Below are positions 1 through 64,000 of a stretch of 64,000 bases of DNA, one piece after another. Source of the stretch: Candidatus Gottesmanbacteria bacterium (GTDB lineage Bacteria > Patescibacteriota > Microgenomatia > UBA10105 > UBA927); assembly GCA_903821745.1 (NCBI GenBank), contig CAIJMI010000005.1, positions 199,802 through 263,801 on the forward strand. The letters run 5' to 3'. The notes beneath the pieces are model-generated. The model searched no databases, had not been told where the DNA came from, and saw nothing but the letters and a program-made list of their open reading frames with translations. The translations under genes were made by a program, and so were the position numbers. Every line of letters begins with the position of its first letter. The first letter of the stretch is position 1.

Positions 1-456
1 GGTAAACGTATTCTCCTTACAATTCTTCATGGTAAGACCGATTGGTTTCATGCGAGACCCGCAGGTAGATAACCTGTCACCAGGAGTATGCAGGTCAAGA
101 TGTCGGGAATACAAACAATAGGGACAATGATTACGATTCTTCGTTCCGATAGTAATATTGGAAATGATGGCACAACACGTCAGACACTTGAAGTGTGTCT
201 GACCAGAACAAAATCTTGCTTTGTGCGTTTAAACGAATACATCCAATTGATAGCATACCAAATTTTATAAGAAAATGGAACGTTTTTAAGATAAATCTAT
301 ATATTTACTTGCTGATTGTCTACCCATCGGTACTAACGGATATTATTCATAAATATAGTACATCACTTCATGTAGAAAGTCTGACGTTTGATAACGGCGC
401 GATGCATTTTAAAGGCCAATCGCCACTGAAGGAATACGTCATTACGGAATAAACAA

Positions 457-888
457 TTATTCCTTTTCATCAAAATTGACAAGATATAATGAAATGAATT
501 GTTCAATAGCATCAACAGTTGAATCTCTCAGCACTGCGTCCGATTCTGCCACCCAGATAGTGAACTTATAAAACTGAAAATTGTTCACCCGCAACCATTT
601 TTTGTGTTGCATGAGAAAATATAACATCGTGGTCATGGCAATACGCTTATTCCCATTTTTAAACGGATGATTCTTGATCATGAGATAGAAAAGGATAGAT
701 GCTTTTTCAATAAATCGCGGATATAATGCCTTCCCGCCGAATGATTGAAACGGTGTTGCAAGACAACTTTCTAAAATATTGGGAAAGCGGGTGTTAAATG
801 GAGGTATTGGCTCATCCCAATGCAAAATTCTCCTTGCAAGTTCATAGGCAACATATGCAACTTCATTGACGGTCAATATGTGTCCCAT
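457..888 (-). CDS. doc: Fic/Doc-family toxin (death-on-curing-like)
   Basis: 143-aa ORF carrying the Fic/Doc motif HPFKNGNKR (HxFx[D/N]GNKR). Its start at 888 lies 2 nt after the stop of the upstream small HTH gene, an operon-like arrangement. Confidence 0.8.
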   Translation of the reverse strand: MGHILTVNEVAYVAYELARRILHWDEPIPPFNTRFPNILESCLATPFQSFGGKALYPRFIEKASILFYLMIKNHPFKNGNKRIAMTTMLYFLMQHKKWLRVNNFQFYKFTIWVAESDAVLRDSTVDAIEQFISLYLVNFDEKE

Positions 889-889
889 A

Positions 890-1159
890 TTATCCTTTTC
901 CCAACAGTTTCAACGTCTCACCATATTCCTCAACAACCTTCTTCACACCCTTATTCACTGTGCATTTTTGCTCTGAAGATAACGCAGCTGAAAATATATG
1001 TGGAAGTTCCTGTTTATCAATAAGGTACATTCGACCGTATTTTGTAGCTGGTAATTGCCCTTTTTGAATACGTTTAAATACAGCTATCCGACTAATGCCT
1101 AAAAGATGTGCAACTTCTGAAACAGTACAATATGCTGATGGAATTCCTTTATTAACCAT
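890..1159 (-). CDS. HTH (excisionase/MerR-like) DNA-binding protein, putative antitoxin of Doc
   Basis: 89-aa ORF with an N-terminal helix-turn-helix (TVSEVAHLLGISRIAVFKRIQKG) directly upstream of and abutting the Doc gene. A palindromic operator sits 10 nt upstream of its start. Confidence 0.6.
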   Translation of the reverse strand: MVNKGIPSAYCTVSEVAHLLGISRIAVFKRIQKGQLPATKYGRMYLIDKQELPHIFSAALSSEQKCTVNKGVKKVVEEYGETLKLLGKG

Positions 1160-1164
1160 ATACA

Positions 1165-1205
1165 GTAGGTTAACATATGTTAACCATAAATGTCAAGTTA
1201 ACATT
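1165..1205 (-). promoter_or_regulatory. Perfect 16-bp palindrome GTTAACATATGTTAAC plus a third GTTAAC half-site; putative TA operator/promoter
   Basis: Seen directly at 1169-1184 with another GTTAAC at 1197-1202, immediately upstream of the HTH gene start (1159, minus strand). This is the classic autoregulation architecture of TA operons. Confidence 0.5.
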
Positions 1206-2007
1206 ACCCCAGTACTTTTATTCCTACTTCATTGAGCTTGAAGACGATAAACCCGACAAAACACACAAACTTGTACACGCCGCGAAGTGCAATATGAAAC
1301 CCGCGTTTTGCTGTCCGTTTGTGAAGCATCCGGTCTTCTGCACGTACCCGTGTTGCTTGAGCAATGGTGGAAAGAACACGTTTTCGTAACAGAACTGTTT
1401 CCTTTCTCACCATGGTTCTGTTTCCAATACTTCCTTGTATATATAACGGTTCCCCAAACACCACGGTGTGCCACCCATATCGATACCAAGTGACAATTTG
1501 CAATGAATTTTTTATTACGGTTCTTCGTTTCCAAATCCTTCGCTGATCAAGGTGAATCCCAACTGGGATAACTGGAGCACCTGTTTCCAGCGCTAATCTG
1601 ATTGCTCCCGTATGAAATTTTCGTACACGGGACGCGCTGAAGCTTATATCTCCCTCAGCAAACAACAAAATGGATCGCCCGGAACACAGGGTCTTTTTTG
1701 CCTGCGCGTACACCTGTTTACCATCTGATGTAACTTCAATGTGACCAGCCCGCTTCACAAGTCTCCCAAGAACTGGAATATGAAACACATGTTCGGTAAT
1801 TAATATTGCAACCCGCTCTCCGATAATGCCTAACAGATAAAATGGATCTAAGGTGTTCGGATGGTTCACCACATAAATCTTTGGCCCCTTGGGAAGCATG
1901 GCGGTTTTTCGCACAACCGTAATCAAAAGAACCCGTGCATACAGCCACGATAAAAAATTGCCAACAGCGCAAAGAATGCTTTTTCGCATGATACATAAGT
2001 ATACCAA
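1204..2007 (-). CDS. plsC: 1-acyl-sn-glycerol-3-phosphate acyltransferase (PlsC family)
   Basis: HxxxxD acyltransferase motif (VNHPNTLD) and FAEG block; about 260 aa. Confidence 0.75.
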   Translation of the reverse strand: MVYLCIMRKSILCAVGNFLSWLYARVLLITVVRKTAMLPKGPKIYVVNHPNTLDPFYLLGIIGERVAILITEHVFHIPVLGRLVKRAGHIEVTSDGKQVYAQAKKTLCSGRSILLFAEGDISFSASRVRKFHTGAIRLALETGAPVIPVGIHLDQRRIWKRRTVIKNSLQIVTWYRYGWHTVVFGEPLYIQGSIGNRTMVRKETVLLRKRVLSTIAQATRVRAEDRMLHKRTAKRGFHIALRGVYKFVCFVGFIVFKLNEVGIKVLG

Positions 2008-2058
2008 GTTTTTCCCTATTCAGCCTATTTTCAGCTATGAGTATATAATGTAACGTAC

Positions 2059-2732
2059 ATGAAACTTCTCGTTGTTGAAGATGAACATCGAATAGCCCAA
2101 GAGCTATTAAAAAAGGCCTGGAACAGGAACGCTACATTGTTGACGTCGCCTATGACGGAACCGAAGGATTTGATCTTGCATCCAGCGAATCCTACGATGC
2201 CATTATTCTTGATCTTATGCTTCCGGGTATGGACGGTATTACTATTTGCAAAACCCTTCGGAAAGAAGCAAACCATACACCAATACTCATGTTGACAGCC
2301 AAAGGACAATTACAGGACAAAATTGAGGGGTTTGAAAGCGGCGCCGATGATTACCTTACCAAACCATTTGCATTTGAAGAACTGCTTGCACGCGTCAGAG
2401 CATTAACAAAACGACCTCGGCAACTCACAGAAAATATCCTGACGCTGCACGATTTATCCCTGCATCCGGAAACCTATGAAGTTACACGCAATAAAAAATC
2501 CATTAGTCTCTCAGGAAAAGAATTTTCACTCCTGGAATATATGATGCGCCATCCAAATACCGTCTTGACCAAAGATCAAATTATCAGTCATGTCTGGGAA
2601 TATTCTTCAGATATACTCCCAAATACCGTGGAAGTATATATGAAGAATCTCCGGGCAAAAATAGATATCCCGTTTCCTAAGGAAAAACCCCTTATACAAA
2701 CCGTCCGAGGATTTGGATATAAAATAGGATAA
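2059..2732 (+). pseudogene. OmpR-family response regulator interrupted by a -1 frame break at an A_AAA_AAG heptamer (2109-2115)
   Basis: Frame 1 (2059) encodes MKLLVVEDEHRIAQELLKK, then diverges. Frame 3 from about 2114 encodes GLEQERYIVDVAYDGTEGFDLA...LMLPGMDGITICK...winged-helix C-terminus to 2732. The run has six A where seven would be needed for one ORF. Confidence 0.8.
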
Positions 2733-2736
2733 TCAT

Positions 2737-3006
2737 ATGTTTCGAAACGCGCGCATCAAACTCACTGCATGGTATCTGTTAATTATTATGGCAATTAGTG
2801 TTGCCTTTTCAGGCGTCATTTATCGTATGCTCACCTTTGAGATGGATCGATTTGCAAACATGCAGCGATCCCGAATTGAACGACAATTGCAAAATCGTAC
2901 GACGGTCATTCAACCGCAACACATTGATGAACCGCCATTTGTAATCATTGATCAGGATCTCGTCCATGAAACCAAACGGAGATTACTGCTCCAATTGTAC
3001 GAGTAA
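2737..3006 (+). CDS. Truncated sensor histidine kinase (N-terminal TM/linker fragment only, 89 aa)
   Basis: The N-terminus MFRNARIKLTAWYLLIIMAISVAFSGVIY is typical of HKs that follow OmpR-type RR genes. The ORF stops after 89 aa with no HisKA/HATPase region downstream. Confidence 0.45.
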   Translation: MFRNARIKLTAWYLLIIMAISVAFSGVIYRMLTFEMDRFANMQRSRIERQLQNRTTVIQPQHIDEPPFVIIDQDLVHETKRRLLLQLYE

Positions 3007-3070
3007 CATTTTCAGCTTGGATTCAGAAAACAATTGTATGATCAAAAGATATAAATAGGAGGAAACAAAT

Positions 3071-3517
3071 ATGAAAAATTCTAACGTCGTTATGGGCATC
3101 ATTGCAATCGTCTTTGCAGCAGGTGGATTTTTTGCAGGACTCAAATACCAACAAGGTAAAACTCCAACCTTTACCCGTGGACAATTCGGTATGACAGCCG
3201 GACAAAATACTGGACGACAAAATGGAACACGCGCAGGTGGAGGGATGATTTCAGGAACAATACTCTCTGTTGATGCAACATCCATGACCGTCAAACTTGC
3301 AGATAACAGCTCAAAGATTATCTTATTGGGACAAACAACCACATATGCAAAATCAACAGACGGAGCAATTTCTGATTTGAAGGTTGGTGACCGCGTGAAC
3401 ACATTCGGAGCAACAAATACAGATGGCAGCGTCACCGCACAAACTGTTCAGATTAACCCCCCACAGGGAGCTCGTATGGGAGCAGGAATAGGTGCACCAC
3501 AAGCACCCGCGAAGTAA
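3071..3517 (+). CDS. Hypothetical membrane-anchored/secreted Gly/Thr-rich protein
   Basis: Strong RBS (AGGAGG) 8 nt upstream; N-terminal TM helix; 148 aa. Confidence 0.55.
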   Translation: MKNSNVVMGIIAIVFAAGGFFAGLKYQQGKTPTFTRGQFGMTAGQNTGRQNGTRAGGGMISGTILSVDATSMTVKLADNSSKIILLGQTTTYAKSTDGAISDLKVGDRVNTFGATNTDGSVTAQTVQINPPQGARMGAGIGAPQAPAK

Positions 3518-3520
3518 TGG

Positions 3521-4399
3521 TTACCAAGCAGTAAAATTTTTCTGCTCAAGATACTGGAGTAACTGTTCCCCGGACCTCCCGCCGGTACGAAGCCGAACTA
3601 AATCATATTGATTACTTGGACCATTTTCTATGCCAGGTTTCGTTGCAACAGCGGTGGTAAATCCAGCTGCTTTCACTGCTGCCATCGCCGCTTCATCATA
3701 GGATCCGTTGGGATACGCAAATGAAACAACGGATTGCCCAGTAATCGCTTCAAGCATTTGTTTGCTTTCCCGTACTTCTTTTTCAACAGTAGCAGCATCC
3801 ATATTTTTCAGACTCACGTGATGGACAGTGTGAGCACCAACATCCACTAGCCCACTTGCTGCAATTTCTTGGAGCTGCTTCTCCGTCATATAGTTTCGAA
3901 AATCGACAACCCCAGCAATAACATATACTGTTGCCTTTACGTTGTGTTTTTTGAGTATTGGAAAAGCGTCGGTATAAAAATCACGGTATCCATCATCAAA
4001 CGTAAGCACAATTGGTTTTTCAGGAATCGTTGTTACGTTACCGTCAAATAGTTCCCCTATATCCTTGGCAGTTAAAAACGTATATCCTCCTGCAACAAGT
4101 GTCTCTATTTGTTTTTCAAAGGTATATGGGGTGATATCGAGTGACTGTCGAATGGTATCTCCTTTATCCTGCACATACTCGACATAGTGGTACATAAAGA
4201 TAGGAAGACGCCTTGGCCATGCAATAGGAGCAGTCGTTGGTGTGGGTGTCGCTGATGGTATAGCGTGAGTAAATTCAATGCCAATGCCATTGCTATATAC
4301 ATTTTTAAATAGAAACGGCAGATACAAAATGAAGACAGCCGCAGTAATGATAACACTAACAACGTAATACCAGTGGAAAGCTCCCTTTCCTTTTCTCAT
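3521..4399 (-). CDS. Polysaccharide deacetylase (NodB-homology, CE4), membrane-anchored
   Basis: Motifs TFDDGY, HTVHH and AYPNG, with an N-terminal TM. Start placed at the internal Met (MRKGKG) so it does not overlap the divergent MFS gene; the longest ORF would reach 4486. Confidence 0.8.
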   Translation of the reverse strand: MRKGKGAFHWYYVVSVIITAAVFILYLPFLFKNVYSNGIGIEFTHAIPSATPTPTTAPIAWPRRLPIFMYHYVEYVQDKGDTIRQSLDITPYTFEKQIETLVAGGYTFLTAKDIGELFDGNVTTIPEKPIVLTFDDGYRDFYTDAFPILKKHNVKATVYVIAGVVDFRNYMTEKQLQEIAASGLVDVGAHTVHHVSLKNMDAATVEKEVRESKQMLEAITGQSVVSFAYPNGSYDEAAMAAVKAAGFTTAVATKPGIENGPSNQYDLVRLRTGGRSGEQLLQYLEQKNFTAW

Positions 4400-4448
4400 A
4401 AAAAAATTGTACCATGCTATAATAAAATAATCTCGCAGGGAAAAATAT

Positions 4449-5693
4449 ATGAAAATTCCATCAGTGCTGCATAATAAACAATTCATTAAACTTTGGATTT
4501 CTCAAATGTGCACGGTTACGGGACTCAACATTGTCAACTTCGTGTTACTGCTTCGCTTATTTGACCGTACTGGATCAACACTCGCTGCATCATTTCTTTG
4601 GATTTCCTACAGCCTTCCTATTCTCTTGGTTGGCCCTATTGCTGCAACGGTGGTTGATATCGTCAATAAGAAACGGTTATTAACCATTACCACCCTGTTG
4701 CAGGCATTAACTATTCTTCTTTTTCTTTTTACTGGTGACCGATATTTTCTTCTCTATGCCATCATGTTCATTTATTCCTTATTTTCCCAATTTTATCTTC
4801 CCAGCGAATCCGCAACGTTACCGAACCTGGTACGAAAGGAAGACCTGCCAGAAGCCAATGGCATGTTTCTTTTGACCAAACAGGCGGGCATGCTTATTGG
4901 CTATGGATCCGCAGGATTTTTAACACTCCTTTTGGGATTTCAATCAACGATCATCCTTTGTTCCTCGCTTCTTGCCCTTGCGTGTATAAGCGTTATTTCT
5001 TTACCGACAATGAAAGCCATCCGAAAAATAAATGTTGAGCAGGATCTCGCACAATTCTTTTCCAAAGTCGGTGAAGGATATTTATTTATTAAAAATAACA
5101 AATCTATTCTCTACCCCGTACTTTTGGTAGCAGGCAGTGAAATGATAATGCTTATTGTTGCCATCAATATGCCAGCACTTGCTCGAGATATTCTCCATAT
5201 TCGTATTGAAAATGCTGCAACTTATATCATTATCCCCGCGCTCACCGGTGCATTGGCAGGAGTGATGTTATTTCCAAAACTTTTAAAACAGGGACTCAGG
5301 AAAAAAACCATCATTAAAACAGCGCTCCTTATTTTAGCCTTCTGTTTCTTGGCAATCGGACTCCTTTTAAACTTTTTACCGATTCCAACACGGTTATGGA
5401 TGTTACCAATTCTCTGCCTCGTAGCAGGATTTTGTTTTATTGGAGTAGAAATACCAGCGCAAACGTTTATGCAAGAATCAACACCACCAGAAATGATGGG
5501 CAGGCTTTGGGGAAATTTATGGTTTATGTCTACAATTGCAACCATTGCGCCGATGTTTCTTTCAGCATCCATCACCGAATTTCTTGGTGTTGATACTTTT
5601 TTCGTTATTTTGGGTATTGTTATTTTCATCGCCTGGTTTTATGCTGAACGACAGATTAAAGATCATAGTATGGAACCCATCAAGGAGGAATAA
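4449..5693 (+). CDS. MFS transporter
   Basis: 414 aa with about 12 predicted TM segments and an MFS-like N-terminus; adjacent to thyA. Confidence 0.75.
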   Translation: MKIPSVLHNKQFIKLWISQMCTVTGLNIVNFVLLLRLFDRTGSTLAASFLWISYSLPILLVGPIAATVVDIVNKKRLLTITTLLQALTILLFLFTGDRYFLLYAIMFIYSLFSQFYLPSESATLPNLVRKEDLPEANGMFLLTKQAGMLIGYGSAGFLTLLLGFQSTIILCSSLLALACISVISLPTMKAIRKINVEQDLAQFFSKVGEGYLFIKNNKSILYPVLLVAGSEMIMLIVAINMPALARDILHIRIENAATYIIIPALTGALAGVMLFPKLLKQGLRKKTIIKTALLILAFCFLAIGLLLNFLPIPTRLWMLPILCLVAGFCFIGVEIPAQTFMQESTPPEMMGRLWGNLWFMSTIATIAPMFLSASITEFLGVDTFFVILGIVIFIAWFYAERQIKDHSMEPIKEE

Positions 5694-5695
5694 AA

Positions 5696-6643
5696 ATGAA
5701 AAGTCGCCATCCCGAATATCAGTATCTCGATCTTATGCAGGACATCATGAAACATGGAACGTGGAAGATGTCACATTCGACCGGTGTAAAGCTCAAAAGT
5801 GTCTTCGGACGAATTTGTCGATATGACCTCTCAAAAGGATTTCCACTCCTGACCACGAAAAAAATGTTCACCCGCGGCATTACTCATGAACTCATTTGGT
5901 TTCTCTCAGGATCCAGTAACATTAAATATCTTGTCGACAACAACGTCCATATCTGGGATGAATGGGCATTTAAAAAATATGAATGGGCGGTAAAAGAAGG
6001 CAATGCGACACCCATGACGTTTGAGGCGTTCATGGAAAAAGCAAAAGCAGATCCAAAATTTTTGGAAACCTGGGGCGAGCTAGGTCCGGTCTATGGTGTG
6101 CAGTGGCGGAAATGGCCGAAGGGTGATGGATCAACGATTGATCAACTTGGCTGGGCAATTGAAAAAATAAAGAAATATCCGCAAAAAAAACACTACGTTA
6201 TTTCTGCATGGAATGCAGGATGTATCTATGAGATGAGTGGATCACATAATGCATCCATGGTCATTGCGCCATGTCATACGATGTTCCATATCAACATTAC
6301 AGGAAACAAGCTCTCGCTCCTTCTTTATCAACGGAGTGCAGATTTATTTTTGGGTGTTCCATTTAACATCGCATCATACGCGATGTTGACGATGATGATT
6401 GCACAAGTAACCGGATATGAACCGGGAGAATTTGTTCATGTGTTCGGAGACGTCCATATATATGAAAATCATATGAAACAGTGCCGGGAACAGCTAAAAC
6501 GTAAACCATATAAATTCCCGACATTAAAACTCAATCCGAATGTAAAAACAATCGATGGATTTAAATTTGAGGATATCACCATCGAAAACTACAAACATCA
6601 CGACCCAATTAAAGGTGATATCACGGTCGTCGGAGGTTTTTAA
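5696..6643 (+). CDS. thyA: Thymidylate synthase (long form)
   Basis: IAPCHTMFH active-site Cys region and RSADLFLGVPFNIASYA; 315 aa. Confidence 0.95.
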   Translation: MKSRHPEYQYLDLMQDIMKHGTWKMSHSTGVKLKSVFGRICRYDLSKGFPLLTTKKMFTRGITHELIWFLSGSSNIKYLVDNNVHIWDEWAFKKYEWAVKEGNATPMTFEAFMEKAKADPKFLETWGELGPVYGVQWRKWPKGDGSTIDQLGWAIEKIKKYPQKKHYVISAWNAGCIYEMSGSHNASMVIAPCHTMFHINITGNKLSLLLYQRSADLFLGVPFNIASYAMLTMMIAQVTGYEPGEFVHVFGDVHIYENHMKQCREQLKRKPYKFPTLKLNPNVKTIDGFKFEDITIENYKHHDPIKGDITVVGGF

Positions 6644-6650
6644 ACAACCC

Positions 6651-7154
6651 ATGGGAAAAGAGATGGTCTCAATCATTGCTGCAATTGGAGAAAATCGGGA
6701 GCTTGGGAAAAACAACAAGCTCTTATGGGATATTCCTGAAGACATGGAACACTTCCGCAGTAAAACCCGTGGACATGCGGTCATTATGGGCAGAAAAACG
6801 TATGAATCCATCGGCCACGCACTTCCCAATCGCCCAAACATTGTTATTACCCGGGATGAAACATTTACCACTCCTGATGGCTGTTTTATTGTACATTCTC
6901 TGGATGAAGCAATTGAATTAGGACGACAGAAAGAACAGGAGGAACTCTTTATTATCGGCGGCGCAAATATCTATGAACAGGCAATGGAGAAAACCGATAA
7001 ACTATATCTGACCATCGTTCATCAAACTTTTCCTGATGCAGATACTTTTTTCCCCGACTACTCTCGTTTTTCAAACGTCATATCATCAAAGGAGAGTAAC
7101 GATCAAAACTTTTCCTATACCTTTCTTGAACTTGTCCCAGAAACGGCAGGCTAA
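6651..7154 (+). CDS. folA: Dihydrofolate reductase
   Basis: MVSIIAAIGENRELGKNNKLLW...IMGRKTYESIG DHFR signature, in the classic thyA-folA pairing. Start taken at the ATG at 6651 after the thyA stop; the ORF-track start at 6555 overlaps thyA. Confidence 0.9.
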   Translation: MGKEMVSIIAAIGENRELGKNNKLLWDIPEDMEHFRSKTRGHAVIMGRKTYESIGHALPNRPNIVITRDETFTTPDGCFIVHSLDEAIELGRQKEQEELFIIGGANIYEQAMEKTDKLYLTIVHQTFPDADTFFPDYSRFSNVISSKESNDQNFSYTFLELVPETAG

Positions 7155-7157
7155 GGT

Positions 7158-8309
7158 ATGGAGCTCCCCCTTTCTTACATTGAAATTTCAAAACAAAATA
7201 TTCTCCATAATTTTTCCGTCATTAGAGCATTCATTCATCCTGATACAAAAATAGCATGTGTCATTAAAGCAAACGCCTATGGACATGGACAAAATGAAGT
7301 AGCCAAAATACTGGAACCCGTTGCCGACTATTTCCAGGTTGACGATCTTGCTGAACTGCGACTTCTACGAACAGTTTCCAACAAACCAACTTTGGTCTTC
7401 GGATATGTTGCCAAACAAGAACTTGAAGAAGCGCTTACACTGCATGGCATACTCACGATATACGATACGGAACGGTTACAACAGATTGATACTATTTCTA
7501 AAAAAGTAGGTACGCACGCGAAAGTACATATAAAAATTGATAGCTTTCTTGGAAGACAGGGACTCTTGATTGAAGATATTGAGCCATTTTTAAGAGTCCT
7601 AAAACCTTACAGATATATTGACGTTGACGGTATCTATGCACATTTTGCAAATATTGAAGATACATCTGATTTTTCCCATGCACAAAAGCAGATTGACGGA
7701 TTGGACAAAGCACTCGATATATGCAAAACATGCGGATATACAAACATCAAACATCACATCTCAGCAACATCCGGTATTCTCGTATACGAAAAAGATACCG
7801 GAAAAAACCATATCGTGCGCTTGGGTATCGGTCTCTATGGTATGTGGCCATCTGAAAAGATACAAAAAAAATATCAAAGATCCACGTTTACGTTCAAACC
7901 AGCTCTCCGTTGGGTAACGCATATTGCCCAAGTAAAAATACTACCCAAAAATTATTCCATTGGATACGGTTTAACCTATATCACAAAAGCAATAACAAAA
8001 ATTGCCATCGTTCCGCAAGGATATAGTGATGGCTATGACCGCGGGCTTTCAAACAATGGGGTTGTCCTCATTAACGGCATCCGATGCAACATTCTTGGAA
8101 GAATTACGATGAATATGTTTATGGTGGATGTTACCAATATAAAAAATGTGAAAGCAGAAGACGAGGTAGTTCTCCTTGGATCCCAACAACAAGCATGCAT
8201 GAGTGCTGAGGAAATTGCCAACCAAATTAATACCATTAACTATGAAGTGACAACCCGTATCTCACCCCTTCTTCCTCGTATTACTGTGCCGCATTTCCCA
8301 AACAGCTAA
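7158..8309 (+). CDS. alr: Alanine racemase
   Basis: PLP-site motif VIKANAYGHG near the N-terminus; 383 aa. Confidence 0.9.
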   Translation: MELPLSYIEISKQNILHNFSVIRAFIHPDTKIACVIKANAYGHGQNEVAKILEPVADYFQVDDLAELRLLRTVSNKPTLVFGYVAKQELEEALTLHGILTIYDTERLQQIDTISKKVGTHAKVHIKIDSFLGRQGLLIEDIEPFLRVLKPYRYIDVDGIYAHFANIEDTSDFSHAQKQIDGLDKALDICKTCGYTNIKHHISATSGILVYEKDTGKNHIVRLGIGLYGMWPSEKIQKKYQRSTFTFKPALRWVTHIAQVKILPKNYSIGYGLTYITKAITKIAIVPQGYSDGYDRGLSNNGVVLINGIRCNILGRITMNMFMVDVTNIKNVKAEDEVVLLGSQQQACMSAEEIANQINTINYEVTTRISPLLPRITVPHFPNS

Positions 8310-8478
8310 CTACTCCAACCTCGAAAAAAGCCCAAAAGCGTACCATCCTCTCCATACTCCATACAAGCACAAATAAATACATCGCCTTGCCGCATTGTAA
8401 GGAACGGATAAAACAGATATACTTTTTTGTAATCGATACAAATCATATTTTTTGTTATTTCCTTAAAGGAGCAACACT

Positions 8479-9732
8479 ATGAATATTACAAACATCCATG
8501 CGAGAGAAATTCTTGATTCCAAAGGACACCCAACCGTTGAAGTAGATCTCACCCTTGAAAACGGAATGACAGCTACTGCTTCAGTCCCATCCGGCGCGTC
8601 AACAGGATCTACAGAGGCCGTTGAACTTCGTGATAATGACAACGCACGCTATTTTGGAAAAGGAGTCCTCAAAGCAGTTGCAAATGTAAATACCACAGTA
8701 AAATCCATTGTCGTCGGGCAGGATGTAACAAACCAGCGAAATCTCGATACTCTCATGATTGCAGCAGATGGAACGGAAAACAAAGGAAAACTAGGCGGTA
8801 ATGCAATTGTTGCTGTTTCCATGGCAGCAGCGCGTGCAGCAGCAATGGCACAAAACATGCCGTTATACAAATACTTGGGATCACTCATTGGCAATACAAC
8901 CTTTGTTCTCCCCCAACCGCTCCTTCTCATTTTGGAAGGCGGAAAACATGGCAATTGGTCAACCGATTGTCAGGAATATTTTGTCATTCCTAAAAAGGAA
9001 CGCTTTCCAACATTTAAAGAAGCACTTCGGGCAGGAGCAGAAATTTTTCATACCCTCGAACAACTGCTTCATGATAAACACTATGCAACGGGTGTTGGGT
9101 ATGAAGGCGCATTTTGCCCTATGGAAATGAAATCAAATGAAGAAGCATTTCAACTAATGACAGAGGCAACAGAAAAAGCGGGATATAAAATGCAGGATGA
9201 CATTGTTCTAGGACTCGATGCTGCATCATCAGAATTTTACAAGGATGGAACGTACACATTAAAAAGCGAACACAATGGAAAACTCACCTCAAGACAATGG
9301 ACAGAGAAAGTTATTGAATGGACAAAAAAATATCCGATCTGGTCCTTGGAGGACATGCATAGTGAATCCGATTGGGATGAGTGGGCATACTTTACGGCCA
9401 CGATTGGAAAAGACCATCAGATTGTCGGCGATGATCTCTTGACGACAAACGTCAAACACATCCAAACGGCAATTGATAAAAAAGCAGTTAACAGCGTGCT
9501 CATCAAGGTCAATCAAATCGGCACGGTATCGGAAACCCTTGATGCCATTGCCCTTTCCCATAAGGCAGGATTTACCACCGTTGTGTCACACCGCGGCGGA
9601 GAAACCAATGATGACTTCATTGCAGATCTCGTCGTCGGTACATCAAAACAAAGTAAATTCGGTGGACCGGACCGTGGTGAACGCTTGGCAAAATATAACC
9701 GACTCCTCCGCATTGAGGAAGAACTACAATAA
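8479..9732 (+). CDS. eno: Enolase
   Basis: N-terminus IHAREILDSKGHPTVEVD and SVPSGASTGSTEA; 417 aa; RBS AAAGGAG upstream. Confidence 0.95.
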   Translation: MNITNIHAREILDSKGHPTVEVDLTLENGMTATASVPSGASTGSTEAVELRDNDNARYFGKGVLKAVANVNTTVKSIVVGQDVTNQRNLDTLMIAADGTENKGKLGGNAIVAVSMAAARAAAMAQNMPLYKYLGSLIGNTTFVLPQPLLLILEGGKHGNWSTDCQEYFVIPKKERFPTFKEALRAGAEIFHTLEQLLHDKHYATGVGYEGAFCPMEMKSNEEAFQLMTEATEKAGYKMQDDIVLGLDAASSEFYKDGTYTLKSEHNGKLTSRQWTEKVIEWTKKYPIWSLEDMHSESDWDEWAYFTATIGKDHQIVGDDLLTTNVKHIQTAIDKKAVNSVLIKVNQIGTVSETLDAIALSHKAGFTTVVSHRGGETNDDFIADLVVGTSKQSKFGGPDRGERLAKYNRLLRIEEELQ

Positions 9733-9736
9733 GATT

Positions 9737-11236
9737 ATGACAACAAACAAAGTACTCCTCATTATCATGGATGGTTGGGGATATCGGGAAGCACCTGCGG
9801 GCAATGCCATTGCAATGGCCAAGAAACCGGAGTTTGATCGGTTATGGCAAACGTATCCTCATGCCATTATTCCTGCTTCTGGACTTGCTGTAGGACTTCC
9901 AGACGGACAAATGGGAACCTCTGAGGTCAACCACATGGTAATTGGATCCGGACGGATTATTTATCAGGATCTCGTCAAGATAAACAAGGCAATTTCAGAC
10001 GGTACATTTTTCAAAAATGAGGTATTAATTGCAACCATGGAACATGCTAAAAAACATGAGAGCACTCTCCATCTTCAGGGTCTCTTGGGACCTGGTGGTG
10101 TGCACGCATATTCCACGCATTTTTATGCGTTATTAACACTCGCCAAACAAATAGGAGTACAAAATGTGTGCATTCATGTTTTCACTGATGGTAGAGATAC
10201 AGCGCCAACAAGCGCTAAACAATACATTGCGGAATTAGAACAAAAAATACAAGAAATTGGTGTCGGAAGAATTGGAAGTATCATCGGCAGGTACTACGCC
10301 ATGGACCGGGATACGAATTGGGACAGAATTGAAAAGGCATGGAACATGCTGATCAAAGGAGAAGGCCGTCCATACAAAACAGCCAAAGAAGCAATAGAAG
10401 ACGCGTATAAACGTGGAGAAACGGACGAGTTTGTGAACGCTTCCGTAATTGGAGTACCTGCGCTCGTTAAAGAAAATGACAGTGTTATATTCGTCAATTT
10501 CAGAAGTGACCGAGCCGTAGAATTGACCAAAAAGACGCTTGATGCACACATTCCTGGCCTCAATTTCGTCGCAATGACCCAATATCGGGCAGAGTTTTCT
10601 TGTCCGGTTGCCTTCCCGCCGGAAATCGTCAAAAACACCCTTGGCGAAGTCCTTGGAAACAACAACATCAAGGAACTCCGCATTACAGAGACAGAAAAAT
10701 TCAATCACCTCACCTACTTCTTTAATTGTAAAAAGTTAGATGCCTTCGAAGGTGAAGACAGAATTCTCCTCGACTCCTACTCTGACATCAAGACACATGA
10801 CGAACGACCACAAATGCGTACCCCCGATATTGCCCAAGAAATCCTCGAAGATATCGCGGGAAACAAACACCAGTTCATTGCCACCAATTTATGCAACGCC
10901 GACATGGTGGGACACACCGGAAACATCGAGGCAACCATCAAAGGAATTGAAATAATAGATCAGGCGCTTAGCACTCTAATAACGAGAGCGCTAGAGCGTG
11001 ATTATTCTGTGATTATCACGGCTGATCATGGAAACGCTGACGAAATGATCAATGAAAAAACAGAAGAGAGGGTCACAAGTCATAGCATGAATCCTGTTCC
11101 CCTCATTTTGGTAAGCAACATCTATAGAACCATCACAAAAAAAGACCTATCCCTCGCTGATATAGCGCCAACAATTCTTGAAATCTTTGGCATTCCAAAA
11201 CCCATAGAAATGACAGGAACGTCGTTTATTTCTTAA
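9737..11236 (+). CDS. gpmI: 2,3-bisphosphoglycerate-independent phosphoglycerate mutase
   Basis: MTTNKVLLIIMDGWGYRE N-terminus and ADHGNAD metal-site region. The true ATG is at 9737, immediately after the eno stop; the ORF-track extension to 9473 overlaps eno and is rejected. Confidence 0.9.
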   Translation: MTTNKVLLIIMDGWGYREAPAGNAIAMAKKPEFDRLWQTYPHAIIPASGLAVGLPDGQMGTSEVNHMVIGSGRIIYQDLVKINKAISDGTFFKNEVLIATMEHAKKHESTLHLQGLLGPGGVHAYSTHFYALLTLAKQIGVQNVCIHVFTDGRDTAPTSAKQYIAELEQKIQEIGVGRIGSIIGRYYAMDRDTNWDRIEKAWNMLIKGEGRPYKTAKEAIEDAYKRGETDEFVNASVIGVPALVKENDSVIFVNFRSDRAVELTKKTLDAHIPGLNFVAMTQYRAEFSCPVAFPPEIVKNTLGEVLGNNNIKELRITETEKFNHLTYFFNCKKLDAFEGEDRILLDSYSDIKTHDERPQMRTPDIAQEILEDIAGNKHQFIATNLCNADMVGHTGNIEATIKGIEIIDQALSTLITRALERDYSVIITADHGNADEMINEKTEERVTSHSMNPVPLILVSNIYRTITKKDLSLADIAPTILEIFGIPKPIEMTGTSFIS

Positions 11237-13359
11237 GAAGTTCGTTCCACTGCTATCCGCGCGTCAAGTACTTTCCCGCCGTGTCCCTGAGGAAGCAGGA
11301 CAAACGGATTAATATCAAGTTCTGTTATTTCTGGGTGATCAATAACAAGTCGTGACAAACGTTGTATACACGCCACAAGTGCATCTATATCCATCGCTGG
11401 TTGTCCACGGACCCCCTGCAGAATCTTGTATACATTCAGTCGTTTTACCATAACCTCTACGTCATCATGACCAAGCGGAACAACTCCGAATGCAACATCC
11501 TTAAATGCCTCAACCAATATTCCACCTAAGCCCACCATCACCATGGTGCCAAATCCTGGTTGTTTGTTCACTCCTAAAATCATTTCGATACCGCCCACGG
11601 GCGCCATTTCAACCAAAAGTACACCTTCCAATTTTGCATGTGGTGCATGCTGTGAAACTCGCTCCATAATCGCATCATACGTGCTTTCCACATTTTCTAC
11701 TGTTACATTCAAGGCAATACCGCCAACATCACTTTTATGCGTAATATCCGGTGACACAATCTTCATTGCAACTGGAATACCCATATGTTGCAAAAGTGGT
11801 ACAAGATCCTGACGTCTTGCAACAGTTGCAGAAAGAAGTGTTGGAAAACCATACGCTTTAAGAATTTCGTGTGCGTGCTTTTCAGGAACCAATTCTTTTT
11901 TTTCTTGACCATATTTCATCAAAAGTTCAGTAGCTGCCTTTTGGTCAATATCCGCAAATGTCCGTGTGCTTTCATCAATGTCCTGAACTTTTGCAATCGA
12001 AAACTTTGTTAATGTCGCAAGAGCACGAGACGCATCCTCCGGATAGTTGAATACTGCAACATTTTCTTTCCGAAGCAGTGCCATTCCTGGTGCAACAAGT
12101 GGTCCTCCAACAAAAGACACCCCAATCGGTTTATCAATGCTTTTTTTCAGTGCAATAATCTTTTGGGCCGTCTCCACAATTTCTGTTCCCGCTTGCGGCG
12201 TTAACAAAATCAGTAAACTATCGACATGTTCGTCTTTTGCAATGACATTAAACGCTACTTCATACCGATCGCTTTTCGCATCGCCCAATACATCAATGGG
12301 ATTCATGCAGTTTGCACACATGGGAAGATGTTCTTTTAATGTTGCAACAGTCGTTTCTGAAAGGCTCGCCATCGTGAGGCCTGACACAACTGCCATATCA
12401 GTCATGAGTACTCCCGGTCCTCCTGCATTGGTTATCACTGCCACATGATTCCCTTGTGGTGTCGAATTATGTGCAAACATAAGGGCATTGGAAAATAACT
12501 CCTGAATGGTTTCCACACGAATTGCCCCTGACTGCAATGCTACGGCATCGTAATAGGCATCATTTCCGCCCAGTGCGCCGGTATGAGAAACAGACGCAGT
12601 TGCACCCGCTTGTGTTCTTCCAGCTTTCAAAAAAATAATCGGTTTTGCATACGGTCCATGTGTCACCTGACGAGCAACTTTTACAAACCCGGCAGCATCA
12701 TGAATATCTTCAACATACATGAGAATCACTTTTGTTTTTTCATCTGTTGCAAAATAGGACAACAGGGCAATTTCATCAATAACTGCCTTATTGCCAACGC
12801 TGACAAATTTGGAAAATCCGATATCAAGATCCCGTGCAAAATCAATAACAGCAGTACCGAGTGCCCCACTTTGCGAGATAAATGCAATGGAACCAACTTT
12901 TGGCGTAATGGGAGCAAAAGATGCATTCAGTCCAATTTCCGGATTAATAATACCAAGGCAGTTCGGACCAATGATCGTCATTCCGTATTGTTCACACAAC
13001 GCCTGTAAATCCTCTTCCCGTTGTTTACCTTCTGCGCCTGCCTCTTTAAATCCTGCAGAAATAATTATCAGTCCTTTCACTCCACACTTCCCCGCTTCTT
13101 CAACAACTGGCAGAACAATACCTGCATTCACCGCAATAATGGCAAGATCAACGGGTTTTCCAATAGCTGACAGTGACGCAACTGATTGAATTCCTTCAAT
13201 CAGTTGAGAGGTCGGATTAATCGGATAAATGGTTCCGATAAATCCACTTCCTACTAAATTTTTCATTAAATTATTTCCCACACTCCCTGGTTTTGCAGAA
13301 GCACCAACGAGCGCTACGGTTTTGGGAGCAAATACTAATGAAAGTGTTTGTGTGTCCAT
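11233..13359 (-). CDS. Acetate--CoA ligase (ADP-forming), fused alpha/beta subunits (CoA-binding + ATP-grasp)
   Basis: 708 aa. N-terminal CoA-binding Rossmann region (VALVGASAKPGSVG), succinyl-CoA-synthetase-like flavodoxin domain and C-terminal ATP-grasp. Confidence 0.85.
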   Translation of the reverse strand: MDTQTLSLVFAPKTVALVGASAKPGSVGNNLMKNLVGSGFIGTIYPINPTSQLIEGIQSVASLSAIGKPVDLAIIAVNAGIVLPVVEEAGKCGVKGLIIISAGFKEAGAEGKQREEDLQALCEQYGMTIIGPNCLGIINPEIGLNASFAPITPKVGSIAFISQSGALGTAVIDFARDLDIGFSKFVSVGNKAVIDEIALLSYFATDEKTKVILMYVEDIHDAAGFVKVARQVTHGPYAKPIIFLKAGRTQAGATASVSHTGALGGNDAYYDAVALQSGAIRVETIQELFSNALMFAHNSTPQGNHVAVITNAGGPGVLMTDMAVVSGLTMASLSETTVATLKEHLPMCANCMNPIDVLGDAKSDRYEVAFNVIAKDEHVDSLLILLTPQAGTEIVETAQKIIALKKSIDKPIGVSFVGGPLVAPGMALLRKENVAVFNYPEDASRALATLTKFSIAKVQDIDESTRTFADIDQKAATELLMKYGQEKKELVPEKHAHEILKAYGFPTLLSATVARRQDLVPLLQHMGIPVAMKIVSPDITHKSDVGGIALNVTVENVESTYDAIMERVSQHAPHAKLEGVLLVEMAPVGGIEMILGVNKQPGFGTMVMVGLGGILVEAFKDVAFGVVPLGHDDVEVMVKRLNVYKILQGVRGQPAMDIDALVACIQRLSRLVIDHPEITELDINPFVLLPQGHGGKVLDARIAVERTS

Positions 13360-13364
13360 AAGAG

Positions 13365-14786
13365 CTATATTGTCATAATGCTGACAGTATTCGTCATGCC
13401 GGATTTTCTCCAGGTTGATCCGTGAATAAAAATAATCTTATCTCCAGCTGCAATCAGCTGTTTTGTTTTTAATTCTTTGATAACATCGTGCGTCGTGGTA
13501 ATCATACCATCAGATGGAAATCGCATAAAGATTGGCTTGACGCCATACGATAATGTTAACATTTCAATTGTTTTTTCATTGTCCGATACTGCGAAAATTG
13601 GAACGCCGGGGTGGCAACTGGAAACACACCGTGCGGTGTATCCTGTTTCAGTCAATACGATAATGGCTTTCACTGCGTCTTTTTTTGTATCAGTAACGAT
13701 TGGCAATATCGCATGCACAATAGTATCGGTTGTTCGTTCTTCTGTTGGATTAACCCATGAGGGTACCGTATGTTTTTCATTCCACGCTAAAATCCGTGCC
13801 ATAGTTGCAACAGATTTTTCAGGAAATTGACCTGATGCAGATTCCTGGGACAACATGGTTGCATCTGTAAAATCATAGACAGCATTTGCAACATCCGTTG
13901 CCTCTGCTCGTGTTGGTCGTGGATTATCACACATCGATTGCAGCATTTGTGTTGCAACAATGACTGGCTTTCGTTGTCGTCGGCATTCCAAAATCATGTG
14001 TTTTTGTTCATAGGCAAGGCGCTCAATTGGCGTTTCTATACCAAGATCACCGCGCGCTATCATAATGCCATCGGCTGCGGTAATAATATCCACCAGATGA
14101 TCAAGCGCCGGTTGACTTTCAATCTTTGCAATAATCATCGCATCAACATGTCGTTTTTTCATTTCTTCCCGCAAAATTTCCACGTCTTCTTTTGTTCGGG
14201 TAAACGAAAGCGCGACAAAATCCACGTTATGTTTTACTGCCATATCCAGCTTTGCCAAATCATCAGAAATAAGCGATGGAAGTGCAATATGCTTCCCTGG
14301 TAAATTCACACCTTTTCGATGTTTGATAACAGCATCCTCTTTCATTTCAATAATAAATCCATCCGTATTCACTTCAACAACAGTAGCCTCGATAAATCCA
14401 TCATCAATGAGAAATGCATCGCCGACGTGTAACACCTGAAATACCGGCGCGTTGGGAACAACAATCGATTGTATACCCGGCATATATGCAGGAGTAACCG
14501 GGTATCGGTCACCTTTTTTTACATGGATTTCTTTTTGTTCTGGGGTTTCCAAACGAATTTCTGGCCCCTGTAAATCAATTAAAATACCAACAGGAATATG
14601 CAATTCATCAGCAATCGTTTGCACTAAAGTAATGCGCTCTTCGTGCCATGCAATCGTGTTGTGTTTCATATTAAAACGAAATACATTTACGCCTGCATGC
14701 AACAGGGCGGTAATAAGAGAACGAGTATCTGATGTTGGACCAATAGTTGCAACAATTTTTGTAAATTTTTTCATCGCTTCTTTCAT
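13365..14786 (-). CDS. pyk: Pyruvate kinase
   Basis: N-terminus TKIVATIGPTSD; 473 aa; immediately upstream of acd. Confidence 0.9.
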   Translation of the reverse strand: MKEAMKKFTKIVATIGPTSDTRSLITALLHAGVNVFRFNMKHNTIAWHEERITLVQTIADELHIPVGILIDLQGPEIRLETPEQKEIHVKKGDRYPVTPAYMPGIQSIVVPNAPVFQVLHVGDAFLIDDGFIEATVVEVNTDGFIIEMKEDAVIKHRKGVNLPGKHIALPSLISDDLAKLDMAVKHNVDFVALSFTRTKEDVEILREEMKKRHVDAMIIAKIESQPALDHLVDIITAADGIMIARGDLGIETPIERLAYEQKHMILECRRQRKPVIVATQMLQSMCDNPRPTRAEATDVANAVYDFTDATMLSQESASGQFPEKSVATMARILAWNEKHTVPSWVNPTEERTTDTIVHAILPIVTDTKKDAVKAIIVLTETGYTARCVSSCHPGVPIFAVSDNEKTIEMLTLSYGVKPIFMRFPSDGMITTTHDVIKELKTKQLIAAGDKIIFIHGSTWRKSGMTNTVSIMTI

Positions 14787-14844
14787 TCTACACCAATTGC
14801 AGGTTCCATTGACACCCCGACACTATCCGTGAAAGAATAGACGT

Positions 14845-15219
14845 ATGAAGGAGAAAAAAGACAACACGATTCTTTATATCACCTCAACAATTGCCTTCAT
14901 CCTCATGGGAATCATTCTTACTGGCATTATCAATAAAACAAAAAATACCGACGTAAGAACACGTGCCAGTAGCACAAACGGTATTGCCGCAACGGGGGTT
15001 GTATCAAGCGTGGATTCTATCAAAAACACGATTAGTGTTGATCAACTCTTTTTTGTAAGTAGTCCAAATAAAGGAATGGGAAGTTGGACTGTAACGCCAC
15101 CAATAACATTTAACCTTGATTCAATCACCTCAGGTAACAACATTAGTATTACCATTGATCCAACAACACTCGCAATTACTACGCACACGCTCACTGCAAA
15201 AGAAATAAAAAAGAAGTAA
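14845..15219 (+). CDS. Hypothetical membrane-anchored protein
   Basis: 124 aa with a single N-terminal TM (ILYITSTIAFILMGIILTGII) and a Ser/Thr-rich remainder. Confidence 0.45.
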   Translation: MKEKKDNTILYITSTIAFILMGIILTGIINKTKNTDVRTRASSTNGIAATGVVSSVDSIKNTISVDQLFFVSSPNKGMGSWTVTPPITFNLDSITSGNNISITIDPTTLAITTHTLTAKEIKKK

Positions 15220-15220
15220 A

Positions 15221-16636
15221 TTATTGCAGTTTCACAACGGTTTCATTTGCGGTATCCTGAACACTATAGCCACGATCGGTAATCTGTTTTCGAAGTGCAT
15301 CTGCTTCCTGAAACTTTTTTTCCTTCCGAAGTTCTGTTATTTTTGTTGCAAGTTCCAATATTTCCTTTGGAATTGCTTCTTGTTTAAAATCAGCTAACCC
15401 GAGACCGAACACACGGTCAAAATCCAAAAGCAATGCTCGTTTTTCCCCTTGGGAAATATCGGATTTTGTCATTTCCCACACAATCCCTAAGGCCTGCGGC
15501 ACATTAATATCATCAGAAATTGCACATAAAAATCGCTGCTTAAACGTAAACGCCTCTTTACTCAGCTCGTGTTCTGAAAATGCTTCTTTCCATGTTCCAA
15601 TATACTCTCGCAGTGTTGTAAGTGCACTTTTTGCTCCATCCAGAGCTTCCCACGTAAAATTTTGTTTTGACCGATAATGGGACTGTAAAAAGAAATACCG
15701 CAAAACTAAAGGATCATATCCATGGTCGATAATTTCGGAAAGAGAAAATCCTGTTCCTTCTGATTTTGCCATTTTTTTGTCATTGACGAGCAAATGTTCA
15801 TTATGAAGCCAATAGTGAACGAATGGTACACCATTTGCCGCTTCACTTTGTGCAATCTCATTCGTATGGTGAACTGGAATATGTTCTACTCCTCCCATGT
15901 GAATATCTATCGTATTTCCAAGAAGTGCTTTCGTCATGGCAGAGCACTCAAGATGCCATCCTGGAAATCCTTCCCCGTTTTTCACAAGAAGTGACTGGAA
16001 AGGAGACGGCCAATATTGCAGTGCATTTGTATGTACTCCCGCAGTAAAAAACCACAATACAAAATCAGCTGCATGCTTTTTTCGTGGATCTGATACCTCT
16101 GCTTTCCCCGCTCCTTCCATAAGCTTATCCATTTGCTGGTGCGAAAGTTTTGTATATGTCTCAAATGTTGTTACATCAAAATATACCGCAAGGTCAGTGG
16201 TATATGCATATCCTTTTTCAAGAAGTGTCGAAACAAGTGCAATCATATCCACAATATATGCTGTTGCCAAAGGTTTTACGGTTGGTTCAAGGAGATGAAG
16301 TGCTTGAGTATCAATTTCAAATTGATGAATATACAACGTTGCAATTTCATCTGGTGTTTTTCCTTCTCGTTTTGCCCCCTTTTCCATTTTGTCTTCCCCA
16401 GTATCACTATCTGATGTCAGGTGTCCGACATCAGTATAATTTCTTACATGTTTCACCGTGAGTCCCATATACTCCATTGTTCGCCGTACCAAATCGCCCA
16501 TTGTCATACCACGAAGATTACCGATATGCTGTGTCCAATACACAGTTGGGCCGCAGTGATAAAACAAAACCTGCCCGGGAGAAATCGGCTGGAATTCTTC
16601 TTTCTTTCGAGTTAAGGTGTTAAACAAAGTCAGCAT
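15221..16636 (-). CDS. cysS: Cysteinyl-tRNA synthetase
   Basis: HIGH motif (HIGN) in YHCGPTVYWTQHIGNLRG and KMAKSEG (KMSKS); 471 aa. Confidence 0.9.
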   Translation of the reverse strand: MLTLFNTLTRKKEEFQPISPGQVLFYHCGPTVYWTQHIGNLRGMTMGDLVRRTMEYMGLTVKHVRNYTDVGHLTSDSDTGEDKMEKGAKREGKTPDEIATLYIHQFEIDTQALHLLEPTVKPLATAYIVDMIALVSTLLEKGYAYTTDLAVYFDVTTFETYTKLSHQQMDKLMEGAGKAEVSDPRKKHAADFVLWFFTAGVHTNALQYWPSPFQSLLVKNGEGFPGWHLECSAMTKALLGNTIDIHMGGVEHIPVHHTNEIAQSEAANGVPFVHYWLHNEHLLVNDKKMAKSEGTGFSLSEIIDHGYDPLVLRYFFLQSHYRSKQNFTWEALDGAKSALTTLREYIGTWKEAFSEHELSKEAFTFKQRFLCAISDDINVPQALGIVWEMTKSDISQGEKRALLLDFDRVFGLGLADFKQEAIPKEILELATKITELRKEKKFQEADALRKQITDRGYSVQDTANETVVKLQ

Positions 16637-16653
16637 ATTTTCTTTTGATTATA

Positions 16654-17148
16654 TCAGTCCTGCCGAACATTTTTACTCCTCTCCATCGAACTTTTCCCTT
16701 TGATCCCATACAAATCTCCACGACGTTTTTTGGAAGACATATGCGGAACTGCAGCAAACGCTTCGTTTTTCGCTTGTTCTTTTTGTATCATTTTTTTCTC
16801 TTGTTCCTCTTTTTGTTGTTCCTCAAATATAGAAGGCGCTGGCTTTTCACTATGCCCTGCAAGTTGTTCAAGAGCTGCACGTGCAATAGCTTTTTTTACT
16901 TTCACATCTTTTGTTTCTTCGATAGCACCAAGTGCGCCATCTGGCTTGTTTGACAGTACTGCTCCTCCACCCTCCCATGTACTACCGTCTCCTCCTTGAT
17001 GTTGTCTTTTACTGGAAGAGGATCCTGTTAAACTTTCTAAAATTTTTCCACCGATATCAACAGGAGCCTTTGTCACTTCATGAGCAACATCTTTCCCAAT
17101 GTCTTCAAACGAACCAATCATTGGTGGTTTATATCCTCCTGGTTTCAT
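16654..17148 (-). CDS. Hypothetical low-complexity (Gly/Lys/Glu-rich) protein
   Basis: ORF of 176 aa. Start placed at the internal Met (MKPGGYK) so it does not overlap the upstream DUF59 gene. Confidence 0.35.
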   Translation of the reverse strand: MKPGGYKPPMIGSFEDIGKDVAHEVTKAPVDIGGKILESLTGSSSSKRQHQGGDGSTWEGGGAVLSNKPDGALGAIEETKDVKVKKAIARAALEQLAGHSEKPAPSIFEEQQKEEQEKKMIQKEQAKNEAFAAVPHMSSKKRRGDLYGIKGKSSMERSKNVRQD

Positions 17149-17152
17149 AGTG

Positions 17153-17455
17153 TTATATCCCAAGCTGTGCCCGTGCATCCTCACTCATGAGTTCAATAGA
17201 CCACGGCGGCTCAAACGTAAGCTCAACGGTTACTTTTTTGACACCCTTAATTTTTTTAATCTGCTCTTCGATATCTCCCTGAATAGTTCCAAACAGAGGA
17301 CAACCAACAGAAGTTAATGTCATTATGACTTCTACATTACCTTTTTCGTCAATATGAAGGTCATAAATAAGCCCAAGGTCCCATAAACTAATATGCAGTT
17401 CGGGATCCATAATTTCTTTCAAAACTTTTTCTATTTTTGACCTGATATCTGTCAT
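17153..17455 (-). CDS. Fe-S cluster assembly protein (DUF59/MIP18/SufT-like)
   Basis: MTDIRSKIEKVLKEIMDPELHISLWDLGLIYD...LTSVGCPLF, the characteristic DUF59 pattern. Start at the internal Met avoids overlap with recR. Confidence 0.7.
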   Translation of the reverse strand: MTDIRSKIEKVLKEIMDPELHISLWDLGLIYDLHIDEKGNVEVIMTLTSVGCPLFGTIQGDIEEQIKKIKGVKKVTVELTFEPPWSIELMSEDARAQLGI

Positions 17456-17498
17456 ACCAATCGTATTATCCTTGATTTGAGAAACGGGTGCAAGAAAA

Positions 17499-18104
17499 TT
17501 AAAAGTCGCGTCTACCCTCAAAAGCGCGTTTCAGTGTCACTTCATCCGCATATTCAATATCACCACCAATTGGAATACCATGCGCAAGACGCGTAATTTT
17601 TATAGACATATTTCCAAGCTGTTTTTGGATATACATTGCCGTTGCTTCCCCTTCCATCGTCGGATTCATCGCAAAAATGAGTTCCGTAACTGGTTCACTT
17701 TGATTTTTGATACGCTGGAACAAATCTGCAATATAAATTTCATCTGGACCAATATTATTGAGCGGATCAATACTTCCGTGAAGTACATGATATACCCCAT
17801 GAAATGCACCCGTCCGTTCAACAGACAACACATCTGTTGGTTGTTCAACAAGACAGATCATCGTGTGATCACGCCTGGGATCTGAACAAATCTGGCACGG
17901 ATCTCCCTCCGTCACATTTTTACACACACTGCACAAAACCGTATTTGCCTTCAGTGCAACAAGGGAATCTGCAAACCGTTTAATTTCATCTGCCGGCACA
18001 TGCAGAAGATAAAAGGCAAGCCGCTGTGCGGTTTTCGGTCCAATACCAGGAAGTCGTTCAAACGATTCAACCACCCGTGTTACTGATGTAGGAAGAATAT
18101 TCAT
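17499..18104 (-). CDS. recR: Recombination protein RecR
   Basis: N-terminal HhH (FERLPGIGPKTAQRLAFYLL), C4 zinc finger (CSVCKN...CQIC) and Toprim; 201 aa. Confidence 0.9.
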   Translation of the reverse strand: MNILPTSVTRVVESFERLPGIGPKTAQRLAFYLLHVPADEIKRFADSLVALKANTVLCSVCKNVTEGDPCQICSDPRRDHTMICLVEQPTDVLSVERTGAFHGVYHVLHGSIDPLNNIGPDEIYIADLFQRIKNQSEPVTELIFAMNPTMEGEATAMYIQKQLGNMSIKITRLAHGIPIGGDIEYADEVTLKRAFEGRRDF

Positions 18105-18115
18105 AAAAACGTACG

Positions 18116-19030
18116 TTATCGAATAATAGTTAAAACTGCAGTAGCGATCGTTGATGCTACAGAAACAATTGTCGTTCCTTTCGGAAGACGATCCTCTGAA
18201 TCGATGATGGTATCCGTTAATATCAAATGATCAATTGCTGCTTTTTCCAAATTAGTTTTTGCATCTCCTGCAAGCACTGCGTGAGTTGCACATACGATCA
18301 CCGAAGTGGCACCTGCCTGTCGAAGTGCATCCGCACTATGTATGATCGTACCACCGGTTGAAATCATGTCATCATTGATGATGACAGTTCTTCCCTTCAC
18401 ATCACCGATAATCTGAAAATTTTCACTCACATCATGACGATCAATGAATCGTTTCTTTTCCATAACAACCAAATCTGCGTCCAGTTGGTATGCAAAATTT
18501 CTTGCGCGCCTGACACCACCAACATCAGGTGATACAACAACCGGATCTGTAACATGCAACTTTTTTATTGCATTCACTAACACGGGCATAGCACTAATAT
18601 GAGTCACCGGAATTTGAAAAAATCCAACGATAGCATCATTATGTAAATCAACAACGATCACTTCTTTAAATTTGGAAATTTCAATAAATTTTGCAATGAC
18701 ACGAGATGAAATAGGTTCACCAACCCGATGTTGTTTATCTTGTCTCGAATACCCAAGATATGGGATAACAGCAACCATGGTTTTTGGCGCACTTCTTCGT
18801 AATGCATCACCCATCAAAGACATTTCCATGATATATTCATCCATCGGCGTAGAAAGTGACTGCAGCACAAAAACAGTTTTATCTCGAACATCTTCCTGAA
18901 TCCATGGTCTCACTTCCCCATCAGCAAATCGTGATAAATCAACCTTGCCCAGTGTTATATGGAGTTCTTCTGCAACTTTTTTGGCAAGCGTTTGGTTACT
19001 AGACCCAGAAAACAATAAATAGTCTTTCAT
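18116..19030 (-). CDS. prs: Ribose-phosphate pyrophosphokinase
   Basis: MKDYLLFSGSSNQTLAKKVAEELHITLGKVDLSRFADGE N-terminus and PRPP-binding loop; 304 aa. Confidence 0.9.
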   Translation of the reverse strand: MKDYLLFSGSSNQTLAKKVAEELHITLGKVDLSRFADGEVRPWIQEDVRDKTVFVLQSLSTPMDEYIMEMSLMGDALRRSAPKTMVAVIPYLGYSRQDKQHRVGEPISSRVIAKFIEISKFKEVIVVDLHNDAIVGFFQIPVTHISAMPVLVNAIKKLHVTDPVVVSPDVGGVRRARNFAYQLDADLVVMEKKRFIDRHDVSENFQIIGDVKGRTVIINDDMISTGGTIIHSADALRQAGATSVIVCATHAVLAGDAKTNLEKAAIDHLILTDTIIDSEDRLPKGTTIVSVASTIATAVLTIIR

Positions 19031-19039
19031 ATATATTTG

Positions 19040-19768
19040 TTATACCCGTTTCAGCCCAAAGTAATCAAGGACTGAATTATCCATCAAAGTATCAACTAAG
19101 AAATCAGGATGTTCTGCATTCAGGACAACCGGATCATGATGGCGACCGGTCATGACGGCAATGGTATGGGCACCAATTGCTTTTCCGCACCGGATATCAT
19201 GGACAGTATCTCCAATAACGGAAACATCTTTCGGGGAAAATTGCTCATGAAAAAATGCATCTGCTTTCACAAACACCTTTTTTGCAAGTTCAATCCGGTC
19301 ATCTGCTTCTTCCCCATACAATCCAAACTGAAATATATGATTATATCCTGCTTTATCCAGTTTCCATTCAGCAATGCTTTGGACATTACCAGATAAAATA
19401 CCATATGCGATTCCACTCTTGTTCATCACTAAATCAAGAAAGTGTCGCGCGGTTGGAATTGCGTGATAAAGGGCGGTATCCGTTACTATTGTATCCATAT
19501 ATTCAGCCATTGCTTGAGCAAGCACGGGCAATTTTTTTTCAAATGCTTCTTTCGTAATACTGCTATTTTTTACACAATCCCACAAAATGCTTTTATCAAT
19601 ATACCCATTGTATGTAGAAAAATCGATGTTGACGGAAAGACCAAAAACTTTTCGTACTGCGAAAGAAAATTTAGACTCTCCGTTTGCAATCATCTCAAAA
19701 ACAGAGGCTCCTGTCTGACTAATCAATGTCCCGTCAATGTCAAATAAAATAAGTTTCATGTTAAACAA
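19040..19768 (-). CDS. HAD-superfamily hydrolase
   Basis: Motif I LILFDIDGTLI; 242 aa. Confidence 0.75.
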   Translation of the reverse strand: MFNMKLILFDIDGTLISQTGASVFEMIANGESKFSFAVRKVFGLSVNIDFSTYNGYIDKSILWDCVKNSSITKEAFEKKLPVLAQAMAEYMDTIVTDTALYHAIPTARHFLDLVMNKSGIAYGILSGNVQSIAEWKLDKAGYNHIFQFGLYGEEADDRIELAKKVFVKADAFFHEQFSPKDVSVIGDTVHDIRCGKAIGAHTIAVMTGRHHDPVVLNAEHPDFLVDTLMDNSVLDYFGLKRV

Positions 19769-20144
19769 ATACCGGTTCCGGAAGTTTCACTTGCGCATCC
19801 TGATTGGATAGAAGAAAAAGAAACACCCGACGTTTAATATCTATCCATGCTTCACCTGGGTGCTTTGCCGCCTCTTCCTCCATTACTTTATATTGCTCTG
19901 TCGTTATGATTTGAGAAAAAACTGGTCTTTTGTCTTCGTCAACTAAAATACCAACTTTGTATCGTAGTTGTCCTGCGTCTGCATTCTGTTTTAATCCAAA
20001 TATATGAAGTTCATCAGCTGTTGCCATTGCAACTGCTGCCATGGATGGCGTTCCGTGATAGGAAACATCTGCTCGAAATGGCTGTGCACCAAACAAACGA
20101 TCAATATACGGTGACTGTCCAACGGTTTGTTCGTGACCACCCAT
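19761..20144 (-). CDS. Hypothetical protein
   Basis: 127-aa ORF packed between the ahcY and HAD genes with an 8-nt overlap; no family recognised. Confidence 0.4.
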   Translation of the reverse strand: MGGHEQTVGQSPYIDRLFGAQPFRADVSYHGTPSMAAVAMATADELHIFGLKQNADAGQLRYKVGILVDEDKRPVFSQIITTEQYKVMEEEAAKHPGEAWIDIKRRVFLFLLSNQDAQVKLPEPVFV

Positions 20145-20187
20145 AGTTACCCTTTCTTTTTAAGCAGATTATATACCATTCAATAAT

Positions 20188-21450
20188 TTATGTGCCTTCT
20201 TGCCAACTCCCAAGATATGCTTCCTGTTCTTTGGTGAGCGTATCAAATTGCACGCCCATCCCTTTGAGTTTCAGTCTCGCGATTTCCTGATCCATTTCCT
20301 TTGAAATAGTATACACCTTCACCTCAAGCTTCCCCTTATTTTTTATGAAAAATTCCGCGGCGAGGGCCTGATTGGCAAAACTCATATCCATAACTTCTGC
20401 GGGATGTCCTTCAGCAGCGGATAAATTAATCAGTCTTCCTTCGGCAAGCAAAAACCGTTTCGTCCCATCAGCAAGGGTATACTCTTCGACGTATGTCCGA
20501 ATTATCCGATGTGCTTTTGCTTTTTTCTGAAGCGCTTCGACTGCAACCTCAACATTGAAATGTCCGGAATTTGCAATCACTGCGCCGTCTTTCATCGCCA
20601 GTATATGATCAAAAGACACAACATTTTTATCTCCCGTCACCGTCACAAACATGTCCCCGATTTTCGCAGCCTTTGCCATAGGCATGACCGTATATCCGTC
20701 CATCACCGCTTCGAGTGCCTTTATAGCATCAACTTCCGTCACCACGACGTGCGCGCCCATACCGTGTGCCCTGCTTGCCAGTCCTCGTCCGCACCATCCG
20801 TATCCTGCAACCACAAATGTTTTTCCGGCAAGTAGCATATTGGTTGCCCGCATGATCCCGTCGAGCGTCGATTGTCCTGTCCCGTACCTGTTATCAAACA
20901 TATGTTTGGTATCACTGTCATTAACGGCAAATACAGGAATTTTAAGCGCCGCATCCTTCATCATAGCCTTCAGTCTGATGACACCTGTCGTCGTTTCTTC
21001 GCTTGATCCGATAATTTCAGAAAGCTGATTTTTTCGTTTTGTATGAAGAAGTGATACGAGATCTGCTCCGTCATCCATCGTGATATTCGGATGCGTGTCC
21101 AAAACCGCATTCAAATGGGAATAATAGGTCTTCGTATCTTCGCCTTTGATGGCAAATGTCGGAATCTGATAATCTTTGACAAGTGATGCGGCGACGTCAT
21201 CTTGTGTTGAAAGCGGATTGCTTGCACACAAATAGACTTTTGCTCCTCCAGCTTTGAGTGTCAACATCAAATTTGCAGTTTCCGCCGTCACATGCAAACA
21301 CGCAGCAATGACCAAACCCTTCAGCGGCTTTTCTTTGATAAACCGTTTTTCAATAAGTTTTAAAACTGGCATCGCATTCCCAGCCCATTCAATACGAAGT
21401 TTTCCTGCCGCCGCGAGTGCAATATTTTTTACGTCACCTGATGGATTCAT
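20188..21450 (-). CDS. ahcY: Adenosylhomocysteinase
   Basis: [30 protein letters not shown] and NAD-binding Rossmann (GYGWCGRG). Start at the internal Met (MNPSGDV); the ORF-track extension to 21573 overlaps the upstream gene. Confidence 0.9.
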
Positions 21451-21463
21451 AGCTCTTTCTCCT

Positions 21464-22405
21464 TTATAAAACAATCGATTTTTTATACTTCTTTTTATAC
21501 CGCAGGCAAAAGTCTTTCTGGGTATAGACATGCGTTTGCGTCCCGTAGGTTTCAACCGTATAGACCGCCGCAATCGATCCCATTTGTCCGCATGTTTTTA
21601 AATCATACCCCCGTAAAAATCCAGCAAGAAATCCAGCGCGATATGCATCACCTGCTCCTGTCGGATCAACAATACCCTTCGCTTTTGCAGGTTGAATAGC
21701 AATAACTGTCTCTTTCGTTTCGATGAGTGATCCTTTTCCGCCACGTGTCGTGATAACGATCGGACAACATGCAAGTAATGCTTTATGCGAAAGTTCTAAA
21801 CGTTTTTCCATCAATGAAATCTCGTAATCATTGCCAATACACATAGCCGCATGAGAAACCCCCTGTAATAATTCCGCTTTTGAAAAATTCCCAATCTGAA
21901 ACGAAGGATCGTACATATATGGGATTTGTCGCTTGATACATTCTGCAACATACTGCACCATTGCCTTTGGTTCATTGGCAGAAATCACCACAAAATTAAA
22001 CGGATCATGAATGGTTGCAAGATGAAGCGTGGTATTTCTCACTAATGCACCTTTGTAATACGCACCGATTTGGTTATCTGCTTGATCCGTTACTACAAAA
22101 TATGTCCCACTCACATTTTTTGGATCAATACGGATATAGGCTGTTGAAATTGGTTGTTTTTTCCAAAACACCTGATATTCTCCAAAATCATTTCCAACGT
22201 ATGACTGAACCAATGGCTCAATACCAAGAAGATTCAGTGAATACGCCATATTCCCTGCAGTTCCGCCAAATTGCTTATGCAGTTTATCAGCAAGAAGTGA
22301 CAATGATATCGTATGGATTTTATCCGGCATAATCCGGTCAGCAATCTTTCCTGGGAAACCCATAATGAAGTCGTATCCAAGACTGCCGGTAACAACAATA
22401 GCCAT
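21464..22405 (-). CDS. PfkB-family kinase (putative adenosine kinase)
   Basis: C-terminal [14 protein letters not shown] ribokinase-family signature. Its position next to ahcY suggests adenosine kinase. Start at the internal Met (MAIVVTG). Confidence 0.75.
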
Positions 22406-22412
22406 GATTTGA

Positions 22413-22673
22413 TTACATTCCTTTAGACATCTGTGCAAGTTGTCCTGCTGCTGCTTGTTGGGATTGTTTAATGACATTGCCAATGGCCCGCTTCACGGAT
22501 TCATTTGGCACACCGCCAATCGTGACGGATTGCACTTCCTGATTTCCGTTCATGGTAATTTCCACTTCTCCTTCTTTTGCAGTAAATAGCATGCCGGACA
22601 ATGCCTTTTGAATGGCCATGGCACTTTTTCTCATTTCATTCATATCCCCGAGTTGTTTAAACGGATTAAACAT
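22413..22673 (-). CDS. ybaB: Nucleoid-associated protein YbaB/EbfC
   Basis: 86 aa directly downstream of dnaX in the conserved dnaX-ybaB arrangement, with a typical YbaB sequence pattern. Confidence 0.85.
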   Translation of the reverse strand: MFNPFKQLGDMNEMRKSAMAIQKALSGMLFTAKEGEVEITMNGNQEVQSVTIGGVPNESVKRAIGNVIKQSQQAAAGQLAQMSKGM

Positions 22674-22688
22674 ATATATTTCCTTTCC

Positions 22689-24098
22689 TTAAACTTTTTC
22701 TAATATAACTTCTACGCGAACATGGACACCAAAAAGTTTCTTCAAGACTGCTCCCAACATATCACGCACCATTGGTTCTGACAAGCGTTCTTGGTGAAAC
22801 TGGTATTGGGTAGTAATAGTCACAATACCATTTTCAATTTTTTTTGGATGCGTTGACCGCAACACGCCGGCAACAGAATGATTAAATGGTTTACACCCTT
22901 CTATCACATCTTTCCAACATTCTTCTAATTTTTCAATCGTAAATGACTCATCAACCGATCCCATAGGTTCGGAATGTGTGAGTGAAACAACGGGTTGATT
23001 CACTTCTTGGACAACAGCGGCAACAACAGGGGTTGACGAAACGGATTGCTGCACGTGCGGAATGAAAACCGACCCTTTACAATATTCCATGACGGCAAGT
23101 TCAATCGGAATTTCGGCAACCGGTGACGATTTCATGAGTCCGTATGCTTCAATAAGCTGTTTCATAATAAGCTGTATACTCACACGATCCCATCCTGCAA
23201 CCGTTTGTCCTTTGCCGAGGGTTACAAGAATCGTTTGACAGTCACGGAGCATATCGCTCAAAAACCCCTTTATATCTTTTGTCTCAGATACAAGATGTTC
23301 AACCACTGCAAGTGCTGCTTTTTCATCCTTTTGAGACAATGCTTTTAAAAAACGTTCCCGTTCTCCGCTGTCACCTGACGACAAAAGGCCGGTTATATAA
23401 TCGATCGTTATCTTTTTCTTTGAAAAACTAACCTGCTCTAAAATCTTCACTGCATCCCGGAAAGCACCATCGGATTCCGTAGCAATGAAGGCAAGTGCAT
23501 CATCATCAATATCCATTTTTTCTTTTGTAACAATTTTCTTTAAAGCCCCAATTAATTCTTCCTGCGTTGCTCGCCGAAATTGAATCCCGATACAACGCGA
23601 TTTTATGGTTGCCGGAATCTTTTGCGGATCAGTCGTTGCCAGAATAAACACGACGTGCTTAGGCGGCTCTTCCAACGTTTTAAGGAGAGCATTAAATGCT
23701 TCTGTTGTTAACATGTGGACTTCATCAATGATGTAAATTTTGTATGCACCGTGGGTTGGCGCAAGCGCTATTCTATCCCGCAGTTCCCGAATTTCATCAA
23801 TCCCGCGGTTTGAGGCTGCATCAATTTCCAACACATCCATATTTGTTCCATTAGCAATGGACGTACAGGATTCACACACACCACATGGTCCACTTTTTTT
23901 TGTGGATTTTGTACAAAGATAAATTTTAGCTAGAATGCGTGCAGTTGTGGTTTTTCCCGCACCTTTTGGTCCGGTTAAAAGATACGCGTGCGGAAGCTCT
24001 GATGGTTCTTTTTTGAGAAGTGAAGTGATGTGTTCCCGAACATGAATATTATCTATCTCATCAATAATTTGCGGTCGATAGGTTCGGTAAAACGACAT
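22689..24098 (-). CDS. dnaX: DNA polymerase III subunit gamma/tau
   Basis: Walker A LLTGPKGAGKTTTARILAK, a C4 zinc module (CGVCESC) and DEVHML. Confidence 0.9.
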   Translation of the reverse strand: MSFYRTYRPQIIDEIDNIHVREHITSLLKKEPSELPHAYLLTGPKGAGKTTTARILAKIYLCTKSTKKSGPCGVCESCTSIANGTNMDVLEIDAASNRGIDEIRELRDRIALAPTHGAYKIYIIDEVHMLTTEAFNALLKTLEEPPKHVVFILATTDPQKIPATIKSRCIGIQFRRATQEELIGALKKIVTKEKMDIDDDALAFIATESDGAFRDAVKILEQVSFSKKKITIDYITGLLSSGDSGERERFLKALSQKDEKAALAVVEHLVSETKDIKGFLSDMLRDCQTILVTLGKGQTVAGWDRVSIQLIMKQLIEAYGLMKSSPVAEIPIELAVMEYCKGSVFIPHVQQSVSSTPVVAAVVQEVNQPVVSLTHSEPMGSVDESFTIEKLEECWKDVIEGCKPFNHSVAGVLRSTHPKKIENGIVTITTQYQFHQERLSEPMVRDMLGAVLKKLFGVHVRVEVILEKV

Positions 24099-24117
24099 AG
24101 GCTTTATAATAGCATAC

Positions 24118-24516
24118 TTACTCGGGATGATGAATGCCGAGTAAATGATTTAGTCCATGAAGAATAAGAAACTCAATGACGTCATCCACTAGTTTATTTT
24201 CTTCCCCCGCCTCCCGTACTGCCTGTGGGTATGAAACAACAATGTCACCAAGATGCAAAATATCATCGGGCGGACCGATAAACGGAACATCACTGTATGT
24301 TCCCATTTCCTGGAGGGGAAATGACAACACATCGGTTGGATAATCTTTCTGACGATAGGTGCTGTTTAATTGAAGCATCTTCCGATCACCGACAATGGAA
24401 ATGGAAACATCCGCATCGCTTTCAATTTTTCCGACCAAAAAATCTTGAACTGCTTTCGTAATACGTTTTCTTGCAATGGGGTATCGGGATTCTGTCTGAA
24501 TGGTAACAGTAACCAT
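24118..24516 (-). CDS. ybeY: rRNA maturation endoribonuclease YbeY
   Basis: HGLNHLLGIHH zinc-binding H3 motif; 132 aa. Confidence 0.8.
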   Translation of the reverse strand: MVTVTIQTESRYPIARKRITKAVQDFLVGKIESDADVSISIVGDRKMLQLNSTYRQKDYPTDVLSFPLQEMGTYSDVPFIGPPDDILHLGDIVVSYPQAVREAGEENKLVDDVIEFLILHGLNHLLGIHHPE

Positions 24517-24517
24517 A

Positions 24518-24964
24518 TTATTTCGAAATCAAGGTCTTGAGCATCAAAGAAACGCGTCCACCATCTGCTTTTCCTGCAACTGCCTGCATGGCATTCCGCA
24601 TCAGTAAACCAAAATTGGTTTCCCCAGATGCAACAACTGGCGCAAGCAAGGTTTTTAATGCTTCATCGCTCATTTCTGCAGGTACATAGGCTGACAGAAC
24701 ATCAAGTTCTCCCTGTTCTTTGGAAACAAGCTCTGATCGACCAGCTGTCGTAAATGCTTCTACAGATTCTTTATGGGTCTTGACTTGTTTTTTAATTGTA
24801 TCCATCACGTCACCATCGGTAAGCGCTGTATCACTTGCAGCACCGTATTTGGCAATTGCAGCATTTCGGATGGCAGACAATAAAAACCGCAGGGTATCCA
24901 CCTTCACGGCATCATGCGATTTCATAGCTGTCACAAGATCAGCTTTTAAAGTATCAAGTAACAT
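24518..24964 (-). CDS. GatB/YqeY-domain protein
   Basis: 148 aa with the YqeY-like pattern; the conserved neighbour of rpsU. Confidence 0.75.
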   Translation of the reverse strand: MLLDTLKADLVTAMKSHDAVKVDTLRFLLSAIRNAAIAKYGAASDTALTDGDVMDTIKKQVKTHKESVEAFTTAGRSELVSKEQGELDVLSAYVPAEMSDEALKTLLAPVVASGETNFGLLMRNAMQAVAGKADGGRVSLMLKTLISK

Positions 24965-24980
24965 ATGTAAAACTCCTTCC

Positions 24981-25169
24981 TTAAATTCTTCCTGGATGTC
25001 GAAGTCTTCGTGCTAATTCTCTACTTTTTTCTTTTTTGATTTCAGCTGGCTTCTGGTAAAATTCCCGTTTTTTAAGATCCTGAAGTACGCCTTCCATCAA
25101 GACTTTACGGGTAAATTTCCGAATTAATGAATCTGAATTATCTCCTGGTTGTGCTTTCACAAATACCAT
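24981..25169 (-). CDS. rpsU: 30S ribosomal protein S21
   Basis: 62 aa, basic, KREFYQKPAEIKKEK...RRLR pattern. Confidence 0.8.
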   Translation of the reverse strand: MVFVKAQPGDNSDSLIRKFTRKVLMEGVLQDLKKREFYQKPAEIKKEKSRELARRLRHPGRI

Positions 25170-25186
25170 ATAAACAAAACACCCCC

Positions 25187-25597
25187 TTACCGAATTTGTT
25201 TTTTAATTTTTTCTTGTATCTCTCCGAGCGGGTCTTTTCCTTCCCGTTCAACTACTGATTGTATCACACCGCCCGCGTCATCCGAAAACCGCGGCAAGAC
25301 ATGCATATGCAGATGGTGCACGCCATTTACCTCTTTATGGTTCATTCCAATCGTAAACACCTCTGTTTTGTACACGACCGTTAACGCTGCAATGACCTTT
25401 TGCACTGTCGCCATGAGAGTGCCAAGCTCAAGTGGAGAATAGTCACTAATCGCCCATCCGTGTTTTTTCAAAATCACGACAACGTGTCCAGGGGTGGAAG
25501 GAAAAATATCCAAGAATGCTTTCGTTTCCTCATCCTCATACACGGTGTATGACGGCGTCGTCTGTTCAACAATTTTACAAAATAAACAGTTATCCAT
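25187..25597 (-). CDS. HIT-family (histidine triad) hydrolase
   Basis: HLHMHVLP histidine triad. Start at the internal Met (MDNCLFCKIV). Confidence 0.85.
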   Translation of the reverse strand: MDNCLFCKIVEQTTPSYTVYEDEETKAFLDIFPSTPGHVVVILKKHGWAISDYSPLELGTLMATVQKVIAALTVVYKTEVFTIGMNHKEVNGVHHLHMHVLPRFSDDAGGVIQSVVEREGKDPLGEIQEKIKKQIR

Positions 25598-26414
25598 ACA
25601 GTATTTTAACCTCGGCAATTAAATCAGAAAGAGTTAGTGTTGACGGCTTCATATCGGGATTTTTTGCGCTACCATTTAAGAGCATGTGGCGGCTTGGGTG
25701 CAAAAACCAAGTTGCTGTTGGATCCTTCTTTAACAAAGATTCATAAAGCGCAGTTAAATCAATTTCATCTTTTGGAATCGTCTTTACCTGAGCATTCCCG
25801 TTTTTTGGGTCTTTCCGGACAACCAGAACATACCCCATCTTTTGTCCATAATGCACCACTTCCCGATTAATCGTCTCTATCCCAAATGCTTTCCCAAATT
25901 GCGTTTCAAAAACAATAGCATTGTCTTTAATATCTTTTTCTGCCCACACTTTGTTTTGAAACATTTTGTACGCTCCGTCCAAACAATCCATCACCGCATC
26001 CATCATTCCAATTGGGTTATCGACCATGTTAAGCTGTAATCCATCAATAATGACCGGAAGCGACAAATCCCAAAAATCAGCTGTAGGATTTGGAAAAAAT
26101 ACCTCACGAAAATGGTCAACGTCATTGACCACCCGAAGCAGCCGTTCTAATGCTTCATCTTTTTTCCCGAGTGATTGATACACCAACAGTGCTGCACACG
26201 TGTCATCATTTGCCTGGTGATGGTCAAATTTCCCGTATCCCGTATCAACATGAATAATTTCCGGATCATTATCAGGCTGCATTCCGTTTAACGTCTTTCC
26301 AGCGGGGACAAACGCAATAGCTGCTTCCTTTAACTCTGGTACGAACGTCTTCAAAAGCCAAACAGACGTAATGGCATCAAGATCAGGCGCAAAATGCGTA
26401 ATAATCGTTTTCAT
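25590..26414 (-). CDS. DHH-family phosphoesterase-like protein (putative)
   Basis: N-terminal HFAPDLDAITS (DHH motif I-like) and GKFDHHQ (DHH motif); 274 aa. Confidence 0.5.
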   Translation of the reverse strand: MKTIITHFAPDLDAITSVWLLKTFVPELKEAAIAFVPAGKTLNGMQPDNDPEIIHVDTGYGKFDHHQANDDTCAALLVYQSLGKKDEALERLLRVVNDVDHFREVFFPNPTADFWDLSLPVIIDGLQLNMVDNPIGMMDAVMDCLDGAYKMFQNKVWAEKDIKDNAIVFETQFGKAFGIETINREVVHYGQKMGYVLVVRKDPKNGNAQVKTIPKDEIDLTALYESLLKKDPTATWFLHPSRHMLLNGSAKNPDMKPSTLTLSDLIAEVKILYG

Positions 26415-26457
26415 ACCCCGTAGTATACCGCAATGGATGGCCGAATTGAAAGCTCTT

Positions 26458-26913
26458 TCAGAAAGAAAAACACCGTGGAAGAATAATTTCTTTAATATTC
26501 GAATACAGCGCTAAGGCGTCTACATCTTCCTTCCCAACCCATTTCATATCCGCATATTCCCGTTCCGGAAATACTTGTTTAAACTCCGGAACCTCAATAA
26601 CGTAAACAAAATCCATATGAATATGTTCCAGTTTTTCACCACGAGCAGGAATTGGTTCTTCAAAAAGATAATCTGGAACCGGAAGTGAATTGACCCGTTC
26701 GTCCAGTTTCTGTGTCTTTGGCAAATACGGCGTAACATCAAATCCTGCTTCTTCATAAACTTCACGAATTAAACACTCAAACGGATTTTCATTTTCTTCC
26801 TGGTGTCCCCCTGGCGGAAGCCACATCTGTAGTTTTTGATGGAGTCCTAAAAGAACTTTTCGGGGTGTAGTATTCGTCACCAATACTGCCGTTGAGGTAT
26901 AATGTTTGACCAT
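26458..26913 (-). CDS. NUDIX hydrolase
   Basis: Nudix box GGHQEENENPFECLIREVYEEAGF. Start at the internal ATG (26913), 1 nt after the proS stop. Confidence 0.8.
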   Translation of the reverse strand: MVKHYTSTAVLVTNTTPRKVLLGLHQKLQMWLPPGGHQEENENPFECLIREVYEEAGFDVTPYLPKTQKLDERVNSLPVPDYLFEEPIPARGEKLEHIHMDFVYVIEVPEFKQVFPEREYADMKWVGKEDVDALALYSNIKEIILPRCFSF

Positions 26914-26914
26914 A

Positions 26915-28357
26915 TCAATAACTCTGCCCAAATATCCAACGGTGTGTTGCCGGTTTTCCACAGTGTATACATACTCCTTTTTCTTCTTTGGTATCCATTG
27001 GCAGGCACCGAGTTGTTGCTTTAGTCTCATTCTTTATTTCTTTCTCACATCCTGCATCCTCACACCAAAATGCTTTCAACAATCCCTTTGTTGTTTCCAT
27101 AATTTTTTTAAACTCTTCGTAGGAGGAAACATCATGTGTGTGCTCTTTCAAAAATGCTTTTTGCTTTTCGAGTAACCGAAGCTGCATTGCTTTCAGTTCA
27201 TCGTCAATTTGCATAATGGCTTCTTTCCATGGCATCGTTTTCTTTTCCCCAGTGTCACGGAATACAAGCGTAACCGTTTCATCATCTGTTTCCTTCACGC
27301 CAATTTCAATCCGAATTGGCACACCCTTCATTTCCCATTTGTTAAACTTTTTCCCCGGACTGTCATCCGTATCATCCAGTTTCACACGCACCTGTTGGGA
27401 AACGAGTGCCTGATACATCCGATCAACATATGCTGACTGATCTTTTTTTGCCGGTATTTTTGAGGAAAGAATCGGAACAACAACGACCTGAATCGGTGCA
27501 ACTTTTGGAGGCAAAATGAGCCCTGCATCATCGCCATGTGTTAAAAAGAGCCCGCCGAGTGCACGCGTCGATAATCCCCAAGAGGTCTGCCATGCGTAGT
27601 CGAGTTTCTTTTCTTTGTCCTGAAATTGAATGCCAAACACTTTGGAAAAATTCTGCCCAAGATCATGACTTGTTGCTGCCTGCAATGCTTTTCCATCCGG
27701 CATTAAACTTTCAACCGTATAGGTGGTTGCAGCACCCGCAAATTGTTCAGTTTTACTCTTTTTTCCAAGAAGTACGGGCATGGCAAAATAGTCGACAAAA
27801 ATCTGCCGATACCATTCATGTGCTTTGAGGGCAAACGAAATTGCTTCTTCGTGACTCGCATGTGCAGTATGTCCTTCCTGCCACAAAAATTCTGTGGTCC
27901 GCAGAAACAAATACGTCCGTTTTTCCCACCGCACAATATTGCACCATTGATTCAGAAGCAGAGGCAAATCCCGCCAGCTTTTCACCCATTTGGCAAACAT
28001 GGAATACATGATGGTTTCTGATGTTGGGCGAACAACAAGCGGTTCTGCAAGTTTTTCCCCCCCAGCATGGGTAACAACCGCAAGTTCCGGAGAAAACCCT
28101 TCCACATGTTCTTTTTCCTTTTTAAGAAAAGATTCAGGAATAAACATCGGAAAGTAGGCATTCTCCACACCTGCCGATTTAATCATCCCATCAAAAATAT
28201 GCTGGACGGTTTCCCAAATGGCATACCCGTACGGCCGGATCACCATCGTTCCCCGTACTGGACCATAATCTGCAAGCTCTGCTTTCAGTACAATATCGTT
28301 ATACCAATCGGAAATATGATCGGATTTTTTCTTGACGTCTTTTTTATCAAATGCCAT
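26915..28357 (-). CDS. proS: Prolyl-tRNA synthetase (archaeal/eukaryotic-type, no editing insertion)
   Basis: 480 aa with class II motifs and a ProRS C-terminal zinc-binding domain (CIHCGKPATHRWIFGQSY). Confidence 0.9.
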   Translation of the reverse strand: MAFDKKDVKKKSDHISDWYNDIVLKAELADYGPVRGTMVIRPYGYAIWETVQHIFDGMIKSAGVENAYFPMFIPESFLKKEKEHVEGFSPELAVVTHAGGEKLAEPLVVRPTSETIMYSMFAKWVKSWRDLPLLLNQWCNIVRWEKRTYLFLRTTEFLWQEGHTAHASHEEAISFALKAHEWYRQIFVDYFAMPVLLGKKSKTEQFAGAATTYTVESLMPDGKALQAATSHDLGQNFSKVFGIQFQDKEKKLDYAWQTSWGLSTRALGGLFLTHGDDAGLILPPKVAPIQVVVVPILSSKIPAKKDQSAYVDRMYQALVSQQVRVKLDDTDDSPGKKFNKWEMKGVPIRIEIGVKETDDETVTLVFRDTGEKKTMPWKEAIMQIDDELKAMQLRLLEKQKAFLKEHTHDVSSYEEFKKIMETTKGLLKAFWCEDAGCEKEIKNETKATTRCLPMDTKEEKGVCIHCGKPATHRWIFGQSY

Positions 28358-28381
28358 ATACGTAAAAGTATACTCGAAAGG

Positions 28382-29485
28382 CTACCCTCTCACAATCCGA
28401 AGGATATCATTGACCGTCACAAGAAGAATAAGTGCCATCAGAATAATCATGCCAACCTGATGAATCACACGTTCAACAGCAGGCCGTGCTTTCTTCCCAA
28501 ACTTATCCGCAATCACAAATGCAAGTCGTCCTCCATCAAGAGCTGGAAATGGCAGAATATTTAACAAAGCAAGATTAAGAGACAAAATCGCCATGAATTC
28601 GAGAACCGCATCAAATCCGTATTTTACTGCCTGACCCGTTACCTGAGCTATACCAATCGGTCCAGAAATTTCTCCTGATGCCAGTTTTTGTCCTGTGATG
28701 AGTTTTGAAATAACAGAGCCCAACGATGTAAGCATCATCCACATCCGTTCAACATTAATCTTCACTGCCATAAATGGCGCTTTGGATAACGGATATTTGT
28801 GTTTTTCTAAATTCGAAACCGCAACTCCGAGTGGTCCTTCACCTTGTGGTGGACTTACCCGTGGCACGAGATGCACAGTCATTGGTTTTCCATCCCGAAC
28901 GATCGCAAGCGTAATCGATGTTCCTGATTGTCCCTTTACAATATCAATCAGTTCCTGTGGTTCCTGGAGTTTTTTGATCTGCAATCCCGTTTTATCCGTG
29001 TATTGAATGGATGAAATAACATCCTTCTCTTTCAGTCCTGCAAGCGCTGCCGGACTATTAGCAGATACGGTCTCTACATGAACAATTTTCGTGGGTTCCG
29101 TTATTCCGCGCGTCAAGAGAACCGTTGTTAAAACAACCGCAAGCAAAAAATTCATACAAACACCGGCCGATAAAATGAGCGCGCGTTGTCCACGTGACTT
29201 TGCCCAAAAATATTTACTCCGTTCTGTTTCTGATTTTATTTTTCCTTTTTCCCGATCCACATCTTCTTCATCTTCTCCTGCAAGTTTTACAAATCCACCA
29301 ATGGGAAGCCAGTTAAAAGAATACATCGTTCCTTTAATTTTTTTGCCAAATATTCGTGGAGGAAGTCCAAATCCAAATTCCTCAACATGCACGCCAAACA
29401 GTCTCGCCACCGTATAGTGACCAAGTTCGTGGATCATAACAAGAACGCTGAGGATAGCGATAAATACAATGGCAGTAACAAACAT
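28382..29485 (-). CDS. rseP: Site-2 protease RseP (RIP zinc metalloprotease)
   Basis: HELGH in TM1, a PDZ domain and a C-terminal LDGG motif. Confidence 0.85.
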   Translation of the reverse strand: MFVTAIVFIAILSVLVMIHELGHYTVARLFGVHVEEFGFGLPPRIFGKKIKGTMYSFNWLPIGGFVKLAGEDEEDVDREKGKIKSETERSKYFWAKSRGQRALILSAGVCMNFLLAVVLTTVLLTRGITEPTKIVHVETVSANSPAALAGLKEKDVISSIQYTDKTGLQIKKLQEPQELIDIVKGQSGTSITLAIVRDGKPMTVHLVPRVSPPQGEGPLGVAVSNLEKHKYPLSKAPFMAVKINVERMWMMLTSLGSVISKLITGQKLASGEISGPIGIAQVTGQAVKYGFDAVLEFMAILSLNLALLNILPFPALDGGRLAFVIADKFGKKARPAVERVIHQVGMIILMALILLVTVNDILRIVRG

Positions 29486-29494
29486 AAAAAGTAA

Positions 29495-30058
29495 TTAGAT
29501 CTGCGTCAATTCCGTTTCTTTTTTCTCGCCGATATTATCAATTTCAGAAATCATTTCATCCGTGAGTTCCTGAATTTTCTTCTCACCGACTTTTTGTTGG
29601 TCTTCTGAAATCGTTGCAGCTTCTGTTTCCTTTTTTAAATCCTTCATTGCCTCCTGACGGATTTGTCGAATCATAATCCGACCACCTTCCAATTTTGTCC
29701 GGGCAAGTTTTATATATTCTTCCCGTTGTTCCTGGCTCATGGGAGGGATGGTAATCCGAATCATCTCTCCTTCTGATACCGGATTGAGTCCCGTATCAGC
29801 CGATTGAATGCTCTTGACGATATCCTGCAAAACGGACGGGTCATACGGCGTAATGAGAATCGTTTTTGCATCCGGCACGCCAATAGTTGCCATTTCCTGA
29901 AGTTTTAATTTCTGTGATCCGTCATACGCGGTAATGATCAAGTTCTCCACCAATGCTCCTGTTGCACGGCCAGATCGAATCGATGAAAGATCATTGCGGG
30001 TAATTTCTATTGCTTTACGCATTTTCCCCTGCGCGAGGGATAGGATGATTTCTATCAT
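29495..30058 (-). CDS. frr: Ribosome recycling factor
   Basis: 187 aa with a typical Frr sequence pattern; downstream of tsf. Confidence 0.9.
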   Translation of the reverse strand: MIEIILSLAQGKMRKAIEITRNDLSSIRSGRATGALVENLIITAYDGSQKLKLQEMATIGVPDAKTILITPYDPSVLQDIVKSIQSADTGLNPVSEGEMIRITIPPMSQEQREEYIKLARTKLEGGRIMIRQIRQEAMKDLKKETEAATISEDQQKVGEKKIQELTDEMISEIDNIGEKKETELTQI

Positions 30059-30107
30059 AGTGACTCTATACTACGAGAAACCATAACACACAGTCAAGAG
30101 AAACAAA

Positions 30108-30578
30108 TTACACGAGTTCTTTTTTATCAAGCTGCATGCGGGTAAATTGAATAACCGTAATGTTTTCGCCCAATTTGGTAATTGTTTGTTTCACCAAATC
30201 CTGCATCGTGGTTTTTCCATCACGAATATACGAACTTGCTAAAAGTTCTGAAACGTCTTTTGGCTCCATAGCTGCAATTTGAAGTGCAAGTTCATGAGCA
30301 AGTTTTTTGAACTCTTCGTTCTTTGCCACAAAGTCCGTCTCGCAGCGCACTTCAACAAGCACCCCTACTTTTCCATTTGCATGCACATAGGATTCAATCA
30401 TACCAATAGCGGTTTCCCGATCGCCTTTTTTTGCCGCTTTTTCAATGCCCCATTCCTTCAAAAGCTCAATTGCTTTTTTGTAATCCCCATTGGATTCATC
30501 CAAGGCACGCTTACAATCAGCAACACCTGCCTGTGTTTCTTCACGAAGTTTCTTTAATGCATCAAGAGAAAAATTCAT
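30108..30578 (-). CDS. tsf: Elongation factor Ts (short form)
   Basis: N-terminal UBA-like LKKLREETQAGVADCKRAL; 156 aa. Confidence 0.9.
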   Translation of the reverse strand: MNFSLDALKKLREETQAGVADCKRALDESNGDYKKAIELLKEWGIEKAAKKGDRETAIGMIESYVHANGKVGVLVEVRCETDFVAKNEEFKKLAHELALQIAAMEPKDVSELLASSYIRDGKTTMQDLVKQTITKLGENITVIQFTRMQLDKKELV

Positions 30579-30599
30579 ATATAACTCCTTAGTACTATA

Positions 30600-31472
30600 T
30601 TATTTTGTTTCTGGTTTCTTGGCTACTCGCACTTTTTTTGTTACTTTTGGCATTTCTTCAGCAACCGTAAGTGTTGCGGTAATTTCTTCTGCTTTCATTG
30701 CTGCTTTTTCTTCTTTCACTGCTACTTTTTTCTCTTCCTTTTTCTTTTGGGCTTCCATCTTTTCCTGTACATCAGCAGCCTGTTTCATTGCTGTTGCTTT
30801 TCCTTCTGCATATGCATCAGCAATGGTTTTAGTGAGAAATGAAATAGAACCAACTGCATCATCATTTGCTGGAATCACATGGGTTATTCCTGTTGGATCA
30901 GAATTCGTATCCACAATTGCCACAATTGGGATTTCCGTACGAAGTCCTTCCCGTACAGCTGCGATTTCTTTTTTGACATCAATAACGAATAAAGCCTGTG
31001 GAGGAACATTCAAGGATAAGACACCACCATAAAATGTTTTGAGTCTTCGGACATATCGGCCAAGTTTCATCTGTTCATGCTTTGGAAATTTTTTCCATTT
31101 ACCGGTTGCTTCTTCTTCATCCAAACGGATAATTTTTTGAATATTCCGATGAATTCCATCCCAGTTGGTCAAAAATCCGCCAATCCAGCGCTCTGTAATA
31201 AATGGTGCTCCGACGCGTGTTGCTTCTTCTTTCACGATTGCCTTTGCCTGCCTCTTTGTTCCGACAAACAAAATTTCGCTTCCTGCGGCAACAAGATCGC
31301 GGACAAACGTTGCAGCAGCTTCAAGTCCCTCTTTGGTTTTTGCAAGATCAATAATATGGATACCGTCTTTTTCAATATAAATAAACTGTTGTGCTTTTGG
31401 GTGCCACCGTTCTGATTTGTGGCCAAAATGACAACCAGCTTCCAAAAGATCCTGCAATGTAATTTCTTTCAT
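30600..31472 (-). CDS. rpsB: 30S ribosomal protein S2 (with Lys/Glu-rich C-terminal tail)
   Basis: MKEITLQDLLEAGCHFGHKSERWHP. Start at 31472; the extension to 31502 would run into an upstream hairpin. Confidence 0.9.
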   Translation of the reverse strand: MKEITLQDLLEAGCHFGHKSERWHPKAQQFIYIEKDGIHIIDLAKTKEGLEAAATFVRDLVAAGSEILFVGTKRQAKAIVKEEATRVGAPFITERWIGGFLTNWDGIHRNIQKIIRLDEEEATGKWKKFPKHEQMKLGRYVRRLKTFYGGVLSLNVPPQALFVIDVKKEIAAVREGLRTEIPIVAIVDTNSDPTGITHVIPANDDAVGSISFLTKTIADAYAEGKATAMKQAADVQEKMEAQKKKEEKKVAVKEEKAAMKAEEITATLTVAEEMPKVTKKVRVAKKPETK

Positions 31473-31482
31473 AAAAAACCTT

Positions 31483-31519
31483 TCAAAAAAACAAAAAAGC
31501 ACCGATACGCTGGTGCTTT
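31483..31519 (-). terminator. GC hairpin (AGCACC-n8-GGTGCT) followed by a U-run; terminator of the GGDEF gene and/or rpsB leader attenuator
   Basis: The plus strand reads A-run then AGCACCGATACGCTGGTGCT, so on the minus strand it is a hairpin followed by T-rich sequence. It lies 116 nt downstream of the GGDEF stop and only about 12 nt upstream of the rpsB start codon. Confidence 0.5.
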
Positions 31520-31634
31520 ATAATACAAAAACCAAGGCGTATCTTCTTATTCCTCCGTCCGCTTCCCCTGGAAACCCAGAGAGAAGATACAAATGCGAAC
31601 GTGTGTAATAGAAGGAAGTATACCAAAAGGACGG

Positions 31635-32387
31635 TTATTTCGCAACTTTTGGACGAGGAAGAGAAGCTAGTGAGCCGTGGATAGCTTCCTGAAAAGGAAC
31701 GTACGTTGAAGGGAAAAACGCTAAAGGAATAAATACATCTTGTTGGTGAAACATGGTTTTCACAAACTCCTTTGTACCGGAAAGTTTTTTCGCATCCTTC
31801 ATCGCCATATTTGCCGCAACAATTGCCCGCTTCAAACCCTCATCCGTCACTTCGGGCCCTATAAACACTCCGCCAATAGAAACGGTTGGAATAACCGTCC
31901 CGTCAGATTCGTAGTTGCCTCCGGGGAATTTTTCAACAAGGCGGTTTCCAATCTCATCGAGCTCTTCCTTCGAATGAATTTGCTTTAAGAAAACAACAAA
32001 TTCATCACCACCAAGACGAAATATTTCACTTTTGTTTTCATCAAAATTAACGGTTAATAGCCGACTCGTCCGTTGTAAAAAATCATCTCCATATTCCTCT
32101 GATAATGTTTTATTAATTTGGCCAAAACCATTTCCGTCGACAAAAAGAAATCCGATGTTTCGAACATTGTCATCAAGAAGCTGTGTCATCCGTTCATTCA
32201 ACAAACGCCGAGTTTTTACTCCCGTTAACGGATCAACTGCTACTCGTTCCTCAAGAATCCGCACATAATCGTCACTGTGATAATCAGGACGAAATTGATC
32301 TTCATTTGGATCATTAGTAATTGCGTTCGTTAACGCAATATATTCTTCCTCGATATCCTTTGGCATTTCAGGGATTGGTTCAGACAT
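31635..32387 (-). CDS. GGDEF-domain protein (diguanylate cyclase), no sensor domain
   Basis: DPLTGVKTRR and intact RLGGDEFVVF motifs. Start at the internal Met (MSEPIPEM) just after the upstream gene stop; the ORF-track extension to 32591 overlaps the phosphorylase gene. Confidence 0.8.
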   Translation of the reverse strand: MSEPIPEMPKDIEEEYIALTNAITNDPNEDQFRPDYHSDDYVRILEERVAVDPLTGVKTRRLLNERMTQLLDDNVRNIGFLFVDGNGFGQINKTLSEEYGDDFLQRTSRLLTVNFDENKSEIFRLGGDEFVVFLKQIHSKEELDEIGNRLVEKFPGGNYESDGTVIPTVSIGGVFIGPEVTDEGLKRAIVAANMAMKDAKKLSGTKEFVKTMFHQQDVFIPLAFFPSTYVPFQEAIHGSLASLPRPKVAK

Positions 32388-32391
32388 ACAA

Positions 32392-33225
32392 CTATTTAAT
32401 AATAGCAGGAACAGTCCATTGTTTCTTGGTCTTCCTTTTTTCTTTATCCCACCCTTCCAAAATATGAACCGCAAGGGATGCAACTTTCCCGGCCCGTTTC
32501 TGATATTCGTCCGTGATATTAAATTCGTTCGTAACGCGGTTGGCAATAACGGTACACACTGCCCCTGCCCGTTTTCCAAAAAGACTGGCAAGGGTAAAGA
32601 GACAGGAAGCTTCCATTTCGAAATTCTCTACTCTGGCAAGTTGCATATCCTTCACGATATGTGCTTTGTGACTGGGAAAATAATCTTGAAACCCTGGACG
32701 TCCCTGACCACAATAAAAGGTATCGGTTGATGCAGTAATGCCGACATGATAGGGAATCTTTAACGCTTCTGCTGCAGCAATCAATGCTTGTACAACTTCA
32801 AAATGCGCAATGGCTGGATATTCGGAAATCACATAGTCGCGACTTGCTCCATCAAGCCGAACTGCGCCGGTTGAAATAATGACATCACCTAAATGATGTT
32901 TCTTTTGCAACCCTCCAGTTGTGCCAACGCGGATAAACGTATCGACATTGATACGAGATAATTCCTCAATGGCAATTGCCAAAGATGGCGCACCAATCCC
33001 GGTTGATGTACAGGAAATCGGTGTTTCTTGAAACTTTCCCGTCATCGTATGGTATTCCCGATGATGCGCTACTTCTTTGGCACCATCCCAATCCGATGCA
33101 ATTTTTGAAACTCTCCCTGGGTCACCAGGAAGAAGGACAGAAGATGCAACATCATGCGGTCCACAATCGATATGATATTGCTTACCACCAATAACAGGAG
33201 CTTTTGCTGAAACTTTTTTTACCAT
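32392..33225 (-). CDS. Nucleoside phosphorylase (PNP/UDP family 1; uridine phosphorylase-like)
   Basis: LLPGDPGRV, EMEASCLFT and TGIGAPS blocks. Start at the internal Met (MVKKVSAKAPVIGG). Confidence 0.75.
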   Translation of the reverse strand: MVKKVSAKAPVIGGKQYHIDCGPHDVASSVLLPGDPGRVSKIASDWDGAKEVAHHREYHTMTGKFQETPISCTSTGIGAPSLAIAIEELSRINVDTFIRVGTTGGLQKKHHLGDVIISTGAVRLDGASRDYVISEYPAIAHFEVVQALIAAAEALKIPYHVGITASTDTFYCGQGRPGFQDYFPSHKAHIVKDMQLARVENFEMEASCLFTLASLFGKRAGAVCTVIANRVTNEFNITDEYQKRAGKVASLAVHILEGWDKEKRKTKKQWTVPAIIK

Positions 33226-33407
33226 ATTATTCTCCTTCGGCAAGTGTTGCCGGTTGCGGCCCATCATCTTTGCAAAGTCGTGTCGTTTCTCTTTCAAGGT
33301 TTGGGTCAAACACAGTTTCAGTTTGATATTCAGCGCCACTTTCTCCCATAACTATACCGATCTTTGCGCTTGGATCCCCTTCATTCATATATCCTCCTTT
33401 ATAGACA

Positions 33408-34019
33408 TTATTTATATATCCGATGACAATGTTCGCAAACCGCAATATATTTATCCCCAGCTCCTACATCAATAACTCCCTTTGTGCCACCAACTCGTTC
33501 GCTGTGCCGTGCAAGACCGCCACATTTTTGACAAACTGCCATAAGCTCCAAATATTCATCCGCAAGTCCAACAAGATCCGGCGTTGCGCCAAACGGCTGC
33601 CGTTTATAATCATATAAAAGACCAGCGGCTATAACATGAATGCCTTTTTTCTTCAGTGTACTAATGACTGCCTTAATTTTTTCCTTGTCAAAAAACTGCA
33701 CCTCATCGACAATCACTTTGTCTGCTTCCGTTGCCAAAATCTTTTCAATCATGACGTCCTTGGATTCCCCATTTATAACTAATGCTTTAGACCGCTTATG
33801 GTCATGACTGTGAATTTCTTTTTTCCCACCATAGCGGTCATCAATTTTTGGTTTGACGGTGAGAACAGAATGCCCCATACGGGTGAAGACTTCAACCAAG
33901 GTAACCAGTTTCCCGGTTTTCCCGGAAAACATAGGTCCAGCAATGACCGTTAATTTCCCTGTTCTTCTGCTTCCTTTAGATGATATGTTTTTCCTTGAGT
34001 GCACCGATGATTTTTTCAT
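33408..34019 (-). CDS. tdk: Thymidine kinase
   Basis: P-loop GPMFSGKTG and a C-terminal zinc ribbon (CQKCG...CEHCH); 203 aa. Confidence 0.9.
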   Translation of the reverse strand: MKKSSVHSRKNISSKGSRRTGKLTVIAGPMFSGKTGKLVTLVEVFTRMGHSVLTVKPKIDDRYGGKKEIHSHDHKRSKALVINGESKDVMIEKILATEADKVIVDEVQFFDKEKIKAVISTLKKKGIHVIAAGLLYDYKRQPFGATPDLVGLADEYLELMAVCQKCGGLARHSERVGGTKGVIDVGAGDKYIAVCEHCHRIYK

Positions 34020-35088
34020 GGATTACCTCTTTGGGCAGCAGAGTACCTTGTTCATTCACACAATCTATTTTTATCCAGTTTTTCCGTTCTTTTGCAAGCC
34101 GAAGATACATGCGTTCTGATTCTGCGCGATGTTTCAAATCTGCCTCAGCGATATCAAGTTTTCCTTTTGTATAATTTCGCTGTTCTTTTTTGAGTGTCAG
34201 GTCATATCCAATTTTCCATGGAACATAGAGATAGATAACGATATCCTCCCGTGGAATTTTATGTACTTTGTATTCCATTTCATCGAGCCAGGAAATAAAC
34301 TCGGTTCGTTTTGCTTCAGGCAACTTTGCAGCCTGATGTGCCATGGATGACGTTGCATAACGGTTTGACAATAACACCCCACCTTGAGATAACCACGCAT
34401 CCATCTCTTCCTTTGCTGATGCGCGGTCAAGCGCATACGAAAGCGCCGCAAGATAGGGAGAAACGACATCTAGTGCACCAAATTCACCACTTAAAAAACG
34501 TCCGACAACACGTCCGTGGAATGAACTGTAATAACGAGGAAAATCCATATACTTCACTTTTTTCCCTTGTTTTTCCAGTGCTGCTTTTAACAGCTCGGAT
34601 TGCGTTGCTTTTCCGGATCCATCACCACCGTCAATGACGATCAATTTTCCTTTTCTCTTTTTAAGTGTGCTGACTTCTGCAAAAAAATGTTTCAAGATAA
34701 TCAAAATATTGTCATCTTCATAATGCTCAAGATACAAATGATCTGATGGATTTCCGGCAATCATGGGAGACAACAAATTCTCCGCATCTTTATAAAACAA
34801 CGCAAGCACAGGTTTGTTATGAATTAAGGCATACACGATCTCTCCTCCAACACCACTGGATGGACTCGTTACCTCAGCAACCACACAATCCGCTGCTTCG
34901 ATCCGGTCTTTTTCTCGGGTAAATATTTCCTTCGCACTCAATTTTTCATCTTTTTTTCGAAGCAGTGGTGTAATTATTTGATCACCGGAAACGCTGGAGT
35001 GACCGAGCATTTTAATTGCGGAAAGAATTTCCTTATTTCGTGTTCCATGTCCATCATGCGTTGTAGCTGCAGTAAAATATACCTTCAT
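33976..35088 (-). CDS. tmk: Fusion protein: N-terminal nucleoside 2-deoxyribosyltransferase/Rcl-like domain + C-terminal thymidylate kinase
   Basis: Residues 1-150: MKVYFTAA...IEAADCVVAEVTSPSSGVGGEIVYALIHNKPVLALF, an NDT/DNPH1-like flavodoxin-fold pattern. From about residue 160: IVIDGGDGSGKATQ P-loop and DRY-like Tmk core. 370 aa; overlaps tdk by 44 nt. Confidence 0.75.
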   Translation of the reverse strand: MKVYFTAATTHDGHGTRNKEILSAIKMLGHSSVSGDQIITPLLRKKDEKLSAKEIFTREKDRIEAADCVVAEVTSPSSGVGGEIVYALIHNKPVLALFYKDAENLLSPMIAGNPSDHLYLEHYEDDNILIILKHFFAEVSTLKKRKGKLIVIDGGDGSGKATQSELLKAALEKQGKKVKYMDFPRYYSSFHGRVVGRFLSGEFGALDVVSPYLAALSYALDRASAKEEMDAWLSQGGVLLSNRYATSSMAHQAAKLPEAKRTEFISWLDEMEYKVHKIPREDIVIYLYVPWKIGYDLTLKKEQRNYTKGKLDIAEADLKHRAESERMYLRLAKERKNWIKIDCVNEQGTLLPKEVIHEKIIGALKEKHII

Positions 35089-35093
35089 AGTGT

Positions 35094-35732
35094 TTATACT
35101 ACCACATGTAATTGTTTTTTTACTTGGTCAATCATATGTTCCTGGGCTTTTGCGCTCGTTACAATATTTAATCCGTCTGTTGCAATGACAAGGACAGGAA
35201 TTTCTTTTTGTTCTGTAAGCCATTTGTGATTGAGCATATCCAAAAGTTCGAGGTAACTTTGCGGAATTTTTTGCTCATATCCCCGACCACGTGAAGAGAT
35301 GCGTTTCGTAATATGGGGCATAGACGTTTCAAGATACACAATACAATCTGGTTTTGGAAAGAGTGGCTCAAAGGAAAAATATATTTTTTGATAGAGCTTC
35401 CATTCTGCATCATCAATATTACCAAGAACGTGTTGCGCTTTTGCATATGAAAAAACATCCTGTTGAATGGGCGTATCCTGAATAATGGATTTTTTTTCAA
35501 GCAATGCACAGGTATCCATCATCTGGGTTATTTTTTCCATCAAGAAAAATGTTTGGGAATGAAACGCCCACCGTTTCATATCACTATAAAACCGAGAGAG
35601 AAATGCATTCTCACCAAAATTCTCTTCAAGAAGTTGAAACTGTAAGTGCCGAGCAAGAAGTCTAGCAGCGGTCGTCTTTCCGCTTCCCATGGTGCCCATG
35701 ACTGAAATATACCAATGGTTTTTTGTGTTCAC
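35094..35732 (-). CDS. Deoxynucleoside kinase (dAK/dGK/dCK family)
   Basis: P-loop GTMGSGKTT, ERS-like region; 212 aa. Confidence 0.85.
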   Translation of the reverse strand: MNTKNHWYISVMGTMGSGKTTAARLLARHLQFQLLEENFGENAFLSRFYSDMKRWAFHSQTFFLMEKITQMMDTCALLEKKSIIQDTPIQQDVFSYAKAQHVLGNIDDAEWKLYQKIYFSFEPLFPKPDCIVYLETSMPHITKRISSRGRGYEQKIPQSYLELLDMLNHKWLTEQKEIPVLVIATDGLNIVTSAKAQEHMIDQVKKQLHVVV

Positions 35733-35776
35733 AATATCAATCGTTGTATCACGTCACGGGCAAAAATGACAAGATA

Positions 35777-35950
35777 TCAGAATACTGTTTTAGTACACAA
35801 TATGTTCAAACACCCACTACTTCGAATATCCATCCCACCGTTTGAACATGCAATATATAACACAACGAGTGCTAAAACGGTGAACGCTATACCAAGAGCA
35901 ATGATAAACGGCTTTTCATAATTGTGAGTACCAAGAGCAGATTTTTTCAT
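35777..35950 (-). CDS. Small hypothetical single-TM protein (57 aa), below the ORF-track cutoff
   Basis: Minus-strand ORF MKKSALGTHNYEKPFIIALGIAFTVLALVVLYIACSNGGMDIRSSGCLNILCTKTVF found by manual translation in an otherwise empty 316-nt gap upstream of the dNK operon. Confidence 0.3.
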   Translation of the reverse strand: MKKSALGTHNYEKPFIIALGIAFTVLALVVLYIACSNGGMDIRSSGCLNILCTKTVF

Positions 35951-36048
35951 ACATACTTTTCCTTACACTCTATCTACTATTCACGATTTGTTCATCCCTG
36001 TCAAATCGTTTGACAAAAGTTCATATACCCAATACGATTACATACATT

Positions 36049-37815
36049 ATGTGTGGAATTTTTGGCTACATTGGAAAACGAGAAGATGCAGCAACCATTG
36101 TATTTGAAGGAATAAAAACACTAGAATATCGAGGATATGACAGTTGGGGTGTAGGATGTGTTCCACTAACCAAAAGTGACACACTCATCCTCAAAAAACG
36201 CGTCGGAAAAATTGGGAATGAAGACGTAAAAGATTTACCCAAAAGCACACTTGCGTTTGGTCATACGCGCTGGGCAACACATGGGGGCGTAACCGAAAAA
36301 AATACTCATCCCCATCTTGATTGCACCGGAACCATTGCCATTATCCACAACGGAATCATAGAAAATTACGATACACTCAAAAAACAAGTATCTGGGACCC
36401 ATACCTTTGTTTCCGAAACGGACAGTGAGGTTGCAACACACATGATCGAAGTTGCTTCTTCCGCACATCCCTTTATCGAAGCAGTCCGCTCAACTTTTTT
36501 ACAATTTGAAGGATCTAATGCCATTATTGCCATTTCTCAAAAAGAACACATGATGGTTGCAGCCCGCAATGGATCCCCCCTCGTTGTAGGATTTGGAGAT
36601 CATGAACAATTTATCGCCAGTGATGCATCAGGATTACTTCCATATACGAAACGTATTTACTTTTTGGAAGACAATGAGATGGCAGTTCTCACGGACGATG
36701 CGATCATTATTCTTGACGCGGTAACAGGAAAAGAAAAACACATCACCCCAACAATACTTACGTGGAGTGTCACTGCAGCAAACAAAAATGGGTTTTCAAC
36801 ATTCATGGAAAAAGAAATTCATGAACAACCCATAGTGCTTGAACAATGTCTGCATCGTTCAGATATTCAGAGCATCGCGGAGGCCATTAAAAACGCACGG
36901 GGTGCCTATCTTATCGGCTGCGGTACAGCATACTATGCGTGTCTTGCAGGAACATACCTTTTTTCAACAATCGCTCAACGGCACATTAATGCATGTGTTG
37001 CCAGCGAATTTACCTACCAGGAAGAATTTATAAACAATGCATCACTCGTACTTGCACTTTCACAATCTGGAGAAACCATGGATCTTATCGATGCAGTGAA
37101 GCGGGCAAAAAAACACGATGCAAGCATTGCATCAATTGTTAATGTCCAGGGGTCAACACTGTGGCGTCTCTCCAATCTTCCCATCCCGTGTATGGCAGGA
37201 CCAGAGATTGGGGTTGCATCAACAAAAGACATGACCACCAAAATCGCCATCCTTCTGATGACCGCTTATGATATCGCGGGCCATACAAAGGAAGGAAAAC
37301 AAGTCATGAAACAAGTTCTTGCATCAGTAAAAAATATTTTTGAAAAGGATTCGTTGAACACGATTCATGCTGTGGCCAATCATTTCAAAACAAGTACGAA
37401 TTTATTTGTTGTTGGCCGTGGAACATCCTACCCTGCTGCCTTAGAAACAGCGCTTAAAATTAAAGAGATCAGTTATATCCATGCAGAAGGACTTGCAGCA
37501 GGAGAACTGAAACATGGCGCCATCGCCCTCATTGAAAAAGGCACGCCGTGCATTGTCTTTTTACCACATGATGAAACGTATAGTGCAAACCTCGCCGCAG
37601 CAATGGAAATGAAAGCACGGGGTGGATATATTATCGGCATCTCTCCTCAACAACAGGAAGCATTTGATGCATTCATTGAAGTAAAAGATGCGGGAACCGG
37701 AACGATCATTCCAAACATTATTGTCGGACAACTACTTGCCTATGACGTAACTATTGCAAAAAATCTCGATCCCGACAAACCAAGAAATTTAGCCAAAAGT
37801 GTTACGGTGAAATAA
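36049..37815 (+). CDS. glmS: Glutamine--fructose-6-phosphate aminotransferase
   Basis: MCGIFGYIG N-terminal nucleophile, two SIS domains, C-terminal ...KSVTVK. Start at the MCGI Met (36049). Confidence 0.95.
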   Translation: MCGIFGYIGKREDAATIVFEGIKTLEYRGYDSWGVGCVPLTKSDTLILKKRVGKIGNEDVKDLPKSTLAFGHTRWATHGGVTEKNTHPHLDCTGTIAIIHNGIIENYDTLKKQVSGTHTFVSETDSEVATHMIEVASSAHPFIEAVRSTFLQFEGSNAIIAISQKEHMMVAARNGSPLVVGFGDHEQFIASDASGLLPYTKRIYFLEDNEMAVLTDDAIIILDAVTGKEKHITPTILTWSVTAANKNGFSTFMEKEIHEQPIVLEQCLHRSDIQSIAEAIKNARGAYLIGCGTAYYACLAGTYLFSTIAQRHINACVASEFTYQEEFINNASLVLALSQSGETMDLIDAVKRAKKHDASIASIVNVQGSTLWRLSNLPIPCMAGPEIGVASTKDMTTKIAILLMTAYDIAGHTKEGKQVMKQVLASVKNIFEKDSLNTIHAVANHFKTSTNLFVVGRGTSYPAALETALKIKEISYIHAEGLAAGELKHGAIALIEKGTPCIVFLPHDETYSANLAAAMEMKARGGYIIGISPQQQEAFDAFIEVKDAGTGTIIPNIIVGQLLAYDVTIAKNLDPDKPRNLAKSVTVK

Positions 37816-37824
37816 GCACTTCTT

Positions 37825-38163
37825 TTATCGAACTCGGGAAGGAATTTTCAATGGTTGAATAAGCTTTCTTTCTAGTCCTGATTCTATTGTTACAGAAGAA
37901 GCAGGATGAATTTGAATTTTGTTGTCAAATATTGGTCCTCTTGTTCGATATTGTCCATCAAAAACAGAACCATTTTCATCGCTTGTTAACCGAAGCGTTT
38001 GTTCTTGTGATGGATCCACAGACAAAATGGTATTATATCCATCCATTGTATTTGGGGTTATTGTAGTTTCGACCATTCTCTGTTCCACCTTAACATCACC
38101 ATAAAATGATTTTGAAATAAACGCTTCCCCATTTGGACCAATCAGCTCTGCAAGAGGTGCCAT
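37825..38163 (-). CDS. Hypothetical protein (112 aa)
   Basis: ORF with no recognisable motif. Its N-terminus MAPLAEL is similar to the start of the adjacent upstream ORF. Confidence 0.4.
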   Translation of the reverse strand: MAPLAELIGPNGEAFISKSFYGDVKVEQRMVETTITPNTMDGYNTILSVDPSQEQTLRLTSDENGSVFDGQYRTRGPIFDNKIQIHPASSVTIESGLERKLIQPLKIPSRVR

Positions 38164-38203
38164 ATATTGATTAATATAGCACTAGGATCCGCTAAACGCA
38201 AAT

Positions 38204-38515
38204 TTACCGTATATGAATTGATGAAGTTCCTATATATTGAACGCCAGAAATAGCCAGAGTCTTCCTATCATGGAGCCAAACCCGTTTTCCATGTTCGTCA
38301 ACAATATATCCCCCAAGTTCCGTCCCAACAACCGTTGTTGAAGCTTCTTCAACAACACCATCAATATGACGAACTGATATACCTACAGTCCTATGCGCTA
38401 AAACAGTATGGGAACAAAACAATTCAGACTCTTTTTTTGTAGGATCAGTAACGAATAATAAATCCGTTGGTGCTACAGGACATGCTTCAATTGGTGCCAT
38501 AGTACCGTCAAACAT
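38204..38515 (-). CDS. Hypothetical protein (103 aa)
   Basis: ORF with no recognisable motif, in tandem with the 37825-38163 ORF. Confidence 0.4.
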   Translation of the reverse strand: MFDGTMAPIEACPVAPTDLLFVTDPTKKESELFCSHTVLAHRTVGISVRHIDGVVEEASTTVVGTELGGYIVDEHGKRVWLHDRKTLAISGVQYIGTSSIHIR

Positions 38516-38552
38516 AGCATATCAACAAAAATTGTCAATAAAACGGAAACTA

Positions 38553-39125
38553 TTATTCGAGGTCTTTGGCAATTTGACTTGCAACAGGGGCATTCTGATT
38601 TTTGTATTTTGCATCACCTCGCGTCAAATATGGTTGTTCAGAAGAGTGTGTTAACTCCTCAAACGTAAAAGAACAAATCCGCATGCCGGTATACAGGGCA
38701 ACGGGCATGCGCCCTAAATTTCCCAATTCAAGTACCGCAACCCCATGCCAGCCGGGATCAAAGACGGACGCTGTTGAATGAACGACAATACCAAGTCGTC
38801 CTAAACTCGATCTCCCTTCAAGACGAGCAAGTAAGTTATCTGGAATAGTAATGGTTTCCATCGTGGTTGCGAGCACAAAATCGCCTGGCTGAAGAATAAA
38901 CGGTTCGCCATCTTTTACCGTTATTTCTGTCATGAGATCATCAGTGACATTGGGATTATTCGTATCAATGAGGGCAATTTTACTATGATTAAAGACGCGA
39001 AATTTTGCACCCAGTCGGAGATCGATAGAACAGGACCCAAGTTGTGTTGCAACATCCGGAACAGGATCAATAACGATCCGTTTTTCTACTAATGCTTTTT
39101 TAATATCACCGTCAGATAAAATCAT
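38553..39125 (-). CDS. dcd: dCTP deaminase
   Basis: MILSDGDIKKALVEKRIVIDP N-terminus and dUTPase-like fold motifs. Start at the internal Met. Confidence 0.85.
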   Translation of the reverse strand: MILSDGDIKKALVEKRIVIDPVPDVATQLGSCSIDLRLGAKFRVFNHSKIALIDTNNPNVTDDLMTEITVKDGEPFILQPGDFVLATTMETITIPDNLLARLEGRSSLGRLGIVVHSTASVFDPGWHGVAVLELGNLGRMPVALYTGMRICSFTFEELTHSSEQPYLTRGDAKYKNQNAPVASQIAKDLE

Positions 39126-39276
39126 AAGTGGGTGTGCATGGAATCGGACCATGTGCCTCTTTCTTATCAGGAAAGCGTTCTACCGATGAACTACACACCC
39201 GGTAAGGTTTTAGTAACTTCAGTCTTCCATTGTACTATAGCTACCCACTATGCATCAATCAGGGTCAATAAACGTG

Positions 39277-39348
39277 AGGCGCGTGCCGGAATCGAACCGG
39301 CGCATAGAAGTTTTGCAGACTCCCGCGTTACCTCTTCGCCAACGCGCC
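39277..39348 (-). tRNA. tRNA-Cys (GCA)
   Basis: The reverse complement reads GGCGCGT-TGGCGAAGAGGTAACGC-GGGAGT-CTGCAAA-ACTTC-...-GGTTCGATTCC-GGCACGCGCC-T. This gives a 7-bp acceptor stem, a GGTTCGATTCC T-arm and a GCA anticodon in a 7-nt loop; CCA is not encoded. Confidence 0.75.
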
Positions 39349-39431
39349 ATAATCAAGCTTCCCTATTGTATCATCTCGCTATGGAAGTTTTCTATGCGGT
39401 ACTATAGAATAACTACAATATCACTCTCATT

Positions 39432-40097
39432 ATGACAACAACACTCGTTATTTGTTGTAAAAACGAAGCCCCATCACTTGCTGCTGTCATCAATAAGGCA
39501 AAGCCGTACGTACATGAAATAATTGTCATCGATGGTCATTCAACCGATGGATCACGCACTATTGCCAAAAATGCAGGAGTAAAAGTATTTGAAGATAATG
39601 GAAAAGGCAAAGGAGCAGCAATACAACTGGGTATACAGAAAGCATCAGGAGACATCATCATATTTATGGATGCAGATGGCTCACATAAAGCGTCTGATAT
39701 CCCAAAACTTACTAAACCAATACATAAAAACAAAGCAGACCTTGTTATTGCATCGCGTGGAATTGGTGGCAGTAACGAACTACACGGGGATTTTGAAAAA
39801 ACATTGCGTCTTATCGGGAGTGCCATCATTACTCAAATAATTAACTGGCGGTACCATGCTCATATTACTGATTCCCAAAATGGATTTCGAGCAATTCGTC
39901 GCTCTGTTGCAAAATCACTGAATCTCCAAGCAAATAGTTTCGCTATCGAACAAGAAATGCTAATGCAAATTTTAAAACGTAATGCAAAAGTTAGTGAAAC
40001 AGGAAGTCATGAATTTGCACGTAAGTATGGAAATTCAAAAATTAATCTTCCAAGAATGTGGTATAAATACTTAATTAATTTAATACAAAATCTATAA
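39432..40097 (+). CDS. GT2 glycosyltransferase (DPM1/ArnC-like polyprenyl-phosphate sugar synthase)
   Basis: VICCKNEAPSL...IIVIDGHSTDGS...IIFMDADGSH, the DxD-containing GT-A fold pattern; 221 aa, a short soluble form. Confidence 0.8.
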   Translation: MTTTLVICCKNEAPSLAAVINKAKPYVHEIIVIDGHSTDGSRTIAKNAGVKVFEDNGKGKGAAIQLGIQKASGDIIIFMDADGSHKASDIPKLTKPIHKNKADLVIASRGIGGSNELHGDFEKTLRLIGSAIITQIINWRYHAHITDSQNGFRAIRRSVAKSLNLQANSFAIEQEMLMQILKRNAKVSETGSHEFARKYGNSKINLPRMWYKYLINLIQNL

Positions 40098-40132
40098 ATT
40101 AACTTGTACATTACAATGCACTTTCGTTCGTT

Positions 40133-41242
40133 TCAATAAAATGCATTATCTTTATTAACAATATTAACTACGATATTATAAAGAGAAAAAGCAATTCTAG
40201 CTTGGGATTCTTGATACAAATGCATTATGTCCATAAACATTGTTTCCTCTACGTTGGCAACGGCTGAAGATAGATCAACAAAGTAAACATTCTTATTACC
40301 CATAGCGTCAACGACTCGTTTCTTCATATCACGAAACCACTCCTGTTCTGTTGACATCACTAATGGTTTTTCTTCATCGGTTAAATACAATTTGTCATAC
40401 AAAATTGGCTGCAATATCGCAATATACTCACTTCCAAACGCATGACTTATTTTGTGGGCTTTTTGTAAATTATCACTGTATACGGAAATAATAGTATTTT
40501 TCCATGATTCTGAACCGTACATAGCCTCATTACGTATTTGTGTGAGAGGAACAAATTGATTCAGATACCATTCAGGAGCAAATCGTTCCGCAAAAAACTG
40601 AACAACCGGTAACTTAGATATAAAAAACTTCCAGATTGACATTCTTTCAGGATAAAGCAATGGACTAACCTCATACATCATATAATCATATGGATAACCT
40701 GGTCTTGGATCATAATATAAAGGGTGATACAAATCGTTTACTCCATCATATTGAATAATAAGATCTGGCTGTAAATTAGAGAGATTTGTTACGATAGTCA
40801 TTAATTCTTGAGAAGACACAGCAGAAATAACCCCAAAATTATACACTCGTACATTATAATATCCTCGTTTATGAAATTCTTCTTCAAGTAAAACTGGTAA
40901 AGACGGATCTCCTATGTATACTGTTGATCCACCCAATATACATATTCTGTATTCATCTACGGGTTTCGGTACAACAGGATATGGACCGCGATATCCTTCT
41001 TGATTATGATCTTCCCAATACGGAAGTCCTTTAAACATAATATATGGGTATGGAATCTTATAGGTATCTGTACGAAAACGTTCCTGTACAGGGTTACGAA
41101 TGCTAAGATACGCACTAAAAATAATGTTGATAATGGAAAAAAATAATATTATAGCGATCACAACTGCACTAATTTTCCCCAAAAGCGCTATCCAATAAGA
41201 TGTTTTTTTCTCTTTAAATAATCGTTTAGGTACGAAAAACAT
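40133..41242 (-). CDS. Membrane-anchored SGNH/GDSL-family hydrolase (paralog 1 of 5)
   Basis: N-terminal TM; block I ILGGSTVYIG, block III QYDGVNDL (GxND), block V DIMHLY (DxxH). Confidence 0.6.
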   Translation of the reverse strand: MFFVPKRLFKEKKTSYWIALLGKISAVVIAIILFFSIINIIFSAYLSIRNPVQERFRTDTYKIPYPYIMFKGLPYWEDHNQEGYRGPYPVVPKPVDEYRICILGGSTVYIGDPSLPVLLEEEFHKRGYYNVRVYNFGVISAVSSQELMTIVTNLSNLQPDLIIQYDGVNDLYHPLYYDPRPGYPYDYMMYEVSPLLYPERMSIWKFFISKLPVVQFFAERFAPEWYLNQFVPLTQIRNEAMYGSESWKNTIISVYSDNLQKAHKISHAFGSEYIAILQPILYDKLYLTDEEKPLVMSTEQEWFRDMKKRVVDAMGNKNVYFVDLSSAVANVEETMFMDIMHLYQESQARIAFSLYNIVVNIVNKDNAFY

Positions 41243-41297
41243 ATTGTATCTACATATATTCTTTTTCTTTAATATTTTATACTATAACATAGAATAT

Positions 41298-42773
41298 ATT
41301 ATGTCATTTACGAGGAGTTCGAGAAAATCACTATTCTCCATTCATACATACGAAAAAGCAATGTTTTGTCTCTGTGTGCTACACATTTTTTTAAGACTAC
41401 CTCTTCGAACTATGATTCCATTTAATGACGGGAATGTGTACTATGCAACAGTTTTTAACATTATCCAGAATAACCTCAATCCATTTATTTTTACAATATC
41501 ATATAAACCACCAGTCATTAGCGAGCTCATGGCTATTATTTTCTCGGTATTCCATCCATCTATCGTCATTGGAAACATAGCAATGTATATCATTTCATCC
41601 GTAACGTTATGGTATATATATCTTCTCGGGAAACGTGTATTTACTCCAGTTGTTGGTTTTTATGCCGCGTTACTATGTTCCTTATTTCCTCTTTTTACTG
41701 CTCAAAGCGTTGTTTTTAACGACGCCGTTATTGTCACAACTGTTGTTCTTGCTACGGTCTATTATTTCTTTTCATCTAATTGGATTGGGTATGGCATTGC
41801 CTGTTCGCTTCTTGTCTTAACAAAAGAACCACTTCTCGCTGTCCCTGTATTGCTCTATATATACTCCGTCATATATACATTTCAAAAATCACATACATCA
41901 TTTCTCACAATACTGATAAAACGAATTCCACTCCTTTTTCCACTTATATTATTTCCGATATGGATGTATATAAATAAACAAACACTCGGTATATATCTGG
42001 ATCCGATAAACCAAAACAAATCGTATCTACATCGTTTTTACGGAGCGCCCATTCAAGAAATCTTAAAATATCTTTTTGTTAAAAATGGCATGTGGTGGAT
42101 ATGGTTAACATTCGGTGTAACACTACTTAAACACTCAAACAGGATAAAAAAACAATGGATCATCATTATGTGGTTCATAACGATTTTTTTGTTCTACGGA
42201 ATATTCTTTTCTCTAAGCGCCTTTAATCCAAGATACATGCTCCCATATTTTCCATATGTTTTCATAAGCTTTTGTGCTGTACTGTTCTTCGCATATTCCA
42301 AAAAATTTTTTCGACTCTTTATACTCCTAACAGTTATTATGTTCCTCGGAATACATATCAATCTCTTTTTCTTCAACGTATCTGATGGCTGGGGAGAAGG
42401 TGATTTACGTATTATTCAAACAACGTCTCTTTATACAAAAACTTTTGAGTATGTCTACGAACATTACCAACATCCTCTCATCGTCACCTATCCTGAAGTG
42501 TATACGTGGAGCGATACTGCATTTGGAAAAACTCCAGGCGCATACAAATATGAATGTTACTTTTTTAATCAAATTAATGATGAGAAAGAAGAAATGCAAC
42601 GCATGTTCACCTATGCAAAAGAAAAAAATGCGTCTCCTATTATCTTTATTCAACCAAGTTACATGGGTGAAGTAAACGAAATAAACGCAATACGAAAATT
42701 GCCTATTAAACGAATTAATAATCCGTGGAATAAATATAACTATCACGACTTATACGAAATTGCAGTACAATAA
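41298..42773 (+). CDS. GT-C fold glycosyltransferase, ArnT/PMT(PMT_2)-like (paralog 1 of 3)
   Basis: Polytopic. First extracytoplasmic loop FNDGNVYYA...NPF...YKPPV resembles the ArnT/PMT DExxYA...KPPL signature; about 12 TMs. Start at the internal Met (41298) to leave a divergent promoter; the ORF begins at 41244. Confidence 0.5.
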   Translation: MMSFTRSSRKSLFSIHTYEKAMFCLCVLHIFLRLPLRTMIPFNDGNVYYATVFNIIQNNLNPFIFTISYKPPVISELMAIIFSVFHPSIVIGNIAMYIISSVTLWYIYLLGKRVFTPVVGFYAALLCSLFPLFTAQSVVFNDAVIVTTVVLATVYYFFSSNWIGYGIACSLLVLTKEPLLAVPVLLYIYSVIYTFQKSHTSFLTILIKRIPLLFPLILFPIWMYINKQTLGIYLDPINQNKSYLHRFYGAPIQEILKYLFVKNGMWWIWLTFGVTLLKHSNRIKKQWIIIMWFITIFLFYGIFFSLSAFNPRYMLPYFPYVFISFCAVLFFAYSKKFFRLFILLTVIMFLGIHINLFFFNVSDGWGEGDLRIIQTTSLYTKTFEYVYEHYQHPLIVTYPEVYTWSDTAFGKTPGAYKYECYFFNQINDEKEEMQRMFTYAKEKNASPIIFIQPSYMGEVNEINAIRKLPIKRINNPWNKYNYHDLYEIAVQ

Positions 42774-43833
42774 ACAAGATATGCAACGATTACTCGCCAG
42801 CGTACTACCTGTTCTCCAATCAAATTTCAAAAGACTTCCCCATCCATATAAATTAACCTTTGCAATAACCTATCGGTGTAACTCACGATGTACCATTTGT
42901 AATATCTGGAAAAAACCGCATTTCCCTGAAATGACGCTTGATAACATCAAAAAATTTTTCACCGCTAATCCTTACTTTCGCTGGGTAAATTTAACAGGAG
43001 GAGAAGTATTTTTACGACCTGATCTTATTGAGATTATCAAGATAATTCTTCATACACAAAAAAATCTATATTTTTTAAACTTTCCAACAAACGGCATCAT
43101 GACAAAACAGATTGTTAAACAATTACAACAAATTCTTAATCTTAATCCACCCCATTTCATTGTATCTATCTCTCTTGACGGTCCCAAAACAACACATGAT
43201 ACGCTTCGTGGAATAACAGGAAACTGGGAAAAGGCAGTAAAAACTTATAAAGAATTAAAGAAACTACGATCCAGTCATTTTGACACCTATTTCGGAATGA
43301 CACTCTCTCATTATAATAATGGACTCATCGAACAAACTTATGAGGAACTAAAAAAAGCCATCCCCTCACTTAAGCGGTCTGATATTCACTTCAATATTGC
43401 CCATCATTCATCTCATTATTATGGAAATACTGCTCAAGACGGAAACGTCAACATAAAAACAATAGAGCATCTTGATGCGTACAACAAAAAAAAGAGCTTT
43501 GTGTTAACAAAAATATCGTTCATAGAATATGTTTACCAACGCCACATAAAACAATATCTCACAACAAAAAAAACACCTCTCCCATGTCTTGCGCTCTCAA
43601 GTTCAGTATTTCTTAACCCCTATGGCATGATTTATCCATGCTCCATGTGGAATATGCCTCTTGCCAATATTCAAGATATTAATTATGATCTCCAAGCGCT
43701 CTGGAATACAAAAAAAACAAAACAGGCAAGAATCCTCATTGCGCGAAAAAAATGTTCAAATTGCTGGACACCATGTGAAGCATATCAAAGCATCTTGGGC
43801 AATATGTTTACATCTGAAGTATGGGAAAAATAA
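42760..43833 (+). CDS. Radical SAM protein with C-terminal SPASM/twitch-like Cys cluster
   Basis: CNSRCTIC (Cx3Cx2C) at residues 40-47 and a C-terminal Cys cluster ...PCLA...YPCS...CSNCWTPCEAY; 357 aa. Confidence 0.8.
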   Translation: MQYNKQDMQRLLASVLPVLQSNFKRLPHPYKLTFAITYRCNSRCTICNIWKKPHFPEMTLDNIKKFFTANPYFRWVNLTGGEVFLRPDLIEIIKIILHTQKNLYFLNFPTNGIMTKQIVKQLQQILNLNPPHFIVSISLDGPKTTHDTLRGITGNWEKAVKTYKELKKLRSSHFDTYFGMTLSHYNNGLIEQTYEELKKAIPSLKRSDIHFNIAHHSSHYYGNTAQDGNVNIKTIEHLDAYNKKKSFVLTKISFIEYVYQRHIKQYLTTKKTPLPCLALSSSVFLNPYGMIYPCSMWNMPLANIQDINYDLQALWNTKKTKQARILIARKKCSNCWTPCEAYQSILGNMFTSEVWEK

Positions 43834-45296
43834 CATTTCCCCGCGTACAACGACTTCTTCTTATCAATCCCTACGCAGGGTATGCACAAGGAACAAATGA
43901 ATCGACTGTATATCCTCCCATCGGACTTTCTTATGTTGCAGCCAGCGCTGAACAATGTGGCGTACACTGTAACATTATTGATGCCGCAGCACTAAAATTA
44001 CCGATAAAATCGTTGTTTGCCACAATTAAAGCATTTGTACCCGATTGTATTGGTATTACGAGTAACATTGTTACCGCTGAAGCAGCAATTCAAACTGGGA
44101 AAGAGATACATGCACGGTTTCCAACAATTCCCCTTATTTTTGGTGGTCCTTATGCAACGGCATATCCTGAATATATCTTAAAACAAACACAAGGCTATCT
44201 TGTTATTCGAGGAGAAGCAGAAGAAACTATCAAGGAACTTCTATCCAGACGCGTTTCTCTTTCATCAATACGTGGTATTTCATATAAAAAGGGACGTAGA
44301 TATATACACACAAATCAACGCCCATTAATTCAGGATATCAACACAATTCCCTTCCCCGCTTACCATTTACTCCCTCCACTATCCGTATATAAATCAAGAA
44401 ATAGAAAAACACCAATAGGCGTCATCCTCTCAAGTCGTGGATGTCCCTATCAATGTATTTATTGCAATGCAAATATTTTTGGAAAACAATTTCGCCCAAG
44501 AAGTGTCGATAATGTATTAAAAGAAATAGATATATTAGTTACTACATATCACATCAAACAACTAGATGTTTTAGACGATAATTTTACATTACTTATTGAG
44601 AGAGCTGAAGCAATTTTTGACGGTATTATTAAAAATAAGTTTAACATTCGTATCAATCTTCAAAACGGCGTACGAGCAGATCGACTTAGCCCACGGCTTA
44701 TTCGAAAAATGAAACAGGCAGGTGTCTACAAAGCCACCATAGGCGTAGAATCAGCCGATCTCCACATACAAAAAACCATAAAAAAAACATTGTCACTTCC
44801 AAAGGTTGTATGGGCAATCAAACAATTTCGCAAATACGATATTATTACTGCGTGCACATTTATCTTCGGCCTACCTGGAGAAACAAAGAAAACCATTGAA
44901 AAAACAATAGCATTTGCTATACGCGCTAACCCACATATGGCAAATTTTTCTGCTCTTGTTCCTTTACCGCAAACAGCAGTATACGAAATGATTCAAAAAA
45001 ATGGAACATTTCTCCGGCCTATCGAGCATGGATTACCAACTGGTTTTATCACAAACACATTATATTTTAAACTTGACGCAATAAATCAAGAATTGATTTC
45101 ATTCGCCATGTCTTCTGCTTTTCGACTTTTTTACTTCAGAATTTCAAAACTTATAGATTTATCCAAAACAATCCGTTCGTGGGGAGAATTTACTTGGAGT
45201 CTTTCTATGATTTACGGAGTGATAAAAAATATTAATATTTTTCCATCAACAAAAATATTTTCGCGTTATTTATTACATGAAAGTGAGATATGCTGA
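43821..45296 (+). CDS. B12-binding (class B) radical SAM protein
   Basis: N-terminal B12-binding Rossmann region (LLINPY...YPPIGLSYVAA...IGITS), then SSRGCPYQCIYC (Cx3Cx2C). 491 aa; overlaps the preceding rSAM gene by 13 nt. Confidence 0.8.
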   Translation: MGKITFPRVQRLLLINPYAGYAQGTNESTVYPPIGLSYVAASAEQCGVHCNIIDAAALKLPIKSLFATIKAFVPDCIGITSNIVTAEAAIQTGKEIHARFPTIPLIFGGPYATAYPEYILKQTQGYLVIRGEAEETIKELLSRRVSLSSIRGISYKKGRRYIHTNQRPLIQDINTIPFPAYHLLPPLSVYKSRNRKTPIGVILSSRGCPYQCIYCNANIFGKQFRPRSVDNVLKEIDILVTTYHIKQLDVLDDNFTLLIERAEAIFDGIIKNKFNIRINLQNGVRADRLSPRLIRKMKQAGVYKATIGVESADLHIQKTIKKTLSLPKVVWAIKQFRKYDIITACTFIFGLPGETKKTIEKTIAFAIRANPHMANFSALVPLPQTAVYEMIQKNGTFLRPIEHGLPTGFITNTLYFKLDAINQELISFAMSSAFRLFYFRISKLIDLSKTIRSWGEFTWSLSMIYGVIKNINIFPSTKIFSRYLLHESEIC

Positions 45297-46300
45297 ATTT
45301 CTGAAACTAGTATTTGTGCTATACGGTTGTGGCCTGCTTCAGCGACGTGGCACTCATCGACTAACTCATTAGAATATGAATCTAAAAACAACTGTTCTAA
45401 ATCAACAAATGGAACCTGTTCTTTCTGAGCGACAACCCGTAATAAGGCATTATATTTCGGAACAGATGCACGCCAATTATCTGACGCTGTTTGAGAAACG
45501 TCACCGTGTAAGCGGGTTAGTAATAACACTGACGTTCCCTGAGACCGAGCAATTCGGATAAACTCCTCTATATTATGTACATAGTCTGAGTAAGAAACCC
45601 TTGATACGTTACCTTGCGTTTTTCGAAACACAAGACTCACCTTATCAGAATAATAAAATATCACTTGAAACAAACGAGATATTGACAATGGCGTAATAAT
45701 GCCGGAAAGAAATGAATGGAACTCGTTATCTGGAATTCCCATAGCCGGAGCTGCATCATTCCAACCAAAAGATATAATAATTAGGGATGGATGAAATACA
45801 AATACATCTTGTTTAAATTTCTCCAGCCCTTGATACGATGAGTATCCCATCACTCCCATATTTAAAACACGAAACGGTGTGGATTGATCTTTTAAATAGG
45901 AAGCGAGTACTTCTGGCCATGGAGTATCAACATATCTGCCAGGAATAATCCCTAACGTATTCGAATCTCCATACGTGAGGATAGTACATCCTGAAACGGT
46001 TGCTATATTTTCTTGTATCGATGATCCGCGAATACCCAACTCATTAAATACTCCCCAATTCTTTTTTGGTTTCCAAAATAACACAGGGTCATATTCTAAA
46101 TCAGAGTCATTTTCAGAAAGTACAAAATCCAAACGCAGTTCTTCTTTTTCAACACGCTCTTTTTTTAGTTCTATCGGTTTGTAGTATGAAAGAATATGAA
46201 ACGCGGTAAGTATACGAGCAATACATTCAAAACCAACAAAAAGCAAAATGAAAAAACAAACCCCAAGAATAACAGATAGTATTTTTTCTTTATATGTCAT
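45266..46300 (-). CDS. Membrane-anchored SGNH/GDSL-family hydrolase (paralog 2 of 5)
   Basis: N-terminal TM; block I ILTYGDSNTLG, block III FGWNDAA, block V DECHVAEAGH. Confidence 0.7.
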   Translation of the reverse strand: MTYKEKILSVILGVCFFILLFVGFECIARILTAFHILSYYKPIELKKERVEKEELRLDFVLSENDSDLEYDPVLFWKPKKNWGVFNELGIRGSSIQENIATVSGCTILTYGDSNTLGIIPGRYVDTPWPEVLASYLKDQSTPFRVLNMGVMGYSSYQGLEKFKQDVFVFHPSLIIISFGWNDAAPAMGIPDNEFHSFLSGIITPLSISRLFQVIFYYSDKVSLVFRKTQGNVSRVSYSDYVHNIEEFIRIARSQGTSVLLLTRLHGDVSQTASDNWRASVPKYNALLRVVAQKEQVPFVDLEQLFLDSYSNELVDECHVAEAGHNRIAQILVSEIQHISLSCNK

Positions 46301-46348
46301 ACAGTTATTATATACATATAAGACTAATCACATGAACACGCTAACCAT

Positions 46349-47677
46349 ATGATATCAAAGAAAAAAAATATAATCTCATTTCTTCACAATATACCTGTAC
46401 GCCTCTTGATTCTTTCTCTTATACTTGGAATAGCAGCATTTACTCCTTTGTTTGCTTATACCTATCCTAATATAGATACCATAACTGACGTTTTTAATGC
46501 AGGAAAAACTATTCCTGACATAGCAATATTTTTTGATTTTACAGGAAGATATAGGGCTTCATGGACGTTATTTGCAACAGTGTTGAACGCAATTTTTTCC
46601 TATCACATTCGTTGGTATTTTTTACTGTATGGTGTCGCACTTGGCGTAACATTGTGGACTATGTTCATGCTTGTGTACCAAAAAAATAAGAGAGTACAAC
46701 ATGAACTACTTATTATTCCAGTATTGATGCTCTTAAACAACATCACTGTAGCAACGTATTGGAGATTAGGTGCATGTGAATCAATATTTACATTGATCCT
46801 AATATGGAGTGTTCTATGCATACAGCAAAAACGGTATACGTTGTGCATTCTATCTCTCCTGTCATTAATTCCATTAAAAGAAATATCAATTATCGTTCTT
46901 CTTATAACTAGTGTTTATATGTTTGTCATAAAAAAATATAGATATGCACTTATTTTATTTATAAGTTCCGCTATGTATGGATTATTCATAAAACATTTCA
47001 TTGCAGAAAGTCTTACCGAAGCAACAACGCCATATTTTCTCACGTTTACATTTACCAGTACTAGGCTTATTGAAATGTTTCATACGTGGGGATTCAAAAT
47101 ACCGTTTGTTTTTATTTTAAGTGGCATCAACACGTTACTTCTCATCATTCATCAAATTGAATTTAAACGGGTAGCGAATATACCACTTTATCTCCTTATA
47201 TTAAGCGTCGGATTACTTTCTCCATATCTCTTTCTTGCGTACACAGAAGAATATTATCTTTTTCCCTCCTATACATGTTCCATACTATGTTTTACTTACT
47301 TAAGTACAACGACACTACAACGTAAAAAACATATACAGTTAGGAATTCTCGTTGGAAGTTGTATATTATTTTTCTACAGCCAATCACATAAAGCATTCAT
47401 TCAACAAGCTTCTTTAATGCATCAAGCGTATATTCAACATACCAAATTAATTGAACGTATGTTTCAATATCCATACTATTTCTATCAACGACAATACAAT
47501 AAAACAGTTACAGAAGATGCATTTACTTCTTGGGTAAATACACAAAACGGTACAAATCAAGATAATACCTCTTTACGAGCAATTGTACATGAATCCCCTA
47601 CACAATCTGAATATAATGGAGCAATGTGGTACGGACCAGATAACGCGTGGGGTATTGAATACATCACCAATAATTAG
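46349..47677 (+). CDS. Polytopic membrane protein, unknown function (possibly polymerase/ligase-like)
   Basis: 442 aa with more than 10 predicted TM helices and a soluble C-terminal tail; no motif recognised. Confidence 0.5.
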   Translation: MISKKKNIISFLHNIPVRLLILSLILGIAAFTPLFAYTYPNIDTITDVFNAGKTIPDIAIFFDFTGRYRASWTLFATVLNAIFSYHIRWYFLLYGVALGVTLWTMFMLVYQKNKRVQHELLIIPVLMLLNNITVATYWRLGACESIFTLILIWSVLCIQQKRYTLCILSLLSLIPLKEISIIVLLITSVYMFVIKKYRYALILFISSAMYGLFIKHFIAESLTEATTPYFLTFTFTSTRLIEMFHTWGFKIPFVFILSGINTLLLIIHQIEFKRVANIPLYLLILSVGLLSPYLFLAYTEEYYLFPSYTCSILCFTYLSTTTLQRKKHIQLGILVGSCILFFYSQSHKAFIQQASLMHQAYIQHTKLIERMFQYPYYFYQRQYNKTVTEDAFTSWVNTQNGTNQDNTSLRAIVHESPTQSEYNGAMWYGPDNAWGIEYITNN

Positions 47678-49371
47678 CAAATATAGTTTTTTTTATGATT
47701 CTTCCTTGTTTTCTTAAAAAATAACACTACTTCATAAATCATACACAAAGAAAATATACCCATCAGTGGATACACCGGGGAAACATATAAAAGTGCATCC
47801 AACTCAAAACAAATAGATTCAATATAACTTATTAAGGTTATCAAAAACATCATGCTCATACCCATCCCAATGATAAACAAATCATATTTATTCATATTTT
47901 TTGTTACAATTTTATGTCTTATTGTAACGATGAAACACAAAATTCCTATACTAAAAAGAACACATCCAATCATCCTAAATAAACGTTGAAACATTCCAAT
48001 AACGACGGTGTGAATTCCTGTTGACTGTATAAGACTACCTTCTGTTTCTTGATCACTGTGATACTTGGTTGTTACTATATGTCCCGTTACAGATTTGGTT
48101 AAGTCAATGTCAGCGATATCACCAGTGCTTTCGTTTGTCAATGTGCCAATTGTATCTAATGATGGAATCCTAAATACTAATCTTGTCACCGACTGTAAAA
48201 ACAACACACTATATTCCATATGAAATTGAGGAATTAAATCGAACGGCCATGCAGTGCATTCTAAAGATTTGTTTTTACATGCATATACTAGTTCTTTATG
48301 AATTTCTTGAAAGAACGTATTTGCGATTTTGTAGGAAGGATAATATCCAAGCCTAAAAGCTGCATCACGTATATCAAATATTAAATTTGCACCCGATATT
48401 TCGTTCGTAGCGATAGTAAAACTGCTTTTGTGTGGAGAAGTTCTATACGTCTCATTTATTAGTTCTTCAACAATTTTAAAATGAGGACTCACGAGCGCCG
48501 CCTTATGCAATGTCAATTTTGATATCGTAGCGTGCCTGATGGGAGTCTCTTGCTTTATTCGAATCAAATCACCGTATACTTTTGTGTATGCTGATTGTTT
48601 TAATTCATTTATGACAAACGTACCATAGTAAAATTTGTTTACACAACTAACAATACACACAAACAATATACCAACAAAATATCCAAATAACACTGTACGG
48701 AAAAACACTGGATGTAAATGTTTACGAAATATATATGTAGAGAGACAATGTCCTATTGGAACAAGATACAAAGGGATAAACCACATAAATTCTTCACGAG
48801 TCAAATAGAACATTGCGCTGAATATACCGAATCCTAATGCCCAAAGTGCATGCTTAAAGCTCCGTTGTTTTTCACTGGCCAACAGTCCGAATATACATGC
48901 AACCGTTCCGATTGTTAAAGACGAGTAAAAATGATGTCGTGTAACACGTTCTGCGATTTGATAAGAAAAAGGGTTAAAAAGAACAAAAAGAAAAACGATA
49001 AATGAACATGCTGTATTATATTTTTTCTTTAACGCAAAAAACAATAAACACGTAGCAAAAATATACAACACTTGTTGACTTTGTAATAAAGGAATGTGAC
49101 TAAAATTAGAAAAGGCTATAAACATTGGATACATTGGTCCTTTTGCCAACGTCATTTCGCTATACTTCCCTAACCATTCTCCATGTATCAATGCATTCGC
49201 CAATTTAATAAACAACATGTCATCAAACCATGAACCACCAACTGCAATTAACATCTGAGTAGAACTCAACCAATAACGAAACAGTATTACACTACCAAAC
49301 AACAATAGAAATAGTATTTTCTTGTACTTTCTTAAAAAGAAGGAGCAATTATGTTTCATACCCTTCCACAT
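47674..49371 (-). CDS. GT-C fold glycosyltransferase, ArnT/PMT-like (paralog 2 of 3)
   Basis: 565 aa. Loop 1 WFDDMLFIKLANALIHGEWLGKY...TLAKGPMYP (DD-x-x-F...GEW...KGP) matches the ArnT DExRYAE...GDW...EKPP architecture. Clearly homologous to the 54629-56302 ORF. Confidence 0.55.
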   Translation of the reverse strand: MWKGMKHNCSFFLRKYKKILFLLLFGSVILFRYWLSSTQMLIAVGGSWFDDMLFIKLANALIHGEWLGKYSEMTLAKGPMYPMFIAFSNFSHIPLLQSQQVLYIFATCLLFFALKKKYNTACSFIVFLFVLFNPFSYQIAERVTRHHFYSSLTIGTVACIFGLLASEKQRSFKHALWALGFGIFSAMFYLTREEFMWFIPLYLVPIGHCLSTYIFRKHLHPVFFRTVLFGYFVGILFVCIVSCVNKFYYGTFVINELKQSAYTKVYGDLIRIKQETPIRHATISKLTLHKAALVSPHFKIVEELINETYRTSPHKSSFTIATNEISGANLIFDIRDAAFRLGYYPSYKIANTFFQEIHKELVYACKNKSLECTAWPFDLIPQFHMEYSVLFLQSVTRLVFRIPSLDTIGTLTNESTGDIADIDLTKSVTGHIVTTKYHSDQETEGSLIQSTGIHTVVIGMFQRLFRMIGCVLFSIGILCFIVTIRHKIVTKNMNKYDLFIIGMGMSMMFLITLISYIESICFELDALLYVSPVYPLMGIFSLCMIYEVVLFFKKTRKNHKKNYIC

Positions 49372-49431
49372 GAAAATTATTCCTAATATTACTAATGTAT
49401 CGCATCTAGTCAGAAATAACTAATGTGTATC

Positions 49432-49465
49432 CACAAAAAATCCCGCGTGCAAAGCGGGATAAGAA
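49432..49465 (-). terminator. Intrinsic terminator downstream of the 16S rRNA
   Basis: The minus strand reads ATCCCGC-TTTGCAC-GCGGGAT-TTTTTG: a 7-bp GC-rich stem, 7-nt loop and U-tract, about 195 nt downstream of the 16S 3' end. Confidence 0.7.
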
Positions 49466-49658
49466 ACGAAAACAGTAAATACTTGATGCACTAGACGGTG
49501 ACAGGAACTTAGGGTTTTTGAGAGAACTATTCTGCTCGAGAATAGTTTATATATACGCACTCTCTCAAGAGATGCGTGTCAAAATCTAACGACACTCTTC
49601 ATATAGTGGAATGATTGCTCATTCATGTATGCTTTGTTGTCTTCGATTTTTTAATTAG

Positions 49659-51143
<1,485 letters not shown>

Positions 51144-51228
51144 AAATTTCCTATCACCGTTTAATTCACCAAGATATTTACTGTACTGACTATACTGCTT
51201 GCAAATATGTTAACGAGCAAAAAGAGAG

Positions 51229-51254
51229 AAAAAAAGCCCCGCCTTGTGCGGGGT
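51229..51254 (-). terminator. Intrinsic terminator-like hairpin about 90 nt upstream of the 16S 5' end (insulator or leader structure)
   Basis: The minus strand reads CCCCGC-ACAAG-GCGGGG followed by CTTTTTTT. Confidence 0.5.
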
Positions 51255-51394
51255 TCATACCCAAAAACACGAAGCGAATTGGCTTACTTTCTCATTGCAA
51301 ATGTCAATTATACGGGAAGGGGTAATCTGCGTCAATCCCCAATGTATTTATGGCTAAATTTACAAACGGAAGCATATACGATACACTAAATACT

Positions 51395-51547
51395 ATGTTT
51401 CAAACCATGAAGCAATTACTCATACTTGCTATCCATTCGAAAAAAATTTGGATTATTCCCATTATCCTCTTTCTCATTATTATCGCCCTTCTTATTATCA
51501 GCGCGCAAATAAGCCCCCTGCCTGTCTTCCTCTACCCGATTTTATGA
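51395..51547 (+). CDS. Small hydrophobic single-TM protein (about 50 aa)
   Basis: MFQTMKQLLILAIHSKKIWIIPIILFLIIIALLIISAQ... Its TGA stop overlaps the ATG of the next small ORF (ATGA coupling). Confidence 0.35.
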   Translation: MFQTMKQLLILAIHSKKIWIIPIILFLIIIALLIISAQISPLPVFLYPIL

Positions 51548-51732
51548 ACGTCATAAAAAAGTTAAACACATTGTTTATAGCATTCAGTGTTGGAATTATC
51601 TACGTTTTTATCATTGGTTTAGCGTGGATCATATATCGGCTGACCCAACATGTTTCTTCAGTTTCAGATAGCTATTGGTTGATACCAGAAAAGAAAAAAT
51701 TACCTAAACACTTTTTTTCATCACCCTATTAA
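51544..51732 (+). CDS. Small single-TM protein (62 aa) immediately upstream of the carbamoyltransferase
   Basis: MNVIKKLNTLFIAFSVGIIYVFIIGLAWIIYRL... It ends 2 nt before the carbamoyltransferase start. Confidence 0.4.
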   Translation: MNVIKKLNTLFIAFSVGIIYVFIIGLAWIIYRLTQHVSSVSDSYWLIPEKKKLPKHFFSSPY

Positions 51733-51733
51733 T

Positions 51734-53431
51734 ATGATCATTCTTGGAATATCAGCGTTTTATCACGACAGCGCAGCAGCCCTTATTGTCAATGGAAAAG
51801 TTGTGGCCGCACTTGAAGAAGAACGGTTCACGAGAATTAAACATGATAATCAATTCCCTATCAATGCAATAACGCGTCTGCTTCAAATAACAAACTACAC
51901 CATTGATGACGTAGACGTGATTGCGTATTATGAAAAACCGCTCTTAAAATTTGAGCGGCTGCTTGAAACGTTTGTAACGACCTATCCATATGCCCTCCGA
52001 CCGTTTCTCAAATCCATTCCTGACTGGTTGGGATCAAAAATTACCGTTGAACATATCATACGAAAAAAATTGCACTTCAAAAAGGAAATTATGTTTGTTC
52101 CCCATCATCTTTCCCATGCTGCATCATCCTTTTTTACGTCCCCGTTTACCCATGCGGCAATCCTCACTATAGACGGTGTTGGTGAATATGAAACAACAGG
52201 ACTTTGGTCTGCAAAAAACAATTCCCTCACTCACCTTGCAGCAATCAATTTCCCCCATTCTATTGGCCTTTTGTATTCGACATTCACAGCATTTCTCGGA
52301 TTTAAAATCAATGAAGATGAATATAAAGTCATGGGACTGGCTGCGTATGGAAAACCGACGTATGAAGATAAAATACGCCAACTCATCGACATAAAACCCG
52401 ATGGCAGTTTTTATCTCAATACAGCATATTTCGGATTTGTAACATCATTTTGCATGTGGAATAAAAAATTTGAATCACTGTTTGGTACCCCACGAAAGTC
52501 ACACGAAGTGGTCAAAAAACGCCACAAAGACCTTGCTGCAAGTCTCCAAAAGATAACAGAAGAAATCCTGTTTGCCATGATCAACCATCTCGCAAACATA
52601 ACAAAAGAAAAAAATCTTTGTATGAGTGGCGGTGTGGCACTCAATGCACTTGCAAACGGAAAACTCTATAAAAACACGCCATTCAGAAGAATTCATATTT
52701 TAGGGAGCGCGAGTGATAGTGGAACAGCAATCGGCGCAGCGCTCTATGTCTACTATAATTTTTTTGGATCGCCGATCAGTCGTCACGAACCACTTGCATC
52801 ACTTGCGCTTGGGACAAGTCCAAGTGATGAGGAAGTCGAACGTGTGCTTTCACAATATTCAACACTCACCTATCAAAAAATTGCAGATGAACAAACACTC
52901 ATCAAAAAAGCAGCAACACTGCTCGCACAGCATAAAATAATCGGATGGTTTCAAGGACCAATGGAATTTGGGCCACGTGCACTTGGCAACAGATCCATTG
53001 TAGCTGCAACCAATCCTCGAAGGATGAAAACGAAAATGAATATTATCAAACATCGGGAGCAATTTCGGCCGTTTGCGGGATCAGCGCTCCAGGAGACGAT
53101 TCATGAATATTTCGAAGTGCCACAAAACAAACATGCGTCGCCTTTTATGAATTTTTGCTTCAACGTAAAAAAACGCAAACAAGAAGCGCTTGCGGCAATT
53201 GTCCATCAGGATGCATCGTGTCGCATACAGACGGTATCACAGGCAAACGGAAGATATTACCGTCTTATTCAGGCATACGCAAAAAAAACGCATATTGATT
53301 GCATCATGAACACGAGTTTTAATCTTCAAGGCGAACCCATTGTTGAAACTCCAAGACAAGCAATTGAAGATTTTCTGAAAACACCGATGGATTATCTCAT
53401 CATTAATGATAATTTCATTTCGAAGCGCTGA
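51734..53431 (+). CDS. O-carbamoyltransferase (NodU/CmcH/TobZ family)
   Basis: N-terminal Kae1/YgjD-like domain MIILGISAFYHDSAAALIVNGKVVAALEEERFTRIKHD, HHLSHAASSFF, and a C-terminal YrdC-like carbamoyltransferase domain; 565 aa. Confidence 0.85.
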   Translation: MIILGISAFYHDSAAALIVNGKVVAALEEERFTRIKHDNQFPINAITRLLQITNYTIDDVDVIAYYEKPLLKFERLLETFVTTYPYALRPFLKSIPDWLGSKITVEHIIRKKLHFKKEIMFVPHHLSHAASSFFTSPFTHAAILTIDGVGEYETTGLWSAKNNSLTHLAAINFPHSIGLLYSTFTAFLGFKINEDEYKVMGLAAYGKPTYEDKIRQLIDIKPDGSFYLNTAYFGFVTSFCMWNKKFESLFGTPRKSHEVVKKRHKDLAASLQKITEEILFAMINHLANITKEKNLCMSGGVALNALANGKLYKNTPFRRIHILGSASDSGTAIGAALYVYYNFFGSPISRHEPLASLALGTSPSDEEVERVLSQYSTLTYQKIADEQTLIKKAATLLAQHKIIGWFQGPMEFGPRALGNRSIVAATNPRRMKTKMNIIKHREQFRPFAGSALQETIHEYFEVPQNKHASPFMNFCFNVKKRKQEALAAIVHQDASCRIQTVSQANGRYYRLIQAYAKKTHIDCIMNTSFNLQGEPIVETPRQAIEDFLKTPMDYLIINDNFISKR

Positions 53432-53434
53432 ACT

Positions 53435-54610
53435 ATGATCAAACAGGTTTTATACAGTATCATAGGCATGTGTATTGTTTTTGTACTCTCTGAACTTTTT
53501 CTTGGAGAAGCTAAAAAATTTTCTCCAAAATTACTTTTTTTTACAAAAAATCCATATCAGCAAAGCCGGTATGTGACCAATATTGACTGGCAAGGATTAT
53601 GGACATTGTCTAACTGCCCTACTCCACCAGAATTTGAATTATATGGATTTGTTTTAAATTCTAAAGGATTCAGGACTCCTGAAACTCCCTACCAAAAACC
53701 ATCAGATACGAAACGGTTAGTCCTACTTGGAGATTCTCAAGCTGTTGGACCAATTCCGTATAATCAATTATTTCTTAACCTATTAGAAAAAAACATTAGG
53801 GCAGAGTATCCAAAAAAATTTCAAGCTATTAATCTCGCATTGCCTTGCATAGGACCCCCCATTGAAGAGATACTGCTTTCTTTAGAAGGAATTCGATATC
53901 AGCCAGACATTATTGTACTTGCATTTTATGTAGGAAACGATTTTTTGGACGCAAATTTAGATATTGAACGGTACGCCAGTGAAAAAAATAAACAACCACA
54001 TATCCTCCCTTTTATATTCTATCAATCAAAACTCATATCGTTAACGCGAAATTTGTATTACACGTTTCGTTTTGGTCGAAAATCTATGATGACGAAGCAA
54101 ACTAAATCATCCCCTTCTTATGGCACGATGGGAATCGATGATTATTCGTCTTACAACCCTCATGAACCAACATTTCCATTGGAGGAATTTTTAGCTTTGG
54201 AAATGGACAAATCATCCATTCTATTACCACATAGCGACGTATACGCTTCATTACCGCAAATTCAGCAAAATATTAGCCATATGAAAGAATTAACTGAAAA
54301 AGCACGGGCACATTTTTTAGTTCTTATTATTCCAGAAGAAATGCAAGTAAATAGAGATCTATTGCATACAATAGCGTTGAAACAAAATATTCCAGTTGAT
54401 TCGTTTGATGTAGAATTGCCACAACGCGTGCTCAAGCAGTATTTCGACCAAAATCATATCAACTATATTGATCTATTGGAAATGTGGAAATCAGATACCT
54501 CAGCAATGCAGTATTTCCAACCGCAAGATACCCATTTAAACACCTTAGGTAACCAATCGGTTGCTCGTATTCTTTTTCCAGAAATAATAAAATTACTAAA
54601 CGAACAATAA
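53435..54610 (+). CDS. Membrane-anchored SGNH/GDSL-family hydrolase (paralog 3 of 5)
   Basis: N-terminal TM; LVLLGDSQAVGP (block I), YVGNDFLD (block III), QDTHLNTLGN (block V). Confidence 0.65.
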   Translation: MIKQVLYSIIGMCIVFVLSELFLGEAKKFSPKLLFFTKNPYQQSRYVTNIDWQGLWTLSNCPTPPEFELYGFVLNSKGFRTPETPYQKPSDTKRLVLLGDSQAVGPIPYNQLFLNLLEKNIRAEYPKKFQAINLALPCIGPPIEEILLSLEGIRYQPDIIVLAFYVGNDFLDANLDIERYASEKNKQPHILPFIFYQSKLISLTRNLYYTFRFGRKSMMTKQTKSSPSYGTMGIDDYSSYNPHEPTFPLEEFLALEMDKSSILLPHSDVYASLPQIQQNISHMKELTEKARAHFLVLIIPEEMQVNRDLLHTIALKQNIPVDSFDVELPQRVLKQYFDQNHINYIDLLEMWKSDTSAMQYFQPQDTHLNTLGNQSVARILFPEIIKLLNEQ

Positions 54611-54628
54611 AAAATACGCTGCATATCC

Positions 54629-56302
54629 ATGAAGAAACCAAAAGTCATTCAGAGAAATACTACTATCGTTTCGACTATTCTTTTTATTATGATAATCGTA
54701 TCACTCACAGTGTTTCGTGTATGGTTGATTAAAAATAGAGAACTAGTTGCCATTACTCCCTCACCTCACGATATGCAGCTGTATATAACAAACGCTGAAT
54801 CCATTGCGAATGGAAATTGGCTTGGTCCATATAATGAACGAATTATTACGAGAGGACCCGTATTCCCACTGTTTATTGCAATAACATATCTTCTTCATAT
54901 TCCGCTTACCATAGCACAGACACTCCTCTATTGTGCCGCAGCATTTTTATTTCTCGGTTGTGCGATACCGTTGGTAAAAAAGAAATGGATCCTGATACCG
55001 CTCTATACGCTCATTTTATTTAATCCTTTTATGATTGATCATGAAACTTTTTTTGAACTCACGCGATCTGCTTTATATCCAGCTCTCAGTATGGCAGTTG
55101 CAATGAGTTGTTTCGGCCTCGTTACTTCGGTACATACAGCGTATAAAAAAAGTGTATTCTATACATGCTCTCTTGGTATATTCTTTTTCCTCTTTTGGTA
55201 CTATCGGGAAGAAGGGTTTTTCTTACTTCCCCTCATTGGTGTATGTTATGGATATTCTTTGTGGATAACATGGAAACAAAAAAAAGTATCAAAAAAATAC
55301 GTCATAGCACTCATAATTCCCATTCTCATATTCCTTGGTGGAACACACATAGTAAGTTCCGTCAATAAAAAAACGTATGGGATATACACAGCACGAGAAT
55401 TTTCTTACCCGAGTTATACAAAAGCGTTTTCAGCATTGCTCCGCATTCAACCAGAAGAGCATAATCCACTCATCAGTCTGCCAAAATCGACAAGACAAAT
55501 ACTGTATGTGGTAAGTCCAACATTTGCAAAGCTCCGATCATTCTTTGAAGGAGAAGGTGGATATGATTGGGCACGCAACAGTGTTGTCTGGACAGGGATA
55601 CCACCGGAAGAGCATGAACTCGCCGGAGGCGCTTTTCATTTTGCCCTCCGTGACGCAATATGGCGGATCACGAGACCTTCACAAAAAAATGAACAACTGC
55701 TTTTCGAGAAACTCACCAAAGAAATCAATGCTGCGTGTAAGGCAAAATATATTTCCTGTGGTCTCTTACCAATTAGCGGATTTACTTTGTTTAATCAGGA
55801 AGATCGTGAACATTTTTATAATCAATTTGTGAACACCATACAAACAGGGGTGCTTGCCGATAACCTCGATCTCTCAACAACTCCCAAATATAGTCATGGA
55901 CCGGAAAATCAAATTGCACTATTTAAAAAAATGACAAGAGGAATTATTCTTACTGATAACCAACGACCTCCATATCAATCATCACTTGTGCCATTCACGA
56001 ACACATATATCCAATATTGGTATCAACAGTTCATGCCAATAATATTTTTGTTGTCGTATGTGTATTTTCTTATACGACTTTTCAAACAACAAAAACTTAC
56101 CTTCACCGATTGGTTTCAGGCCTCATTACTCCTTTGTTCACTATTATTTTACGGCGTAGTCGCATTCTTTGGAACAATTAAATCCCCAACCAATACAACC
56201 GCCAGCTCTTATACATCAGGGGCGTACGCATTATTGCTTCTCTTTGTGTGTTTAGAAATACTCACACTCCAAACCAAGCCTACTGTGAAACACAGGAAAT
56301 AA
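54629..56302 (+). CDS. GT-C fold glycosyltransferase, ArnT/PMT-like (paralog 3 of 3)
   Basis: 557 aa. Loop 1 PHDMQLYITNAESIANGNWLGPY...ITRGPVFP; homologous along its length to the 47674-49371 ORF (FNPF..., K.YG.YT..E...YTKA... blocks). Confidence 0.55.
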   Translation: MKKPKVIQRNTTIVSTILFIMIIVSLTVFRVWLIKNRELVAITPSPHDMQLYITNAESIANGNWLGPYNERIITRGPVFPLFIAITYLLHIPLTIAQTLLYCAAAFLFLGCAIPLVKKKWILIPLYTLILFNPFMIDHETFFELTRSALYPALSMAVAMSCFGLVTSVHTAYKKSVFYTCSLGIFFFLFWYYREEGFFLLPLIGVCYGYSLWITWKQKKVSKKYVIALIIPILIFLGGTHIVSSVNKKTYGIYTAREFSYPSYTKAFSALLRIQPEEHNPLISLPKSTRQILYVVSPTFAKLRSFFEGEGGYDWARNSVVWTGIPPEEHELAGGAFHFALRDAIWRITRPSQKNEQLLFEKLTKEINAACKAKYISCGLLPISGFTLFNQEDREHFYNQFVNTIQTGVLADNLDLSTTPKYSHGPENQIALFKKMTRGIILTDNQRPPYQSSLVPFTNTYIQYWYQQFMPIIFLLSYVYFLIRLFKQQKLTFTDWFQASLLLCSLLFYGVVAFFGTIKSPTNTTASSYTSGAYALLLLFVCLEILTLQTKPTVKHRK

Positions 56303-56339
56303 GCACTACAGATCTCTTTATTTGCATGGTTATGATCCT

Positions 56340-57323
56340 CTATAACATGTGACAGGATTTCAACATTCCGGAAGTTAACAATTGAAAAATAATTTGCGCG
56401 ATATGTGCATGTCCCAAAATATTCGGATGATAATCATGCGGTGCAAAGGTATCAACATCGCCTATTTCTGCATATGCAATATGCGCGTCAGCTGATAGAA
56501 AATGTTGCAATATTCTTTTATACTCTTGGGATTCATCTTGAAGCGTCAAAAATAATAATGGAGATGTCTTCTGTTGTATGAGCGTTCGTATTGCCGTAAG
56601 TTCGGGTTGAAGAAAGATTTCTTTCTTATCTGATGATAACCTGTTCAATGAATCCATATAGTCCTTATACGACAATGTTGATGCCGCATATGGGTCATTC
56701 ATGTCAACCTGATACCGCTTGGAGGCTCCGGTCTTTTGCAGTTCCTTTTTATAAAATTCTTCCCGTTCCCGATATATATCCGTATTCATAAATATATTTT
56801 CACCCCGCACAAACCATATCAGATAATCAGGATGATATTTGGCACCTATATCCTCATATCGTTTTGCAATATAGCGCACATCAAATCCGGGCGCACCTAA
56901 ATTAAGCACCTCAAATTTTTGAATGGTAGAACACGCTATTGTTGTATTTAACCGCGTCTCTAACAGTTCAGAAAAATTCTCATGTTGATTTACCCACATA
57001 CCAAAAACGAAAGAATCACCGAGTGTCATAATTCGAAATACTCCATCATCCTTTTTCACCGAATAGTCGATAGGATCCGCAAGGCCGTCACTATTGTAAT
57101 GATATGTTACTTTTTCTGGCAACCACGCAGCAGTTGCCACATCGTCAATATTTGTGGGAAAAAGATAATAATATTGAAATGTAGCATCAGGTGCGAACGT
57201 CAATAACAAACGAGGTAATGCATTGTGTTGCGGAAAAAACGGTTTTTTAAAAACATATTTCCAAATAAAAAAAATCGCAATCAACTCCATGGACACAGTT
57301 GCAATAAAAATATATTTTTTCAT
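56340..57323 (-). CDS. Membrane-anchored SGNH/GDSL-family hydrolase (paralog 4 of 5)
   Basis: N-terminal TM; RIMTLGDSFVFGMW (block I), LNLGAPGFD (block II), DYHPNILGH (block V). Confidence 0.6.
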   Translation of the reverse strand: MKKYIFIATVSMELIAIFFIWKYVFKKPFFPQHNALPRLLLTFAPDATFQYYYLFPTNIDDVATAAWLPEKVTYHYNSDGLADPIDYSVKKDDGVFRIMTLGDSFVFGMWVNQHENFSELLETRLNTTIACSTIQKFEVLNLGAPGFDVRYIAKRYEDIGAKYHPDYLIWFVRGENIFMNTDIYREREEFYKKELQKTGASKRYQVDMNDPYAASTLSYKDYMDSLNRLSSDKKEIFLQPELTAIRTLIQQKTSPLLFLTLQDESQEYKRILQHFLSADAHIAYAEIGDVDTFAPHDYHPNILGHAHIAQIIFQLLTSGMLKSCHML

Positions 57324-58312
57324 ATACCTTTACAGGAAAAATATGCCGATGTTGTTATCTTATTAAATAAAAACTCTGCAAAAATCGTATGTCCTGTAGC
57401 TGATGGATGCTGATCTGGGAGCTGAGGAAAATTGTCTGGTATCTCTGGATAGAAATGTACTGATGGATACTTGGAAACAACGGATTCTATCTTCAAACGG
57501 ATATCTTCAGGAAATGAGGCGAGAGTAAAAATAATTGTTGGACGAGCAATGCGCTTCAAAAGCTCTTGCAAATATTCCATTTCCTGTACAATTAATGCTT
57601 CACGCGGATGTGTTTCATAAAATTTATTAAACAATACTGTTTGTTCCGGATAAAAATCACCAAGTGAACGGTATTTTTCTACGAGAACAGGCTCCTGCAC
57701 TTGCGGTTCCCACTGAGAATTAAATACTCGAAGCGATTCACTCGGCACTAAAAAATCATTATCATTCGTCCACAACAAAACCAAATCAGGAGTGTACTTC
57801 ATTCCTTTCCGTTGATATCGTATCAGATTATATTGCATATCATATCCGGAAACTCCTAAATTAATAACTTCAAAACGCATTTTGTTGGCACACTGTACGT
57901 GGGCATTTAACATATCTTCCAATACTTCTGAATAATTCTGTTCGGTATTGAGATATACACCCTGCGTGAACGAATCACCAAGAGAAATAATACGAAAAAC
58001 GTCAGGACTTTTCTGTGTTGAATAATCAAACCGCTCATGCAGACCATCTGCATTAAAAGTTTGCGTAATCATTTCGTCCACTCCGAATTTCGCAAAATTT
58101 TCATGTATCTGAATATTTGCTTTTGGTTCGTCGTAAAATTGCAGACCACTATCTTGAAGAATCTGGGTATAGTCTTTTTCTACTGGCAATACATGAATTT
58201 TTTTTGGAGTATGTACAAAACGTCTGTCGTAATACCGATATCCAAGCACACAAATACATCCGCATTCGATCAGGATAAAAATCCACCAAACGAATATCAT
58301 TGGTCTAAACAT
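57320..58312 (-). CDS. Membrane-anchored SGNH/GDSL-family hydrolase (paralog 5 of 5, tandem with paralog 4)
   Basis: N-terminal TM; RIISLGDSFTQGVY (block I), INLGVSGYD (block II), WTNDNDF (block III), DQHPSATGH (block V). 4-nt ATGA overlap with the downstream paralog. Confidence 0.6.
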   Translation of the reverse strand: MFRPMIFVWWIFILIECGCICVLGYRYYDRRFVHTPKKIHVLPVEKDYTQILQDSGLQFYDEPKANIQIHENFAKFGVDEMITQTFNADGLHERFDYSTQKSPDVFRIISLGDSFTQGVYLNTEQNYSEVLEDMLNAHVQCANKMRFEVINLGVSGYDMQYNLIRYQRKGMKYTPDLVLLWTNDNDFLVPSESLRVFNSQWEPQVQEPVLVEKYRSLGDFYPEQTVLFNKFYETHPREALIVQEMEYLQELLKRIARPTIIFTLASFPEDIRLKIESVVSKYPSVHFYPEIPDNFPQLPDQHPSATGHTIFAEFLFNKITTSAYFSCKGI

Positions 58313-58329
58313 AGTAAAAATAATTATTT

Positions 58330-58863
58330 CTATTTTGTTAACTGACGAACAATATCGTAGAGTACTATTCCCGTCGTTACCATTACATTGAGGGATGTAT
58401 TGATTCCAAACATCGGTAGTTCCACAATCGTATCCACATGTTTCAGAACCTCTTTTGAGACACCATAAGATTCATTGCCAATCACAATTGCCACAGGGGT
58501 GGAATATGTTATTTTTTCAAACGGAATGCTTCGCGTATCCTGTTCTACGGCAATAATTTGTAATTTTGGATTTTCTTTTTTTACTTGAATAACTAAAGCA
58601 GCAGTATCCGGTGCATATTCCCAATTCACCCATTGCCAGGTATTGATAGAGGCTTTTTTGATCCGCGTGTTTGGCGGAGTTTCAGTAGACCCACATAAAT
58701 ACACTTTTTCTGCTGCGACCGCATCGGCAAGACGAAAAATGGATCCGATGTTATAGGTGTCCAACACATTATCCAAGATTATAATGATTGGATTTTTCTT
58801 AATCTTTTTTGCAACCTGTTCGTCAACTGGTTGCGTCCTTAGTTCTGCTGCATTTAATTTCAT
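58330..58863 (-). CDS. SpoU/TrmH-family RNA 2'-O-methyltransferase (SPOUT)
   Basis: IIILDNVLDTYNIGSIFRLADAV and a C-terminal IVIGNESYGVS...ELPMFGINTSLNV trefoil-knot pattern; 177 aa. Confidence 0.8.
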   Translation of the reverse strand: MKLNAAELRTQPVDEQVAKKIKKNPIIIILDNVLDTYNIGSIFRLADAVAAEKVYLCGSTETPPNTRIKKASINTWQWVNWEYAPDTAALVIQVKKENPKLQIIAVEQDTRSIPFEKITYSTPVAIVIGNESYGVSKEVLKHVDTIVELPMFGINTSLNVMVTTGIVLYDIVRQLTK

Positions 58864-58930
58864 ATTGTGTAGTATATAAAACTATGAAACAAATTGCACA
58901 GTATCTGATACTTAGTGTATTGTAATAGGA

Positions 58931-60334
58931 ATGGCAAAGATAGTCATGGTTCAACTTCAATGCGCTCCCTACTGCGGCACCGCATATTTACACGCTGCAG
59001 CAAAAAAGGCAGGCCACCAATTTATTCTCATCCTCAGCACAGATAGCCAACAGATCTGTCAAAAAATTACGAAAGAGAAACCAGACATCATCGGTTTTTC
59101 CTGTTTAAGCAGTTTTATGAACGATACGCTTGATATTTGTCGGAGCATCAAAAAAATAACAAAAACACCAATTATTTTAGGCGGTCCACATCCCACGTTA
59201 TTTCCTGAGGTTATACACGAAAAATCCATCGATCTTATCTGTCGAGGGGAAGGTGAATTTGCGCTCATGGATCTGCTGAATGCAATCGAACAAAAAAAAT
59301 CATATGCACATATCAAAAATCTTTGGGTCAAAGAAAAAAAGAACATTATCAAAAATCCGCTTCGTCCACTTGTCTATCCGCTCGATACCATTCCCCTCAT
59401 CGATTGGTCCTGTTACCAAAATACGCCAGTCCTCTATGGATCCCCAACGGTATTTCTCATTCGGGGTTGTCCATTCTCCTGTAATTATTGTTTCAATGAA
59501 AAAACACGGGCACTCTACCATGGATTAGGACCATACCTCAGACACTTCAGTGTTCAGCGGTCCATTCAGGAAATCCAAGCTGCATTACAATATTTCCCAC
59601 CAAATCCAATTATTTTTGCATCCGATTCCTTCGGGGTTGACCTTCCGTGGATGAATGAAGTATTCAAAGCATATACAAAAATCACTCCACTCCCCTTTGT
59701 CATATTATTACGACCTGAACTCACAACAAACGCATGCATTAAAATTTTGGCAAAATATAATTGTTACAGCGTCTCAATCGGTGTCGAATCCGGGTCGCGC
59801 CGTGTACGACAAGACATCGTACAAAGAAATTATACAAATGACTATCTCATATCGATGGCAACAACCCTCCATGAGCATGGAATAAAATTTAAGACATTCA
59901 ATATGCTTGGACTTCCGACAGAAACAGAACAGGAAATGTGGGAAACAATTATGATCAACGTTCGAATGAAAACAGATTATCCAAGGGCTGCAATTTTTAC
60001 ACCATTCCCCGGAACAAAAATTGTCGATATTGCGAAGAAATACGGATATTTAGACCAGGACTATGATTTCACCAACTTACCAGAAACCGTTCTTGACAGG
60101 ACCATCCTGAAAAGACTGAATCCAAATTATGTACAGAACATGCTGTTCTTTTTTCAAACCGCCGTACAATTTCCTTGGCTCATTCCTATCATAAAAAAAC
60201 TTGTCCGGTGGAAGTCAAACCTACTGTTTCGCATCTGGTTTTATAGTGTCTATGCGCTGATAAACGGACTTTCGGAAAAACGGTCCCTGCGTACGTATAT
60301 ACCGTATCTGTATGCAAACCGAACATATCGTTAA
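58931..60334 (+). CDS. B12-binding (class B) radical SAM protein (second copy)
   Basis: N-terminal B12-binding domain (IVMVQLQCAPY...IIGFSC...ILGGPHPT), RGCPFSCNYC (Cx3Cx2C); 467 aa. Confidence 0.8.
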   Translation: MAKIVMVQLQCAPYCGTAYLHAAAKKAGHQFILILSTDSQQICQKITKEKPDIIGFSCLSSFMNDTLDICRSIKKITKTPIILGGPHPTLFPEVIHEKSIDLICRGEGEFALMDLLNAIEQKKSYAHIKNLWVKEKKNIIKNPLRPLVYPLDTIPLIDWSCYQNTPVLYGSPTVFLIRGCPFSCNYCFNEKTRALYHGLGPYLRHFSVQRSIQEIQAALQYFPPNPIIFASDSFGVDLPWMNEVFKAYTKITPLPFVILLRPELTTNACIKILAKYNCYSVSIGVESGSRRVRQDIVQRNYTNDYLISMATTLHEHGIKFKTFNMLGLPTETEQEMWETIMINVRMKTDYPRAAIFTPFPGTKIVDIAKKYGYLDQDYDFTNLPETVLDRTILKRLNPNYVQNMLFFFQTAVQFPWLIPIIKKLVRWKSNLLFRIWFYSVYALINGLSEKRSLRTYIPYLYANRTYR

Positions 60335-60337
60335 TTC

Positions 60338-60907
60338 TTACCGTCTCCGTTTGTTATGAAGTTTTTTTGGTTTCGTCCGGTTCATCTTATCATATTGATA
60401 CCATTGCATGATTCCATACCCAATCATCCATCCTACAGCAGCTCCGGCAAGCACGTCTCCTGGATAATGCGCCCCAAGATAAATTCTGGAAAATCCAACG
60501 AAAACCGCAAGGAGATACAGCCATTTTTTAAACCGCGGTTCCTTAGAGGAAAGCACATAGGCAAGTGCAAATGCAAATGTTGTGTGTGTTGAAGGGAATG
60601 AATATCCGTTTGGAAATCCGACAACAATAGCAGTATCCAGAATGGTCGATGGACGAAGCCGAGCAACGAAATCCTTGATGGCAAATTCGGAAAGAATCCA
60701 GGTAAACACCCCGGCAAGTCCAAGAGGGAGAAAAAATTGTTTGTCTTTCCGTTCTTCCTTCGCAATCAACCAGATACCGATCACAAACCAAATAAATCCG
60801 TTGTCCCCGATACCGGAAATTAAACTAAAAAACCCGTCCGATAACCACCCGTGCGGTAAATGATTGATTGCAAAAAAGAGGGTTGTATCGATAGCGCCAA
60901 TATTCAT
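60338..60907 (-). CDS. PAP2-family lipid phosphatase (polyprenyl-diphosphate/PA phosphatase-like)
   Basis: KDFVARLRP (KX6RP), FPSTHT (PSGH), SRIYLGAHYPGDV (SRX5HX3D); 6 TMs. Confidence 0.8.
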   Translation of the reverse strand: MNIGAIDTTLFFAINHLPHGWLSDGFFSLISGIGDNGFIWFVIGIWLIAKEERKDKQFFLPLGLAGVFTWILSEFAIKDFVARLRPSTILDTAIVVGFPNGYSFPSTHTTFAFALAYVLSSKEPRFKKWLYLLAVFVGFSRIYLGAHYPGDVLAGAAVGWMIGYGIMQWYQYDKMNRTKPKKLHNKRRR

Positions 60908-60932
60908 ACCATTACAGTATCAAAAACTACCC

Positions 60933-61151
60933 TTATCTGCCAGAGGCACCTTTTGGTGTTGCAGACACGGATGCAGGAATGGCAGGTGTGATCGGTGTGG
61001 GAGAAATAAAAATAATTTTAATGGATCCTTCGGGGGGAACTGGAGAAACGACTTTCCTTCCGGCAAATATGATGCCCATCACAATGATAATAAGAACGAC
61101 AAACCCAATGAGAATGGTGATTGCTGCAACAGTTTTCGTCCTATCCTCCAT
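60933..61151 (-). CDS. Small hypothetical membrane protein (72 aa)
   Basis: Single TM (VAAITILIGFVVLIIIVMGIIFA) followed by a Pro/Thr-rich tail; fills the gap between the PAP2 gene and topA. Confidence 0.4.
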   Translation of the reverse strand: MEDRTKTVAAITILIGFVVLIIIVMGIIFAGRKVVSPVPPEGSIKIIFISPTPITPAIPASVSATPKGASGR

Positions 61152-61168
61152 ATAGAATTAGTATAGCA

Positions 61169-63193
61169 CTACTTAATATCTTCTTTTTTCCACGCAGCAA
61201 AAGTGCAGGTCGGATAATTACTGCATCCGTAAAATGTTTTTCCACGGTGTGTTTTTTTTACAACAATATCCCCGCCACATTTCGGACACTTCATATCAAT
61301 AGTCTCCAATTTTTGTCTCGTGTATTTACAGGTTGGAAAATTACTGCAGGCAATAAATTTGCCGTATCTCCCCGTTCGAACAACTAATTGACTACCGCAT
61401 TCTGGGCATTTTTCATCCAGTTCCTCAACTGGTGCTTTCACTTTTTCTGCTGTCTCAATCGTATTTTTAACGGCTTCCGCGAATGGCTCATAAAACGCCC
61501 GGATAACCGGCGCCCATTCTTTTTGGCCCGTGGCAATTTCATCCAAACTATCCTCCATTGCGGCGGTGAAGGGCAAACTCATAATGTTGGAAAAATAGGT
61601 AATCAGAAAATCCGTTACCTGATCGCCAAGTTCTGTTGGAACAAACTTCTTTTCTACCTTTGCCACATACTGCCGATCAATAATCGTTGAAATAATTGGC
61701 GCATAGGTGCTTGGCCGGCCAATATCTTTTTCTTCAAGTGCTTTGATAAGACTCGCCTCAGAATACCGTGGAGGGGCCTGCGTCTCATGTGGCTCAGGAA
61801 TTGCCTCTTTCAATTTCACTGTTGTTCCAACGGTAACAGCTGGAAGAACCGTTTCATGTGCATCATGGCCCATGATTGCTAAAAATCCATCAAACGTAAT
61901 GACAGATCCCTGTGCTTGAAATACATACCCATTATCGCTCGTGATCACAATCGTTGTGGAATCAAACAATGCTTCTTTCATTTGTGTTGCAACTGCCCGT
62001 TTCCAAATAAGCTCATAGAGCCTAACATGATCATGATTAAATTCCGGATTATTTTTTAACAGTTCATCAGATACGCCAACATCCGTCGGACGGATGGCTT
62101 CATGTGCTTCCTGCGCAACCTTTGATTTTGTCTGGTACACACGGACTTCCGCTGGCACGTATTGCGCTCCGTAGACGGAGGTAATAAATGCACGTGCTTC
62201 TCCAATAAATTTTTCAGAAAGATTAACGCTATCCGTCCGGTGATAGGTAATCATTCCTTCCTCATACAATTTCTGCGCAAGCTGCATGGTCTTTTTGGCG
62301 GAAAAATACAGTTTGCGTCCTGCATCCTGCTGCAAGGTACTCGTCGTATACGCAGGCCCAGGAGTTCGTTTCGATTCCTTTTTATCAACCGCCGATACGG
62401 TAAATGGAGATTGCAAATCCCCAATAATGTTTTTTGCATCCGCTTCAGTTGCAATGCTGGTTTTGGTCGTGGTGTATTTTCCGTCAAACAGGGTTAATGC
62501 TAATGACTGCTCATACCTAATCCCATCTTTGGAAATGAGTTGTGCGGTAATGGATTCACCGTTGATAAACGTTCCAGCAATCGTAAAATACGGGGTTTTC
62601 TCAAATTTCTTTATTTCCCGTTCCCGCTCAACGATAAGCCGGACAGTAACGGATTGCACACGACCGGCGGATAACCAACGTTTGGATAACTTCTGCCATA
62701 AAATCGGGGATAATTTATATCCCACTAACCGATCGAGAACCCGTCTTGCTTGTTGCGCAGACACAAGCTTCATGTCTATTTTCCCAGGATGGGCAAGCGC
62801 GTGGCTGATTGCTGATTCCGTAATTTCATGAAACGTAATTCTCGTATACGGAGACACTGCTTCTTCCTTTTTCTTTTTGGTACTTTTTTTCGGTTTCGAT
62901 TCCTCAAGAATTGACGCAACATGCCATGCGATCGCTTCTCCTTCACGGTCAGGATCGCTGGCAAGAATGATATGATCTGCTTTTTTCATTTTAGAAAGCA
63001 GTTCACTGACCTGTTTTTTCTTGTCCCGGGGAATGACATAACTGGGAGCAAAATCATGCTCCACATCAACACCCAAACTTGCCTTTGGCAAGTCCCGAAT
63101 ATGACCCATGGTGGCCTCAACGGCATACTTCCCTTTCAAAAACCGAGATAGTGTTCGTGCTTTGGTTGGTGATTCAACAATGATTAAATCCAT
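61169..63193 (-). CDS. topA: DNA topoisomerase I
   Basis: Toprim N-terminus MDLIIVESPTKARTLSRFL, active-site region and C-terminal zinc ribbons (CPECG..., CPKCG...); 674 aa. Confidence 0.95.
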   Translation of the reverse strand: MDLIIVESPTKARTLSRFLKGKYAVEATMGHIRDLPKASLGVDVEHDFAPSYVIPRDKKKQVSELLSKMKKADHIILASDPDREGEAIAWHVASILEESKPKKSTKKKKEEAVSPYTRITFHEITESAISHALAHPGKIDMKLVSAQQARRVLDRLVGYKLSPILWQKLSKRWLSAGRVQSVTVRLIVEREREIKKFEKTPYFTIAGTFINGESITAQLISKDGIRYEQSLALTLFDGKYTTTKTSIATEADAKNIIGDLQSPFTVSAVDKKESKRTPGPAYTTSTLQQDAGRKLYFSAKKTMQLAQKLYEEGMITYHRTDSVNLSEKFIGEARAFITSVYGAQYVPAEVRVYQTKSKVAQEAHEAIRPTDVGVSDELLKNNPEFNHDHVRLYELIWKRAVATQMKEALFDSTTIVITSDNGYVFQAQGSVITFDGFLAIMGHDAHETVLPAVTVGTTVKLKEAIPEPHETQAPPRYSEASLIKALEEKDIGRPSTYAPIISTIIDRQYVAKVEKKFVPTELGDQVTDFLITYFSNIMSLPFTAAMEDSLDEIATGQKEWAPVIRAFYEPFAEAVKNTIETAEKVKAPVEELDEKCPECGSQLVVRTGRYGKFIACSNFPTCKYTRQKLETIDMKCPKCGGDIVVKKTHRGKTFYGCSNYPTCTFAAWKKEDIK

Positions 63194-63262
63194 ACTCTGT
63201 TCACTTCAGCAAAAAAGAGATACTACCAGTATCCTAACATGTCTGTCAAATATGCTTTCTAT

Positions 63263-64000
63263 CTATTGTTCTCCAAGTTCCCCCTGTTTTGCAAGCCCCA
63301 AACTCGACAAGATATCGTCAGACGACGTTGCAACCTGAGCGCCTGACTTGATGAGTTTTGCCGGTCCCTGACTCATTTTGCTGGTAATTGGACCCGGCAC
63401 GGCAAAGACGTCCCGGCCCTGTTCTGCCGCGTTTCGTGCGGTGATCAAGGTCCCGCTGTCATCTGCCCCTTCAATGACAACCGTTGCCAAAGACAGCCCG
63501 CTAATAATTCTGTTTCGTTGAGGAAACAGTCCTTTATTTGGCCGGACACCAATAGGCATTTCAGAAACGATTGCACCATATCCTTCCTCCGTCAATTTTT
63601 TGTAGATATGATAATTTGCATAGGGCGCACAGATATCAGCACCGCATCCTAACACGGCAATGGTTTTTCCATGTTTTGCAACGACCGTCTCATGAGCAAT
63701 AGCATCAATTCCGTATGCCATCCCAGATACAATCGTACAGGATTCGTCAACCAAATCGGAGACAATTTGTTTCGTCACCGTTATGCCGTAGGCAGTCGGA
63801 TGCCGGGTTCCAACAACAGCAATTGTTTTTGTCATATCAATCGGTATTTCTCCTTTTTTGCCTTTCACATACAAAACAATCGGCGCATCGGATATTTCCT
63901 TGAGAAGGTGCGGATAATGGGGATGCGTTTTTGGAAGTGCGACGATGTGAAGTCGTTCTAATGCTTTTTTGTATGCATCAAGGGAAAATGATGCCCGAAA
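63263..64000 (-). CDS. dprA: DNA-processing protein DprA/Smf (partial; N-terminus beyond the window end)
   Basis: IAVVGTRHPTAYG...IVSGMAYGIDAIAHE...RNRIISGLS...VIEGADDSGTLITA...GRDVFAVPGPI DprA Rossmann domain. The reading frame stays open to position 64000 (…FRASFSLDAYKKALERLHIVALPKTHPHYPHLLKEISDAPIVLYV…). Conserved dprA-topA pairing. Confidence 0.85.
   Translation of the reverse strand, partial: FRASFSLDAYKKALERLHIVALPKTHPHYPHLLKEISDAPIVLYVKGKKGEIPIDMTKTIAVVGTRHPTAYGITVTKQIVSDLVDESCTIVSGMAYGIDAIAHETVVAKHGKTIAVLGCGADICAPYANYHIYKKLTEEGYGAIVSEMPIGVRPNKGLFPQRNRIISGLSLATVVIEGADDSGTLITARNAAEQGRDVFAVPGPITSKMSQGPAKLIKSGAQVATSSDDILSSLGLAKQGELGEQ

Follow-up and report, generated by a model that had tools for sequence, protein, structure and literature searches.

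The block analysed here lies on the forward strand of a 64,000-nucleotide stretch of DNA (the window) and comprises five genes: ORF1 (positions 51395..51547; 50 aa, ATG at 51395 to TGA at 51547), ORF2 (51544..51732; 62 aa, ATG at 51544 to TAA at 51732), an O-carbamoyltransferase of the NodU/CmcH/TobZ type (CT; 51734..53431; 565 aa, start ATG at 51734), a membrane-anchored SGNH/GDSL-type protein (53435..54610; 391 aa) and a polytopic membrane protein with no Pfam match (54629..56302; 557 aa). ORF1 and ORF2, each present once in the window, overlap by 4 nt (ATGA), the ORF2 stop is separated from the CT start by 1 nt (TAAtATG), and the SGNH gene starts 3 nt past the CT stop, i.e. the spacings in this four-gene run, K-J-CT-SGNH if ORF1 is denoted K (SxtK-type) and ORF2 is denoted J (SxtJ-type), are −4, +1 and +3 nt. 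A preliminary description of the locus had the two small ORFs of about 50 and 62 aa and their ATGA overlap right, and erred in placing a 2-nt gap before the CT. The gene for the 557-aa protein starts 18 nt past the SGNH gene and probably closes the transcription unit that also includes the small ORFs, the CT and the SGNH gene.

A start of ORF1 at the in-frame ATG at 51350, which would give a 65-aa product, was rejected because the relatives lack the extension and their longest ORF is 50 aa. A weak sigma-70-like promoter match on the forward strand (TTTACA-17-TACACT, 51359..51387, 9/12 matches) ends 7 nt 5' of the ORF1 ATG, so that a transcript starting from it would be leaderless or nearly so; such matches are no more common here than in shuffled sequence, and this one is to be read as a hint only. 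Boxes of a similar −10-like kind are found just 5' of other first genes. Shine-Dalgarno sites are missing from nearly all genes in the window, ORF1 included, and for that reason the missing site was rejected as a special sign of coupling within this block. Taken together, the genome-wide scarcity of Shine-Dalgarno sites and the tight −4/+1/+3 spacing make it most likely that translation of the downstream genes proceeds by termination-reinitiation, a mechanism that would link the amounts of the module partners to one another. Translational coupling of ORF1, ORF2 and the CT, as read from the conserved overlaps, appears consistent with this arrangement: the ATGA overlap is kept in most CPR-type loci, and the gap between J and the CT is 1–8 nt in nearly all of them.

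The assignment of the large enzyme to the NodU/CmcH family, made in the preliminary description, is borne out by above-threshold matches to Carbam_trans_N (E = 2.9e-84, 283.9 bits) and Carbam_trans_C (E = 1.1e-62, 211 bits), and the motifs HHLSH and GPRALGNRS are readable in the translation. A motif of this HHLSH/GPRALGNRS type has been cited as the putative catalytic site of SxtI (bioRxiv paper). NodU proper was ruled out (NCBIfam NF041651, 140.9 bits vs. a cut-off of 1000); the closest solved structures are those of NovN, GdmN and TobZ (phmmer, 1e-65 to 1e-91), which are soluble enzymes, and the CT itself is without a transmembrane segment. Homologues of the CT number more than 8000, and the nearest named ones are from Microgenomates and Roizmanbacteria. 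No carbamate kinase or other source of carbamoyl phosphate was detected among the approximately 40 window proteins scanned against Pfam, a set that leaves out some 20 smaller ORFs.

ORF1 passes the Pfam threshold for DUF5989 (PF19451; 30.7 bits vs. a gathering threshold of 27, E = 3.3e-7), with a match that spans profile positions 2–48 of 49, and its homologue in one of the related loci (L003) carries a DUF5989 match precomputed in Pfam. In the protein, a basic cluster (HSKK) is followed by a single transmembrane helix and, at the C-terminus, by the conserved stretch SPLPVFLYPIL, a layout that corresponds to the family pattern RKK-TM-APFIYxxF. Identity to the relatives is 66–88%, and dN/dS is 0.06–0.13. 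By family membership, as shown by the profile match, ORF1 is assigned to DUF5989 and predicted to be a single-pass membrane protein of the SxtK type. Across the family, K/R residues average 2.3 on the N-side of the helix and are absent from the C-side, which suggests an N-in topology for DUF5989 proteins. Members of the family adjoining a CT were recovered in 121 loci by homology search. A literature search on DUF5989 found no papers.

ORF2 combines a single hydrophobic segment with a basic tail, in which an S-Y-W motif is found, and ends in SSPY (an example of an ORF2 peptide is LTQHVSSVSDSYWLIPEK). Neither Pfam nor NCBIfam has a model that matches it; NCBIfam likewise has none for ORF1 or full-length SxtJ. 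In particular, ORF2 and two of its relatives gave no match to Pfam SxtJ (PF19588, threshold 24.4 bits) at E-values up to 1, whereas the full-length neighbours at other loci do match that model. The Pfam SxtJ model covers residues 12–110 of the full-length proteins and thus leaves out most of what ORF2 has kept. When a 14-sequence ORF2 family was aligned with 81 full-length SxtJ sequences using hhalign, the match was clear (probability 96%, E = 3.7e-9), pairing residues 1–51 of the ORF2 family with SxtJ residues 79–135 of 146; the controls were negative, with 0.06 for reversed J, 0.15 for DUF5989 and 0.015 for the N-terminal half of J. A first jackhmmer search from ORF2 against genome loci alone recovered near-identical copies only, and the search converges on the SxtJ family once CPR-type metagenome loci are included. 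In the reverse direction, a full-length SxtJ profile recovers ORF2 relatives at E-values of 3e-4 to 0.07; ORF2 itself is not matched at E-values up to 10 and its closest relative reaches 1.1, so that the link depends on the family profile, the ORF2 sequence of the window on its own not being significant against the full-length profile.

The details of the alignment agree with this relationship. The S/T-Y/F-W motif is present in 14/14 mini-J and 63/81 full-length J sequences, and the terminal residue is Y in all 14 mini-J proteins and F or Y in 76 of the 81 full-length ones; the residues conserved in the mini-J core are FY, G, R and S-Y-W. Full-length J proteins have a median length of 138 aa and, in 59 of 81 cases, three hydrophobic segments, and with 62 aa and one segment ORF2 does not have the full-length SxtJ architecture (~125–150 aa, three segments). 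On this comparative evidence, ORF2 is shown to be a homologue of the C-terminal half of SxtJ, retaining what corresponds to the last hydrophobic segment, the basic tail, which is probably cytoplasmic, and the terminal aromatic residue. Thus, of the two assignments that had been proposed for checking with profile models, DUF5989 holds for ORF1 directly, and SxtJ holds for ORF2 by homology and fails at the level of the Pfam model. Short forms of J are not confined to the CPR clade: a few are found elsewhere (L033, L105, L111 and L123).

With phmmer, 18 relatives of ORF2, most of them 59–95 aa long, were found among 1.84 billion representatives; the exact ORF2 protein is missing from a collection of 15 billion proteins, and a word-index search returned nothing, not even ORF2 itself. 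The latter result reflects the fact that ORF2 was never called as a gene, including on the contigs that carry an identical CT, and not a lack of homologues. Two longer proteins (P0124 and P0125, 169–171 aa) that were considered as fusions are actually over-extended ORF calls in the frame overlapping DUF5989, and no J-K, J-CT or K-CT fusions were seen.

In related CPR-type loci, the K-J-CT order with the ATGA overlap is conserved. Both small ORFs are kept in frame, length and position at every related locus with enough upstream sequence, the identity of the CT among the loci that carry both being 57–82%, and ORF2 is always located between DUF5989 and the CT wherever the flank is long enough. 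The K-J-CT core is also kept in CPR loci of greater divergence, where the neighbourhoods are unrelated. For ORF2, pN is 0.26–0.29 vs. a pS of 0.61–0.79, which shows that it is under purifying selection, as is ORF1. These comparisons establish both ORF1 and ORF2 as genuine genes for hydrophobic mini-transmembrane proteins, each with one hydrophobic segment, and the conservation upstream of CT homologues that had been named as a check in the preliminary description is what the relatives display. Mini-SxtJ is frameshifted in two related lineages (L095; L099/L100); such copies might stem from errors of assembly or point to a dispensable gene.

Beyond the CPR, in a sample (not a census) of 102 CT loci from other phyla, the CT has J and/or K next to it at 95, which upholds the earlier suggestion that carbamoyltransferases recurrently pair with SxtJ/SxtK-like proteins. 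The matches listed in the scan of the genome collection were 40–48% identical, came from other phyla and included no Microgenomates, so the counts are those of a sample. The gene order was CJK at 62 loci, JKC at 8 and CKJ at 2, and the spacing between J and K was at most 15 nt in about half of the loci. In these canonical modules, found in Pelagibacterales, Planctomycetota, Ignavibacteria, Acidobacteriota, Omnitrophota and others, a CT of the same subfamily (42–48% identity) is accompanied by SxtJ (PF19588) and DUF5989 (PF19451); they share with the window the DUF5989 architecture, the C-terminal core of J and a frequent membrane-anchored SGNH neighbour. J and K are close to each other there, J has ~135 aa and three hydrophobic segments, and CT-J-K is the order usually seen, whereas the CPR form has lost the two N-terminal segments of J and places K-J upstream of the CT. 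The locus in the window is thus a reordered, minimised variant of a widespread module, residing in a Microgenomates-type (CPR) genome. The CT subfamily with its small partners occurs in at least hundreds of species-level genomes, and carbamoylation of the lipopolysaccharide core by WapO of P. aeruginosa is known (PMC13552734); the earlier statement that carbamoylation of a surface glycan is rare outside Nod factors and antibiotics was accordingly an overstatement.

The SGNH protein in the window has an N-terminal transmembrane helix, GDS and D-T-H motifs and weak Pfam matches to ALGX and Lipase_GDSL_2, and it is directly similar to the SGNH proteins encoded beside CT-J-K in other phyla (5e-18 and 3e-13). 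An SGNH gene is adjacent at 11/12 CPR-type loci and at 41/102 of the other loci (within the flank at 53/102), which makes it a frequent fourth member of the module, in the position held by SxtL. At 43 of the 95 loci that carry J or K, the 3–4 kb flank contains no SGNH gene; a single locus has SGNH without J or K. The 557-aa membrane protein is a paralogue of the product of 47674-49371 and is conserved downstream in close relatives only. The neighbours in the window include, besides SGNH, GT-C-like, radical-SAM, PAP2 and housekeeping genes; the region is rich in glycan genes, and it is this context that suggests a surface glycan as the substrate of the CT.

A close parallel is the sxtI-J-K-L set of the cyanobacterial saxitoxin cluster, which has the same four kinds of genes, namely a CT, an SxtJ-family protein, a membrane protein of ~50 aa and a GDSL/SGNH protein; sxtK, at 165 bp, is similar in size to ORF1. 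The differences concern gene order (K-J-CT-SGNH in the window), the length of J (134 aa in SxtJ vs. 62 aa, about half, in the window protein, which does not match Pfam SxtJ) and context: the saxitoxin cluster is a toxin pathway, whereas the window is an envelope-glycan gene context in a CPR genome. No saxitoxin biosynthesis cluster surrounds the block, the core sxt genes (sxtA, sxtG and others) not being found around it within the window. For SxtJ and SxtK, which are uncharacterised, a partnership with SxtI has been assumed (PMC2679770, PMC2885083, PMC12300590), and sxtJ, sxtK and sxtL cluster together elsewhere, too (PMC10157211). The two proteins have had this status ever since the saxitoxin cluster was described. 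The size of SxtK and its position place it, we infer, in DUF5989; a search from a cyanobacterial DUF5989 protein yielded, among the names listed, 'DUF5989 family protein' or 'hypothetical protein' and never SxtK. Judged from sequence and gene content, CT-J-K(-SGNH) is a common bacterial module of which sxtIJKL is one more instance. TobZ, NovN and GdmN share the catalytic fold family and the two-domain organisation of the CT and differ in being soluble tailoring enzymes for small molecules; they are not known to be accompanied by SxtJ or DUF5989 proteins. NodU, the Nod-factor 6-O-carbamoyltransferase, and WapO belong to the same enzyme family and likewise carbamoylate a glycoconjugate, and they differ in that small partner proteins are absent from their published descriptions. 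We know of no report that any of these five enzymes needs such small partners.

The small proteins most likely serve in membrane tethering: with a probability of roughly 0.6, they keep the soluble CT on the membrane and close to an acceptor bound there. ORF1 and ORF2 would form a membrane platform, and the CT would be held on its cytoplasmic face, probably via the conserved SxtJ tail. There, the ATP- and carbamoyl-phosphate-dependent enzyme would carbamoylate a membrane-bound acceptor, in this genome probably a lipid-linked envelope glycan. Outside the cell, the SGNH protein and the polytopic membrane proteins encoded nearby would then take over the product. Several observations point the other way. 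A pure membrane-acceptor model does not sit well with saxitoxin biosynthesis, where the molecule that accepts the carbamoyl group is small and soluble; the well-studied carbamoyltransferases are not known to need such partners; and there are the frameshifted copies of mini-SxtJ in two lineages.

A relay across the membrane is an alternative that we consider unlikely. In such a relay, the carbamoyl group would be activated by the cytoplasmic CT; either this group or a carbamoylated carrier would be moved to the outside by SxtJ and DUF5989; and the outward-facing SGNH protein would put on or edit the carbamoyl group on an already exported polymer. The association of the CT, J, K and a membrane-anchored SGNH protein across phyla and in sxtI-J-K-L is compatible with such a relay, the SGNH proteins keep the GDS and D-x-H catalytic motifs along with the N-terminal anchor, and the scheme has a parallel in the two-component O-acetylation systems that combine MBOAT or AT3 with SGNH. 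However, hydrophobic segments are few in J and K (one to four), the mini-J core is without obvious conserved catalytic or channel-lining polar residues, and the flank contains no SGNH gene at the 43 loci with J or K noted above; we also know of no carbamoyl-carrier chemistry of this kind. It is rather improbable, in our estimate, that CT, SxtJ, DUF5989 and SGNH constitute a previously unrecognised trans-envelope carbamoylation machine; if they do, the half-size SxtJ of the CPR would be the minimal core of that machine.

The small proteins might instead serve the downstream SGNH and polytopic enzymes, or export of the product, and not the CT, as could be imagined for membrane proteins that share an operon with membrane enzymes and often lie next to SGNH. 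This is an unlikely reading, because J and K track the CT and not SGNH (43 loci vs. the one converse case), the K-J-CT core persists in the divergent CPR loci with unrelated neighbourhoods, and the 557-aa membrane protein does not extend beyond close relatives. That the small ORFs are leader peptides or upstream regulatory ORFs controlling CT expression by translation alone, as their location directly upstream, overlapping each other or abutting the CT start, could indicate, is very improbable and already contradicted by the homologues that lie downstream of the CT in most lineages (the CJK order, 62/102), by purifying selection on the amino acid sequences and by conservation of the families across phyla. 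Chance frames in an AT-rich spacer, a view of ORF2 or of both ORFs that could draw on the missing Pfam/NCBIfam match of ORF2 and on its never having been called as a gene on identical-CT contigs, have a negligible probability and are refuted by the conservation of the frame with its length, position and C-terminal motifs, which extends to a CT identity of 57% and to still more divergent representatives, by non-synonymous change well below synonymous change and by the specificity of the SxtJ match.

The retention of both partners even in a very reduced CPR genome argues that SxtJ and DUF5989 are needed by this CT subfamily. Half of SxtJ appears to be enough, i.e. one hydrophobic segment and an S-Y/F-W tail, a small and defined element, and this mini-SxtJ form is missed by gene callers and by Pfam. 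Given that CT-J-K(-SGNH) is a common module, carbamoylation of membrane-associated or envelope molecules may be less rare than the small number of studied cases would indicate.

Two small ORFs lie on the plus strand between a 16S rRNA gene (49659–51145, minus strand), which is isolated and bounds the small-ORF region on one side, and the gene for an O-carbamoyltransferase (CT, 565 aa). ORF1 (ATG 51395 to TGA 51547, 50 aa) and ORF2 (ATG 51544 to TAA 51732, 62 aa) overlap in an ATGA, and CT starts at 51734, 1 nt past the ORF2 stop; the preliminary description gave this gap as 2 nt, and the rest of its account of the arrangement is exact. On the same strand, a gene for an SGNH-type protein (53435–54610, 391 aa) begins 3 nt past the CT stop and is followed after 18 nt by a gene for a polytopic membrane protein (54629–56302, 557 aa); the spacings in the ORF1-ORF2-CT-SGNH series are −4, +1 and +3 nt. 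The ORF1 start is placed at 51395 because the in-frame upstream ATG at 51350 is not conserved. Shine-Dalgarno sites are nearly absent genome-wide, yet CCUCC is present at the 16S 3′ end. Among the start regions of 18 window genes (e.g. 58863, 46300, 60907 and 51395), almost none showed a Shine-Dalgarno match, and in several first genes a −10-like box precedes the ATG by 6–8 nt, a spacing suggestive of leaderless transcripts. Coupled translation of the packed genes would keep the partner proteins in proportion.

CT matches Pfam Carbam_trans_N (E = 2.9e-84) and Carbam_trans_C (E = 1.1e-62) and belongs to the NodU/CmcH family; identity with NodU proper was rejected (141 bits vs. a cut-off of 1000). 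Among solved structures, its closest relatives are NovN, GdmN and TobZ, soluble O-carbamoyltransferases of antibiotic pathways. Its closest named homologues were found in metagenome-assembled genomes of Microgenomates, Roizmanbacteria and Patescibacteria, which places the window in a CPR bacterium. CT lacks a membrane segment; the ORF1 and ORF2 products are both hydrophobic. As the preliminary description had anticipated, ORF1 belongs to DUF5989, with 30.7 bits where the Pfam gathering threshold is 27, and is an unremarkable member of that family. In relatives with CT identity of 58–82%, ORF1 homologues are 49–50 aa long, 66–88% identical and show dN/dS of 0.06–0.13 in the pairs compared. DUF5989 proteins carry a mean of 2.3 K/R ahead of the helix and zero behind, a distribution that points to an N-in topology. 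The treatment of SxtK as a DUF5989 member is based on size (165 bp) and position, not on the SxtK sequence.

ORF2 matched nothing in Pfam or NCBIfam, nor among 5.8 billion protein clusters searched by word index, and its exact sequence was not found among the 15 billion proteins behind those clusters. In that collection 9–11 contigs carry the identical CT but the ORF2 protein is absent, and therefore gene callers passed over ORF2. Four lines of sequence evidence show that ORF2 is a real gene. In an NCBI assembly with an 82%-identical CT, the annotation includes both small genes (50 aa and 62 aa), arranged as in the window. Conservation of the small ORFs upstream of CT, on which the earlier interpretation depended, holds in every metagenome relative with enough upstream sequence: each has, in this order, DUF5989, a 62–77 aa homologue and CT, the first two overlapping by ATGA in most and the gap before CT being 1–8 nt in nearly all. 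The pN of ORF2 (0.26–0.29) is well under pS (0.61–0.79). Finally, phmmer against 1.84 billion representative proteins identified 18 relatives, mostly 59–95 aa, and among the more divergent ones the order DUF5989-ORF2 homologue-CT was found at all 3 loci looked up. The ORF2 homologue is frameshifted in two separate lineages (L095, 2700–2992; L099, 2808–3035, and L100, 1352–1579), which may reflect faulty assembly or gene decay; for the L099 type an intact homologue, P0128, exists. Gene callers sometimes stretch such genes upstream through the frame overlapping DUF5989, yielding spurious 94–171 aa proteins (P0124, P0125; the corresponding window frame is 51448–51732).

Among the matches listed, 80 loci from other phyla (CT 40–48% identical) usually have a ~135-aa protein beside CT, then a DUF5989 gene; all 3 such proteins tested match Pfam SxtJ (34–157 bits). 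With the CPR-type (Microgenomates-type) loci included, jackhmmer from ORF2 converges on the SxtJ family. When a profile was made solely from full-length SxtJ proteins outside CPR (81 sequences), several of the CPR mini proteins matched it with E-values between 3e-4 and 0.07, the match falling each time at positions ~68–133 of 135; the window's ORF2 gave no match at E up to 10, and its closest relative, in L003, gave E = 1.1. By hhalign, the 14-sequence mini family aligns with full-length SxtJ at 96% probability (E = 3.7e-9; mini residues 1–51 on SxtJ 79–135 of 146) and with the C-terminal half alone at 1.2e-9, the controls being negative (reversed SxtJ, 0.06; DUF5989, 0.15; SxtJ N-terminal half, 0.015). 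In both families the final hydrophobic segment contains an F/Y-Y pair and ends in a basic residue, the tail is rich in lysine and arginine and carries an S/T-Y/F-W motif, and the terminal residue is aromatic. ORF2 lacks a Pfam SxtJ match because the Pfam model ends before this conserved tail. Of the proposed SxtJ likeness, then, homology to the C-terminal half of the family is indicated by profile comparison, and Pfam membership and full-length architecture are not found. The SxtJ tail, in which roughly 8 of the final 35 residues are K/R, is probably cytoplasmic. Short SxtJ forms (51–79 aa) are also found beyond the Microgenomates-type clade, in varied gene orders (L033, 2142–2297, a Krumholzibacteriia genome with the order SxtJ-CT-DUF5989; L105, 738–977; L111, 2401–2616; L123/L125, 4866–5042); the truncated form may have originated repeatedly.

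The recurring pairing of CT with small proteins was borne out in 102 non-CPR loci with adequate flanks, sampled by CT similarity among the matches listed, so that counts describe a sample and not a census: DUF5989 was present in 83, SxtJ in 87, both in 75 and either in 95. The order CT-SxtJ-DUF5989 was observed in 62/102 and SxtJ-DUF5989-CT in 8/102, Pelagibacterales included, with DUF5989 preceding SxtJ in a few; SxtJ and DUF5989 are ≤15 nt apart in about half.

We favour, with a probability of roughly 0.6, a model in which the ORF1 and ORF2 products, translated in a coupled manner, form a membrane platform that would recruit the soluble CT to the vicinity of a membrane-bound acceptor. The part that the CPR truncation keeps and the family conserves is a helix and tail without catalytic-looking residues, and hence docking fits better than transport. 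The main rival, which appears unlikely, is that the carbamoyl group is relayed to the outward-facing SGNH enzyme. SGNH genes, found by iterated profile within 3–4 kb flanks, adjoin the module in 11/12 CPR-type loci; among the sampled non-CPR loci, a membrane-anchored one is present in 53/102 and directly adjacent in 41/102. The window SGNH protein is directly similar to several of these neighbours (5e-18, 3e-13), which share an N-terminal helix followed, in most, by an E-L/I-x-x-R-type motif (glutamate and arginine), with GDS and D-x-H motifs in those inspected. However, SxtJ or DUF5989 occurs without an SGNH gene in 43 sampled loci and the reverse in 1, and thus the small proteins track CT rather than the SGNH gene. 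A leader-peptide role for the small ORFs, whatever their position here, is contradicted because the homologues sit downstream of CT in most lineages. In several phyla the SGNH partner is a 600–830 aa protein with a long TPR-like tail behind the SGNH domain (L070, 6323–8818; L018, 1680–3974; L040, 6446–8275; L022, 1859–3751; L126, 5533–7767), and in a divergent CPR locus (L169, 1268–3274) a gene for a 668-aa Phosphodiest-type protein (alkaline-phosphatase superfamily) precedes DUF5989 by 4 nt in the same orientation.

The 36–60 kb region of the window is a dense envelope-glycan locus encoding GlmS, a GT2 glycosyltransferase, a PMT_2-type GT-C enzyme, a PAP2 phosphatase, two B12-radical-SAM enzymes and one SPASM enzyme (including 42760–45296 and 58931–60334), and six SGNH/GDSL-like genes, several with weak Pfam matches only; the remainder of the window holds housekeeping genes. 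The SGNH/GDSL-like genes (40133–41242, 45266–46300, 53435–54610, 56340–57323 and 57320–58312 among them) are unusually concentrated, at least five in 20 kb, alongside the three radical-SAM enzymes, of which two are B12-binding. No Pfam match was obtained for three large polytopic membrane proteins (47674–49371, minus; 54629–56302, plus; 46349–47677, plus); two of the three are paralogues, one on each side of the 16S/CT block, and are candidates for GT-C-like glycosyltransferases of an unclassified kind, and in L003 a further 655-aa protein of this type is inserted upstream of DUF5989. The complete 16S rRNA gene stands alone amid the glycan locus, with no 23S or 5S gene within the 64 kb; its leader (up to ~51335) contains a near-consensus promoter match, TTGACG-17-TATAAT (51335–51307), along with a GC hairpin and, after it, a T-run (51253–51237).

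The sxtI-J-K-L block of cyanobacterial saxitoxin clusters has the same composition as the CT-SxtJ-DUF5989-SGNH module. There, sxtJ, sxtK and sxtL travel together (PMC10157211), and SxtJ and SxtK are of unknown function, presumed to act with SxtI (PMC2679770, PMC2885083, PMC12300590). A saxitoxin cluster was rejected for the window locus, whose surroundings are envelope-glycan and housekeeping genes. The preliminary view overstates the rarity of surface-glycan carbamoylation: the module is widespread, and LPS-core carbamoylation by WapO is documented (PMC13552734). Judged from sequence, the known part is a widespread but uncharacterised CT-SxtJ-DUF5989 module, and the new part is its reordered, minimised and largely unannotated version. 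The finding is solid, if no surprise to a specialist, and the locus is useful for working out the role of SxtJ and SxtK.
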